Positions 1 to 39,715 of a DNA stretch of 39,715 bases are shown here, piece after piece (within the stretch, counting starts at the first letter, position 1; each line of letters starts with the position of its first letter). Where the stretch lies: the IMG/VR virus record IMGVR_UViG_2541047728_000019; one strand, 5' to 3'. The notes beneath the pieces are model-generated. The model saw only the letters and a list, made by a program, of their open reading frames with translations. It had not been told where the DNA came from and ran no database searches. The position numbers and the translations under genes are program-made. The DNA comes from a virus. Lineage: Duplodnaviria; Heunggongvirae; Uroviricota; Caudoviricetes.

Positions 1-516
1 ATGAAATTTAAAAAATGTCTTCTGCCTGTGGCAATGTTAGCGTCATTCACTCTGGCAGGATGCCAGTCAAATGCTGATGATCATGCCGCCGATGTTTATC
101 AAACCGATCAACTGAATACCAAACAAGAAACTAAAACCGTTAATATTATTTCCATTCTTCCCGCAAAAGTTGCCGTAGACAACTCCCAAAATAAACGAAA
201 CGCACAAGCCTTCGGCGCGCTTATTGGTGCAGTCGCTGGCGGTGTAATCGGCCACAACGTGGGGTCTGGCAGCAATTCCGGAACGACGGCAGGTGCAGTT
301 GGCGGCGGAGCTGTTGGCGCGGCAGCGGGTTCTATGGTGAATGATAAAACCTTAGTGGAAGGTGTTTCTCTAACGTATAAGGAAGGCACCAAAGTGTATA
401 CCTCCACCCAGGTGGGTAAAGAGTGCCAGTTTACGACAGGTTTAGCCGTTGTTATTACCACGACGTATAACGAAACGCGTATTCAGCCAAATACGAAATG
501 TCCTGAAAAGAGCTAA
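1..516 (+). CDS. Lipoprotein with Gly/Ala-rich glycine-zipper segment
   Basis: Signal peptide ending in lipobox LAGC; long GxxxG-type Gly/Ala run; may be a prophage moron or host flank. Confidence 0.6.
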   Translation: MKFKKCLLPVAMLASFTLAGCQSNADDHAADVYQTDQLNTKQETKTVNIISILPAKVAVDNSQNKRNAQAFGALIGAVAGGVIGHNVGSGSNSGTTAGAVGGGAVGAAAGSMVNDKTLVEGVSLTYKEGTKVYTSTQVGKECQFTTGLAVVITTTYNETRIQPNTKCPEKS

Positions 517-531
517 TGATCAGGAGGAGTC

Positions 532-1071
532 ATGAAGAAAGTTTTTCTTTGCGCCATCTTAGCCTCCTTAAGCTATCCGGCTATCGCCTCATCATTGCAG
601 GATCAACTCTCGGCTGTCGCAGAAGCGGAACAGCAAGGTAAAAATGAAGAGCAAAGGCAGCATGACGAATGGGTCGCGGAGCGCAACAGGGAAATCCAGC
701 AAGAGAAGCAACGTCGCGCAAACGCCCAGGCCGCGGCTAATAAAAGAGCGGCAACGGCAGCGGCGAATAAGAAAGCTCGTCAGGATAAACTGGACGCCGA
801 AGCCACTGCGGACAAAAAACGCGATCAAAGTTATGAAGATGAGCTACGCAGCTTAGAGATTCAGAAACAAAAACTGGCGCTGGCGAAAGAAGAAGCCCGC
901 GTCAAGCGCGAAAACGAATTTATCGATCAGGAACTGAAGCACAAAGCTGCGCAAACCGATGTGGTGCAATCTGAAGCTGACGCAAACAGAAATATGACTG
1001 AAGGCGGTCGCGATCTGATGAAAAGCGTGGGTAAAGCAGAAGAGAACAAATCGGACAGCTGGTTTAACTAA
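532..1071 (+). CDS. Secreted charged coiled-coil protein, unknown function
   Basis: N-terminal signal peptide (MKKVFLCAILASLSYPAIASS); Ala/Lys/Glu/Arg/Gln-rich body; GGAGG Shine-Dalgarno upstream of ATG; 16 bp after previous stop. Confidence 0.55.
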   Translation: MKKVFLCAILASLSYPAIASSLQDQLSAVAEAEQQGKNEEQRQHDEWVAERNREIQQEKQRRANAQAAANKRAATAAANKKARQDKLDAEATADKKRDQSYEDELRSLEIQKQKLALAKEEARVKRENEFIDQELKHKAAQTDVVQSEADANRNMTEGGRDLMKSVGKAEENKSDSWFN

Positions 1072-1110
1072 GCGATGTCAGTAACTTCAAGCCTATGATT
1101 CGTGAGTATA

Positions 1111-1143
1111 AAAAACCCTCTGTAGTAACAGAGGGTTTTGTTC
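1111..1143. terminator. Bidirectional rho-independent terminator between convergent units
   Basis: A-run, 8-bp stem ccctctgt/acagaggg with 4-nt loop, then T-run. Confidence 0.6.
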
Positions 1144-1266
1144 ATTCATAGTGCAGGGTTCAAATCATTCCCACTCAATTATTTACGGATACCATAAACA
1201 ATTGATTGATAACAACTTTCTGCAACATGATTTTCACCGTACCGTTTTATATACCGTCGCCGGAAA

Positions 1267-1764
1267 TCAGTGCCACGATTTTTGCTTCTTCAGTGAATCG
1301 TATTGCTGTTCGCAGGATTCTCCTGCAATCCGATACTTTTCAGCCTCAGCTGCTGTTGCGTTGTAAACTCGATTGCTTTCTTCAAGCATGTCGGCGAGCA
1401 CACCGATGACCTTGCTGGCTGGCGTGCCAGTGGGGAAAGATCCGGTATAGTGTTCGGCGAGTCGCTTGGTTTTGTCAAGCTCGGCGCGCAGGCTGTCAGC
1501 AGCGGCATTAGCATGCTCAGCATCAACACGCGCCACATCGATACGGGATTGTGCTTCACGTTCAATTTGTGTTTTCTCCTGATCACGTTGTGACCTGGCC
1601 TTATCATCAGCCTGTTTCTGATCTTCCTGTGCCTGCGCATACCCGGCATCGTACTGGCGGCTGCCGTGTATATTCCAGGCAACCACTCCGACGATGAACA
1701 GAGCAGCAAGCATCAACACGATAAGCAGCTGTTTCCAATATGCTTTTACGAATGTCAGGATCAT
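1267..1764 (-). CDS. Rz-like i-spanin
   Basis: N-terminal TM helix then charged coiled-coil periplasmic domain; start ATG overlaps endolysin stop (ATGA); last gene of lysis cassette. Confidence 0.75.
1290..1538 (-). CDS. Rz1-like o-spanin lipoprotein embedded in Rz in another frame
   Basis: Internal start giving [17 protein letters not shown] with lipobox LTAC, Pro-rich mature part, fully nested inside Rz; start chosen by eye. Confidence 0.5.
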   Translation of the reverse strand: MWRVLMLSMLMPLLTACAPSLTKPSDSPNTIPDLSPLARQPARSSVCSPTCLKKAIEFTTQQQLRLKSIGLQENPANSNTIH

Positions 1765-2390
1765 ACCGCCAGCACCTTACTGGCATTGATGTATCGCGCG
1801 CGCCGGTCGTCGATGCCGTTCCGGCCACCATTGATAATCAGAGTTACACGTGCAATATCGCCGGTATACTTCATGCATCCTTTGCTGGCAAAGAACCACG
1901 CCGCGCTACGAGCCGCATATTCGTCCTGCGCCAGCAGTTCAGGGCTCTCCAGCAGGTCAACCTTCAGACCGTTTCCGCAATCACGATAGTTATTCAAACC
2001 GGTAATCTGGATAAGTCCGCGCCCTCGGTAATTCCAGCCATCACCAGGGGCATTGTTCCCCATGCGTTTGCTGTATACCAGATTTGCGATCGCGCGCTGG
2101 CGCTCAAGTGGCAATGGTGGTTCACCAGCACGGCGCCCCAATGCGTTGGCCTGTCCCTGAGTGAGACGCCCAGCCCGAACAAAGTTAGCCAGTCCGCTGA
2201 CGCTGTAGTTGAAATTCTCCTGCAACCGGGTGAAGCCTCCAGACTCATGCCCGACCTGAGCAATAAACATAGCCTGATCTTCTGGTTTGCTGATACCAAA
2301 CTCTTTCATCGCAGAAGTTATATGCGAGAACCAGCGTGCGGCCAGTGCCTCGCTGATACCAGCAGCTCGCTGGAATTGTTTAATCTCCAT
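1761..2390 (-). CDS. Endolysin, glycoside hydrolase family 19 (chitinase-like) type
   Basis: GHESGGF and [12 protein letters not shown] motifs; real start MEIKQF at 2390 (ORF-track start is upstream out-of-context). Confidence 0.85.
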
Positions 2391-2688
2391 GTTTAGACCT
2401 CGATACTTTGAAAATTTGAACGACGTTACCGCGCGTTTTAATAACCGCAGCCAGCATGACAGCGTTGATAATGACCTCAGATAAATCCACAGCCATTGGC
2501 GTACGTAACCAGATTGCATAGGCGACTCGAACAGGAATACTGGCCGCAGCAACAATCAGGAAATAAGCAAGCCATCCTCCCCACCTTCGATGTTGAGAGC
2601 CGTTACGCCGGAATGTGACAACGCGAATTGCTATGCCAGTGCAAATAACTGCATTGGTGATAAGCAAAAAAAACTCATGCGTTACCAT
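2380..2688 (-). CDS. Small 3-TM holin-like lysis protein (second holin or antiholin)
   Basis: 102 aa with three hydrophobic helices; ATG with GGGGAG SD; sits between holin and endolysin, overlapping both. Confidence 0.55.
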
Positions 2689-3079
2689 CGTCTTTTCTCC
2701 CCGGAATTAACTCGCGTGGATTATCGGAACGGTGATAGAGCCATATACCAATACGCACAGCGACAATTGCTGACACGAATGCGCCTGCAGAGAAAACAAT
2801 CCCTTTTTCAAAAGAGTCCTGCGTGATGGTAGGGATCAGGCTGGCTATGCCGATAAGAATTGATGCTGCTGGTTTGTAAAAGAGAAGGCCGCAAAGAAAG
2901 CTGAGCATCGACAGGAGCACCCGGCGACGGATGGGGTACTCTACTGCAGAGGTAACAAAAATTACCGCCCCAGCCAAAGCCCCTAAAGCAACCTCCGGAG
3001 GGACACCTGCAATAACCGCAGCAAGAGAACCAAAACTAAGCAACTGATTTAATTGCTCACTTGTTACTTGAGCAGACAT
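2675..3079 (-). CDS. Holin-like multi-TM protein
   Basis: 134 aa, 4-5 predicted TM helices, AGGAGA SD; first gene of lysis cassette. Confidence 0.6.
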   Translation of the reverse strand: MSAQVTSEQLNQLLSFGSLAAVIAGVPPEVALGALAGAVIFVTSAVEYPIRRRVLLSMLSFLCGLLFYKPAASILIGIASLIPTITQDSFEKGIVFSAGAFVSAIVAVRIGIWLYHRSDNPRELIPGRKDDGNA

Positions 3080-3138
3080 ACTTTCTCCTGTTTACTATCT
3101 ATAAGCCAGTCAATTATTGATGACTAAACCCGCATAGT

Positions 3139-3150
3139 AAACCATATATG
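3139..3150 (-). promoter_or_regulatory. Copy of recurrent motif (minus strand CATATATGGTTT) about 60 bp upstream of holin start
   Basis: Resembles YATATGTGGTT found upstream of tailspike, portal-proximal gene and nin-region gene; no palindrome partner here. Confidence 0.25.
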
Positions 3151-3360
3151 AATCATTATTGTTCCGTATCATATATCTCAATAAAAGTACTAATGATTTT
3201 ACAGAACGAGCCAGCAGAGTGGGGGCAGTTGTACAGGAACCATAGACTTAATTTTGTATTTAATAATGCTATGGTGTAATAAACCTGAACATGTATTTAA
3301 AATACGTACTGATTCATGATAGAATTCAAAGATAACTTTTCACAAACTCCGTTTTTGATA

Positions 3361-3385
3361 CCCGCAAAATATTGCGGGCTTTTTT
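3361..3385. terminator. Hairpin plus T-run between tailspike stop and lysis cassette
   Basis: cccgcaa/ttgcggg stem then 8 T on plus strand; for the minus-strand transcript the U-tract is poor, so function is uncertain. Confidence 0.4.
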
Positions 3386-6300
3386 TTAACGTTCTTCCAG
3401 AGACTGAATCCGCTCTTTTATCTTATCCATTTCTCTGCGCTGCCATGCTGCCTCGATATAGAATAAGAGATCAGGTCTGACCCCCCATCTAGATCCTGCT
3501 GGCGTTATTTCAACGCGCTCAATGATGTCTTCCATTACCATCACTGGATTATCATCCTCATCAACAATGATGCTCCCGTCATTATCAGTCAGCGGCATTT
3601 CCCTTTGGCCAGTAATGACGTCATCATATACTGCGGGATAATCGTCATAGCAAAGAAAGGCATAGCGGCATGTTGTGCTTTCTTCTTCCATGAGTCCGTG
3701 AGAAATAAGAACATCACGAAGTTGCTGCGCGATTACACCATGATGTATCCTCGCCCCTTCTTCCCCCTTTATAGCGACAGCGTTCAGCCATTTATAAGCG
3801 ATATACCTGACGTCACCCCAGGCATCCAGCAATGCTTCGTCAGGAGAGACCGGCTCTGTCTTTAATGTTCCGTCACTGGTAACCACAGGATTGGAGCCAA
3901 GATAAACTGTCGAGAACCTGTTTCCCGGACCACCAAGAGCATTTACATTATCAAGATAAGGTTTAACATCTCCGTTCTCAAAAAGATGTTCGAGTGCGTT
4001 ATATACCGCGCGACGTGGAGTACTGCTTCTGGAACCATGCAACGTTATCATTGCACCATCTGCTGAAGACGTTGTTTCACCGCCGCTAACGATTAATCTC
4101 TGAGCGGTAACATCATCAGACGGTACTTTCTTCGCAATAATGGCGTAATTACCCTCAAGTTTGACTTCCGCGCGAACTTGTCCTGATGTACCTGCATGGA
4201 CAGTCAGTGACTGGACGGCAACATCATCTGTGAAATCAACGGGTACAGGAACCGTCCTCACGCCTGACGTCGACATAAAAGTAGGAAGCGTTCTGTTAGG
4301 AGTGGCTCCGTAGACAAAATCCCTTGAAACAAATTCTTCCTGTTTAATTTTCACCCTGAAACAATACAAATCAGCCGGGTGACCATCGTGAACATAAGGA
4401 TATTTTCTGTTGTTATCCCCTATGCTCCATGGGTTTAGAAAGTCTTCCCCACCGAAAATGTAGTACAGCCAGTTGTCTTTGATACAAACTGAACCAACAC
4501 CAACCGCAGAGTTAACTATTCCGCCCTGATAAATCTGATCAGTAACATTAACCCACTCTACATTATCCAGACTCCACTCATTGACGTTAACTCTGGTCAT
4601 AAATGTTCTTGGATAATTTCCTGCATAACGGTTATCAGGTTCTCCTCCTTCCCACTCACCAAATGCGCGCTCACTGCCAAAAATAATCAGCTCATCGCCA
4701 ACTTTGGCAAAAGGAAGGTTTGAGTGATGAACATTATTTGGGAAGCGAAGAGAATTCCATGATGTACCTAAATCAGAGCTTCTGTGCAATGAACTACCGG
4801 GTTGAGTACTTAATGTCCCCCTGGTCGTCAGATACAGAATGCCATCATAATATTTTACACATGGCTCAGATGCATTCGCCTCATATTCTACAGGTATGCG
4901 TCTGCGAACAAAGCTACCAGGAGAACCGAAAGCATCAGAGAAATAGAGTATCCCAAGCTCGCGTGGACCAATATCACCATTATGGTAGCCAACAGCAAAA
5001 CTGTTATCGCTAATCGTCGCAAAACTGTGAATCTCAGTAACAGGAGTGCTTCCGTCAACAAAAGAAGGAATAGTTCCAAGACTGGTTTTTCTCCATGGTG
5101 ACGAGTGAAATGATGTGCCAAAACTCCAGTATCTACCCTCGTTATTCTGATCCACATCCTGGGTATTTTTCGTCGTAACTGTAAAGGTATTTTTATCAAT
5201 AACAGTAGTCACCGTCATATTCCCGGTAACACCTGTAACACCAGAGTTTGAGAAGTTGACAAAATCACCAGCAAATAATCCGTGATCAGTAATGCGAATA
5301 TAAGCGACTTGCTGATTTGCTGCTTTCGTTATACCACCATAAACGCGAAGGCTGCGACTCATTGGGCGATCCCACAACTCTGCAACCTGCAGTTTATTTC
5401 CGCTCACGGTCCGCGTCTCAATTACAGCAAAAAGGCGATTTCTGACAACCCCCATACTCATGCAGTGATAGTTAACTGTGGGATAGTTTTCATGTAAATC
5501 TGTAAGCCATTCCGGCGTTGTCCAGGTCTTCCCGTCATCTCCTGAGCGAACCCATGCAACATGGAGGTTATTTACACCATGGCGGTCTCCAGCCATAAAA
5601 GGCGCATAGATGACATTGTCATATACAAACGTTTTATCCTGCGTCCAGGCGTTGTACCACGGTGTATCTGTAATTTTAAATAACTCTCCCTGGATAAAAT
5701 CTTCAGAAGCATAAAAAAGAGGTTGGCCCGGTATTCTCTCAAATAAAAAACGAGCATTTTTAAATCGACTGACATCCGGAAGAGTTGATACTTTAAAAGT
5801 AAGCCCTAATCCGTCAATTTTATAACCTGGAGATGAGGCTTCAAGGCACGCGCTTATTGCAGTGGAATCGTCATTTATACCATCACCAACAGCTCCAAAA
5901 TCTTTGGGGCTAATAGCATCACGCATTTTATCCTGGAACGTTCGGTACACAGCCCCAGAACCATACTGAATAAACCAACCAAAACCACCAACAACCCCGG
6001 AGATTGCAGCATCGACATAATTACGCATTGAGCGATTATTTACAGCGTCCTGCTCAAATGATGGATCTGCAAGGTTAGAAATTTTGTTTTGCTTTGCATC
6101 GTAATATTTTGCAAGCAAAGATGGTTTCATCAATGCACGTCTGAACCACCCAAAACATTGCTGGATCAGCATCGTCAGATAGTCAAAGGCATCTTCATGC
6201 ACCTCGGGGAAAAATTTTCCCTGATTACGAAGATCAGTCTCCTGCACCACATCAAGCACACGATCTATCGTAATTCGCCATCCAGCAGCAAGCGGCGACG

Positions 6301-6505
6301 GAAGAACAACAGAACCGCCACTATAAGTGCCCGCCCCAGTTACCGTATAACCGGTATCCAGTACTAGTTCTGTTACGTTACCGTTAAGGTCAGACACCTG
6401 AACAACCAGGTCGGATTTTTTGAAAATACGGAAGGTATACGGAAATGATGTCGTAACGCCGTTACCAGTGTATTCGTTGTGGTCAACTTCGGTTGAGACC
6501 GTCAT
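3386..6505 (-). CDS. Tailspike: N-terminal particle-binding domain, central beta-helix-type depolymerase region, C-terminal intramolecular chaperone (peptidase S74-like) domain
   Basis: 1039 aa; DFGAVGDGINDDSTAI motif typical of pectate-lyase-like beta-helix enzymes; C-terminal DEALLDAWG...YKWLNAVAIKGEEGARIHHGVIAQQ matches self-cleaving chaperone domains; GGAGA SD. Confidence 0.85.
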   Translation of the reverse strand: MTVSTEVDHNEYTGNGVTTSFPYTFRIFKKSDLVVQVSDLNGNVTELVLDTGYTVTGAGTYSGGSVVLPSPLAAGWRITIDRVLDVVQETDLRNQGKFFPEVHEDAFDYLTMLIQQCFGWFRRALMKPSLLAKYYDAKQNKISNLADPSFEQDAVNNRSMRNYVDAAISGVVGGFGWFIQYGSGAVYRTFQDKMRDAISPKDFGAVGDGINDDSTAISACLEASSPGYKIDGLGLTFKVSTLPDVSRFKNARFLFERIPGQPLFYASEDFIQGELFKITDTPWYNAWTQDKTFVYDNVIYAPFMAGDRHGVNNLHVAWVRSGDDGKTWTTPEWLTDLHENYPTVNYHCMSMGVVRNRLFAVIETRTVSGNKLQVAELWDRPMSRSLRVYGGITKAANQQVAYIRITDHGLFAGDFVNFSNSGVTGVTGNMTVTTVIDKNTFTVTTKNTQDVDQNNEGRYWSFGTSFHSSPWRKTSLGTIPSFVDGSTPVTEIHSFATISDNSFAVGYHNGDIGPRELGILYFSDAFGSPGSFVRRRIPVEYEANASEPCVKYYDGILYLTTRGTLSTQPGSSLHRSSDLGTSWNSLRFPNNVHHSNLPFAKVGDELIIFGSERAFGEWEGGEPDNRYAGNYPRTFMTRVNVNEWSLDNVEWVNVTDQIYQGGIVNSAVGVGSVCIKDNWLYYIFGGEDFLNPWSIGDNNRKYPYVHDGHPADLYCFRVKIKQEEFVSRDFVYGATPNRTLPTFMSTSGVRTVPVPVDFTDDVAVQSLTVHAGTSGQVRAEVKLEGNYAIIAKKVPSDDVTAQRLIVSGGETTSSADGAMITLHGSRSSTPRRAVYNALEHLFENGDVKPYLDNVNALGGPGNRFSTVYLGSNPVVTSDGTLKTEPVSPDEALLDAWGDVRYIAYKWLNAVAIKGEEGARIHHGVIAQQLRDVLISHGLMEEESTTCRYAFLCYDDYPAVYDDVITGQREMPLTDNDGSIIVDEDDNPVMVMEDIIERVEITPAGSRWGVRPDLLFYIEAAWQRREMDKIKERIQSLEER

Positions 6506-6567
6506 GTTAAATCTCCAGATAGTCGCAGCACCCGTTGCGCCGCATATCTGGTTATTCTATTACCTGA

Positions 6568-6581
6568 AAAACCACATATGG
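6568..6581 (-). promoter_or_regulatory. Recurrent motif CATATGTGGTT (minus strand) about 65 bp upstream of tailspike ATG
   Basis: Same 11-mer family at 26754-26764 and 32827-32837, each 40-55 bp from a TTACC-N5-GGTAA palindrome. Confidence 0.3.
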
Positions 6582-6609
6582 ATAGAAAGACTGTGAATAC
6601 GAATAGATA

Positions 6610-6624
6610 TTACCTTTCGGGTAA
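6610..6624. promoter_or_regulatory. Operator-like palindrome TTACC-TTTCG-GGTAA
   Basis: Perfect 5+5 dyad; member of a 12-site family in this window. Confidence 0.55.
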
Positions 6625-6661
6625 TTTGCAAAACGTGCTGGATAGCAAACAAATTATTTGA

Positions 6662-6681
6662 TACTGTATAAATATACAGTT
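6662..6681 (+). promoter_or_regulatory. LexA (SOS) box TACTGTATAAATATACAGTT
   Basis: CTGT-N8-ACAG with AT-rich spacer, matches LexA consensus taCTGT(AT)4ACAGta; centred about 30 bp upstream of ATG 6701. Confidence 0.6.
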
Positions 6682-6700
6682 ATTGCATGGAGAAGATAAG

Positions 6701-6958
6701 ATGCAGCAGTATCACTATCCACTGGAAGACGGATTTACCGAAAGGATTCACACGCCGGGAGGCGTCAGGTCACTGGTGGAGGGATCGCACTTGATGAAAT
6801 TACTCCGGGATCTCGATAAGGATGGATTTAATGTCGATGGCCCACTTGCCGAACTGACTGCACTGATTAACTACGTCACCAGCTCACAGATGTCTATGCA
6901 GGATCTGCAAACACATCTCGACTATTGTGCCGAACAATTACGAAAACAAACCCGGTAA
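6701..6958 (+). CDS. Small antirepressor-like protein: stand-alone copy of the Ant C-terminal module
   Basis: 85 aa; clear similarity (IHTPGGV..LMKLL..DG.NV.G..AELT...Y...DLQTH.DY) to the C-termini of both Ant proteins; GGAG SD 8 nt upstream; LexA box in promoter. Confidence 0.55.
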   Translation: MQQYHYPLEDGFTERIHTPGGVRSLVEGSHLMKLLRDLDKDGFNVDGPLAELTALINYVTSSQMSMQDLQTHLDYCAEQLRKQTR

Positions 6959-6964
6959 ATTTAA

Positions 6965-6982
6965 AGGCCGCAAGAGCGGCCT
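6965..6982. terminator. Bidirectional terminator hairpin aggccgc-aaga-gcggcct
   Basis: 7-bp GC stem between convergent genes; near-identical hairpin at 9612-9629. Confidence 0.5.
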
Positions 6983-7709
6983 ATCGTTTCGCTTTGTGCT
7001 CGTCCCAGCACGTTTTGCACCATGCCATTAAGCCGTCCGCATTTTGATTATTAGGGTAAAAGCTGGTCCGTTTTCTGCGGACATTACAAATTGGGCACCA
7101 CTTCATATGGCGTGTATTCTTTGGGCCATCGAGACACCTTGCACACCACTTAGTCAATCCATCTGGATTTTTTGACGATTTCCGGAATTTGTCATATGGA
7201 AGGTTTATTCTGCATCGCAAACACTGCTTGCGGCCACTTGAAACTCTGTTAGCTGATTCTTCTTTTGGCGGCGATACAGAAGGTATTCTTGCTGGCTCTG
7301 ATACTGCCTGAGGTGCTTTTTTAGATGACTGAGACGATATGTCATCACCAGGGAATCTTCCATGATATGCCGGACGCGTTGACACTCCAGGTGGAAGCTC
7401 AGCTGTAAACGGCTTTGGCTGAATCAGTTGCCTCTCTTTTGCTAACTCCTGCTGTTTATAATATGTCTGGATTACCGCGCTATCATAAGCAGGAGGTACG
7501 GAAATATTAGGCGCATTATCTCCCGTTTTTTGAAACTGAGTGGAGGTGTGTTCTATCACCTGTGTACGATTAATCGTTATCTCCCCATCTTCAGTCTTTA
7601 TCGTTTTGTTATGATTAACGACCGTACGATCAGAGATCTTAGTCTTGTTCTGGTTGATAACGTAAATAATCACCGCAACCACACCAACAACTACCCAGAA
7701 AACTTCCAT
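6981..7709 (-). CDS. Membrane-anchored protein with two tandem CxxC-x22-CxxC zinc-ribbon repeats
   Basis: N-terminal TM helix, Pro/Ser-rich linker, repeats CLRC...DGLTKWCARC and CPIC...DGLMAWCKTC; strong GAGGAAAGG SD; operator palindrome about 20 bp upstream. Confidence 0.6.
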   Translation of the reverse strand: MEVFWVVVGVVAVIIYVINQNKTKISDRTVVNHNKTIKTEDGEITINRTQVIEHTSTQFQKTGDNAPNISVPPAYDSAVIQTYYKQQELAKERQLIQPKPFTAELPPGVSTRPAYHGRFPGDDISSQSSKKAPQAVSEPARIPSVSPPKEESANRVSSGRKQCLRCRINLPYDKFRKSSKNPDGLTKWCARCLDGPKNTRHMKWCPICNVRRKRTSFYPNNQNADGLMAWCKTCWDEHKAKR

Positions 7710-7729
7710 TGCCTTTCCTCACAATAACA

Positions 7730-7744
7730 TTACCTTAAAGGTAA
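7730..7744. promoter_or_regulatory. Operator-like palindrome TTACC-TTAAA-GGTAA
   Basis: Perfect dyad immediately upstream of the 7709 gene. Confidence 0.55.
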
Positions 7745-7822
7745 TATCTTGCTTTCAGGTGATCAAGCGTTAAACGCAATCAACCAAATACGGTTGATTT
7801 TAATATTTCTTCGCGTTTATCA

Positions 7823-7837
7823 TTACCTTTGCGGTAA
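7823..7837. promoter_or_regulatory. Operator-like palindrome TTACC-TTTGC-GGTAA overlapping a candidate -10
   Basis: Preceded by TTGATT-N18-TATCAT; faces the KilA-N antirepressor gene. Confidence 0.55.
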
Positions 7838-8104
7838 ATTTACATCGCACTCCTCTTGTGCCATAGTAATCGGGCACTGGCAAAATCCAGTGCCGGGATT
7901 GGTCTCCCGGATTACTACAGAGGCACATATGCCGCATAAGCGGTTTTTTTATGTGTAAAGCGCACCTATTCTATGGTGGGCTGTGTGGGGGCACCGAAAG
8001 GTGCGCCGGGTTCCTTTGTAGCCGGTAAGACCAACTCTGCACAGTTCACCACCATCTGATTGGTCTCAGCGGTGGTGATTAACCTAACTACAAAGGTGAT
8101 CGCC

Positions 8105-8797
8105 ATGAATACCAAACCTTCCATCTTTTCCTTTGAGTCATCCTGCCAGATCCGTATGTTCATGATTGACGGAGAACCTTGGTTTGTCACCAAAGATGTG
8201 TGCAATGCTTTGAATATTGATGTTACACAAGCGAGAAAACTTGATAAAAAAGGCTGGAACAAAAAGGGGCTGTATTCAATACAGACCCCTGGTGGAATAC
8301 AAGAACTATCCATCGTTTCAGAATCAGGTCTCTACATCCTTATTCTGCGTTGCAAAGAGGCAATGACTGAGGGAACGAGAGCATTCAGATTTCTTGAATG
8401 GGTTACAGGTGAGGTTCTTCCTCAGATCCGCCGCACCGGAAGTTACATTAAAAACTCGCTCCCGCAGGAAGAACGCATAAAGATGGTTGCCGACCAGGTA
8501 GCCAACGCCACAGCATCAGCAGTGATGCAGGCAATGAAGATAGAGAACAAAACCTACAGTGCCCCACTGAAGCCCGGCTACCGCAGCCTGATTCATTCTC
8601 CGTCTGGTGTTCTCGGCCTGACGGAGCACTCACTGCTGATGAATCTGTTGAACCAGTTACAGGAAGACGGGCACGACGTATCGGGCGCGGCGGCGGAGCT
8701 GACCACCATGTTCTGCTACATCGTCGGTGTGAGCAAATGCCTGCGTGATATCCAGACTCACGCGGAGTACATCAACGACAAGGCAGGGTTCTTCTGA
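8105..8797 (+). CDS. Antirepressor, Bro-N/KilA-N N-terminal domain plus shared Ant C-terminal module
   Basis: Bro-N signature (FVTKDVCNAL...SESGLYILILR...FLEWVTGEVLPQIRRTGSY); start MNTKPS at 8105; C-terminal 77 aa near-identical to the other Ant. Confidence 0.8.
   Translation: MNTKPSIFSFESSCQIRMFMIDGEPWFVTKDVCNALNIDVTQARKLDKKGWNKKGLYSIQTPGGIQELSIVSESGLYILILRCKEAMTEGTRAFRFLEWVTGEVLPQIRRTGSYIKNSLPQEERIKMVADQVANATASAVMQAMKIENKTYSAPLKPGYRSLIHSPSGVLGLTEHSLLMNLLNQLQEDGHDVSGAAAELTTMFCYIVGVSKCLRDIQTHAEYINDKAGFF
8564..8797 (+). repeat. Left arm of a 234-bp inverted repeat (about 95 percent identical to 9689-9922)
   Basis: Codon-by-codon comparison by eye: 11 differences, 10 synonymous; encodes the shared Ant C-terminal module. 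Confidence 0.8.
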
Positions 8798-8868
8798 CGG
8801 CGGCGGCACAGGGATGTGCCTTTAAATAATTCTGTACGATTGCAGACCGGGGGGTGAATAGAGTACTA

Positions 8869-8883
8869 TTACCTTACGGGTGA
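8869..8883. promoter_or_regulatory. Operator-like palindrome TTACC-TTACG-GGTGA (one mismatch)
   Basis: Preceded by TTGCAG-N18-TACTAT, upstream of leader ORF and the 9013 gene. Confidence 0.45.
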
Positions 8884-8920
8884 TCCATAGCGATTAGGCA
8901 CCGATACAGGAGGAGCCCAC

Positions 8921-8953
8921 ATGAGAAAATTTGACGAGTACGAAGGCGTTTAA
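8921..8953 (+). other. Candidate 10-codon leader ORF (MRKFDEYEGV)
   Basis: Strong AGGAGG SD upstream; followed 20 nt later by a terminator-like hairpin. Confidence 0.3.
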
Positions 8954-8972
8954 CATTCGGATAGTTTAATGA

Positions 8973-8997
8973 CGGGGCCATTAGGCCCCGTTTTCAT
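8973..8997 (+). terminator. Terminator/attenuator-like hairpin 15 nt upstream of the 9013 start
   Basis: cggggcc-atta-ggccccg stem then TTTTCAT. Confidence 0.45.
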
Positions 8998-9012
8998 GTC
9001 TGGAGACAGTTT

Positions 9013-9552
9013 GTGTTAAGTGAAGAAATGCAATTTGCCATGGCTGTGGCTCAAATCGTAAGTGCAGTCGCGGTTTCGCTTGGCTTGTTCATAGCTATCG
9101 CTACTATTATTTATAATGTAAATACAGCGAGAAAAGTACACACTTCAGTATTCCTTGGTGAAAGCAGGTTTGATGTAGATTATAAGAAAGGCCTATCTAC
9201 TATGCGCCGCATTCACGAGTCGAACAAATCATTCCGCTCTTATATGTATCCAAGCAATGGGCAGGCTGATCTTACGGATGAAGAAAAGATAGAGAAGAGA
9301 GAAATAATTTACTGTCTAGGTTTCTACGAACGCATGGCTGTGAGCGTGAAGCGGAAAACTTATGATGAGACCATGATTAAGGAAGTATTTTACAGCTCCG
9401 TTGTAAATAACTATCAGATTGCGCTACCTCTTATACAAGCTATTAGAGAAAAAGAAAACATAAACACATATTTTAAAGAATATGAATGGTTGGCCACACG
9501 ATGGAAGGATTGTCCATTGAAGGATAAATCCCCGTGGTACAAGTTTTGGTAA
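9013..9552 (+). CDS. Membrane-anchored protein, unknown function (candidate superinfection-exclusion or abortive-infection factor)
   Basis: GTG start with GGAG SD; N-terminal TM helix then about 150-aa soluble domain; AT-rich relative to neighbours. Confidence 0.6.
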   Translation: MLSEEMQFAMAVAQIVSAVAVSLGLFIAIATIIYNVNTARKVHTSVFLGESRFDVDYKKGLSTMRRIHESNKSFRSYMYPSNGQADLTDEEKIEKREIIYCLGFYERMAVSVKRKTYDETMIKEVFYSSVVNNYQIALPLIQAIREKENINTYFKEYEWLATRWKDCPLKDKSPWYKFW

Positions 9553-9574
9553 GCCCGCGCTGCGGGCTTTTTTG
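9552..9574 (+). terminator. Rho-independent terminator after the 9013 gene
   Basis: agcccgc/gcgggct stem then T-run, directly after stop. Confidence 0.6.
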
Positions 9575-9602
9575 TGTCTGCGGATTCCCGCCCGGGTGGC
9601 GG

Positions 9603-9629
9603 TGGCATTCGTTAAAAACAAGGCCGCGA
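9603..9629 (-). terminator. Rho-independent terminator after the AntA-type antirepressor
   Basis: aggccgc-gaaa-gcggcct stem preceded by A-run on plus strand (U-run on minus transcript). Confidence 0.55.
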
Positions 9630-9688
9630 AAGCGGCCTGTGACATGTCACGCTAGTTTCGTTTTGCACGTCCCTGTGCCGCCGTTCTG

Positions 9689-9922
9689 TCAGAAGAACCC
9701 TGCCTTGTCGTTGATGTATTCCGCGTGCGTCTGGATATCACGCAGGCATTTGCTCACACCAACGATGTAGCAGAACATGGTGGTCAGCTCCGCCGCCGCG
9801 CCCGATACATCGTGCCCGTCTTCCTGTAACTGGTTCAGCAGATTCATCAGCAGTGAGTTCTCCGTCAGGCCGAGAACACCCGACGGCGAATGAATCAGAC
9901 TGCGGTAGCCTGGCTTCAATGG
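9689..9922 (-). repeat. Right arm of the 234-bp inverted repeat
   Basis: Reverse complement aligns to 8564-8797 with about 95 percent identity. Confidence 0.8.
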
Positions 9923-10627
9923 ATAACCATAACATTTTGTCTGTGTTTTAATTGCCTCACGAAGCGCATCTAACATCTTGACTGCCACTTCATCATTCTC
10001 TGATGCAGATCCAGCAGGGAGATACTCCCCTTCAAGCGGAACCCGAGCAACAAGAGACAACGCTTCGGCAAATTGATCTTCACCAATTTCTTTGTACGAA
10101 CAGCCAAAATGAGATTTCAGTGACGACCACATGGTGATCATCGCCTTAGCCTGTTTTTCTTTTGGCAGAGACTGACCGCGACTCATGACGAGTTGTTTAA
10201 TGGCTTCCTGCTGTTCAGTTGTTATTTTACCCGGCAACGCCTTTTTAGCTTTGCGTGGGTTAACCACATGGCCTTTAGTCCAGTACTCGTAGAGCACATC
10301 GTCACACTCTTCCTGATACTGGATTACCTTGTCGCGGATTTCAGGGCGGACTTTGTTAGGGCTGATGCTGTTCAACCAAGCTGCCAATTTTCGTAAAGCC
10401 ATACAAATCATGGCTTGCACCCCACCGGCAGAAGGTATGGTGATTTCCACCATACCCTTCGAGAAGCGTTGAGAAATCTTCTTATGTTGAGATTTCCAGT
10501 CTAGCCCCATTCCCTCAACGATAGGTTTCATTGGGGTATACGGTTCGCCGTTGTGATTGACAACATAAAGCTCTGCGCCGTGGAATGGCACGTTGATAGT
10601 AGATACTGCTGTTGCTATACTCGTCAT
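9689..10627 (-). CDS. ant: Antirepressor, AntA-type N-terminal domain plus shared Ant C-terminal module
   Basis: N-terminal PFHGAELYVVNHNGEPYTPMKPIVEGMGLDW resembles AntA; downstream of Arc-like gene as in P22 immI. Confidence 0.8.
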   Translation of the reverse strand: MTSIATAVSTINVPFHGAELYVVNHNGEPYTPMKPIVEGMGLDWKSQHKKISQRFSKGMVEITIPSAGGVQAMICMALRKLAAWLNSISPNKVRPEIRDKVIQYQEECDDVLYEYWTKGHVVNPRKAKKALPGKITTEQQEAIKQLVMSRGQSLPKEKQAKAMITMWSSLKSHFGCSYKEIGEDQFAEALSLVARVPLEGEYLPAGSASENDEVAVKMLDALREAIKTQTKCYGYPLKPGYRSLIHSPSGVLGLTENSLLMNLLNQLQEDGHDVSGAAAELTTMFCYIVGVSKCLRDIQTHAEYINDKAGFF

Positions 10628-10676
10628 GTCGTTAATTCCTATACGTAGTTTTACGATACTGAAGCCCTGACGGTCT

Positions 10677-10690
10677 GGCCACCGTGGGGC
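10677..10690. promoter_or_regulatory. GC-rich dyad GGCCACCGTGGGGC between arc-like and ant
   Basis: Near-palindrome; second copy at 10882-10896. Confidence 0.35.
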
Positions 10691-10699
10691 TTCGCTGTT

Positions 10700-10867
10700 T
10701 TATGCCACGCTATTCTTCTCACCAGTGAGTCCATACACTTTCCTCAGCTGATAGATAATCTCTGTATTGAACTTTCGGCATTCTTTTTCGCCATTTCTTT
10801 CAATAGCTAACTTCACATCGTCCGGAAAACGAACTCGTCGTTGACACATCTCTTTTGCTTTTTGCAT
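10700..10867 (-). CDS. arc: Arc-like ribbon-helix-helix repressor
   Basis: 55 aa; RVRFPDDVKLAIERNGEKECRKFNTEIIYQLRKVYG parallels P22 Arc; AGGAGA SD before ATG 10867. Confidence 0.7.
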   Translation of the reverse strand: MQKAKEMCQRRVRFPDDVKLAIERNGEKECRKFNTEIIYQLRKVYGLTGEKNSVA

Positions 10868-10881
10868 TTCATATCTCCTTA

Positions 10882-10896
10882 GCCCCACCGTGGGGC
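10882..10896. promoter_or_regulatory. GC-rich dyad GCCCCACCGTGGGGC in the arc/mnt divergent control region
   Basis: Near-perfect palindrome overlapping arc 5' region; further dyads (CACCGTG...CACGGTG) nearby. Confidence 0.4.
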
Positions 10897-10987
10897 AAAA
10901 TAATTGTCACACCGTGCGTCATTGATGTCAAGCACACGGTGAGGCATACTTCAATCATTGCAAGTAACTCAATATTTGGTGAAGAAC

Positions 10988-11419
10988 ATGAGCAGAGAAG
11001 ATCCACAACTAAGGATCAGACTTCCCGTCGAAGTAAAAGAAAAAATAGAAATTTCTGCAAAAGCCAATAAGCGATCAATGAACGCTGAAATAGTACAACG
11101 TCTTGACACCAGCTTTCTGAAAGATATTCATGAAGATGACGTAATTTCTGCTTATGAAGCAAAAATCATTGCAAACAATGCACGACATGAAATATCAAAT
11201 ATTATTTTCAAAAGAACCTTTAATGAAATTAATAAGAAAATAACACTTGGACATACAAGTTTTTATATAAACCTTAATGACCTTGAACTGGAATCACTTG
11301 CAGATAATGATTACCAGATCATCTTTGAAAAAACATTTAATAAGCTCAATGAACTAGGTTACATCATCTGTGAAAACTCATGGGATGCAGATGGTTTTGG
11401 AATTGAAATACCTGAATAG
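10988..11419 (+). CDS. mnt: Mnt-like ribbon-helix-helix repressor with about 95-aa C-terminal extension
   Basis: MSREDPQLRIRLPVEVKEKIEISAKANKRSMNAEIVQRL closely parallels the P22 Mnt N-terminus; divergent from arc-ant; very AT-rich. Confidence 0.7.
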   Translation: MSREDPQLRIRLPVEVKEKIEISAKANKRSMNAEIVQRLDTSFLKDIHEDDVISAYEAKIIANNARHEISNIIFKRTFNEINKKITLGHTSFYINLNDLELESLADNDYQIIFEKTFNKLNELGYIICENSWDADGFGIEIPE

Positions 11420-11482
11420 GAAGAACAAAAGGCGTGTACATATTACACGTCTTTAATACAATTGAAAAACGCCACATTACTG

Positions 11483-12073
11483 ATGTATGTTACAACAAGG
11501 AGCGATATTTTGAAAACCATATCTATATTAAAGGTTGCATTAGGCGTCGCTATTATTTTGACTCTCTCAATATTGTTTTATTTTTACCACAAACAAACTG
11601 CTATTGCTCTTGATAGTCACGCGGCAAACTCATTTTTCTCAGAGTACATAGTGCCGCTATCAGGAAGCGGTATAACAAATAAATATACTGACTATGACAT
11701 CAAATATGGAATTGATGATGGGGAGACTATTGTATTACATGTAATCATTAAAAACCTAATGACAGTAAATAAAAATACAGACTTCAACGATAAAAATACA
11801 ATACATCACAACAACAGCAAAACATTAATTTCTTATAGTAGCAACATCTATACGGATAAATACCTAAAATACATATCAGAAGATACAATAAAAGAAACCC
11901 GCGAAAAGTTAAAAAACATATATTGTGCATCCGGCAGTTTTCACAAATTATCGCCGCAAGAGCGTTTATTCTACGAAGCAAGAAAACAACGTAAGTCAAT
12001 AATATTACATTATTATGCTGATTCAGGGGAGACACTCATATTTAATATTGGGGTTTCCCCTGAATCATGCTAA
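11483..12073 (+). CDS. Membrane-anchored protein, unknown function, at the sieA-equivalent position
   Basis: N-terminal TM helix, Asn/Lys/Tyr-rich soluble domain, very AT-rich; start uncertain (ATG 11483 or TTG 11510 preceded by AAGGAG). Confidence 0.55.
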   Translation: MYVTTRSDILKTISILKVALGVAIILTLSILFYFYHKQTAIALDSHAANSFFSEYIVPLSGSGITNKYTDYDIKYGIDDGETIVLHVIIKNLMTVNKNTDFNDKNTIHHNNSKTLISYSSNIYTDKYLKYISEDTIKETREKLKNIYCASGSFHKLSPQERLFYEARKQRKSIILHYYADSGETLIFNIGVSPESC

Positions 12074-12084
12074 AGGTGTTTAAC

Positions 12085-15000
12085 TCACCGCATCACCGGA
12101 TCCACCTGGTTTATTAGTGGCGCAATCCAGAACAGGTTATTGCCGGGTATCAGGGTTCGGACATTATGCACAATACGATCACCGGCATCACCATTCAACA
12201 CTCCTGCGGTCACATCAATGATGCTATCCGCAAGACCAAATGACGGTCCGAATAGAGATCCTACGAATCCACGACTGGCATACCTAGACTGTGTGCCAGT
12301 GCCAAATAAAGCCCCCAGCCCAACAGCACCACCAGTAGCCTTTTCAGCCATATTGTTATATTCCATCAATGGCCCAAGAATACCGGATCTATCTATACCC
12401 TCAAGCACCAGCTTCTCTGGTGACCAGTCAACATTTTTCCCTTTCGATGCTTCTTTAAGCGCATAGACCAGTGAGCCAAGAGCAATCTGAAATGCAGTGC
12501 CATAATAAAATTGCGCAGTTCCTTCCTGTAACCCACCAAGTAGCGCACGGTTGTATGAAGCCGTTGTGAATGATTTAAACTGAAATATCGTTCGCCCCAT
12601 TGGAGTACTCGCCCATAAAGGTGTGTCACCAATACCGGGGGTGATGATAGTGTTATTAACGTCTTTCAGAACCGCTGACTGGAATACTCCGGCAACGTAC
12701 TGATCGTCCCATTTATCAAAGTTACCAATGTGCCATCCATCAATTACCTCACCATGTTTCTCGAACTCACTGCGAATACGCGCAGCCATATTGTCGTTGA
12801 TACCGAGTTTTGCCATGCGACGTGCAGAAAACGCACCAGACAAAATACCGTCTGACGTGAGCATTCCGTTCATGGATTTGTTTATGTCATTAAATCGATC
12901 CATGAGTGTCAGCTTGCCGAAGGCATCAGTAATTCGCTCCATTCCTGCTTCGACTGCTGTTGTCCTGGAAGAACTGTCAACAAGATCACCAATTGCACGA
13001 GAACGTGAATGTAGTACAGTTTCCAATCCAATCCCCATCTTCAACATCTCTTCTTTGCTGGCCTTAAATGCCGGTGATTGGGATATCTGAGAAGCATAGC
13101 CTTTCATGGAGTTACGGAAACCATTAACCATAACCCCTCTGGCCAGATCTGGAATAGCTGATACTGTCATTCCACCGAGTTTGGTCGTGAAGTTCACATC
13201 CCGCAGAAAAGCGCCAGCACGAACAAAAAACGAAGACGGGTCATCAGGCATACCATATGTACCAACAAGACGATCGCGTAATGCTGTTATGTCTCTGAGA
13301 TCATTTGCTCTTGATTTTGAAAGTCTGGACTGTTCTTTCCGTAATTCCTTTTCGTACTTTCGCATTAATGAATCGAGTTTACCCTGAGGAACAACTTCAC
13401 CATTGCTCTCATAACGTGCTTTCAGATTTGCCACACTTTCGTCATATTTCGCCTTTATTTTTTCAGGCACTTCCCGTAACAGACTGTCATATTCGTCCTC
13501 AATTAATTGCAGACGCTCTGTCATAGTTCGTTTGCCAAATGTTCTCGTCAACTCAATTTCTGCTGCCGCTTCACGGATATGACGTTGTAGAACGTAATTC
13601 ACATCACTTTCGAGATAATCCCTGATAAGACTATCAGGCACATTTAATGTTCTTTCTTTCGTACTACCTGCGGCTTTTACAGAAAATACGCTGACAAAAT
13701 CCTGTGGAACCTTAGCACCAGTAATTTTATTAATTACGATATCCGCTGCAATTTCAGCATCCTCAGGATCCAGTGTTTTATTGCCTCTCGACCACCAGTC
13801 AACCAAAATACGTCGAAATTTATCGCGTTCACTGATTATTTTTCCAACTTTATATATACGTGGGAAATAGCTTGCCTGGCCTAATGCTTTCAGTTCTTCA
13901 TCTGGCGGCAATAAACCAAGCTTTTGCATTTCAACCTTCACCCGATTTAATACAGTTCGCATCGCCTGCGCCGTTTCCTGAACAACAGGATTAGCATGCA
14001 CATCACCGCTTCGCATAGCATTCCCAACCTGCTGACGAAATGAATCAAAACTCATGTCACCACCATCAGCTTTATACTTTGCGTATGCCTGTTTATTTCC
14101 GACAACAACAGCAGCTTCTTCACGCTGCCATCCACGTGTACGGGTTTCTACAGCTACCGGTGTTTCAATCCCCCTTTCATTTCCTTTAAGGGTGAAATTA
14201 TTTTCGGCTAACTCCAGCGTTGTTTTTCGCACTGTCTTGGACGGAGACTCCATTAACCTTGTCAAAGGAGTAAGATAGCTCCCTGCTTTCCATGCAGCCT
14301 TTCCAACCACCCCACCGGAAACAGGGGTTAAATCATCCAGAGTCGCTGTATCAATTTTCATAGCACCAACACTACCACCATCAGAAAGCGAAGCGGCAGC
14401 CCTGTCAGTCGCTGATGTAATGCTCATATTATCAAGAGCATCAGCAACCTCACGCGTGGCTGCAGCCCGGACGGATGGCGAAAGCGCAACACCAGCACTG
14501 GCAAACACGCCGCTCATCATCGCACCCGCTGCAATGTGAGCGGCACTTTCACCCCATGAGCGTGTTATTTGCTGATTATTCAGCACAACCTCGCTTAATG
14601 CTGTACCGGCTGCACCAATCGCAATCTGTGAGCCAATACGCGCCAGTGCCCCTCCTTGAGCACCGGGGATAAACATTGACGCAACAGTAACCGGATCCAT
14701 TCCCGCAGCAATACTGGCAAGGGTTCCAACTACGCCAGCATCAGACAATAAACGTCTGTCTTCATTTTCATCATCTATCTGCTGCTTAATCCACGCCGTT
14801 TCCTCTGGCGATCGGGAATCTGCAAATTTCGCCCCCCAGTATTCATAACCGTGCAACTCATTTTTATCAGCATATGGGTTATAACCTTCGACCGGTTCAA
14901 ACTGTCTGGCTGGTCGGAAAAAACCAGCCAGAATATTGTTCTGTCGCATTGCAGCCCCCCATACGGAAGGCTCCGGTGGCAATGGCTCAGGATTAGCCCC

Positions 15001-15099
15001 TTCCGGAAGGGCAACATCAAACCCAGTTTGTTCCGGCAAAACATTACCTGACGGGATCAGTCCGTTATTAAGATCTTCAGCTTGTGCATAAACTGGCAT
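12085..15099 (-). CDS. Large internal virion / DNA-ejection protein
   Basis: 1004 aa, last of the internal-protein block; start overlaps upstream stop. Confidence 0.75.
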   Translation of the reverse strand: MPVYAQAEDLNNGLIPSGNVLPEQTGFDVALPEGANPEPLPPEPSVWGAAMRQNNILAGFFRPARQFEPVEGYNPYADKNELHGYEYWGAKFADSRSPEETAWIKQQIDDENEDRRLLSDAGVVGTLASIAAGMDPVTVASMFIPGAQGGALARIGSQIAIGAAGTALSEVVLNNQQITRSWGESAAHIAAGAMMSGVFASAGVALSPSVRAAATREVADALDNMSITSATDRAAASLSDGGSVGAMKIDTATLDDLTPVSGGVVGKAAWKAGSYLTPLTRLMESPSKTVRKTTLELAENNFTLKGNERGIETPVAVETRTRGWQREEAAVVVGNKQAYAKYKADGGDMSFDSFRQQVGNAMRSGDVHANPVVQETAQAMRTVLNRVKVEMQKLGLLPPDEELKALGQASYFPRIYKVGKIISERDKFRRILVDWWSRGNKTLDPEDAEIAADIVINKITGAKVPQDFVSVFSVKAAGSTKERTLNVPDSLIRDYLESDVNYVLQRHIREAAAEIELTRTFGKRTMTERLQLIEDEYDSLLREVPEKIKAKYDESVANLKARYESNGEVVPQGKLDSLMRKYEKELRKEQSRLSKSRANDLRDITALRDRLVGTYGMPDDPSSFFVRAGAFLRDVNFTTKLGGMTVSAIPDLARGVMVNGFRNSMKGYASQISQSPAFKASKEEMLKMGIGLETVLHSRSRAIGDLVDSSSRTTAVEAGMERITDAFGKLTLMDRFNDINKSMNGMLTSDGILSGAFSARRMAKLGINDNMAARIRSEFEKHGEVIDGWHIGNFDKWDDQYVAGVFQSAVLKDVNNTIITPGIGDTPLWASTPMGRTIFQFKSFTTASYNRALLGGLQEGTAQFYYGTAFQIALGSLVYALKEASKGKNVDWSPEKLVLEGIDRSGILGPLMEYNNMAEKATGGAVGLGALFGTGTQSRYASRGFVGSLFGPSFGLADSIIDVTAGVLNGDAGDRIVHNVRTLIPGNNLFWIAPLINQVDPVMR

Positions 15100-17816
15100 T
15101 ATTTAGATCCCCACGAAAAGTAATCTTTAAATTTGTCCATACGTTCGTTATGCAGGCGCTGATACTGCTCATCCAGAGCGCGATGCTTGTCTTTGAAGTT
15201 TCGTATAGCCTGTCCACGCATAATTTCTTCCTGCTCGTACTGCTCCCGTTCCTGCTGCATTTTCTTATAAGGTTCCCAATCTTCTAGTGATGGTTCCCAA
15301 CGCATAGGACGCCCATGTTTGTTATAAAACGGCTGGACCCGATCGATGCCATTTTCATCCTTAGTTCTTACCATAATGGCGTAATCACCATTACGAGGTG
15401 TTAACACGTCAGGGGTTATGAATAATTCTCCATTAATACGACTCTCAGGGGTTTTTGTCTCAACTACAGGAGCATTACCTGACGTGATCCCAAGCAACGT
15501 CGGACTGGTTGTTATAATCTCTTTGCGCTCACCGTACATCAGCCGTTCTTTTTCAGCTTTCCACTGCGCCGCCTGCCAGCCTGACGGCCCATATTGATAA
15601 AGCGCCTCCGGTGCATATTTCATAAACTGCGCTTCTCCGTTAACCTCGCTGATACTCCAGGTGCGGGCTATCTGCTGGTTGGTCATTTGCTTCGCTACGT
15701 CAGCGTTACCACCAGCAACGCGGTAGTTAATGTCATACAGCGTCTGATAGTCATTACGGAATCTAGCTGCTTCCGGCGTCTGGTCATCCGCAGACGGATC
15801 CCAACGGAACCACTGCGCCATATTGCTGACAGCAGAATTCATCGCCTTGCTGCGATTATTTTTGTACTCTTTTGAACTCTGCGTTGATGCCAATTGAGCT
15901 TTAAGAGCATCGGTCTGGTTGTACGTCAGGTTCTGCGCCTGCTCGATAGCCGCATCAGCAGACATGCCAGAATCTGTTAGTTGCTTAACAGTCAGATAAA
16001 AACCCTGCATATCCTTCGGCATATTTCCAATAGATGCATTGTCTGTTTCATATAACCGACTAAACAAATTCGCTGCATTTTTAACCACTTCCTGATTGCT
16101 GGATCTGGATACTGCTGAAAGCTGCGTGATGACCTGCGAAGGCATGATGCCAGTCTGAGCCACAAGCCGAACAACCCCATCATGAGTGGAGGCATCATTA
16201 ATACGAAAGTTCTGCGCCATTTCTGTGTAATCAGCAGCTTTCTGCATTGATTTGTTGCTTGGGTCTAATTTTTCACCTATTGTCAGCGCCTCATTGAATC
16301 TGCGTGAATCACGTTGCGCCTGAATTGCTTCATTTGATCGCTGAAGCAATGCAGACAATTTTCCGTAAGCATCGAGTTTTAACGCATAGTGAGGATCGTT
16401 AACCTCAGGCTTCACTTTCTGCATTTCTTCTTGCTGCTGAGAAGGAGGTAAATACTGAATTGCCTGGAATATTCTCGCGTTATCAATCGCTATATCCAGT
16501 TGATTGATTATTTTATCTGCATTTTTTCCATACCCCCTGATGATAGTCTCCTGAGCCGGTATATAATCTGGAACCTCACCGTTATATAGCTGGGCCATGG
16601 TGTTATTAATAGCTGGCTCAAGCTGTTCTAATATTAACTTCCTTTGCTTTTCTATCTGACTATTAGCAAGGTTATCTATTTGATAAATAGTCAGCGGATC
16701 CATTCCAGTTTTATTTTTTCTATATCGGGAAAGCCACCCTTGTGTTTCTGATGGAAGATTTCGGATAAATTCTTCTTCTGATATTTCACCTTTACGTGGA
16801 TCACCGACTTTGGCGATCAGTTTATCCACGTTACCCATCCCCCAGTTATATGCTGCTCCGGTCAATATTTCGGAGCCGTACTTACCATACAGTTGATTTA
16901 CATAGTCACTGGCGAGCATTTCATGCTGTTGTTCGTCCGTAGGGTTGTATTTAACGCCACGCTTGGCCGCCAGTTCTTTCCCTGTGCCCGGCATTAACTG
17001 GTATTTCCCCTGGGCTCTCTCTCCAGAAGATGTTATCGGTCCTTCAAGAAGACTACCATCAGGATTAAAATGTCGATCACCTGATTCAACAAGGCGTATG
17101 GCACGCATGTCCATGCCTCCAGAATCATTTTTCTGAAACAGACCATTTAGCCATCCTTCTGGATTGGCAGCGGCATAATTCTTCGCCCGCATTTCTGTGG
17201 CACGGCGATCATCACTTTCTATTTCTTCCAGAATGCGTTCTTGTGACCATCCCCTGGCAGCTCCATATCTAGCAATGGCTACCATTCTGGAATTTCTGGC
17301 TAAAGTGGCAGTTTGCGGGTCATTCCAGGCATCCGCTTCATTTTGTATCCATAATTTTCTCGTTGCCTGATATTGCTCATCTTCATAGGCATTTGTCTGC
17401 CCTATCTCATGTCTGAGAACTCCAGTACTGAACTGAATTTTCTGTGTTCTGGCTTGTTGCAAAAACATATTTCTTGCTGCTTCATCAGTCAATGAAGCAG
17501 CTATTTCTTCCACATCCTGATCAAATCCAGATATGTACTCTTGCCCCTTACCAATCGCATTTTTGCCTTGTTGTGCATAAAAACCGGTTTGAGGGTTATA
17601 AAGACGTTCATTGCTGCGCTGATTAAGCTGAAGGATGGCATCCTGAGACAATGCAACATTCGCTTTCTGCCTGGCTTCACCATATGCCACCGCATACTGA
17701 TCTGCGACATTCGCCAGCACCTGACCTGCTTGAGGAACATCGAAGATCTGAAAACCACCGGTTTGCACACCACGACTTTGCACCTGGCGTCCGGATGTAG
17801 TAGGAACAACAGGCAT
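15099..17816 (-). CDS. Internal virion protein with soluble lytic transglycosylase domain
   Basis: 905 aa; SLT-like segment with ES..GDRHF...GKYQLMPGT and AAYNWGMGNV. Confidence 0.85.
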   Translation of the reverse strand: MPVVPTTSGRQVQSRGVQTGGFQIFDVPQAGQVLANVADQYAVAYGEARQKANVALSQDAILQLNQRSNERLYNPQTGFYAQQGKNAIGKGQEYISGFDQDVEEIAASLTDEAARNMFLQQARTQKIQFSTGVLRHEIGQTNAYEDEQYQATRKLWIQNEADAWNDPQTATLARNSRMVAIARYGAARGWSQERILEEIESDDRRATEMRAKNYAAANPEGWLNGLFQKNDSGGMDMRAIRLVESGDRHFNPDGSLLEGPITSSGERAQGKYQLMPGTGKELAAKRGVKYNPTDEQQHEMLASDYVNQLYGKYGSEILTGAAYNWGMGNVDKLIAKVGDPRKGEISEEEFIRNLPSETQGWLSRYRKNKTGMDPLTIYQIDNLANSQIEKQRKLILEQLEPAINNTMAQLYNGEVPDYIPAQETIIRGYGKNADKIINQLDIAIDNARIFQAIQYLPPSQQQEEMQKVKPEVNDPHYALKLDAYGKLSALLQRSNEAIQAQRDSRRFNEALTIGEKLDPSNKSMQKAADYTEMAQNFRINDASTHDGVVRLVAQTGIMPSQVITQLSAVSRSSNQEVVKNAANLFSRLYETDNASIGNMPKDMQGFYLTVKQLTDSGMSADAAIEQAQNLTYNQTDALKAQLASTQSSKEYKNNRSKAMNSAVSNMAQWFRWDPSADDQTPEAARFRNDYQTLYDINYRVAGGNADVAKQMTNQQIARTWSISEVNGEAQFMKYAPEALYQYGPSGWQAAQWKAEKERLMYGERKEIITTSPTLLGITSGNAPVVETKTPESRINGELFITPDVLTPRNGDYAIMVRTKDENGIDRVQPFYNKHGRPMRWEPSLEDWEPYKKMQQEREQYEQEEIMRGQAIRNFKDKHRALDEQYQRLHNERMDKFKDYFSWGSK

Positions 17817-18391
17817 CAGTAACCTCCTATTTTGAATCGGGAGTCAGAATTCATAAAACCTGAGTTAGATAACATTGGCGTCCCACCACTAGATGTACTT
17901 CCTTTAGAGAACGGACTCCACGTCCCACCAAACATCTGGTACGCACCGTATGCCTTCAGAGGCGCAGTGAGCAATGTTGTTGCTGCTCCCACATTCCCCT
18001 GTTTACGGGCTGAACTGGCTTCTGCTTTATAGTTGGCAGCCTGAACCTGATAACCGTAAGCCTCGCGTTGCGCGTTATTCACCGTCGTCAGCGAATCAAG
18101 AGCGCCAAACTGAGCAGTGTCACCAAATATATCCAGCGCGTTACCTGTAGATAAATCGGCGCCGGTCGCCCCCATTGTCGCCGCCTGTGTACCAAGCCGC
18201 TGTCGGGTCTCTCTGCGCCGTTGCTCAGCTTCAGCGTTACCCCTGTTTATTGCATCATTTGCCTGAGCTGTGGCTATATCTGCGTTCGCTTCTGCAACCT
18301 TCGAGGCATACCTTCCCTGTTGGTACTGGGTGTATGCCTGAATGCCACTCATGGCGAGCATTGCGCCACCAGCAATAACCGGATCGCACAT
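17816..18391 (-). CDS. Internal virion protein (T7 gp14-like by position and composition)
   Basis: 191 aa Ala/Gln/Gly-rich, overlapping neighbours. Confidence 0.6.
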   Translation of the reverse strand: MCDPVIAGGAMLAMSGIQAYTQYQQGRYASKVAEANADIATAQANDAINRGNAEAEQRRRETRQRLGTQAATMGATGADLSTGNALDIFGDTAQFGALDSLTTVNNAQREAYGYQVQAANYKAEASSARKQGNVGAATTLLTAPLKAYGAYQMFGGTWSPFSKGSTSSGGTPMLSNSGFMNSDSRFKIGGY

Positions 18392-18855
18392 TATTTTCTC
18401 TCCATGTGAAATCTGTGGAAATTAAGACCAAGAGCACCATAAGGCGCGGCTTCTTCAAGCCTGAATCCAAGCCAGTGCAGCCATGCTTTGGCAACATGGT
18501 TTCGCTCGTCGACGTAGTTTTCCAGGCGCGGATAAACTGCCAGCATCTGCTGCAATACAGGGCGGCAGTGGCGAAGAAATGTCTTCTGATATTTTTCAAT
18601 ACGGCTGGTTCCGACCAGCCAGGGCGTACCATTGCCACCGATCATTGACGCCGGAGATACGCCAAACATGGTTACCAGTTCTCCGTTCGCAAATCCTGAC
18701 CAGGCCATAGTCGCAGTACGCAGACCAACACGCAGCGCATCTTCGGTAGTCATCAGTGATACCGCATACAGTTCGTCAATATCAGCCTGACGAACATCCG
18801 GCAAAATCATCTGAAGATGCTCTTCGGTTGCGGGAATAATTTGAACATCAATCAT
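18391..18855 (-). CDS. Small internal virion protein (T7 gp13-like by position)
   Basis: 154 aa between tubular-B-like and gp14-like genes. Confidence 0.5.
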   Translation of the reverse strand: MIDVQIIPATEEHLQMILPDVRQADIDELYAVSLMTTEDALRVGLRTATMAWSGFANGELVTMFGVSPASMIGGNGTPWLVGTSRIEKYQKTFLRHCRPVLQQMLAVYPRLENYVDERNHVAKAWLHWLGFRLEEAAPYGALGLNFHRFHMERK

Positions 18856-21326
18856 CAGAATCCCCCAACAGTAAGGCGAGGAATAACGGCAAGAACAGAC
18901 AGCGGCAACGGGTCAAGCTGACGGATTTTTACACGTCCGTTTTTGCCCCAGTTACTGTCCAGTTTCACTTCTACTTTTCCGGTAGCATCATCAACAGGAT
19001 CATCGTAGAACTCGAATTCACGCTGTGGATATTCGTACCATTTACCGCCAGGCGTAGTCGCCCAGATGCCGCGGCTGGCATTCACAACCAGAGTAACGGA
19101 GGGGATCACCTGTTTTTTGTCCAGCAGCGTTTCCTGTCCGTTAATGTTGATATCCAGTGTTTCGAATTCAGCAGTTATTGGCAGGCCGATGTGCACTACA
19201 GCCCCCGGAGATTCCAGTGTGACGGCACCTCCGGAAACAACTTTCTGTGGCTCAACATTCGCATCAGAAAGAATGTTTACGGTCTGTCCTTCAAGATGAG
19301 ACAGGCCTCCAAATGTCCGGCGCGCCATCTGCCAGTTCGTGGTGGCCGTATTCCTGAGGGATGGCGGGACGTTCCTGTTGGCACGAACCACTACAGCGGT
19401 ATTGCTGGTTACAGAAATAATGTCGCAACGTAATTCTTTTGACACTTCATCGCCAGTATCAGGATCAGTTCCGGTATAAGGGAACTGTAGTTGCGCACCG
19501 ACATCACTACTGGTGAAGTACGCACCACCAGAAACACTGATTGTATATTCCGCGCGGTAATCCCATTCGCCAGAACCACCAGTGATTGTCATCGTTCTGT
19601 CAGACGTATTTCTTCCATCATAGCTAAGGCCAGAATCAACAAAGAAAGCATCTTCATCGCTGGTAAATAAACGGCTGGACAGTCGCTCGATGTATCTCAC
19701 TGTTTGCCCGTTAACGGTTCGGTTAATGACGAAATACACCGCATCTTCATTGCCTTCGCTGATACTGCATGTGCTTTCATATTTTCCGGTACTGGACTGT
19801 GGTGCCCATGCAAAAACCTGTTGATCACGCAAATAGGTCATCACCAGTAATTTACCGTCATCACGAATGCAGAAGGCGCTGGAGTAAGGGACAATAGAGA
19901 AGCACCAGTCAACAATGCTGTGCTTCTGAAAAAGATGATTGGCAAGGATAGTAAGGTCGTTCCCCTGATAGCCGTCAACATCGAATGAGTAGGCCAGATC
20001 ACGGACAACACTGCCTTTCTCCTGGACGAACAGAGCAATATTCGCCACGGCAATTGGTGGGACATTGCTCGAGCCATTTGATCCCTGAGAGCTGAATGCA
20101 AATGATGATGGGGTTAACACTTTGTTCTGGTCGCCGGTGATGACGTACTCACCTCCGGAAGTCAGTGCCACCAGCGAACCGACATCAATCAGGTGGCGGA
20201 TCTCATTAACCTGACGCCCGGCATAGGTGTAGATAATTCTGTCGTCATCCTGCGTAGGATTGCTTTTGCCAAAATCCTTATAATCCCCGGTACGGCTGGC
20301 CCAGATAGTCTGAGGGAACGCAGTCGATGCGGCGAAGTAAAGACGTTGTTGATAATAAACAACAGTGCCAGGATAACCATTAACACTGTTCCAGGCATAT
20401 TTAGCCCATTTATAGCTGGCATTATCCTCGCCAACTACCTGCGAAGGGATATAGGAAATCACCTCGGCAGTTGCAGTAGTTCCATTTGCAGCAGTGATAC
20501 GGGCAATGCCAAAACCACTGTGCAGATATTCCCACTCAATGCCAGTATCATCATCACCGGATCCGCCCCAGCCATCCCATGATGTGCCTTCTGTATGCGA
20601 AGGGCGCAAAGTACCTGTTTTGCCTGCTGTAACGGCGCGATAGTAGTTACTGTCTGCACGGCGAATATCGCCAATCGACGTACTCTTACTGGTTTCCCAT
20701 ACCGGCACTGAATCCACTGCAGGCTGTTCCAGATAGAACAATTTGCCTACCTGCTCCGCGCCAAAAATAGAGGCGCTTGCCGTTAACGTAATTGTCCCGG
20801 TGCTGGCGCTGGCATAAACCGTCACTGACTCGTCAATATTGATATCTTCAAATGGCCCGTTCTTCGTTACCACATCAACCAGTTGCCAGTTGTCATGCGC
20901 ATAGCGACGCAACTCTTTCGGCGGGTATGCCGGATGAACCAGCGTAAGCACGTCGGCGCTTTGCGTGAATTTAATTCGGAACAGATCGGCTTCAGTATAT
21001 GGCGTGGCAATTTCATAAATAACATTGCTGCTGTTCAGCACCAACGCACCATCTTTGATAACGCGCATGTACTGGTGTCCGAACTCCAGAGCATAAGTCT
21101 GAACCGTCGAGAACTGGAACGGGATCAGGCGGCATTTCCGATTTGGGTATTTGGCGGCACCGACAAAACGCGTACCAGGTCGATTCTCAACGCCGCCATA
21201 CTGCCGCACGATAAAGTTATCGCACTTGCGCAATGCCACCTGGTACTTCGCCATGTCGATACGACCGTACAACGACGGTCCAATCTCACCACCGGCAAAG
21301 CTGGGCTGGATCCAACTGATAGCCAT
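18855..21326 (-). CDS. Tail tubular protein B-like (nozzle)
   Basis: 823 aa immediately after tubular-A-like gene, as in T7. Confidence 0.7.
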   Translation of the reverse strand: MAISWIQPSFAGGEIGPSLYGRIDMAKYQVALRKCDNFIVRQYGGVENRPGTRFVGAAKYPNRKCRLIPFQFSTVQTYALEFGHQYMRVIKDGALVLNSSNVIYEIATPYTEADLFRIKFTQSADVLTLVHPAYPPKELRRYAHDNWQLVDVVTKNGPFEDINIDESVTVYASASTGTITLTASASIFGAEQVGKLFYLEQPAVDSVPVWETSKSTSIGDIRRADSNYYRAVTAGKTGTLRPSHTEGTSWDGWGGSGDDDTGIEWEYLHSGFGIARITAANGTTATAEVISYIPSQVVGEDNASYKWAKYAWNSVNGYPGTVVYYQQRLYFAASTAFPQTIWASRTGDYKDFGKSNPTQDDDRIIYTYAGRQVNEIRHLIDVGSLVALTSGGEYVITGDQNKVLTPSSFAFSSQGSNGSSNVPPIAVANIALFVQEKGSVVRDLAYSFDVDGYQGNDLTILANHLFQKHSIVDWCFSIVPYSSAFCIRDDGKLLVMTYLRDQQVFAWAPQSSTGKYESTCSISEGNEDAVYFVINRTVNGQTVRYIERLSSRLFTSDEDAFFVDSGLSYDGRNTSDRTMTITGGSGEWDYRAEYTISVSGGAYFTSSDVGAQLQFPYTGTDPDTGDEVSKELRCDIISVTSNTAVVVRANRNVPPSLRNTATTNWQMARRTFGGLSHLEGQTVNILSDANVEPQKVVSGGAVTLESPGAVVHIGLPITAEFETLDININGQETLLDKKQVIPSVTLVVNASRGIWATTPGGKWYEYPQREFEFYDDPVDDATGKVEVKLDSNWGKNGRVKIRQLDPLPLSVLAVIPRLTVGGF

Positions 21327-21931
21327 CAGGACAACCTCGCAATGGTAAACTCGTCAACCGGTGGCTGTGGTTCCTGTGATTCATTCTGGCTATGCGAGCC
21401 AGCACTAAGAATCACGCGATTGTACATATTGAGGGCAAACGTACCGAGGTCTGCATTCCCAGTAAGCGCCATGTTAATAGCTGCCGCAAGACGCCAGGCC
21501 AGCGCCTCCATAAAAATGGCATCAAACATGTTCACATCTGTAACGCGAGAGACATACTTGAGCCATGCCTGCGGCTGGTCTGTGTAGATCAACTTTCCTG
21601 TTCCGTTGGTGTCTGCACCAACTTCGTACTGAACGCGCATTGCTGCTGTTGGATTGCGTACACCAGGAAGCATAATTTCAGTAATGCGCAGACAATCGGA
21701 CGGGTACTGGTACGCATATTCCCAGTCAGGCGGTGGATTGCTCGTATCTGCAAGCGCCACGCGTTTGGTAGCAAAGTTCCAGTCAAAATCAGAAAGCACA
21801 GCATCACGGCAGGCCTCAAAGTGCAGCGAACATTCCCCCGCTTCCTTGCTGGCTTCCGTCAGGCTGTTAATACTGCGGCTGTTGCCAATATTGGACAGCG
21901 CACGATTGCAGATCTCTACTACAGAGGCCAT
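21326..21931 (-). CDS. Tail tubular protein A-like (adaptor)
   Basis: 201 aa; N-terminal pattern (N..L..IG......SL.E) and size resemble T7 gp11. Confidence 0.65.
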   Translation of the reverse strand: MASVVEICNRALSNIGNSRSINSLTEASKEAGECSLHFEACRDAVLSDFDWNFATKRVALADTSNPPPDWEYAYQYPSDCLRITEIMLPGVRNPTAAMRVQYEVGADTNGTGKLIYTDQPQAWLKYVSRVTDVNMFDAIFMEALAWRLAAAINMALTGNADLGTFALNMYNRVILSAGSHSQNESQEPQPPVDEFTIARLS

Positions 21932-21987
21932 AAGTTTCTATACTCCTGCAATAAAGGGGCCGAAGCCCCTTGTCTGATTCGCGAGGC

Positions 21988-22332
21988 TTACACGCCAAGT
22001 TCTTTACGCTTATCTGCGATCTTCTCGCGTAGCGTTTCGGCTTTGGCGTTATGGTGTGGCTTCTCGTTAAAGAGCAATTCGTACTCTTCACGGAGCTTAT
22101 CCAGTTCACCATCATCTGACACATCGTTGATGATTTTGGTGCTGGTTGCTGCCATTGACACCTTTCCTGCAACTTTTGCTTTTGCCTGTCTGGCTGCATC
22201 GTTAACAGGTTCCAGTGCGCTACCAGGCTCACCTTCGTATTCGATTTCTGCCCCCTCCGGCCACAGAGTGTTATGGATATGAGAGAGGCGCAGAACGCGG
22301 TATCTTGGTTTCTCACCTGACATCGATATCAC
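21988..22332 (-). CDS. Hypothetical head-associated protein
   Basis: 114 aa in the structural block. Confidence 0.5.
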   Translation of the reverse strand: MISMSGEKPRYRVLRLSHIHNTLWPEGAEIEYEGEPGSALEPVNDAARQAKAKVAGKVSMAATSTKIINDVSDDGELDKLREEYELLFNEKPHHNAKAETLREKIADKRKELGV

Positions 22333-22333
22333 C

Positions 22334-22771
22334 TTAACCAGTTACTTTTGAGCGGATCGGGTACGGCGTATTGGCATCAACATCCAGACTGATACCCGCA
22401 GTGAATTTGCCAGCCGTTAGTGGGCCAGTTGCGACGGAGTAGTTAACACGCAGATATCGCTGAACACCGGCAGGCACCTTTGCAGAAACAACTCGTTTAC
22501 CTGCTGTCAGGGCGGTCTTTGCCAGTGCGCCACTATCATAAATAGTGGTCCATGAGCTGTTATTCTCACTCGTCTGCAACTGGATGTTTACAGTTGCATC
22601 ACCGCTTGCCGCGGCGGCTGCGTTAACCAGCGCCCAAAACTCAAGCGGGTAACCCACGCCGATATCACGACGTTTTCCGTCAATTGGACCGAGATCGATT
22701 ACGTCAGTAGAAGCCGCGGTATTCGTAACCGCCTGAGCTTCGGAGAACATCAACAGTTTGTCGGTGATCAT
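22334..22771 (-). CDS. Hypothetical virion protein (possible capsid decoration protein)
   Basis: 145 aa Ala/Thr/Gly-rich, directly downstream of major capsid gene. Confidence 0.5.
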   Translation of the reverse strand: MITDKLLMFSEAQAVTNTAASTDVIDLGPIDGKRRDIGVGYPLEFWALVNAAAAASGDATVNIQLQTSENNSSWTTIYDSGALAKTALTAGKRVVSAKVPAGVQRYLRVNYSVATGPLTAGKFTAGISLDVDANTPYPIRSKVTG

Positions 22772-22822
22772 CTTCTTTCTCCATTAGTGGGTCTGTTACG
22801 ACCCACAGGTTAATAACAGGCG

Positions 22823-23815
22823 TTACACCACGCGGGCTTCTGTTTCCAGAAGCGCATCAGTTTCACGGATTGGTACACCACGGAATGAAGTCCACCACTC
22901 GCCTTCAGTCTCTTTTACGCTGATAGCCAGAGATGTTTTCTCCAGAGATTGCAGATCAAGAGCCTGGCCTACAGTGCGGTTCATGTAGAACACCGGGCGG
23001 CCCATGCCACGGTTTGGAATGCGATGCAGTGCCTTAACCATCAACTTGGCAATATTTGCGGCAGAGGATGGTTCTGAAAGATTGCTGACATCGATGTTTG
23101 CAATGCGAACAACATAACGCCAGTCACGCAGAGCAAGTCCGTTGTCCCATTTGTAATGGGTGCGATAACCTTCGTACTTGCCGCCATTAGCATCTTCCAG
23201 TGTCACCTGGCCTTTATCTTCCATCTGGATGCCAGCCTTCTTCCCTTTCGGGAAGATGCCATGCACGGTGTTTTCGCCCCACACCACTAACCAGATTGAG
23301 GTGTTATCTGTACCCGTGCCACCAGCATCAATGATGTTCTGAGCATTACCCGCAGACAGGCTGGAATAGCGGGAGGACAGTCCCATAAACTGCTGAGGGT
23401 TAACGCTGGAATCACCATAAAACAGCGTCTGCGCCATCTGCTGATTCATCGCTTCAATAAATGCGCGGTCTTCAGACAGGCGGAATTCAGCGGTATTGCC
23501 GTTCAGATCAGCCAGTGACTTATCGACTTCAGCATAGGTTTCCAGCATGCCAACGGAATCGGTTACCTGCACTGTGGTTGATTTGCTTGGCTGTACGCCA
23601 TAGTTCAGCAAACGCCAGGTAGCTGAAGGTAAACCAGAACGAATGGTGGTTCGGTGTCCGGTAGGAAGGTTCCCTTCGACAAAGGGCATATCCTGAAGGA
23701 TCGGGTTAGTTTGACCGAGAAGCTCGATAATCTTATCGACTTTCCCGTTTGGATCGACGCGCTTACCCCAGTCAGCCAGCGTTAGCGCAGTTAAGCCTTT
23801 AACAGCCATTGTCAT
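22823..23815 (-). CDS. Major capsid protein
   Basis: 330 aa following scaffold gene; size and order match podovirus coat proteins. Confidence 0.85.
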   Translation of the reverse strand: MTMAVKGLTALTLADWGKRVDPNGKVDKIIELLGQTNPILQDMPFVEGNLPTGHRTTIRSGLPSATWRLLNYGVQPSKSTTVQVTDSVGMLETYAEVDKSLADLNGNTAEFRLSEDRAFIEAMNQQMAQTLFYGDSSVNPQQFMGLSSRYSSLSAGNAQNIIDAGGTGTDNTSIWLVVWGENTVHGIFPKGKKAGIQMEDKGQVTLEDANGGKYEGYRTHYKWDNGLALRDWRYVVRIANIDVSNLSEPSSAANIAKLMVKALHRIPNRGMGRPVFYMNRTVGQALDLQSLEKTSLAISVKETEGEWWTSFRGVPIRETDALLETEARVV

Positions 23816-23823
23816 TTCCTCTC

Positions 23824-24525
23824 TTATTTGCCATAGAGCACTTCGGCCGCACTACGCTGGCCTTCATTACCACCGGTGACCATGCCATCTTCAGACATCG
23901 CCTTTCCGATTTTCACGAACGTTTTGACCAGATCAGGGTGATTACCCAGCCCGGTGGTGTTCAGATATTCTTTGAGTTCAGGTGTCCCGAACTGGTCAAG
24001 CGCACGCTGTGCGGCGCTAAGGTTAGAAATCAACTTGTCGCCACCGATTTCTTTGTCAGCTTTTACATCCGCAGCCCACTGCTCGGTTGTTTTCTGCCAG
24101 GCTTCTGCCTGGCGCTGCTGAACACCTGCCAGAATCTTCGGATAAGCATCAACCAGCTTTTGCGCTTGCTCGTTGGTCAGGTTAAGTTCTCGCGCCACCG
24201 GCTCGAATTCCTTCAACGCTTCTGTATCCAGCTCTACGCCTTCGGCAGCCTGAAATTCGTACTTCTCCGGCGCACCCTCTGGTTTATCGCCGTCTTTTTT
24301 TTCACCCTGCTTATCGTTTTCAGATTTTTTTTCATCATCAGGTTTATCGACATCAGCAACAGGTTGTGGCTTATCACCTTCCTGTTGTGATGGATCACCA
24401 ACTGGAGCAGGGTTATCACCTGTAGGCGCTGACGGTTCTGACGCAGCCGGAGCTGCTCCACCATCGACTGGTTGCTCATTGCAAAGACGGCGATACAGCA
24501 AACGCTCAAATAAATTCATGATCAC
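23824..24525 (-). CDS. Scaffolding protein
   Basis: 233 aa, acidic Pro/Glu/Lys-rich N-half and helical C-half; between portal and capsid. Confidence 0.7.
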   Translation of the reverse strand: MIMNLFERLLYRRLCNEQPVDGGAAPAASEPSAPTGDNPAPVGDPSQQEGDKPQPVADVDKPDDEKKSENDKQGEKKDGDKPEGAPEKYEFQAAEGVELDTEALKEFEPVARELNLTNEQAQKLVDAYPKILAGVQQRQAEAWQKTTEQWAADVKADKEIGGDKLISNLSAAQRALDQFGTPELKEYLNTTGLGNHPDLVKTFVKIGKAMSEDGMVTGGNEGQRSAAEVLYGK

Positions 24526-24818
24526 TCCTGTTCACTGGCCTCTTTGGCCATCTTCAAATACTGTTCAGGGCAATGCGCCATAACGCGCTGAAACAGTTCC
24601 AGCGCCAGATTGCGTTGCCCCTCATTAAATGCCATTGCCATAGCATCCATCGGAGAGATAGCGGAAAACACCCGGCCTTTCTCCAGCACCGACCAGACAA
24701 CGCGACGCCCCTGTTCACTGCTCATGACAAAGCGAATGTCATCAATTTCACGCTGCGCCATGTCACGTTGCTTACGGGCGTTTTCTTCTTTCAGTTGATC
24801 GTCTTCGTAATCTGTCAT
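24522..24818 (-). CDS. Hypothetical head-assembly protein
   Basis: 98 aa between portal and scaffold, overlapping both. Confidence 0.5.
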   Translation of the reverse strand: MTDYEDDQLKEENARKQRDMAQREIDDIRFVMSSEQGRRVVWSVLEKGRVFSAISPMDAMAMAFNEGQRNLALELFQRVMAHCPEQYLKMAKEASEQE

Positions 24819-26494
24819 TGTGATTGCCCACCCTGACCACTAACTGCATTCGCCATAGCTGACAAAACACTCGGATCCGAAGTTTTAGCTTCACTTAGCG
24901 TCTTGGCACCCTGTGCCGCCGCCATCCCCATCGCCATCATTTGTTGCTGCTGTTGTTGCTGTGCCCGTTGCTGGCGAGCCTGCTCAACCTGTTCCTGCGG
25001 AACAATGACGGTTGGAGACACTCCGGACATATCAGCGAATGCATCGATCGCCTGATCAACGTTGAGTTTGTCGAGAGCTTCTGGTTTCGCTTGCGCAAGT
25101 TGACCAATGAAGTTAACCGTGGACGCCAGACTGGACAGGCCGATAGACTTCTGCGCCTGAGCCATGACGGAAATGTATTCGACCTTCAGGGGCATGCCTT
25201 CCATCGCGTCAGGCGGTGGCGGCAGCATGTTTTTACGCACCATCATCGAGAAAGAGCGATCAATGAGAGGATTAAGACATTCGTCGTTCAGGCGCTCCAG
25301 AACCGGCCCCAACATCAGAAGTTTTTCTTCTTTCATTTCGATCACCGCTTCCACAGGCATCGAGCGGGTATTGATGTTCTGCAACATCATGAACAGATCG
25401 ACAAAGTAGGCGCTGTTAATGATTTGACGAGTGTCCTGAATGTCTGCCACCAAATCTGCTGTACTGGGGTTAACCAGATAAGCAGGCCTGAAACCATCCT
25501 GACCAGTAATCTGATCGATATACGTGATGTCGCCAGGAAGAAGGGAGGCGCGCTGATTCTTGAGGGAAGTCGGAGCAACCATCGGCGGATTGGTGGCTTT
25601 ATCAATCAACTGCGACTTGCGCTTCTGGAGAAGCTGCAATGCCTTAACAGGTCCAAGCGCCAGCATACCCGGGCATGATGATCCATAAACATCTTCGCCG
25701 TTAACTTCCCAGCGCGGAGCCATAATTGGAAACTCATCGAATCCGGACTCACGCAACAACTTGTCGTTATCGCCACCAACCTCGTAATAAACCGATTTGA
25801 ATGGCTTGTTCTTGCTATCCAGCTTCGATGTATCGCGGTCAATGTTCGGGTAAACCGAATGCATCACTTCAATCCACTTCTCGTAGGTGCCGCTTTCCCA
25901 CATGCTTTTTACGGATTCGCTGACGTTATTTAGCCCGAACTCCTGAACAAGCTGACGAACAGTCATAGAGAACTTGCGAAAACAGGTGTCCACACTGCCA
26001 CGAGGTGAGTTAGCCAGGTAGTAACTGCCTATCGGGAATGGCATTGTGCGAATGATGTCCTCGTCATCCTCCAGCACTGCCATTGCACCAGTGCTGTATG
26101 TGCCGAGGCTTCCGTATAACTGCGGCAGCGACTGATAGAGATTCGACTTATTGAACATATCGTTCATGCGGTTCTGCACCGCCTCAAGCCACAACTTAAC
26201 AGGGCCATAATCCATCATTTCAGGATCTGGCGTAGCCAGGCGAAACCACGGACGCGCGGGGCTTGTGATGCCTGACATCATGCCGCTGGCGAGAGTGCGC
26301 GCCGCCATAGTCCCGGTCGAATCAATAATGCGTGTATTGCGTCGATCGTTACGGTTGACCTCAGAAGTCAGAAAGCGGGAACCACGCGGGTTGATGTAAT
26401 CACTCAACTCGCGCCAGTGCGGCTCGAACGACTGACGCTCGCTTTCAAGTTGTGCGAACTGTTTGTTCAATCGCTCTTTAGTTGTTTCCGCCAT
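24815..26494 (-). CDS. Portal protein, podovirus head-to-tail connector type
   Basis: 559 aa; N-terminal MAETTKERLNKQFAQLESERQSFEPHWRELSDY typical of T7-type connectors; Gln-rich C-terminus; GGAG SD. Confidence 0.9.
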   Translation of the reverse strand: MAETTKERLNKQFAQLESERQSFEPHWRELSDYINPRGSRFLTSEVNRNDRRNTRIIDSTGTMAARTLASGMMSGITSPARPWFRLATPDPEMMDYGPVKLWLEAVQNRMNDMFNKSNLYQSLPQLYGSLGTYSTGAMAVLEDDEDIIRTMPFPIGSYYLANSPRGSVDTCFRKFSMTVRQLVQEFGLNNVSESVKSMWESGTYEKWIEVMHSVYPNIDRDTSKLDSKNKPFKSVYYEVGGDNDKLLRESGFDEFPIMAPRWEVNGEDVYGSSCPGMLALGPVKALQLLQKRKSQLIDKATNPPMVAPTSLKNQRASLLPGDITYIDQITGQDGFRPAYLVNPSTADLVADIQDTRQIINSAYFVDLFMMLQNINTRSMPVEAVIEMKEEKLLMLGPVLERLNDECLNPLIDRSFSMMVRKNMLPPPPDAMEGMPLKVEYISVMAQAQKSIGLSSLASTVNFIGQLAQAKPEALDKLNVDQAIDAFADMSGVSPTVIVPQEQVEQARQQRAQQQQQQQMMAMGMAAAQGAKTLSEAKTSDPSVLSAMANAVSGQGGQSQ

Positions 26495-26508
26495 TTCAAT
26501 GACTCCGG

Positions 26509-26715
26509 TTACTGACCAAGCAGCGTTTTACCGCTGGTATTAGCAGTTGATGTGTCGCCCTGAGAACCGGTAAGCAGCGTAGAACTACGACCAGCAGCAG
26601 CGCGACGGCGACGAGTTTCTTCGTCGCGGGCATCAACAACGGCGGCATCCTGCTCCTGTGGTGCTGCCTGAACTTCTGGTGTTGCAGGCACTGATGGTGA
26701 GCTACCCATGCACAT
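26509..26715 (-). CDS. Small acidic hypothetical protein upstream of portal
   Basis: 68 aa; ATG preceded by GGAG SD; chosen over the overlapping alternative-frame ORF. Confidence 0.4.
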   Translation of the reverse strand: MCMGSSPSVPATPEVQAAPQEQDAAVVDARDEETRRRRAAAGRSSTLLTGSQGDTSTANTSGKTLLGQ

Positions 26716-26753
26716 ATCAATGACTCCGTACGCAATTAAATTATTACCAATTT

Positions 26754-26764
26754 AACCACATATG
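26754..26764 (-). promoter_or_regulatory. Recurrent motif CATATGTGGTT (minus strand) upstream of the portal-proximal unit
   Basis: Lies between palindrome 26806-26820 and the start at 26715. Confidence 0.3.
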
Positions 26765-26805
26765 ATTTATTTATCGTAGACAGTTGACATTTAACGCGCG
26801 AATTA

Positions 26806-26820
26806 TTACCTTTCAGGTAA
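26806..26820. promoter_or_regulatory. Operator-like palindrome TTACC-TTTCA-GGTAA
   Basis: Perfect dyad; TTGACA hexamer at 26784-26789. Confidence 0.55.
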
Positions 26821-27142
26821 CCAAAGAGTTCATTCCGGTTACTAACCTGACTGGCTTGTCGTTAAATTGAACAGGTGGAGTGAGCTTTTATTTTGAGCAG
26901 TACGGCGTATGGCACATGCGCCGATAGCGGTCTGGATGCGTTTAAGGGGCACCCTCCCTGGCTGTGGCAAACGAACCAGGTAGCCGGAATGTGCAAGTCG
27001 AGCGGTTTTATTCCGCGCACGGGGATTCACCATCCCGGCGATTCGGTGTGACGCCTCGGAAGAGACGAGGGTACAACGATGAGAGCATTTATGGAGCCGC
27101 GACAAAGTGTGGCGCCTTAACAGGCTAAGTGCTCTCAGCGTT

Positions 27143-27219
27143 GTGGCATTAGCTCAGTTGGACAGAGCAACCGCCTTCTAAGCGGTTGGTCGCAGGTTCG
27201 AATCCTGCATGCCACGCCA
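27143..27219 (+). tRNA. tRNA-Arg (anticodon UCU, reads AGA)
   Basis: Cloverleaf folded by hand: acceptor GTGGCAT/ATGCCAC, D-arm GCTC..GAGC, anticodon stem ACCGC/GCGGT with loop CTTCTAA, T-arm GCAGG-TTCGAATC-CCTGC, 3' CCA encoded. Confidence 0.85.
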
Positions 27220-27262
27220 GAATCACGCCTAAGGACCGTGATGCCAGAAGTTCCAGGTGCTT

Positions 27263-27305
27263 GGCGGTGATGGTTTCCCTTGAAGGACTATCACCGCCCT
27301 TTTTA
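27263..27305 (+). terminator. Rho-independent terminator downstream of the tRNA
   Basis: ggcggtgat...atcaccgcc stem then CTTTTT. Confidence 0.6.
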
Positions 27306-27382
27306 CAGCAGGACGCCATTGCGATGACTTCATGCTGTAAACCAGTACAGCCACGGAAGGCATAACTCATTGCTTCCAGTTC

Positions 27383-27405
27383 GCCCGGTTCGCCGGGCAT
27401 TTTTT
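27383..27405 (+). terminator. Second hairpin plus T-run just upstream of the Gp49-like gene
   Basis: gcccgg-ttcg-ccgggc then 7 T, followed by RBS. Confidence 0.5.
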
Positions 27406-27417
27406 TAAGGTGAGATT

Positions 27418-27792
27418 ATGAACGACCAGCAAATCGAAAAAGAAATCGTTGAGAAAGGTAAAACGGCACCTCGTGTAACTCCTGAGAAAATTGAAGGTCT
27501 CATTTGCAGTGAGCATTTTTTTACTGCTGCGCAGGGGGATCATCAGGCTAAAGAAGATGACCTTATTTATAATCCAGAGCCTTATGTCGAAGCCACCCCT
27601 GATGCTCTGCACCTTCTCACTTTCTGCGTCCTGGTGCTGCGCAACGGCTTCACCGTCACCGGAGAGAGCGCCTGTGCAAGCCCGGAAAACTTTGATGCAG
27701 AAATTGGTCGGAAGATTGCCCGACAGAATGCTGTAAACAAAATCTGGATGCTTGAAGGTTACTTGCTGAAGCAGAAGTTAAGCGAGCAATAA
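27418..27792 (+). CDS. Conserved phage protein (Gp49/Sf6 gene 66-like family, tentative)
   Basis: 124 aa; LTFCVLVLRNGFTVTGESACASPENFDAEIGRKIA segment; assignment from memory. Confidence 0.6.
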   Translation: MNDQQIEKEIVEKGKTAPRVTPEKIEGLICSEHFFTAAQGDHQAKEDDLIYNPEPYVEATPDALHLLTFCVLVLRNGFTVTGESACASPENFDAEIGRKIARQNAVNKIWMLEGYLLKQKLSEQ

Positions 27793-27812
27793 CACCGTGA
27801 CATATCACAAAC

Positions 27813-27840
27813 AGCCAGCCTATGAGCTGGCTTTGTTTTA
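27813..27840 (+). terminator. Rho-independent terminator after the Gp49-like gene
   Basis: agccagc-ctatga-gctggct then TTTGTTTT. Confidence 0.6.
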
Positions 27841-27882
27841 TCCTCATCAGAGGATATCAACAACATTATCCCCTCAAGCGGA

Positions 27883-29358
27883 TTAAGCATAGGGATCGTA
27901 ATCTGTGATGGCTTTGCCTTGCTGGTTCTGCTGCCCGGGAATTCGCAGACGCTTCGACACAGGGAACGCAAACGTCAGCAGTAGCGCATCGCCTTTACCA
28001 GGAGAACGCCCAAGTCGCTCTTTGATATCTTCCTTCGGTTCGATAACGATTTTACCGTCCACGCGAACTTTGTACTCTGCCGTCGACAGGTCGTCCGCTG
28101 TTTCCTGGTCATCCAGCATGCCGCCGAGCCTCAGCCATGTCTTGCATGAGTTGAACATCTCCCCACGCTTGTTGAGCATCTGCGGGTCAGTAGACGCGCC
28201 ACCGAACGGAACAAGTTGCCATGTACGACCCCAGCCGTCACCGATTGACTTCAAACCGGTTCCGTAACCGAAGTCGATGAACACCGCGTCAGCCTGATAC
28301 TGGTCTTCAAAGTCAGCGATACGCTTCGCCATAATCAGATCGTCGGTAGTCTTGTTGCCAGTCCACAGCACCTTACTGTGTAGCCCCTGCCGCAGGTATA
28401 TCACCGCGTCATCAACGCCGGAGTATGCCGGGTCAACGCCGATTATCACCGGAGCATGTGCCACCTGCGCAGCGGTTACCACCCGTTTCATTGCCTCGTC
28501 AGTAAGACCGGTAGGGATAAACTGCAATTCAGATGCATCAGGGAATATGCCGCGCACACGGATTTTAACGAAGTCGCTGTCTTCCCCGTAGTCATCAACC
28601 CATTTCTGCAACTGCTGTTTGTTAGTGCCTTCCACCGTTCGGCTGTCAATCTGCGCAGTTTTCCAGCGGTGTTTATATTTGCGGAAACATTCGCGGAAAC
28701 GTCCGGTATTACGCGTCGGGTTTCCGAACGCCACCCAGATAATCTCAGTGTCTTCGTCCGTTAGTGCACCCTCGGCAACTTCCCACACCAGATCCGCAAT
28801 GTTCGACGCTTCATCGAATACCACGATGATGCGTTTGCGCTCGTTGTGTAGTCCGGCGAATGCCTCAGTGTTGTGCTCAGACCAGGGGATTGCGTCAGCT
28901 CGCCACCGCTTGTCGTGTCCAGGATCATTGCTGTACATCGCGGTAGCGGTACAGGTAAACCAGTCTTTCGTGATAGCAAGGTTCGACCACTTGATAATTT
29001 CCGGCCAGGTCTTCGTTCGTAGCTGGTTGTCGGTGTTGGCGGTCACCACAACCTTACAATCCTCGCAAGTGGACATGCCCCAGTTGATCAGCATTGAGAT
29101 GAATGCGGATTTACCAATACCGTGACCAGAAGCGCGTGCCAGCATAAGCGGCTGATAACGCGTCTCTGGATTCTGCAGGTGATCACGTATCTCTCGGAAC
29201 GCATCGGCCTGCCACTGACGTGGACCGGTAGCATGTGCCAGTTCAGTCCCCTCTTCCCCCCAAGGGAACGCATAGAGGGCATAGCCAAGCGGATCGTGAG
29301 TGAACCCTGCAATATCTTCGATTAACTGCTCTTCAGGAGATAACGCTGCATCTGTCAC
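27883..29358 (-). CDS. Terminase large subunit
   Basis: 491 aa; ATPase N-half and nuclease-like C-half; GTG start overlapping terS stop. Confidence 0.9.
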   Translation of the reverse strand: MTDAALSPEEQLIEDIAGFTHDPLGYALYAFPWGEEGTELAHATGPRQWQADAFREIRDHLQNPETRYQPLMLARASGHGIGKSAFISMLINWGMSTCEDCKVVVTANTDNQLRTKTWPEIIKWSNLAITKDWFTCTATAMYSNDPGHDKRWRADAIPWSEHNTEAFAGLHNERKRIIVVFDEASNIADLVWEVAEGALTDEDTEIIWVAFGNPTRNTGRFRECFRKYKHRWKTAQIDSRTVEGTNKQQLQKWVDDYGEDSDFVKIRVRGIFPDASELQFIPTGLTDEAMKRVVTAAQVAHAPVIIGVDPAYSGVDDAVIYLRQGLHSKVLWTGNKTTDDLIMAKRIADFEDQYQADAVFIDFGYGTGLKSIGDGWGRTWQLVPFGGASTDPQMLNKRGEMFNSCKTWLRLGGMLDDQETADDLSTAEYKVRVDGKIVIEPKEDIKERLGRSPGKGDALLLTFAFPVSKRLRIPGQQNQQGKAITDYDPYA

Positions 29359-29960
29359 TGATTGCCATCCTGACGTTCTTTCAGTCTCTTCCTGGCTGCC
29401 GCTATGCGATCAGCAATTGTCACATTCACATTAACATCCAGGCGTTCTTTGAATGCATTGACATCGACGTGCTTACCAATCAGTTCGAGGTTCTTCACCT
29501 TGTCAGGCCATTTAATTTTTTTGAGGATTGTCTCTATCGAATCCTCGTCCATGTTCATGATGGTCGATGACAGATCAAAGCCGCTAAGCGTAGTGCGCCA
29601 GATTTTCGGCCACTCGCGGATTGGCTTAAGGCTCCCATCGTCGTTGAGGATATCAATCACGTCCATCTGGTCGATCTCCACCAGGCGCATGAGAACGTAA
29701 TCAGCACTGACGCGCATTCGTTTGTTGCGCTCCTCCATCAACTCGGCAATCCGTTTCTGAATGCGTTCATCGCGCATCATGACACTGGCTTTAACTGCCG
29801 CTGTATTTGGGGAGAATCCTGCATTAATCGCAGCCTGAGTCTGATTTTCAGGCGTTTTGATGTATGACTGGCAATAAGCCTCCTGCATTGCTGTTAGTGG
29901 CTTAAATTGCGTTGATTTGCGTTTATAGGTTTTAGGTTCAGCAGGCATCATAACCACCAT
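29355..29960 (-). CDS. Terminase small subunit (putative)
   Basis: Directly upstream of terL with overlapping stop/start; start uncertain (ATG 29960/29951/29948 or TTG 30029). Confidence 0.7.
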   Translation of the reverse strand: MVVMMPAEPKTYKRKSTQFKPLTAMQEAYCQSYIKTPENQTQAAINAGFSPNTAAVKASVMMRDERIQKRIAELMEERNKRMRVSADYVLMRLVEIDQMDVIDILNDDGSLKPIREWPKIWRTTLSGFDLSSTIMNMDEDSIETILKKIKWPDKVKNLELIGKHVDVNAFKERLDVNVNVTIADRIAAARKRLKERQDGNQ

Positions 29961-30025
29961 GGTAATAGTTACCGTTGTGGTAATAGTACCATGCAAAATA
30001 AAGCCGCCATAGTTGGCGGCAGTAT

Positions 30026-30259
30026 TCAAAGTCCATCAAATTCATCGTAAAAACTCTCGTCAAGATACCCTTCCCATTTACCGCGAATGAAAATTACATC
30101 CTCGCCGCAAGGGTGCTGACTGTCGATAACTATATCCCTCCTGGCGCAACCATACTTATGCATGAGAAATTTAACCTCTTTCGGAAAATTTGCTGAGTTA
30201 TCTCTCATATCTTCAAGGTCGTAGCGTATTTTTGGCATAACACCTTCGTGACATGTCAC
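30026..30259 (-). CDS. Hypothetical protein
   Basis: 77 aa in nin-like block. Confidence 0.5.
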   Translation of the reverse strand: MTCHEGVMPKIRYDLEDMRDNSANFPKEVKFLMHKYGCARRDIVIDSQHPCGEDVIFIRGKWEGYLDESFYDEFDGL

Positions 30260-30597
30260 ACTATTAATTTCGTTTCATGCCAGCCTTTAGTCACCCAGCA
30301 TTGCGAGTCACCATTACACGGGCATGAATTAACGGGAACTCTCTCGCCGCACTTACCGCAAAGTTTTCTGCTGATCGATTTTATACGCCCGCGCACACGT
30401 GCATCATCCTGGCGGATCAGCAGCGCGATGTACTCGGCCATTTCATAGGGATCGTGACCAGGGCGCCGGGCGGCGCAGTTCCGCGCCAGCATTTCCTGCT
30501 CCTGCTTATCCAGCACCAGTTCAATTTTGCGCTCACCGGCGGCGGACTGCCGAGCGCGCTGCGCGGCTTTGCGCTCTGCTGCTGATTTAGCCATCAA
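30256..30597 (-). CDS. Hypothetical protein with C-terminal Cys-rich zinc-finger-like motif
   Basis: CGKCGERVPVNSCPC...C cluster. Confidence 0.5.
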   Translation of the reverse strand: MMAKSAAERKAAQRARQSAAGERKIELVLDKQEQEMLARNCAARRPGHDPYEMAEYIALLIRQDDARVRGRIKSISRKLCGKCGERVPVNSCPCNGDSQCWVTKGWHETKLIV

Positions 30598-30868
30598 TAT
30601 TCACCTTTATAGCGAACACCTTTACCGGTTTATCGCCGAAGTGCGGATGTGTGATTGTCTTGATTTCATATCCGTCATACGGGACGTCAATTCTGCGGCT
30701 GGAATCGTCGCGCTTCGGATATCCCTTTGTGATAATCAGGCGGTCATACTCGCGGAACATAATTCGCTTATTCCAGTAGTCATTGCACAGGCGATACTCT
30801 TCCGTTTTCTCTCCGCGAATCATGGCATCGAAGTATTCACCTTTAACGGCAAGTTGCAGGTTAGCCAC
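30587..30868 (-). CDS. ASCH (PUA-like) domain protein
   Basis: GEKTEEYR matches the ASCH GxKxxExR signature. Confidence 0.6.
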   Translation of the reverse strand: MANLQLAVKGEYFDAMIRGEKTEEYRLCNDYWNKRIMFREYDRLIITKGYPKRDDSSRRIDVPYDGYEIKTITHPHFGDKPVKVFAIKVNIDG

Positions 30869-31148
30869 GACCTTCCTCCTTTGGCTTGTGAATTTGTATC
30901 GTCATGCCGCTTTGAGTGGTGACTACAACGACAGAACCAGGCTGAAGACTGTTAAGATTGAATGCTTCGTAAAACGAAGCCAAGGCCAGCGCTTTTTTAT
31001 TCTTTCGGTTCCACCAACGCCATCCATTGCTACAGGCTACACTGACAATCCACTGTCCACTCCTGTAAGCCATATAAAACCAGATGAGCAAAACCTGAAT
31101 GAATGCTATCCAGTCAATAATCGTATATTTCGCGAAGGAGACCATCAA
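30861..31148 (-). CDS. Hypothetical small membrane protein
   Basis: 95 aa with hydrophobic N-terminal segment. Confidence 0.45.
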   Translation of the reverse strand: MMVSFAKYTIIDWIAFIQVLLIWFYMAYRSGQWIVSVACSNGWRWWNRKNKKALALASFYEAFNLNSLQPGSVVVVTTQSGMTIQIHKPKEEGRG

Positions 31149-31861
31149 TTAACCTCCTGCGGCGGTTCCGGTAGAGGCATCCAGTACAAGGCGTTCCCTA
31201 ACCACGATAAAGTGCCGTCGCTCAACTCCACGTATTCCCCTTGTACCTGTCCTGCCATATACTCGCCGTGCTTTGAATAAATTAAAATCCAATCATCTTG
31301 AGCGGGCATTCGCTCACTACAGCTTATCCAACCATCCGGAGTTACCGGATAGTTGCCAGCCTGAACAGTAGGCATATCAGGACCTTTGCGAATCGCCCTG
31401 GCAAGATCGATTGGGTCGTCGTACAACCAGTCACCTGTTTGCGGATGATTGGCTTCTGCCAATTGTGCAGCCCACTCCAGGCCGTCTTTGTGTCCTTGCA
31501 GATAGTCCAGCGGTAACTCATCACTATTACTTACAGGTTCGGCTTCCAGTTCTGCAATGCGCTTCTCTGCAGCTTCCAGCTCAACACGCAGCTTCCCTAC
31601 CGTTAGCGCAATATCCTCGTTCTCCTGGTCGCGGCGTTTGATGTATTGCTGGTTTCTTTCCCGTTCATCCAGCAGTGCCAGCACGGTTTCTGGTCCGGTC
31701 AGAAATTTGAAGGCGTTGAGCGCATCAATATCCACACCGTAATCTTTAAGTTCCTGTTCACTTAACAAATCATCATCAACTGGCAACATTAACAGGCGAT
31801 CCATTGCCGGAATTGCACGCTCTGCCTCCTCACGCAGTGCCTGATAGTCAATCTTGCTCAC
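31145..31861 (-). CDS. Ead/Ea22-like protein with DUF551-like C-terminal domain
   Basis: Acidic coiled-coil N-half; C-terminal WISCSERMP...WILIY..HGEY pattern. Confidence 0.55.
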   Translation of the reverse strand: MSKIDYQALREEAERAIPAMDRLLMLPVDDDLLSEQELKDYGVDIDALNAFKFLTGPETVLALLDERERNQQYIKRRDQENEDIALTVGKLRVELEAAEKRIAELEAEPVSNSDELPLDYLQGHKDGLEWAAQLAEANHPQTGDWLYDDPIDLARAIRKGPDMPTVQAGNYPVTPDGWISCSERMPAQDDWILIYSKHGEYMAGQVQGEYVELSDGTLSWLGNALYWMPLPEPPQEVN

Positions 31862-32394
31862 TGGTTGCCTCCTTTGCGAAGCTGGGCAGCAAAGTCAACT
31901 AACCACTCAGTCATTTCAACCTTCCCTACCAGGTCTGAACCAGGGTGCATACAGCAATCACTCTGCGCCGCTTTGAAATCCTTATACTCATATTCTTGGG
32001 CCACCAGATTTTTTGCAGCTTCTATAGCAGCATCCACCCCCTGCGCCCGTACTTCAGCCAGGAATGCGTCGGTGGCTGGGGTGTCTGATTGCAGAGACTT
32101 TGCGCGATAGTCATTCCACCCTCTTGCATACATGGGATTAACTTGCACTCCATCTTTTACGCAATATGCCTGACCTCCACGGTTGATAACCTTGATTTCG
32201 CCCATAGCGCCAGACTTCAGCCCCGCATTCTCCACAGCCAGCGCATTAGCACGCACCAGTTGCACTTCCAGTTGCGTTGCCAAATCGCTGAGCAGCTTTG
32301 CCACACTGCGCATATCAACGGCACCACATTCTGCTTTCAGTTCCGAAGCCATCTCATGCCCGTCGGCAACTAACCCTTTGATATTACTTTCCAT
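31858..32394 (-). CDS. Hypothetical protein
   Basis: 178 aa in nin-like block. Confidence 0.5.
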   Translation of the reverse strand: MESNIKGLVADGHEMASELKAECGAVDMRSVAKLLSDLATQLEVQLVRANALAVENAGLKSGAMGEIKVINRGGQAYCVKDGVQVNPMYARGWNDYRAKSLQSDTPATDAFLAEVRAQGVDAAIEAAKNLVAQEYEYKDFKAAQSDCCMHPGSDLVGKVEMTEWLVDFAAQLRKGGNQ

Positions 32395-32455
32395 CTTTAC
32401 CCTCGCTTATCCACATAACTTATTGATTACATTGATAACTAAAAAGATCGTCGAT

Positions 32456-32803
32456 TCAGAACTCTTCGATGTTCCAGCCACCACCTGCTTTCTTTGGTTT
32501 AACCGTTACCCCGATGATTCGGAACGGATACTGATCTGCGGCGACTTTGGTTTTCACCCTGGCGTCGTCGGTCCAGAATCCCCCTTTCACTTCGTGCAGC
32601 TCCATCTCGCCGGTGGCGAGCATCACAGCAAAATCGGGCGTATAGAACGTGTTGTCAGCTAACCGCAGCTTGATACCCTCAAATCGATACCAGACGATTT
32701 CTCCTGCACGTTTACGCATCTCAAGGTGCTGGCAATACGCAGATTCTGTTTTGTTCATCTGGCCTGTTTTGAGTCGACCAAGAGCCTGTATCTGTTTTCT
32801 CAT
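32456..32803 (-). CDS. Small PD-(D/E)XK nuclease-like protein (possible junction-resolvase-like)
   Basis: YTPDF ... ELHEVKGG motif pair. Confidence 0.5.
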   Translation of the reverse strand: MRKQIQALGRLKTGQMNKTESAYCQHLEMRKRAGEIVWYRFEGIKLRLADNTFYTPDFAVMLATGEMELHEVKGGFWTDDARVKTKVAADQYPFRIIGVTVKPKKAGGGWNIEEF

Positions 32804-32806
32804 GAT

Positions 32807-32821
32807 TTACCTCTGAGGTAA
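32807..32821. promoter_or_regulatory. Operator-like palindrome TTACC-TCTGA-GGTAA next to the 32803 start codon
   Basis: Perfect dyad. Confidence 0.55.
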
Positions 32822-32826
32822 TTAAA

Positions 32827-32837
32827 AACCACATAAG
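32827..32837 (-). promoter_or_regulatory. Recurrent motif (minus strand CTTATGTGGTT) between two palindromes
   Basis: Third copy of the YATATGTGGTT family. Confidence 0.3.
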
Positions 32838-32868
32838 ACACGAAATCAATAGAGTTTAGAATATTTTG

Positions 32869-32883
32869 TTACCCAACAGGTAA
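32869..32883. promoter_or_regulatory. Operator-like palindrome TTACC-CAACA-GGTAA
   Basis: Perfect dyad downstream of the replication-operon terminator. Confidence 0.55.
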
Positions 32884-32892
32884 CTATCAAGA

Positions 32893-32915
32893 CATAAAAA
32901 AATGCGCTATCGCGC
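32893..32915 (-). terminator. Weak rho-independent terminator after the replication genes
   Basis: Short gcgc-gata-gcgc stem plus 7-nt U-run on the minus transcript. Confidence 0.4.
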
Positions 32916-32920
32916 TGGTA

Positions 32921-33697
32921 TTACTTGATAAATCCTGCCGCCTTTCCCCGCCTGTATTCCTCCATCAGCCACTGCGCCGGTGTTATTCCCCCAAGGGTGG
33001 CGGCGTTAGGCATGCACCCGAAACTTCGCCCTGGTGGATGGTAAACGTCTCTCCCTGTGTCCGGAGGCGTACTCATGGGTTCTGGCTTTGCCTGTATGCT
33101 GATCACCGGATCCGGTATCTGCTGTCCGGAAGCCACCTTTTTCGCCCAATCATCGAGCAGCCTGCGCGCGTGTTTCTCAACCTCAATCTCGCTAAGCTGG
33201 CGCTGATACATTGCACGGCGGGTATCACATACGACCCAGTACATAACCGGATGTCGCCACGGGAATCTTTCGGGACCACCAGGATATAAACTTTTTTCCT
33301 TGCTGTACCGGTGAAACTCCGCCATCACATCGTCAATGGTGACGCCAAGAACCATCTTGCTGTCTTTACACCACTTGATGAATTGCCCTGGCGACGGCCA
33401 GAACGGAGACTCACTGGCGCGGGCGTGGCGCATACCAGCGTTAACCTGTTCCATTGTAGTGATCCCATTCTCCAGAAACGCAAGCATCCATTGCTTACGG
33501 AATTCATTAAGTTTGTTCTGCTCCCTTATGGTCGAAACGCTTGCGGGAAATGCAGCCTGTAACTGGACAAATAGTTCATTGAAAATTCTAGCGACCTGCT
33601 CCTTTTTGCCATTGCTGTCACGCCGCTCTTCATGCACAGCAACACCATGCTCACGTAAGCGATCGTACTCATTGAGAAGTTCTGGAGTTGATTTCAT
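32921..33697 (-). CDS. Putative replication protein
   Basis: 258 aa downstream of DnaT-like gene in early-right operon; function by position only. Confidence 0.5.
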   Translation of the reverse strand: MKSTPELLNEYDRLREHGVAVHEERRDSNGKKEQVARIFNELFVQLQAAFPASVSTIREQNKLNEFRKQWMLAFLENGITTMEQVNAGMRHARASESPFWPSPGQFIKWCKDSKMVLGVTIDDVMAEFHRYSKEKSLYPGGPERFPWRHPVMYWVVCDTRRAMYQRQLSEIEVEKHARRLLDDWAKKVASGQQIPDPVISIQAKPEPMSTPPDTGRDVYHPPGRSFGCMPNAATLGGITPAQWLMEEYRRGKAAGFIK

Positions 33698-34499
33698 CCC
33701 ACACCCCTTCTATCCAGTCAGTGTTATTCCAGTCAAGCTCATCGCTTTTCCCGGCGTTTTTTGATTTTCCCCTGATATGATTTACGTGCCTGGCGAATTT
33801 TTGTTCCCACTGAACCTGCGTGAACACTTTGCCCTCAGCCATCCAGTAATCCCGGAATGCAGCAAGTTCAGCAGGTGTAAATTCCGGTTCCGGCAGGGCC
33901 GTTCCCCACAGCGCAGCACGCCGTCGAAAATCCGGCGACGGATGCCAGCCATCGGTCATCGGAAATTTCCCGATGGGTTCACTCAGGCCATCCAGAAATT
34001 CAGGTTCAGCCACCTGCAACGGCATACCGTTCGCTTCACTGGTCGGAGCACCCTCGCGCACGTGCGCTATGTGTGGGGTTTTATATATATCTTCCTCTTC
34101 CTCTTCCTCTGGTAACTCCTTTTGTAACGCTGTTGGCGTTACTTTTTGCGTTACTCGTTTTCGATGCTCTGCCACTCTTCTATTCGTAAGTGCACGTTTT
34201 TTCGATGATTCTCCATTGTGTCGCTCAAAGTTTGGAAGAATTAGTTTGCCGTCATGATAAGCAAGCCATCCGACGCTAATGAGGGCGTCAGCAAATCCTG
34301 TAATAAAAGCGAGTCTATCAAGTACTCCTTTTGTAACGCTGCCAGCGTTACCGTCTATTGTTTGCTGGTCAGCCCATGCCCATATACGAACCAGCTTTCC
34401 AAGAACAGCATCTGGATCAATACCCAGAATTTCTGCTATCTGAAAAATTTCAGGTTTATCAGGAGTGATAACTTCAACCTTAATCCAGCTGCTTGCCAT
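33669..34499 (-). CDS. Replication/primosome-like protein (DnaT-like C-terminal region, tentative)
   Basis: Acidic EEEEEED linker; C-terminal W/F/P-rich segment; start MASSW at 34499. Confidence 0.5.
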   Translation of the reverse strand: MASSWIKVEVITPDKPEIFQIAEILGIDPDAVLGKLVRIWAWADQQTIDGNAGSVTKGVLDRLAFITGFADALISVGWLAYHDGKLILPNFERHNGESSKKRALTNRRVAEHRKRVTQKVTPTALQKELPEEEEEEDIYKTPHIAHVREGAPTSEANGMPLQVAEPEFLDGLSEPIGKFPMTDGWHPSPDFRRRAALWGTALPEPEFTPAELAAFRDYWMAEGKVFTQVQWEQKFARHVNHIRGKSKNAGKSDELDWNNTDWIEGVWDEINSRTSQ

Positions 34500-34674
34500 A
34501 GGTTTCCCCTCTTGCACTCTTTAGTGCACAAGCAAATTCATTACGATGGCGGTTGGCGCTATTCATTGCACATTCAACACATGTTCCGTTCAGAACATAC
34601 CTTTCAGAGAGATGGCCGTGACGGCACCGCTTTCCTGTGAAATAGCGATTTAACCCGGCTTTTGCGGCCTCCAT
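34480..34674 (-). CDS. Small zinc-ribbon protein
   Basis: CRHGH ... CVEC pattern; start ambiguous (ATG 34674 or TTG 34692). Confidence 0.45.
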   Translation of the reverse strand: MEAAKAGLNRYFTGKRCRHGHLSERYVLNGTCVECAMNSANRHRNEFACALKSARGETYGKQLD

Positions 34675-34840
34675 TCTGGTTACTATCTTCAATTTTTCCG
34701 CCCCTTTTTGTTATTGATATTGGCTATTTTGCACAATTGGAAAATTTGATCAACCAGATTTGGTTTTTTATTACCTTTGAGGTACGAATAGATATGAAAA
34801 GACCGCCGGGTGGCGGTCTACAGAGGGTTGTAGCTGGATA

Positions 34841-35071
34841 TCATGAGTAGAAGAAGTATGCCAGTTCTGCTTTTGAGCGCAGCCATTGTCTTGTTTTACA
34901 GGCTTTAAAAAGCCCATTCATCAATACTTTACCTGGCATTTTGCGCTTACCTGTTAAGTGAGTCTGGATATAGTGACTCGTCGTTCCGGCTTCCTGTGCG
35001 AAGGCTTCACGCTCATCCGGAGTAAGTGCAAGCCAGTGCTTTTTGAAATCGAAATGTCCGTTATCGCTCAT
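34841..35071 (-). CDS. Cro-like HTH regulator (first gene of leftward early operon)
   Basis: 76 aa with HTH segment; divergent from repressor-like gene across a three-operator region. Confidence 0.6.
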   Translation of the reverse strand: MSDNGHFDFKKHWLALTPDEREAFAQEAGTTSHYIQTHLTGKRKMPGKVLMNGLFKACKTRQWLRSKAELAYFFYS

Positions 35072-35106
35072 AGCTATTGCCTGATATTTATTTCAGATAA
35101 TAAATA

Positions 35107-35121
35107 TTCACCCATAAGGTA
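35107..35121. promoter_or_regulatory. Operator-like site TCACC-CATAA-GGTAA (one mismatch)
   Basis: First of three sites in the cro/repressor intergenic region. Confidence 0.45.
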
Positions 35122-35137
35122 ACAAAAATCAAGGATA

Positions 35138-35152
35138 GTTACCTGTGTGGTG
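35138..35152. promoter_or_regulatory. Operator-like site TTACC-TGTGT-GGTGC (degenerate right half)
   Basis: Adjacent to 35155-35169 site. Confidence 0.4.
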
Positions 35153-35154
35153 CA

Positions 35155-35169
35155 TTTACCTGTTGGGTA
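35155..35169. promoter_or_regulatory. Operator-like palindrome TTACC-TGTTG-GGTAA
   Basis: Perfect dyad; third site of OR-like cluster. Confidence 0.55.
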
Positions 35170-35225
35170 ATATTGCTTTAAATTGAATCATCTACTGATT
35201 CATATATGAGGCGATTTTCCAGAAA

Positions 35226-35810
35226 ATGAAAAGTATCCAGGACGTCCGCAGGCAAAATCTCAACGACTTGATCGACCGTGAATTCAATGGTGTTCAGACG
35301 CGGATGGCTGAAAAACTTGGAACTCAGGCAAATCTGGTAAACCGCTGGGCTCTTGGCAAGAAGGTTATCGGCGACCAGGTTGCACGAAAAATTGAAGCTG
35401 CCGCCAATAAACCCCGTAACTGGCTTGATATCGATCGCTCGCTTTCTCAGGAAGGTTTTCAGCCTGTCGGCCCAAGCGACATTGGCCAGCTGGCGGCTCA
35501 CAACCTGGAACGCTGGATGAGCGAAAGCCGCGACCTTTCAACACAGGGAAAACTTCACCGCGCATCCGGCGTAGCCCAGGTGACAATCAGCCGCCTATTA
35601 AACAATGAGGTCAGCGTTTCCATTTCCACCCTGGAGAATGTTGCATCCGCATTCGGGCGTCACGGCTATGAATTACTGATTCACCCGCACGACCCTGCGA
35701 CCATCAACTATGATCGCTCGCGCTACGCATTGTTACCCGAAACCGAGAAAGCAAAGATCGAAAGTTACATTGAATTTGTCATCAACCAGAACGAAAAAAA
35801 CAAACAATAA
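35226..35810 (+). CDS. Repressor-like DNA-binding protein with two HTH-like segments and no S24 peptidase domain
   Basis: 194 aa; HTH-like QTRMAEKLGTQANLVNRWALGKK and a second in the C-half; no Ser/Lys autocleavage motifs seen. Confidence 0.6.
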   Translation: MKSIQDVRRQNLNDLIDREFNGVQTRMAEKLGTQANLVNRWALGKKVIGDQVARKIEAAANKPRNWLDIDRSLSQEGFQPVGPSDIGQLAAHNLERWMSESRDLSTQGKLHRASGVAQVTISRLLNNEVSVSISTLENVASAFGRHGYELLIHPHDPATINYDRSRYALLPETEKAKIESYIEFVINQNEKNKQ

Positions 35811-35831
35811 AACCATATTTTTCAGTAAGTA

Positions 35832-35855
35832 AGCCGCCTTATGGCGGCTTTTTTA
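35832..35855 (+). terminator. Rho-independent terminator after repressor-like gene
   Basis: agccgcc-ttat-ggcggct then T-run. Confidence 0.65.
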
Positions 35856-35867
35856 TTGCCTATTCGA

Positions 35868-35882
35868 TTACCTGATGGGTAA
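35868..35882. promoter_or_regulatory. Operator-like palindrome TTACC-TGATG-GGTAA upstream of early promoter
   Basis: Perfect dyad. Confidence 0.55.
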
Positions 35883-35901
35883 TTTTTTTAACTCATATCT
35901 A

Positions 35902-35930
35902 TTGACATCAAACCATATACGCATAATTAT
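35902..35930 (+). promoter_or_regulatory. Candidate sigma70 promoter TTGACA-N17-AATTAT for the rightward early operon
   Basis: Consensus -35, 17-bp spacer, A/T-rich -10, flanked by two operator palindromes. Confidence 0.5.
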
Positions 35931-35944
35931 TACCTCAACGGTAA
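35930..35944. promoter_or_regulatory. Operator-like palindrome TTACC-TCAAC-GGTAA at predicted +1
   Basis: Perfect dyad abutting the -10. Confidence 0.55.
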
Positions 35945-35963
35945 CAGACCGAGGTAACAAGTT

Positions 35964-36116
35964 ATGCAGTGGAAAATCATCAACGGTTGGTACTGCGTTA
36001 CTGCATGCGGATTCATGAGCTGGAAGTTCCGCACCTTACAGGAAGGCATTAAGTGGGCTTTCGTCAGCAAAGAAGCTCGCGATGTGGCCAACGATAACGA
36101 GATATGGGAGGGCTGA
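35964..36116 (+). CDS. Small Cys-containing ORF (50 aa), absent from ORF track
   Basis: ATG with GAGG 9 nt upstream; first ORF after the early promoter; stop overlaps next start region. Confidence 0.3.
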   Translation: MQWKIINGWYCVTACGFMSWKFRTLQEGIKWAFVSKEARDVANDNEIWEG

Positions 36117-36118
36117 TA

Positions 36119-36418
36119 ATGAACGTTAATCAGCAGAAAAATCTTCAAAAAATCATGCTGGCATTCGACAAGGACTACCGCCTGTCAGAACAGCTATATG
36201 ACCGACAAGTTGAACTGATTGAGAGCATCCGACTTCATCAACTGTCCTCAACTTTCGACGTTGTAACAGGCAAAGGCGTTCGTCAGGAAGTGCTGGAGGC
36301 TGCTAAAGACAGCCCTGAGTTCGAAGAACTGATGGATTCCTACCGGCGCGAGGCAATGGCAATTATAGCGCGCTGGGATCTGGCGGATCAGCTTGATGGG
36401 CAGAGGGAAGCGGCATGA
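36119..36418 (+). CDS. Hypothetical protein
   Basis: Start MNVNQQ with GGGAGGG SD; coupled to exonuclease gene. Confidence 0.5.
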   Translation: MNVNQQKNLQKIMLAFDKDYRLSEQLYDRQVELIESIRLHQLSSTFDVVTGKGVRQEVLEAAKDSPEFEELMDSYRREAMAIIARWDLADQLDGQREAA

Positions 36419-37236
36419 AACCGGGAATTTATTTCGACATCAGCAACGAAGACTACCACGCCGGTGACGGCGTGAGTAAGTCGCAACTGGACATGGTTGC
36501 CAAGAATCCGGCGCTTCTTAAATGGGTTCAGGCAGCACCAGAAGACGAAGAGAAAAAGTCTGCACTGGATATGGGAACCGCATTGCACTGTCTGCTTCTG
36601 GAGCCTGGAGAATTCGACAAACGCTTCATTGTTTCACCGAAGTTCGATCGTCGGACGAAACAAGGTAAAGCTGACGAAGAGGCATTTCTTCGTGATGTGG
36701 CGGATATGGGGATTACGGTACTTGATGCCGAGCAGTGGCGGAAACTGGAGCTGATGCGTGATAGCGCAATGGCTCACCCGGCGGCACGCTGGATGTTGGA
36801 AGCACCTGGTTACTGCGAAGCGTCAATGTACTGGAACGATGAAGAGACGGGTGAGTTGTGCCGAATTCGTCCAGACAAATGGCTGAACGAGCACAACGTG
36901 ATCGTCGACGTGAAAAAGGTTGCAGATATGGATCGTTTTGCACGCCACATCGAGGAATTCCGCTACCACGTGCAGGACGCAATGTACCGCGAAGGCGCAA
37001 TGAGGGTTACTGGTCAGCCGCATGGTTTTTTCTTTCTTGCCGTGAGCGAAAGCATTGATTGTGGTCGGTATCCGGTACGCGTGTTCGAGCTGGATGCGCA
37101 GGATGTCGATGCCGGGCACGCTCTGTTCCGCCGGGATCTGAATACCTATCACGAATGCCGCATCAATGATGAATGGGGCGGTGTGGAAATCATTAAACGC
37201 CCTGAGTGGGCACGCAAACAGGATATGTACATATGA
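36415..37236 (+). CDS. PD-(D/E)XK family recombination exonuclease
   Basis: RIRPD ... IVDVKKV motif pair; precedes and overlaps RecT-like gene. Confidence 0.7.
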   Translation: MKPGIYFDISNEDYHAGDGVSKSQLDMVAKNPALLKWVQAAPEDEEKKSALDMGTALHCLLLEPGEFDKRFIVSPKFDRRTKQGKADEEAFLRDVADMGITVLDAEQWRKLELMRDSAMAHPAARWMLEAPGYCEASMYWNDEETGELCRIRPDKWLNEHNVIVDVKKVADMDRFARHIEEFRYHVQDAMYREGAMRVTGQPHGFFFLAVSESIDCGRYPVRVFELDAQDVDAGHALFRRDLNTYHECRINDEWGGVEIIKRPEWARKQDMYI

Positions 37237-38174
37237 GCAACGACATCGCAAACATCAACGCACCAGTAGACACAGCAATCGCTGGAACTGCTGCAACTAT
37301 TTTCAGCCCAGACGGCTTGAACCAACTGATGAAATTCGCCGAGGTAATGGCGCAAAGCCGCGTAACGGTACCGGCGCACCTCGCCGGGAAACCAGCTGAT
37401 TGCATGGCCGTGGCAATGCAGGCTGCGCAGTGGGGAATGAACCCGTTTGCCGTGGCTCAGAAAACCCATGTTGTGAACGGCACGCTAGGTTATGAAGCCC
37501 AATTAGTAAACGCAGTTATCTCAACGATGTCGCCAACAAAAGATCGCATCAACTACGAGTGGTTCGGGCCGTGGGAACGCGTGATCGGTAAGTTTGTTGA
37601 GAAAACATCCAAAAACGGCAATCCATATATCGCACCAGGCTGGACTCTAAAAGACGAAGAAGGCTGCGGTGTTCGCGTATGGGCAACCATGAAGGGCGAG
37701 GATCAACCTCGAGTGCTTGAGTTAATGCTGTCTCAAGCACAGGTAAGAAACTCCACACTTTGGGCCAGTGATCCGAAACAACAACTCGCATACCTTGCGA
37801 CAAAACGCTGGTCTCGCCTGCACTGTCCTGACGTAATCATGGGCGTCTACACCCCAGACGAATTACAGGAAACGGCACCGCGCGTTGAGCGAGACATTAC
37901 TCCGCAAACGACCACTGCTGCGGGAATGAACAGTCTGATCAACGCTAAACCAGCGAAAAAGCCTGATGAGCAAACGCGTAAATCGGACAGCCGTGATCCA
38001 GAAGAAATGCTGATGGCCTTTACCAGCGCAGCGATGAATTACAGCACTGTCTCCGAACTGGATAAGGCTTACAAATACATTGCACAAAAACTTTCAGATG
38101 ATGACGAACTGCTGGCAAAAGCCACCGACGTTTACAGCGTTCGTCGGGAAGAATTAAACGAAACATCTATGTAA
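37233..38174 (+). CDS. recT: RecT-family single-strand annealing protein
   Basis: Partner position after the exonuclease; start MSNDIAN at 37233; RecT call by family resemblance. Confidence 0.7.
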   Translation: MSNDIANINAPVDTAIAGTAATIFSPDGLNQLMKFAEVMAQSRVTVPAHLAGKPADCMAVAMQAAQWGMNPFAVAQKTHVVNGTLGYEAQLVNAVISTMSPTKDRINYEWFGPWERVIGKFVEKTSKNGNPYIAPGWTLKDEEGCGVRVWATMKGEDQPRVLELMLSQAQVRNSTLWASDPKQQLAYLATKRWSRLHCPDVIMGVYTPDELQETAPRVERDITPQTTTAAGMNSLINAKPAKKPDEQTRKSDSRDPEEMLMAFTSAAMNYSTVSELDKAYKYIAQKLSDDDELLAKATDVYSVRREELNETSM

Positions 38175-38223
38175 CCACCACCGCGGCGCCACGAGCGCCG
38201 CACTGCAACCAAGAGAGGTATTT

Positions 38224-38472
38224 ATGAAAGGTGCATTAGGTAAGAAGGAACTCCTGGCGGTGGTTCCACTGTCATGGAGCACTATCGACCGTATGGAGCG
38301 CGCAGGGGAATTTCCTAAACGCTGGTATATCACCGATAAACGCTGCGCATGGAACCGTGATGAAGTTGAGCGTTGGCTTGATGAACGTCAGGCAGCAAGC
38401 CCGGCAGAGTTCCAGGGTAAAAAACCTCCTGTTCAGCAACGTGTATATCGTCCCGTGAGCAACGCGGCATGA
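38224..38472 (+). CDS. AlpA-family DNA-binding regulator / excisionase-like protein
   Basis: LLAVVPLSWSTIDRMERAGEFPKRWYITDKRCAWNRDEVERWL pattern. Confidence 0.7.
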   Translation: MKGALGKKELLAVVPLSWSTIDRMERAGEFPKRWYITDKRCAWNRDEVERWLDERQAASPAEFQGKKPPVQQRVYRPVSNAA

Positions 38473-38614
38473 GTGTGCTGCTAAGGCACTGGAGCAAATG
38501 GTCAGGATGGTACTTATTCCTGGCCTCTGTTTCAGCATGGCTTTATCTGCTGGCATTAATTTTCAGAGAGGGTTGGATTAAGTGAGAAAGTTAAGCCGAC
38601 TTGAAAAATATCAC

Positions 38615-38881
38615 ATGAACAAGGTTTCAATGCGCAGTCCGTCAAAGATTGTCGCCGTTACTCCTGCGGCGATAGAGATCGAAAAACGCGCGATTGAAAG
38701 AGAGAAAAAAGGGCAGTTCCGCATTGCCGCTCACCTTTGGCTTCAGTGTATGGATGTTGCTTCTGGTGATGTTGAGCGTGCAAGGATCGCGGTTCGCAGG
38801 GACCAATGTATCACAAAAGGTAACGGCCTTCGCCGTGGCGACTATAGCGGCATAGGATGTTGTGGGGTGGTTTATGACTAA
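38615..38881 (+). CDS. Hypothetical small protein (PerC-like, tentative)
   Basis: FRIAAHLWLQCMDVASGD...RRDQC pattern; start ambiguous (GTG 38582 or ATG 38615). Confidence 0.4.
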   Translation: MNKVSMRSPSKIVAVTPAAIEIEKRAIEREKKGQFRIAAHLWLQCMDVASGDVERARIAVRRDQCITKGNGLRRGDYSGIGCCGVVYD

Positions 38882-39524
38882 GAAATACACACTAATCTAT
38901 GCAGATCCACCCTGGGTATACCGGGACAAAGCCGCAGATGGTAATCGCGGTGCCGGTTTTAAATATCCGGTTATGAGTGTGCTGGATATCTGCCGCCTTC
39001 CTGTGTGGGATTTGGCCGATGAAAACTGTCTGTTGGCCATGTGGTGGGTGCCAACACAACCACTCGAAGCACTAAAAGTTGTTGAAGCCTGGGGATTCCG
39101 TCTGATGACCATGAAGGGCTTCACGTGGATAAAATGTGGTAGTCGACAACCAGATAAACTGGTTATGGGTATGGGGCACATGACTCGCGCCAATAGTGAA
39201 GATTGCCTGTTTGCAGTTAAGGGAAAACTACCTACGCGCATTAATGCAGGGATCGTTCAGTCATTTACCGCACCGCGGCTTGAGCATTCAAGAAAACCAG
39301 ATGTCGTTCGTGAAAAACTTGTGCAATTGTTAGGCGATGTTTCTCGCATTGAACTGTTCGCCCGCCAGTCGTCTCATGGCTTCGATGTTTGGGGTAATCA
39401 GTGCGAAGACCCGGCCGTGCAACTACACCCAGGATACGCGTTGGATATTGGCGGATTAACAAATGCATTCAGCAATGCTCCGCTGTCACCAACAGACAAC
39501 CAGGGACGGGAGCGTGCAGCATGA
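38874..39524 (+). CDS. DNA N6-adenine methyltransferase, MT-A70 family (orphan)
   Basis: Catalytic DPPW motif in LIYADPPWVY; no adjacent restriction endonuclease. Confidence 0.85.
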   Translation: MTKKYTLIYADPPWVYRDKAADGNRGAGFKYPVMSVLDICRLPVWDLADENCLLAMWWVPTQPLEALKVVEAWGFRLMTMKGFTWIKCGSRQPDKLVMGMGHMTRANSEDCLFAVKGKLPTRINAGIVQSFTAPRLEHSRKPDVVREKLVQLLGDVSRIELFARQSSHGFDVWGNQCEDPAVQLHPGYALDIGGLTNAFSNAPLSPTDNQGRERAA

Positions 39525-39715
39525 ACAGGGCATCACCTGCAGATTTAAGGAAATGCCTTGAAACTGCAAACATGCTTGCACATAGTGGGATCAGGTTTGT
39601 TCCAATTCCCGCTGTCACTGATGCTGAATTTGCAACGCTGTCAGCAATATTCGCAGACAAAATTGAATCACTGGCAGCAGAAGCAGAGATGGAAGAAAAT
39701 CAGCAGAATAATTAA
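39521..39715 (+). CDS. Hypothetical small protein
   Basis: 64 aa, start overlaps methyltransferase stop; stop at window end. Confidence 0.45.
   Translation: MNRASPADLRKCLETANMLAHSGIRFVPIPAVTDAEFATLSAIFADKIESLAAEAEMEENQQNN

Follow-up and report, generated by a model that had tools for sequence, protein, structure and literature searches.

A conserved structured RNA in the early leader of a phiV10/epsilon15-like prophage, ahead of a variable slot occupied by tRNA-Arg(UCU)

The 39,715-nucleotide stretch of viral DNA analysed here (IMG/VR record IMGVR_UViG_2541047728_000019, referred to as the window) is a phiV10/epsilon15-like prophage in which a plus-strand unit with a tRNA gene and a Gp49-family gene lies between terL and gp3/portal. 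The question raised by this locus is what the 260 bp upstream of the tRNA contain, a region for which the original prediction had offered a processed leader or a small RNA, and what this sequence does at the front of the unit.

The tRNA/Gp49 transcription unit

The tRNA and the Gp49-like gene are found, as predicted, on the opposite strand between terL and portal. The unit and its neighbours comprise the following features.

24815–26494, minus strand: portal gene (PF12236)
26509–26715, minus strand: gp3-like ORF, a flanking gene
26784–26812, plus strand: predicted sigma-70-like promoter, with −35 TTGACA at 26784–26789, a 17-nt spacer and −10 TACCTT at 26807–26812 (sequence reading and scan)
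26806–26820, unstranded: operator site of the phage repressor, TTACCTTTCAGGTAA, which shares positions with the −10 element (homologous site in epsilon15)
27143–27219, plus strand: tRNA-Arg(UCU) with encoded CCA, in the cargo slot of the module (ARAGORN, Rfam tRNA model)
27223–27241, plus strand: small conserved hairpin UCACG-CCUAAGGAC-CGUGA between cargo and T1 (comparison of loci)
27263–27305, plus strand: terminator T1, GGCGGUGAUGG...CUAUCACCGCC and then CUUUUUA (terminator scan, hairpin 27263–27298; covariation)
27306–27382, plus strand: conserved non-coding stretch separating T1 from T2, with a hairpin GGAAGGCA...UGCUUCC inside it (near-identity in relatives)
27383–27406, plus strand: terminator T2, GCCCGGUUCGCCGGGC and then AUUUUUUU (terminator scan, hairpin 27383–27398)
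27418–27792, plus strand: Gp49-family gene (PF13876) with ribosome-binding site AAGGTGA (Pfam; RefSeq ‘Gp49 family protein’)
27813–27832, both strands: bidirectional hairpin of terminator type, separating the Gp49 gene from terL (terminator scan)
27883–29358, minus strand: terL-like ORF, without a Pfam match (annotated in phiV10 as terminase large subunit)
29355–30029, minus strand: terS (PF03592)

Judged from its sequence, 26784–27832 is one repressor-controlled early transcription unit that is conserved in the phage group and runs in the order promoter/operator, structured RNA, tRNA-Arg(UCU), T1, T2 and Gp49-family gene. The predicted promoter is conserved in the alignment with epsilon15 and Tyrion, and a promoter consensus tool chose an overlapping alternative at 26777–26806. 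The epsilon15 homologue of the operator, identified by alignment, carries the annotation ‘repressor; lysogeny’, and the window contains 15 occurrences of the motif TTACC-N5-GGTAA where 0.65 would be expected. The earlier view of the unit as an insertion does not hold for any recent event, since the same unit occupies the same place in phiV10, the O157 typing phages, TL-2011b, Tyrion and SPN1S, and is also there, partly deleted, in epsilon15. The description of the unit as bracketed by terminators is half right, because its 3′ side has the hairpin at 27813–27832, annotated in the phiV10 record as a putative rho-independent terminator, whilst its 5′ side consists of promoter and operator with no convincing terminator.

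Terminator-like hairpins are more frequent than expected (six found against 2.0). T1 is conserved and covarying behind the leader RNA in many loci, the spacer at 27306–27382 is almost the same in epsilon15, Tyrion and the window, and T2 ends 11 nt upstream of the Gp49 start codon. A scan found no promoter-like site between T1 and the Gp49 gene, spacer included, nor was one found between T1 and the first gene of locus L006. The product of the ORF at 27418–27792 matches PF13876 (Phage_gp49_66) with 118.5 bits (cut-off 27, E 1.8e-34).

The tRNA is the only one called by ARAGORN in the window, as tRNA-Arg with anticodon TCT at position 35, and it scores 73.3 bits with the Rfam tRNA model RF00005, above the gathering score of 29. 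Its 3′ end reads ...ATGCCAC-G-CCA, hence CCA is encoded and the predicted full tRNA is confirmed; it shares 85.9% identity with the nearest host tRNA-Arg over positions 7–77. AGA is enriched about 6-fold in the ORFs of the window, at 7.4 per 1000 codons against 1.3 in a sample of 11,589 codons from host core genes. Enrichment in the phage genes was thus correctly anticipated, but AT-rich accessory genes are not the only ones concerned: the codon reaches its highest density in the large late ORFs at 3386–6505 and 12085–17816, with none in portal, terL and the ORFs between portal and 22334. Because of this enrichment, tRNA-Arg(UCU) most likely supplements AGA decoding. Neither gene, tRNA or Gp49-family, is new: both are genuine but ordinary and had already been annotated in RefSeq.

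Structure and distribution of the leader RNA

The new part of the locus is the leader RNA itself, which is absent from Rfam and unannotated in the records checked. Its structure was deduced from an alignment of 38 sequences, no two of them more than 90% identical, that were collected with an 18-mer from the invariant segment listed below.

26903–27072, plus strand: core of the conserved structured RNA (38-sequence alignment, covariation, covariance model)
26903–26923, plus strand: P1 hairpin (alignment)
26931–26935 with 26976–26980, plus strand: P2, enclosing a variable hairpin (alignment)
26979–26997, plus strand: invariant segment GGUAGCCGGAAUGUGCAAG (alignment)
27002–27016, plus strand: P3 (alignment)
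27022–27036, plus strand: P4 (alignment)
27028–27031 (CACC) with 27045–27048 (GGUG), plus strand: pseudoknot (alignment)
27054–27070, plus strand: P5 with loop GAAGAGA (alignment)
27074–27087 (CAACGAUGAGAGCA) with 27130–27143 (UGCUCUCAGCGUUG), plus strand: closing helix P6, with a variable insert inside (compensating classes)

The core is a pseudoknotted, covarying RNA of about 170 nt. Across the 38 sequences 94.8% of cells are paired, compared with at most 52% when the partners are slid, and 13 of the 28 pairs of the core structure show two-sided changes; the covariance model matches the window at 26885–27083 with 154 bits. The closing helix P6 exists in 14 sequence classes, each of 14–17 bp and differing in sequence, and its own arms form a duplex with a mean of −19.5 kcal/mol against −14.1 for swapped arms. 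The last pair of P6 uses G1 of the tRNA-Arg. The region 26810–27142 folds better than shuffles on either strand, with z = −2.4, which is weak by itself, so the structure rests on the comparative data, and the RNA is assigned to the plus strand because the conserved G-U pairs are valid only there. Five divergent copies, the first to be compared, share the 19-nt segment without change, its invariance being a matter that the 38-sequence set cannot test since that set was collected by an 18-mer from the same segment. A long-range helix (GUAGCC/GGCGAU) is compatible with the data, yet shows no two-sided change and was not adopted.

The proposed Rfam scan, run on the window and on homologous loci at gathering as well as permissive thresholds, left the core upstream of the tRNA without any family. 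For the core (plus strand, 26885–27083) no match was obtained with Rfam 15 at E values up to 10 and permissive filters, and the homologous copies in L006 and L003 also matched no family. Searches of the full-text literature on the phiV10 tRNA, structured and small RNAs of prophages, put-like RNAs and N-independent antitermination yielded no description of the invariant sequence or of a matching leader RNA; published work on 50 bacterial genomes, on Pas small RNAs and on mEpimmI phages proved unrelated.

Behind P6 lies a slot that, in other loci, always begins with GUGG. It contains either a degenerate tRNA (L073, L100) or RNAs whose closing sequence, GUGGUG...CACCAC-AACC, resembles an acceptor stem. 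As tRNAs these cargo RNAs are supported by ARAGORN in L073 alone, and there only at an 80% threshold. A small ORF after P6 (VVNAQAD...) was also considered and dropped, as its length and its sequence beyond the first seven residues are unconserved. An identical ...AAUCACGCCUNAGGACCGUGAU follows differing cargos in Tyrion, L040, L081 and L097, and T1, often together with T2, is found behind the element in about half of the representatives, where it covaries. The distance from element to T1 ranges from about 125 to 450 nt across loci, the gap being filled by unrelated cargo. No adjacent tRNA is present in 82 of the 127 loci examined. By these comparisons the element is an independent, mobile RNA and the tRNA is one occupant of the variable ‘cargo’ slot behind it. 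The 260 bp do harbour a structured RNA, as covariation indicates, though one that is not a mere tRNA leader.

Of 5426 complete E. coli genomes, 1822 carry the element, which has no annotation in any record that was checked. It always stands at the head of early operons, and does so in many enterobacterial phages that are unrelated to one another, several temperate ones among them. It is located directly after the early-left promoter in lambdoid phages that lack N, and between tRNA-Ile and ban in P1/P7, where it lies within the C1-controlled ban operon; it is common to P1-like, epsilon15-like and Lastavirus phages, and a lytic Klebsiella phage carries it as well. A sigma-70-like promoter stands 36–175 nt upstream in about half of the representatives. 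An Stx2c phage has the order cI, terminator, TTGACA-16-CATAAT promoter and element, and in 59 loci the gene for an S24-peptidase repressor ends about 175–235 nt upstream of the element. No second copy was found in the window, in mEp460 22000–44510 or in the stretches for 99 of 100 loci. A scan of genome contigs with the 18-mer also gave matches in Bacteroides, Dysgonamonadaceae, Oscillospiraceae and Azonexus, on which the covariance model is weak or silent and which are probably chance.

Candidate functions of the element

The preferred reading, with a rough probability of 40%, is that the element is a cis-acting antitermination RNA that relies on host factors only, put-like in its action and unrelated to put. 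At the 5′ end of early operons, the structured RNA would act in cis while emerging from the host RNA polymerase and would make elongation resistant to termination. Transcription would then pass T1 and T2 as well as long untranslated stretches to reach the downstream genes, and RNase P processing at the 5′ end of the tRNA would cut the element free. In favour of this, the RNA has a well-supported covarying structure and lies shortly behind a promoter, T1 and often T2 separate it from the first gene in about half of the representatives, no promoter-like site follows T1 in the window or in L006, and mEp460, in which no N gene is annotated, has an early-left operon of about 5 kb behind the element. 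No protein family was found to be conserved in the neighbourhood across contexts, so any partner must be host-derived.

Antitermination by the put RNA of phage HK022 is factor-independent and depends on the beta′ zinc-binding domain. Put is a cis-acting RNA that lies just after the early promoter of a lambdoid phage without N, needs no phage protein and acts on far-downstream terminators (PMC9378689). The element occupies the same genomic place, just after the early promoter in N-less lambdoid phages. It differs in architecture, put consisting of about 70 nt with two stem-loops and occurring as a left and right pair, whereas the element has a core of about 170 nt with a pseudoknot, together with P6, and is single-copy. 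The covariance model found no significant match in the put (PL-nun) region of HK022 (best 2.9 bits), and the put sequence bears no evident resemblance to it; homology is rejected. Put RNA is reported to stay active even when untethered from the transcript (PMC9378689), so that a cut at the tRNA would leave a function of this kind intact.

Like the lambda nut sites, the element is a promoter-proximal RNA of early operons. The GAAGAGA loop on the 5 bp of P5 recalls the GAAGA loop of boxB, but it has 7 nt rather than the 5 of that GNRA-like loop, and some variants have the boxA-like string UGCUCUUU as their P6 3′ strand. Whereas boxA of a nut site is single-stranded, this string is held in a helix and covaries with the opposite arm, for which reason a boxA reading is rejected. 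In further contrast to nut, the element occurs in mEp460 without annotated N and in P1-like, epsilon15-like and Lastavirus phages.

Several observations count against antitermination. There is one copy per phage rather than a left and right pair, and no similarity to put; P1 and about one third of the representatives have no intrinsic terminator within 800 nt of the element; epsilon15 keeps T2 before its Gp49-like gene despite having lost most of the element; and unchecked readthrough in the window would enter terL antisense. Moreover, the layout of promoter, RNA and terminator would suit a discrete non-coding RNA gene equally well. Such a stable RNA, acting in trans by binding, for example, a host protein or RNA, is the leading alternative and is possible if somewhat doubtful. 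It would be cut from a precursor of several RNAs (element, tRNA or tRNA-like RNA, and a small RNA at the position of DicF), with its 3′ end made by RNase P at the tRNA and with P6 as a protective end. Arguments for this are that P6 stops exactly at position 1 of the tRNA, that the slot in other loci starts with GUGG and contains degenerate tRNAs or RNAs with an acceptor-stem-like closure, that the promoter and T1 delimit an RNA of about 490 nt and that the 19-nt segment is identical in divergent copies. In P1/P7 C4, P4 CI and MALAT1-mascRNA the end of a functional RNA is set by RNase P at a tRNA-like structure, to which the abutment of P6 on the tRNA or tRNA-like cargo is comparable, although processing of the element is inferred and there is no sequence relation. 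The window has a C4 RNA of its own elsewhere, at 7969–8056 (Rfam).

The homologous leader of the Qin dicB operon, which yields the small RNA DicF at the position of T1, also fits a stable RNA. Here, too, an early operon under repressor control begins with an untranslated leader beside the gene for the repressor, and the K-12 Qin sequence shares homology with the P6 3′ strand plus the cargo of the Stx2c-phage module, with DicF aligned to T1 across Qin, the Stx2c phage and the window; Qin differs in having no core. That T1 itself is an anti-ftsZ DicF is not supported. With the DicF model RF00039 (gathering score 48) it reaches 13 bits in the window (E 1.9) and 19.4 bits in L069, and the z values in a crude duplex test against the ftsZ translation start were −2.24 for DicF, −0.55 for T1 of the window and between −0.07 and +0.82 for a further four T1 hairpins. 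GOLLD and ROOL, which are much larger and often adjacent to tRNA genes, are similarly elaborate non-coding RNAs of phages and prophages whose function is not known. They belong to other bacterial groups and are in Rfam, whereas the element matches no family there; structures of both are reported in PMC12286853. What tells against a discrete RNA is that the cores of P1, L066, L010 and similar loci run directly into an ORF without P6, cargo or terminator, and are therefore part of an mRNA there. In addition, most cargos are not called as tRNA by ARAGORN, even when its thresholds are relaxed.

The element is always 5′-proximal and strongly structured, and an RNase III site immediately ahead of it is predicted in the epsilon15 record, as would be expected of a passive leader that aids folding, processing or stability against 5′-end-dependent decay, or that guides maturation of the tRNA and small RNA. 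This is unlikely. Simple 5′ hairpins suffice for the protection of transcripts, and a stabiliser would need neither a pseudoknot nor an invariant 19-nt segment, nor 170 nt kept across unrelated phages. A conformational sensor gating the early operon, be it riboswitch-like or dependent on temperature or a factor, is rather improbable. The architecture is aptamer-like with invariant junction bases, and the invariant segment can form an alternative 18-bp helix with the 3′ half of P1 (99.4% paired in the 38 sequences), the two folds differing by about 4 kcal/mol on average. The P1 hairpin is backed by a two-sided change, with AU in 20 sequences and GC in 18, and the alternative helix is nearly invariant, so that covariation is unable to test it. 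The variable distance to T1, with unrelated cargo in between, argues against a classical overlapping expression platform, and neighbouring genes suggest no ligand. Finally, some GenBank records annotate minus-strand ORFs here (mEp460_037, for example), and in 92 loci the element is overlapped by such an ORF of 50 aa or more, but that the stretch encodes a small protein is extremely improbable: coding potential is rejected on account of stops in all six frames of the P1 and L009 copies, the variable hairpin differs in length by numbers that are not multiples of three, and substitutions keep base pairs, including G-U wobbles that are valid on the plus strand only.

Implications for early phage operons

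Taken jointly, the observations allow the tentative proposal that the element, present in about one third of E. coli genomes, may represent a second class of protein-independent processive antiterminator RNA, next to put and unlike it in structure. It could explain how early operons are transcribed through terminators and long arrays of untranslated RNA in N-less lambdoid phages, P1-like phage-plasmids and epsilon15-like phages, with P6 doubling as a platform for exchangeable cargo such as tRNAs, tRNA-like RNAs and rRNA-like mimics.

An open question in the literature is how N-less lambdoid phages pass their early terminators, and a put-like RNA has been suggested for this with no candidate (PMC12315714). 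The element is a concrete candidate for this role and, since it sits at exactly that place in the early operon, makes the question directly testable. Its carriers include P1-like plasmids besides E. coli genomes. Whatever its function, the element also shows that the leaders which precede the genes of early phage operons without being translated, that of DicF in E. coli K-12 among them, consist of exchangeable RNA modules, and phage tRNAs can be one such module.

The plus-strand unit between terL and portal

The window is an E. coli prophage of the phiV10/epsilon15-like (Uetakevirus) type, and its 26700-27900 segment matches an APEC strain chromosome at 99.4% identity and phiV10 and its relatives at 97-98%. 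The original prediction placed a tRNA-Arg(UCU) with encoded CCA and a Gp49-like gene on the opposite strand between terL and portal; both are real, and both are already named in RefSeq. The tRNA scores 73.3 bits against the Rfam tRNA model (threshold 29), and its gene ends ...GCCAC-G-CCA, so that the CCA is indeed encoded. The features of the region are as follows.

Features of the plus-strand unit, its neighbours and related operator-like sites
26784-26789 and 26807-26812, plus strand: promoter of the unit, TTGACA, 17-nt spacer, TACCTT
26806-26820: inverted repeat TTACCTTTCAGGTAA, overlapping the -10 element
26903-27072, plus strand: structured RNA element (core), with helices P1 (26903-26923) to P5 (27054-27070)
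27074-27087 with 27130-27143, plus strand: closing helix P6, enclosing a variable insert (48 to ~300 nt across loci)
27143-27219, plus strand: tRNA-Arg, anticodon TCT, the single tRNA found in the window by ARAGORN
27263-27298: terminator-like hairpin T1
27383-27398: terminator-like hairpin T2
27418-27792, plus strand: Gp49-family ORF, PF13876 (N4 Gp49 / Sf6 gene 66), E 1.8e-34
27813-27832: terminator-like hairpin
Minus strand: terS, PF03592
Minus strand: terL-like ORF without Pfam match, its phiV10 counterpart annotated as terminase large subunit
Minus strand: gp3-like small ORF
Minus strand: portal gene, PF12236
6610, 7730, 7823, 8869, 26806, 29969, 32807, 32869, 34771, 35108, 35156, 35868, 35930 and others: operator-like palindromes TTACC-N5-GGTAA

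The unit, predicted as an insertion, is not a recent one: phiV10, O157 typing phages 9 and 10, TL-2011b, Enterobacter phage Tyrion and Salmonella SPN1S-type phages all carry it at the equivalent place, flanked by terL and gp3/portal, as does epsilon15 in a partly deleted form. The deletion in the type phage epsilon15 (locus L127, 1186-1314) runs from helix P2 into the 5' half of T1, removing the tRNA and most of the element; the Gp49-like gene and T2 are spared. The window, epsilon15 and Tyrion are near-identical over the ~100 nt that separate the Gp49 gene from T1 (27306-27406); these fold into a hairpin, an AU-rich stretch and a terminator with U7, resembling an Hfq-type small RNA, and the Rfam look-alikes are weak only (RyhB model, 18 bits).

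The description of the unit as bracketed by terminators is right in part, since its 5' side, to judge from the sequence, is a promoter rather than a terminator. This promoter is kept in epsilon15 and Tyrion, and the epsilon15 counterpart of the overlapping repeat TTACCTTTCAGGTAA is annotated as a binding site of the lysogeny repressor. The window has 15 copies of TTACC-N5-GGTAA where 0.65 would be expected, so the unit appears to be served by one of the phage's many repressor-controlled promoters, with operators scattered genome-wide as are the C1 operators of phage P1. One palindrome lies within the 5' end of terS. Elsewhere, 7874-8056 and 10629-10696 match the Rfam models of isrK (74.7 bits), C4 antisense RNA (78.6 bits) and, at 44.8 bits, sar RNA, a set that hints at an antirepressor region under RNA control, in the manner of P1/P7 and P22, in this epsilon15-like prophage.

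The predicted excess of rare arginine codons is borne out, with 7.4 AGA and 5.5 AGG per 1000 codons in the window ORFs against 1.3 and 0.9 in the host (11,589 codons, core genes of the closest genome). AGA is concentrated in several small accessory genes, as had been noticed, but also in the large late ORFs at 3386-6505 and 12085-17816; none occurs in portal, in the ORFs from portal to 22334 or in terL. Positions 7-77 of the tRNA match the closest host tRNA-Arg at 85.9% identity, and supplementing AGA decoding would be a plausible and conventional role for it.

A conserved structured RNA upstream of the tRNA

Sensitive BLAST finds ~26902-27145 at 70-81% identity in unrelated phages, including the lambdoid phages cdtI, mEp460, Stx2c and Stx2a, P1, P7 and P1-like phages, Klebsiella, Enterobacter and Salmonella phages and one phage recorded on Stenotrophomonas. 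Scanning viral contigs with an invariant 18-mer gave at least 120 loci and, among the matches listed, 107 distinct cores and 38 representatives no more than 90% identical. Conservation of the 18-mer segment is overstated in this set, which was gathered by exact match; the segment is identical too in five divergent copies first found by BLAST. Contigs assigned to Bacteroides, Dysgonamonadaceae, Oscillospiraceae and Azonexus (L133, L143, L137, L153) carry the exact 18-mer with a weak or absent covariance-model match and are probably chance hits, more than 10 of which are expected, on a rough estimate, in 596 Gb.

Helices P1, P2, P4 and P5 and a pseudoknot between the P4 loop and a downstream GGUG were tested in the 38-sequence alignment. 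Paired cells amount to 94.8%, against at most 52% with slid partners, both-side changes occur in 13 of 28 pairs, and none of 500 shuffles reached the observed covariation score. The pseudoknot itself covaries, CACC/GGUG becoming AACC/GGUU in three sequences, and conserved G-U pairs fix the plus strand. P6 is 14-17 bp long across 14 sequence classes, and G1 of the tRNA takes part in its final pair. A coding function is rejected by stops in all six frames of the phage P1 and L009 copies and by length differences in the variable hairpin that are not multiples of three.

The covariance model finds a single copy in the window (154 bits), as it does in 99 of 100 loci; the sole two-copy locus, L023, has them at 3987-4171 and 4794-4975, ~620 nt apart on the same strand. 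Near the terS end, a mini-hairpin CAGGAAGAGACUG on the minus strand (29382-29394) has the loop of P5, GGAAGAGAC; its model match (5.5 bits, E 0.63) may be chance.

RNAalifold also proposes an interrupted 18-bp helix between the invariant GGUAGCCGGAAUGUGCAAG and the 3' half of P1 with the next junction. This helix is 99.4% paired in the 38-sequence alignment, compared with 36% at most for slid partners. Covariation is no test of this helix, because it is almost invariant. The competing P1 hairpin shows a both-side change (AU in 20 sequences, GC in 18) and is favoured by ~4 kcal/mol on average from nearest-neighbour energies. A core with two alternative folds is possible, if unproven.

Distribution, genomic context and cargo RNAs

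Of the 5426 complete E. coli genomes, 1822 carry the core, and 546 of its places are on plasmids; it is unannotated in 24 of 25 records among the matches listed. The suggested Rfam search of the upstream RNA returned no family match, and no description was found in the open-access literature; within the reach of these tools the element is undescribed. The idea that the sequence upstream of the tRNA encodes an RNA is upheld, but as an independent element, since 82 of the 127 loci compared lack an adjacent tRNA. At 28 loci tRNA-Arg(UCU) follows immediately 3', and at 17 P1-like loci tRNA-Ile2 (anticodon CAU) lies immediately 5' and ban 3'. An S24-peptidase repressor gene (cI/LexA type) on the same strand ends ~175-235 nt upstream at 59 loci, and about half of the representatives have a sigma-70-like promoter 36-175 nt upstream of helix P1. 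An Stx2c phage has, in order, cI, a terminator, a TTGACA-16-CATAAT promoter, the element, its cargo (the RNA in the slot after P6), T1 and the first early-left gene. The first genes downstream vary (Gp49-family, YfdP/YfdQ-like (DUF2303), excisionase-like, Ban helicase and others), with no conserved protein partner across loci. Complete copies also occur in the phage recorded on Stenotrophomonas and in a lytic Klebsiella Lastavirus, so that the element is not restricted to temperate phages; the latter copy, in SopranoGao (L158 2421-2609, 121 bits), lies near the genome end, 3' of the lysis genes.

The sequence after P6 starts with a constant GUGG and is otherwise variable. The slot holds the tRNA-Arg in the window and a degenerate tRNA in L073, L100 has a tRNA-like sequence within the P6 insert, and further cargos are enclosed by GUGGUG...CACCAC-AACC, resembling an acceptor stem. 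T1 (GGCGGU...ACCGCC, then CUUUUUAC), often with T2, follows in about half of the representatives, and these hairpins covary. The tRNA-like sequences of L100, L096 and L073 carry TΨC-arm motifs GGTTCGATTCC and give no ARAGORN call at default; L073 yields a tRNA-Gly(tcc)-like call only at the 80% threshold. The cargo of L069 (4600-4646), and also of L096, includes 47 nt that mimic a helix of 16S rRNA (33.4 bits and E 1.3e-7 against the Rfam SSU model in L069) and might bind a ribosomal protein. A hairpin GCCGGAGAUCAGCNCCGG near cargo 3' ends (L003 2845-2862, L069 4661-4678, many other loci) is similar to a portion of RydB, a small RNA of E. coli (weak Rfam matches, 13.7-17.7 bits). Five loci (L032, L033, L061, L071, L094) share a second conserved insert inside P6, AUCAGCCAUUCACG..UAAGCAUC...GGUGCUUAGCGGGACUGGAAGAGUUACCACUUGGAGACGGUCC, which may be another structured RNA module.

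A comparable neighbourhood exists in the Qin prophage of E. coli K-12, whose dicB operon leader lacks the core but is homologous to the P6 3' strand plus cargo of the Stx2c-phage module, with the DicF small RNA lining up with T1. The DicF leader seems to be what is left of the same modular array. Upstream of dicF (L160 5050-5440) are also strings GGUGGAGUGCG and GUCGUUAAAU, which recur in the window at 26852-26885, just 5' of the element. T1 of the window is itself not a DicF, by score (13 vs 48 bits) and by ftsZ complementarity (z = -0.55 vs -2.24).

Possible mode of action

Function is read here from sequence and context. Any mechanism has to accommodate four points: the element always lies close to the 5' end of early transcripts under repressor control; its fold is complex, and unpaired bases in it are invariant; no protein neighbour is conserved; and the next feature on the 3' side is either an ORF or a stretch of cargo RNAs and intrinsic terminators ahead of the first gene. 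Translational control could not act across a tRNA and two terminators. In the lambdoid phages no promoter-like site was found between T1 and the first early-left gene, and mEp460, with an early-left operon of ~5 kb, has no annotated N gene; early-left transcription would therefore have to pass T1 without N. Action in cis on transcription elongation seems to be the sole action that fits every context, which favours an antitermination RNA over translational and discrete-RNA readings. The element would then be a processive antitermination RNA that needs host factors only and works like the put RNAs of HK022, a reading to which we assign a probability of about 0.4.

A stable trans-acting RNA, freed by RNase P from a multi-RNA precursor, is the main rival; the exact abutment of P6 on the tRNA and the tRNA-like cargos speak for it, but copies leading directly into ban or other ORFs misfit a purely discrete small RNA, and this reading is rated somewhat less likely than antitermination. 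RNase P cleavage at the tRNA would also be compatible with antitermination, since put remains active untethered from the transcript (PMC9378689). The element does not belong to the put family, having no homology to put, being single-copy and 2-3 times larger, nor is it a nut site, given that mEp460 has no annotated N gene and that P6 is paired. With put and nut it shares place and logic, and with the Qin DicF leader a modular neighbourhood. In kind, it is a structured leader RNA of an early phage operon, and there is a real chance that it represents a new class of antiterminator RNA.

Follow-up and report, generated by a model that had tools for sequence, protein, structure and literature searches.

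How a prophage repressor that lacks a self-cleaving domain is inactivated after DNA damage is the question raised by the rep gene described here. The window, i.e., the whole stretch of 39,715 nucleotides that was analysed (IMG/VR record IMGVR_UViG_2541047728_000019), holds a prophage of the phiV10/epsilon15 type (Uetakevirus) integrated in the E. coli chromosome. Window bases 1–1071 comprise yfgH and yfgI of the host, and the att core is at 1163–1179; on these grounds the window was rejected as a free phage genome. The immunity region (Table 1) was present in 539 of 5426 complete E. coli genomes. The cargo genes at 6981..7709, 9013..9552 and 11462..12073 gave no PADLOC defence match.

Table 1. 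Features of the immunity system, with positions in the window.
Feature	Position	Strand	Remarks
Putative Rep operator, TTACC-N5-GGTAA	6610..6624		upstream of ant LexA box, in ant/tailspike divergent region
LexA (SOS) box, TACTGTATAAATATACAGTT	6662..6681		20 nt upstream of ant ATG; near-consensus
ant, 85-aa small antirepressor	6701..6958	+	SPC32H Ant orthologue; divergent from tailspike gene 3386..6505 (-)
Two TTACC-N5-GGTAA palindromes	7730..7837		7730–7744 and 7823–7837; upstream of isrK/C4/Bro-N-Ant unit
isrK-type sRNA and C4-type antisense RNA element	7874..8056	+	7874–7950 and 7969–8056; upstream of and adjoining Bro-N fusion
Second antirepressor, Bro-N with Ant-type C-terminal module	8105..8797	+	Pfam Bro-N, 2.1e-13; phrog_450 at residues 147–228
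Third antirepressor, P22_AR_N with Ant-type C-terminal module	9689..10627	-	Pfam P22_AR_N, 5.9e-45; phrog_450 at residues 230–310
sar-type antisense RNA	10629..10696	+	opposite arc-ant intercistronic region; Rfam RF00262
Arc-like small repressor gene	10700..10867	-	upstream of third ant; phrog_228 'Arc-like repressor', 3.4e-5
Mnt-position gene, N-terminal Arc/ribbon-helix-helix domain	10988..11419	+	divergent from arc-ant; Pfam Arc, 1.2e-14; phrog_1388, 5.1e-72
TTACC-N5-GGTAA	26806..26820		intergenic, upstream of portal gene block; SPC32H equivalent at 3175
TTACC-N5-GGTAA	29969..29983		upstream of small terminase gene; one-mismatch copy at 29951–29965
TTACC-N5-GGTAA pair	32807..32883		32807–32821 and 32869–32883; intergenic gap 3' of replication genes
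Cro-position gene, 76 aa	34841..35071	-	divergent from rep; first gene of early operon leading to replication genes
rep/cro candidate operator cluster	35108..35170		TCACC-N5-GGTAA 35108–35122; partial 35139–35151; TTACC-N5-GGTAA 35156–35170
rep, immunity repressor	35226..35810	+	194 aa, ATG start; stop codon included
Terminator-like stem-loop followed by T run	35831..35850	+	directly 3' of rep
Control region of early operon starting at 35964 (recE/recT side)	35868..35944	+	palindromes 35868–35882 and 35930–35944

Repressor gene and protein

The sequence-only reading had recognised rep as an ORF encoding a 194-aa protein with two HTH-like segments, lying divergent from a Cro-like gene, and its description was borne out, the coordinates being exactly as first given. 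The ATG start is supported because residues M1-K2-S3-I4 are invariant across 35 aligned homologues and agree with the N-terminal end of chain 5D50_A in PDB. Pfam placed HTH_3 in two stretches, the best being residues 106–147, and a YdaS/HTH match at residues 21–61 of the N-terminal part, while the AlphaFold2 model consisted of two helical bundles (residues 4–59 and 85–193) with a low-confidence linker at 74–83. The phiV10 record carries an annotated terminator at the place equivalent to the stem-loop behind rep. A 107-aa ORF (35178..35501) that overlaps rep on the opposite strand was taken as a putative shadow of the rep frame. In RefSeq, rep has no label beyond 'helix-turn-helix domain-containing protein'.

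The gene in the Cro position, across a 154-bp intergenic region from rep, encodes a product that matched PHROG 35 ('transcriptional repressor', E 5.6e-13) and was 76% identical to SPC32H_042. Since this product had no PDB match at E<=10 and no Pfam match, it owes the Cro-like label to its position and to PHROG 35.

Rep was 100% identical to phiV10 gp40, to vB_EcoP_ZX5 ORF21 and to the corresponding protein in 13 other phage records. Its identity with the Rep of Salmonella phage SPC32H was 41.8% over 98% of the query (tblastn), and phmmer aligned residues 1–190 with residues 2–197 of the SPC32H Rep chain 5D50_A (E 4e-42). The C-terminal domain aligned with PDB 5D4Z as well, and the best PDB matches found by Foldseek were 5D50 and 5D4Z (both SPC32H Rep), followed by other HTH proteins, with a TM-score for the C-terminal domain of 0.81 (normalised to the target). 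SPC32H Rep keeps 25 of the 26 columns that are invariant in the Rep family. Thus, as in an SPC32H-type Rep, homology to 5D50_A is full-length and two all-helical HTH-fold domains are joined through a linker and a catalytic domain is absent; the window also contains a small Ant of the 5D50_E family and a candidate LexA box at the ant promoter.

When the repressor of ZX5, identical to Rep, was overexpressed, free phage was abolished and endolysin and holin transcripts were cut by 99.97–99.99% (PMC9782041). The product of rep is the immunity repressor of this phiV10/epsilon15-type prophage, and the system is one already known, in that it matches what is established for the SPC32H relative. Some database records that say only 'helix-turn-helix protein' or 'VapI antidote' would suit an accessory HTH regulator (antitoxin-like or a moron) in a prophage whose true immunity repressor is encoded elsewhere. 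This alternative is very improbable: rep occupies the classic divergent position relative to the Cro-position gene, with operator-like clusters on its flanks, the identical protein shut off phage production and lytic transcription as just described, in SPC32H the orthologous gene carries the repressor annotation and its product has a solved structure bound to its antirepressor, and PADLOC returned zero matches for Rep. Clear-plaque or non-lysogenising mutants of epsilon15 and SPC32H are reported to map to the repressor gene.

Absence of a self-cleaving domain

Lysogens that carry this type of repressor respond to DNA damage. Thus, the ZX5 lysogen is inducible by mitomycin C (PMC9782041), and prophages of the phiV10 species were induced 21- to 47-fold by a microcin that the preprint concerned (bioRxiv 10.64898/2026.05.26.727859) places, in its title and conclusions, among DNA-damaging bacteriocins. 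Induction of this kind is what would be seen if Rep resembled lambda CI or LexA and underwent RecA*-stimulated self-cleavage at a cryptic site, the Ant genes being accessory, but taken alone it fits either mechanism. The domain content and modelled structure of Rep make this explanation scarcely credible. Rep has no self-cleaving domain: its Pfam domains are HTH only, with no match to Peptidase_S24 at E<=1, and the Pfam content of 86 members of the Rep family was likewise nothing but HTH domains (S24 in 0/86). The S24 peptidase is a beta fold, whereas the AlphaFold2 model of Rep is all-helical with zero beta strand, and no S24 structure was present among the 50 best PDB fold matches listed for Rep by Foldseek. 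Because residues 1–190 of 194 align with the solved, HTH-only Rep of SPC32H, there is no room for another domain. Neither an Ala-Gly nor a Cys-Gly dipeptide occurs anywhere in the 194-aa sequence. Rep thus lacks both the C-terminal Peptidase_S24 domain with its Ser-Lys dyad and the AG/CG linker cleavage site that mark the LexA/lambda CI family.

These findings agree with the earlier claim that S24 motifs are missing, on which Pfam, structure prediction and fold search concur, and no cryptic peptidase was found by Pfam, among the 86 homologues, in the AlphaFold2 model or by Foldseek against PDB. RecA-mediated autocleavage, judged unlikely in the sequence-only reading, would be unlikely at the sequence level for a protein with HTH domains only. 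The Rep of SPC32H reportedly stays uncleaved during the SOS response.

Candidate Rep operators

The palindrome TTACC-N5-GGTAA is likely the operator of Rep, an assignment drawn from motif statistics and from the database annotation of epsilon15. The window contains 10 exact and 5 one-mismatch copies as against 0.65 expected, and all of the exact copies (10/10) lie in non-coding DNA, which makes up approximately 9% of the prophage (binomial p ~4e-11). Sites are kept at orthologous loci in SPC32H, epsilon15 and phiV10. The cluster between rep and the Cro-position gene, which has orthologous clusters in the same three phages, overlaps a promoter-like site on the minus strand (35125..35097). On the other side of rep, the two palindromes of the recE/recT-side operon, with starts 62 bp apart, flank and overlap a second promoter-like site (35902–35930, TTGACA-17-AATTAT), and the equivalent sites in the epsilon15 GenBank record are annotated 'protein_bind: repressor'. 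The palindrome at 6610–6624, ahead of the LexA box of ant, likewise has an epsilon15 orthologue annotated as repressor-binding. Starts of the pair behind the replication genes are again 62 bp apart, with the same spacing in the orthologous pairs of SPC32H, epsilon15 and phiV10, and the site upstream of the small terminase gene has a counterpart at position 12 of SPC32H, ahead of terS (start 47).

Small antirepressor and LexA box

The most probable agent of Rep inactivation is a small antirepressor under SOS control. The product of ant matched a single PDB entry, 5D50_E ('Anti-repressor protein', E 4.1e-47), together with phrog_450, phrog_15539 and, weakly, phrog_1760 ('anti-repressor'). It was 86–88% identical to SPC32H Ant, the gene of which occupies the same genomic position, and identical to the small Ant of ZX5. 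Ant was found in 35 phage records and full-length Rep in 36, almost the same set, and essentially every phage record with one of the two also has the other. Most phage records label the small Ant 'hypothetical protein', and PHROG marks phrog_450, the Ant family, as 'unknown function'.

The LexA box ahead of ant, from which LexA control of this gene is predicted, departs from the 20-nt consensus at 2 positions, and the window contains no other such box; CTGT-N8-ACAG also occurs at 22793 and 27335, but neither of these sites is within 6 mismatches of the consensus. The box is conserved in five relatives, including SPC32H, epsilon15, phiV10 and TL-2011b. In several Salmonella prophages, as outlined in a review (PMC7380047, citing Kim & Ryu 2013), self-cleavage of LexA leads to synthesis of an antirepressor and inhibition of the lytic repressor. 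For SPC32H, PMC9638917 describes Rep as binding DNA as a tetramer, and a tetrameric Ant as binding two Rep dimers and breaking the Rep tetramer. Antirepressor-driven induction, as put forward in the sequence-only reading, is supported by analogy, through the homology of Rep to SPC32H Rep and the presence of an Ant orthologue with a LexA box. By the same analogy we infer that the Rep and Ant of this prophage would interact, although the gap between the identity of Rep to its SPC32H counterpart (42%) and that of Ant (86–88%) counts against it.

Fusion antirepressors and their control elements

The Ant-type module occurs in two further genes, and all three Ant-module genes reported from the sequence proved real, with matches to phrog_450 at E values of 9e-48 (small Ant), 5.7e-37 (Bro-N fusion) and 1.6e-35 (P22_AR_N fusion) and 30 invariant columns in the alignment of the three modules. 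The ORF of the Bro-N fusion was listed from a TTG at 8060; the ATG at 8105 was chosen, as in annotated homologues. This protein was 80% identical overall to ZX5 ORF4, with one substitution only from residue ~111 to the C-terminus. The Bro-N antirepressor of ZX5, with a C-terminal module identical to the present one, lowered lysogeny by approximately 1000-fold, the prophage titre falling from 1e9 to 1e6 (PMC9782041). Both RNA elements upstream of the Bro-N fusion scored above the Rfam gathering score (isrK, 74.7 bits vs 50; C4, 78.6 bits vs 45).

The P22_AR_N fusion resembled the small Ant (BLASTP 3e-16), and its last 101 aa were 83% identical to the Bro-N fusion. Its surroundings are those of a P22 immI-type module, with P22_AR_N in the antirepressor, an arc gene upstream, a divergent mnt-like gene and a borderline sar match (44.8 bits vs a gathering score of 43); the TL-2011b orthologue of the upstream gene is annotated as an Arc-like repressor. 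Pfam gave no match to P22_AR_C in the product of 9689..10627, in which the Ant-type module (phrog_450) takes its place. Because the C-terminal part is of the SPC32H-Ant type and not P22_AR_C, the presumed target of the fusions is not a repressor of the C2/CI type but Uetakevirus Rep, and both fusions probably provide further anti-immunity inputs directed at this one Rep.

The existence of these proteins raises the alternative that Rep is uncleavable but the small Ant is not the effective inducer, inactivation of Rep being due mainly to the Bro-N and P22_AR_N fusions, or to proteolysis or dilution. The mismatch in conservation relative to SPC32H (Ant 86–88% vs Rep 42%) would suit such an arrangement, as would the presence of extra Ant-type modules in E. 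coli and Klebsiella relatives and not in Salmonella phages, and the Bro-N fusion of ZX5 is the only antirepressor that has been tested against this exact Rep. We nonetheless consider it unlikely. The small ant and its LexA box were intact in all phiV10-type phages examined, whereas the Ant similarity of the phiV10 Bro-N protein ends within the module, as would be expected of a truncated protein. Moreover, no LexA box was found ahead of either of the two large ant genes, and therefore the fusions alone cannot explain SOS induction. SPC32H Rep also has, in its C-terminal domain, the residues that are invariant in the Rep family.

Proposed mechanism and significance

We put at about 0.8 the probability that this prophage is governed by an SPC32H-like, uncleavable Rep that is inactivated by Ant under LexA control, with the fusions as extra inputs. 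In this proposal, the N-terminal HTH of Rep would read TTACC-N5-GGTAA operators in the rep/cro region, at the recE/recT-side operon and elsewhere between genes. The C-terminal HTH-fold domain would not bind DNA but would build the dimer and tetramer and serve as a docking platform for the antirepressor. Since Rep has no peptidase domain, RecA* could not make it cut itself, and DNA damage would be sensed indirectly through LexA bound to the box over the ant control region, 28 kb from rep and beside the tailspike gene. Self-cleavage of LexA would allow Ant to be made and to bind the C-terminal domains of Rep, thereby breaking the DNA-binding tetramer and lifting repression. The fusion antirepressors would be wired to isrK/C4 RNA or to Arc/Mnt/sar control rather than to LexA. 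The functions of Rep and Ant, the oligomeric mechanism and SOS inducibility are here taken from literature on relatives; the rep gene, its domains, the absence of S24, the homology to the Rep-Ant complex, the conservation of ant with its LexA box and the operator-like motif come from the present analysis.

A more tentative extension, to which we would give somewhat less than even odds, is that one uncleavable Rep is the meeting point of three paralogous but differently wired Ant modules, the module setting the target and Rep repressing broadly. Inputs would then arrive from LexA/SOS through the small Ant, from isrK/C4 through the Bro-N fusion and from Arc/Mnt/sar through the P22_AR_N fusion. 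The shared C-terminal module of ~80 aa would be portable, determining which repressor is targeted, and P22-like and Gifsy/P1-like phages would have supplied the antirepressor chassis onto which it was grafted. Through the sites before ant, the Bro-N ant unit, the terminase genes and the portal genes, Rep would directly repress nearly every transcription unit, its own antirepressors included.

That DNA damage induces these common prophages although their repressor is not cleaved would be explained by a Rep/Ant switch of the SPC32H type equipped with a LexA box. No new question is opened thereby, the mechanism and the structure having been in print since 2013 and 2016, and the practical value lies in correct annotation of the Rep/Ant pair. 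The only angle that is modestly new is the possible convergence of three differently wired antirepressors on one uncleavable repressor. The placing of one type of Ant C-terminal module under three control circuits could provide a compact system for studying antirepressor specificity and the recombination of inputs.

Comparison with known systems

The closest characterised system is that of SPC32H (Kim & Ryu 2013, J Virol 87:11775; Kim et al. 2016, PNAS 113:E2480; PDB 5D50, 5D4Z), a phage of the same genus with a two-HTH-domain Rep of ~195 aa that can be aligned end to end with the present one, a small Ant of ~86 aa encoded beside the tailspike gene, a LexA box upstream of ant and the operator-like palindrome at orthologous loci. 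The two systems differ in that Rep is only 42% identical, though Ant is 86–88% identical, and in that the prophage in the window has two additional Ant-type modules, carried by larger proteins, with no counterpart in SPC32H. With phiV10 gp40 and ZX5 ORF21 (PMC9782041) there is no difference in the repressor itself, the amino-acid sequences being identical, and with ZX5 the attachment core attgagtgggaatgatt and the small Ant are also the same. The region between the tailspike and tail genes does differ: ZX5 has the small Ant and one Bro-N fusion, whereas the window, like TL-2011b, adds a P22_AR_N fusion under Arc/Mnt/sar control.

With the group of lambda CI, P22 C2 and LexA, in which an HTH is combined with Peptidase_S24 and RecA* assists cleavage, the present system has in common the role of immunity repressor, the divergent rep/cro layout, multiple (here candidate) operators and SOS induction as the outcome. 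Unlike these proteins, Rep has neither an S24 domain nor a cleavage-site dipeptide, and its C-terminal domain is instead a second HTH fold that, by analogy, would serve oligomerisation and Ant binding.

The Ant of SPC32H is said to be structurally distinct from the antirepressors of Siphoviridae and Myoviridae. In having a small antirepressor under predicted LexA repression, the present system resembles those of Tum (coliphage 186) and of the antirepressors of Gifsy/Fels-2 (Shearwin 1998; Lemire 2011, PMC3121763). The common logic, as given in a review (PMC7380047), is inactivation of an uncleavable repressor by protein-protein contact, and the same review calls these antirepressors homologous to Tum.

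The third ant is laid out like P22 immI (mnt/arc/sar/ant), in that it encodes P22_AR_N, follows an Arc-like gene, lies near a sar match and has a gene of the Arc fold divergent from it. The second, preceded by isrK and C4 RNA matches, is laid out like the modules of P1 c4 and Gifsy-1, the isrK-orf45-anrP locus of Gifsy-1 being the analogue of the arrangement at 7874..8056 (PMC4825925). In contrast with P22 immI and the Gifsy-1/P1 modules, both fusions end not in P22_AR_C but in the SPC32H-Ant-type module (phrog_450).

Repressor gene and protein

The putative immunity repressor gene, rep, had exactly the position, strand and length claimed in the sequence-only reading (ATG start, 194 codons and a stop), and its start is considered sound since the first four residues (MKSI) were invariant across 35 aligned Rep homologues and the N-terminus coincided with that of the solved homologue in a PDB search. 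Two helix-turn-helix (HTH)-like segments, as had been proposed, were evident both from Pfam, which placed HTH_3 in two stretches (best 106-147), gave hits to related families of HTH domains and matched YdaS/HTH in the N-terminal part (residues 21-61), and from an AlphaFold2 model (35 homologues as input, mean pLDDT 78.7), which was all-helical, its two bundles (4-59 and 85-193) being connected by a linker modelled with low confidence (74-83). The PHROGs families for Rep were those of a transcriptional regulator and repressor.

The reported lack of Peptidase_S24 (S24), the domain of LexA/CI repressors, was borne out by Pfam, which gave no S24 match to Rep at E<=1. Detection of a cryptic peptidase domain had been named beforehand as the result that would speak against this claim, and none was seen in the homologues, the model, a fold search or a dipeptide check. 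None of 86 Rep homologues from a large protein collection (nearly all 190-200 aa) carried a Pfam domain beyond HTH families, 5D50 and 5D4Z led the PDB matches of the model, with other HTH_3 proteins ranking next and no peptidase among the 50 matches listed, and neither Ala-Gly nor Cys-Gly occurred anywhere in the Rep sequence. The divergent gene described as Cro-like was also present; its 76-aa product matched PHROG 35 'transcriptional repressor' (E 5.6e-13) and was 76% identical to SPC32H_042, and it had no match in Pfam or the PDB, so that 'Cro-like' is a positional label.

Rep residues 1-190 aligned to PDB chain 5D50_A 'Repressor' (E 4e-42) and residues 89-190 to 5D4Z, which by their titles are the Rep-Ant complex of Salmonella phage SPC32H and the Rep C-terminal domain. 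Of 26 family-invariant Rep residues, 25 were present in SPC32H Rep. All sequence-testable features of the SPC32H-type Rep family were found for rep, and both features tested for the LexA/CI S24 family were absent. Rep was 100% identical to gp40 of phiV10 (annotated 'putative transcriptional repressor, two helix-turn-helix motifs'), to ORF21 of E. coli phage vB_EcoP_ZX5 (ZX5) and to many others, 75-78% identical to Enterobacter phage proteins, 45% to Klebsiella phage proteins and 42% to the epsilon15 and SPC32H repressors.

Prophage context

The window is an integrated prophage, and its phage is a Uetakevirus. The host segment (1-1071) occurred in 5351 of the 5426 complete genomes, the attachment core is that of phiV10, epsilon15 and ZX5 (PMC9782041), and the right end of the window falls short of the integrase. 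The immunity region was 97-98.5% identical to those of ZX5, HEMP4, TL-2011b and phiV10. The segment comprising rep and both putative operator clusters was matched in 539 of 5426 complete E. coli RefSeq genomes, at at least 95% identity in 538 of these and almost always on the chromosome, where rep is labeled only 'helix-turn-helix domain-containing protein'. The tRNA-Arg gene lies in the same place in SPC32H and ZX5. Three cargo genes of unassigned function were interleaved with the antirepressor genes; one of the two without zinc-finger matches resembled a DUF4760 protein and the other a phrog_8033 protein, and none of the three matched PADLOC defence models.

Features of the window and their coordinates
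Feature	Position	Strand	Remarks
yfgH	1..516		host E. coli gene
yfgI	532..1071		host E. coli gene
Attachment core	1163-1179		attgagtgggaatgatt
Palindrome	6610		exact 15-bp site; upstream of ant
LexA box	6662-6681		TACTGTATAAATATACAGTT; 20 nt 5' of ant ATG
Small ant	6701..6958	+	ORF 6683..6958, ATG at 6701; phrog_450 at residues 2-85, E 9e-48
Cargo gene	6981-7709	-	242 aa; Cys-rich, endonuclease-VII/HNH-like zinc-finger matches (phrog_6762)
Palindromes	7730, 7823		exact 15-bp sites; upstream of isrK/C4/Bro-N unit
isrK	7874-7950		Rfam, above gathering threshold; directly 5' of Bro-N gene
C4 antisense RNA	7969-8056		Rfam, above gathering threshold; directly 5' of Bro-N gene
Bro-N fusion	8105..8797	+	230 aa; phrog_450 at residues 147-228, E 5.7e-37
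Cargo gene	9013-9552	+	second of three
P22_AR_N fusion	9689..10627	-	312 aa; phrog_450 at residues 230-310, E 1.6e-35
sar RNA	10629-10696		Rfam, borderline (44.8 bits, gathering 43)
Arc-like gene	10700..10867	-	upstream of P22_AR_N gene
Arc-fold gene	10988..11419		mnt position; divergent
Cargo gene	11462-12073	+	third of three
Palindrome	26806		exact 15-bp site; before portal block
tRNA-Arg (anticodon TCT)	27143-27219	+	between portal and terminase blocks
Palindrome	29969		exact 15-bp site; before small terminase gene
Palindromes	32807, 32869		exact 15-bp sites; after replication genes
Cro-position gene	34841..35071	-	divergent from rep
Immunity region	35072-35960		rep and both putative operator clusters
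Palindromes	35108, 35156		35156 exact 15-bp site; rep/cro gap, overlap promoter-like site on - strand
rep	35226..35810	+	putative immunity repressor
Palindromes	35868, 35930		exact 15-bp sites; bracket promoter-like TTGACA-17-AATTAT before recE/recT-side operon

Antirepressor modules

The three Ant-module genes on which the sequence-only reading relied proved real, all three products matching phrog_450 (an 88-position profile). The small Ant protein was 86% identical to SPC32H Ant and matched PDB chain 5D50_E 'Anti-repressor protein' (E 4.1e-47). The LexA box before its gene, with two mismatches to the 20-nt consensus, was the sole such box in the window, and this box, the Shine-Dalgarno sequence and the upstream palindrome were kept in SPC32H, epsilon15, phiV10 and TL-2011b. 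In the phage collection, records with Ant (35) were almost the same as those with full-length Rep (36). Between E. coli and Salmonella phages, Ant was 86-88% identical whereas Rep was 42% identical; the gap was much smaller in Enterobacter and Klebsiella relatives (Rep 78, 75 and 45%; Ant 85.5, 78 and 58-63%). This mismatch could reflect swapping of immunity regions by recombination or an Ant surface tolerant of divergent Reps.

Small Ant matched the P22_AR_N fusion by BLASTP (3e-16), the C-terminal 101 aa of the two fusions were 83% identical, and a four-way alignment of the window modules with SPC32H Ant contained 30 invariant columns. No LexA box was found before either fusion gene. The RNA matches before the Bro-N gene, and a sar match antisense to the gap between the Arc-like and P22_AR_N genes, imply that both large antirepressor genes would be under RNA-based control.

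Over 10024-10693, which covers the sar region and the N-terminal two-thirds of the gene for the 312-aa antirepressor, DNA identity to the ant region of P22-like phage CUS-3 was 94%, and the rest of this gene, with the Ant-type module at its 3' end, did not share that identity; such a break suggests that a recombination junction lies within the gene. In phiV10 gp23, a Bro-N 'anti-immunity protein' (2647-3231), Ant similarity ended about 30 residues into the module (...SLLM), as would fit truncation of its Ant-type module, as opposed to the complete modules of the window, ZX5 and TL-2011b.

Candidate operators

The palindrome TTACC-N5-GGTAA occurred in ten exact and five one-mismatch copies as opposed to 0.65 expected. 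All ten exact copies lay outside genes, in about 9% of the prophage (binomial p ~4e-11, the coding/non-coding split being that of a crude gene model). A terminator-like hairpin ends rep, 5' of the promoter-like region bracketed by the last two copies. Palindromes occupied orthologous places in SPC32H, epsilon15 and phiV10, as did two pairs with a conserved start-to-start spacing of 62 bp, and five orthologous copies are annotated 'protein_bind: repressor' in the epsilon15 GenBank record. According to the account in PMC9638917, Rep binds DNA as a tetramer in which DNA-binding dimer pairs are drawn from different dimers, and the paired palindromes, as putative operators, would fit such binding. 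Should Rep indeed use these palindromes as operators, the number of promoters under its control would greatly exceed that for lambda CI.

Mechanism of induction

The SPC32H mechanism is the best-supported reading for Rep and Ant of the window. SPC32H Rep is reportedly uncleaved in the SOS response, Ant is said to bind Rep through the C-terminal domains of the latter, and phage SPC32N is reported to be lytic owing to one altered base in the LexA box. As summarized in PMC9638917, tetrameric Ant binds two Rep dimers, which breaks the Rep tetramer, and according to PMC7380047 (citing Kim & Ryu 2013), LexA self-cleavage is followed, in several Salmonella prophages, by synthesis of an antirepressor that inhibits the lytic repressor by protein-protein contact. 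Overexpression of the identical E. coli repressor gave zero free phage and lowered holin and endolysin transcripts by 99.97-99.99%, the ZX5 Bro-N antirepressor took prophage titre from 1e9 to 1e6, and mitomycin C brought the titre of free phage to 1e9 (PMC9782041). Prophages of the phiV10 species were induced 21- to 47-fold by a microcin classed with DNA-damaging bacteriocins (2026 preprint).

Antirepressor-driven induction, as earlier proposed, is supported by the SPC32H-type features of rep and by the small Ant orthologue with its LexA box. Since the fusion genes lack such boxes, SOS induction would most plausibly proceed via small Ant; small Ant, the second type of module or both may act on Rep of the window.

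Comparison with known systems

The finding on rep is correct and already known, because the sequence is in many records, phiV10 carries the two-HTH annotation, the ZX5 repressor was tested functionally and the mechanism of uncleavable Rep and LexA-controlled Ant has been published for a congeneric phage. Residual novelty lies in three differently regulated Ant modules that would converge on one Rep and in the widely spread putative operator, neither of which was found described in the searchable literature.

The ant arrangement was like that of SPC32H, where ant is flanked by the last tail gene and by the tailspike gene, from which it diverges. The Arc-like/sar/P22_AR_N layout resembles that of the P22 immI region, in line with the names of the Pfam and Rfam families matched. 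The isrK/C4/Bro-N layout is similar to that of the Gifsy-1 isrK-orf45-anrP unit (PMC4825925). The three-gene antirepressor layout of TL-2011b was identical in arrangement to that of the window, whereas ZX5 had small Ant (annotated 'hypothetical') and a single Bro-N fusion ('ORF4 anti-repressor').
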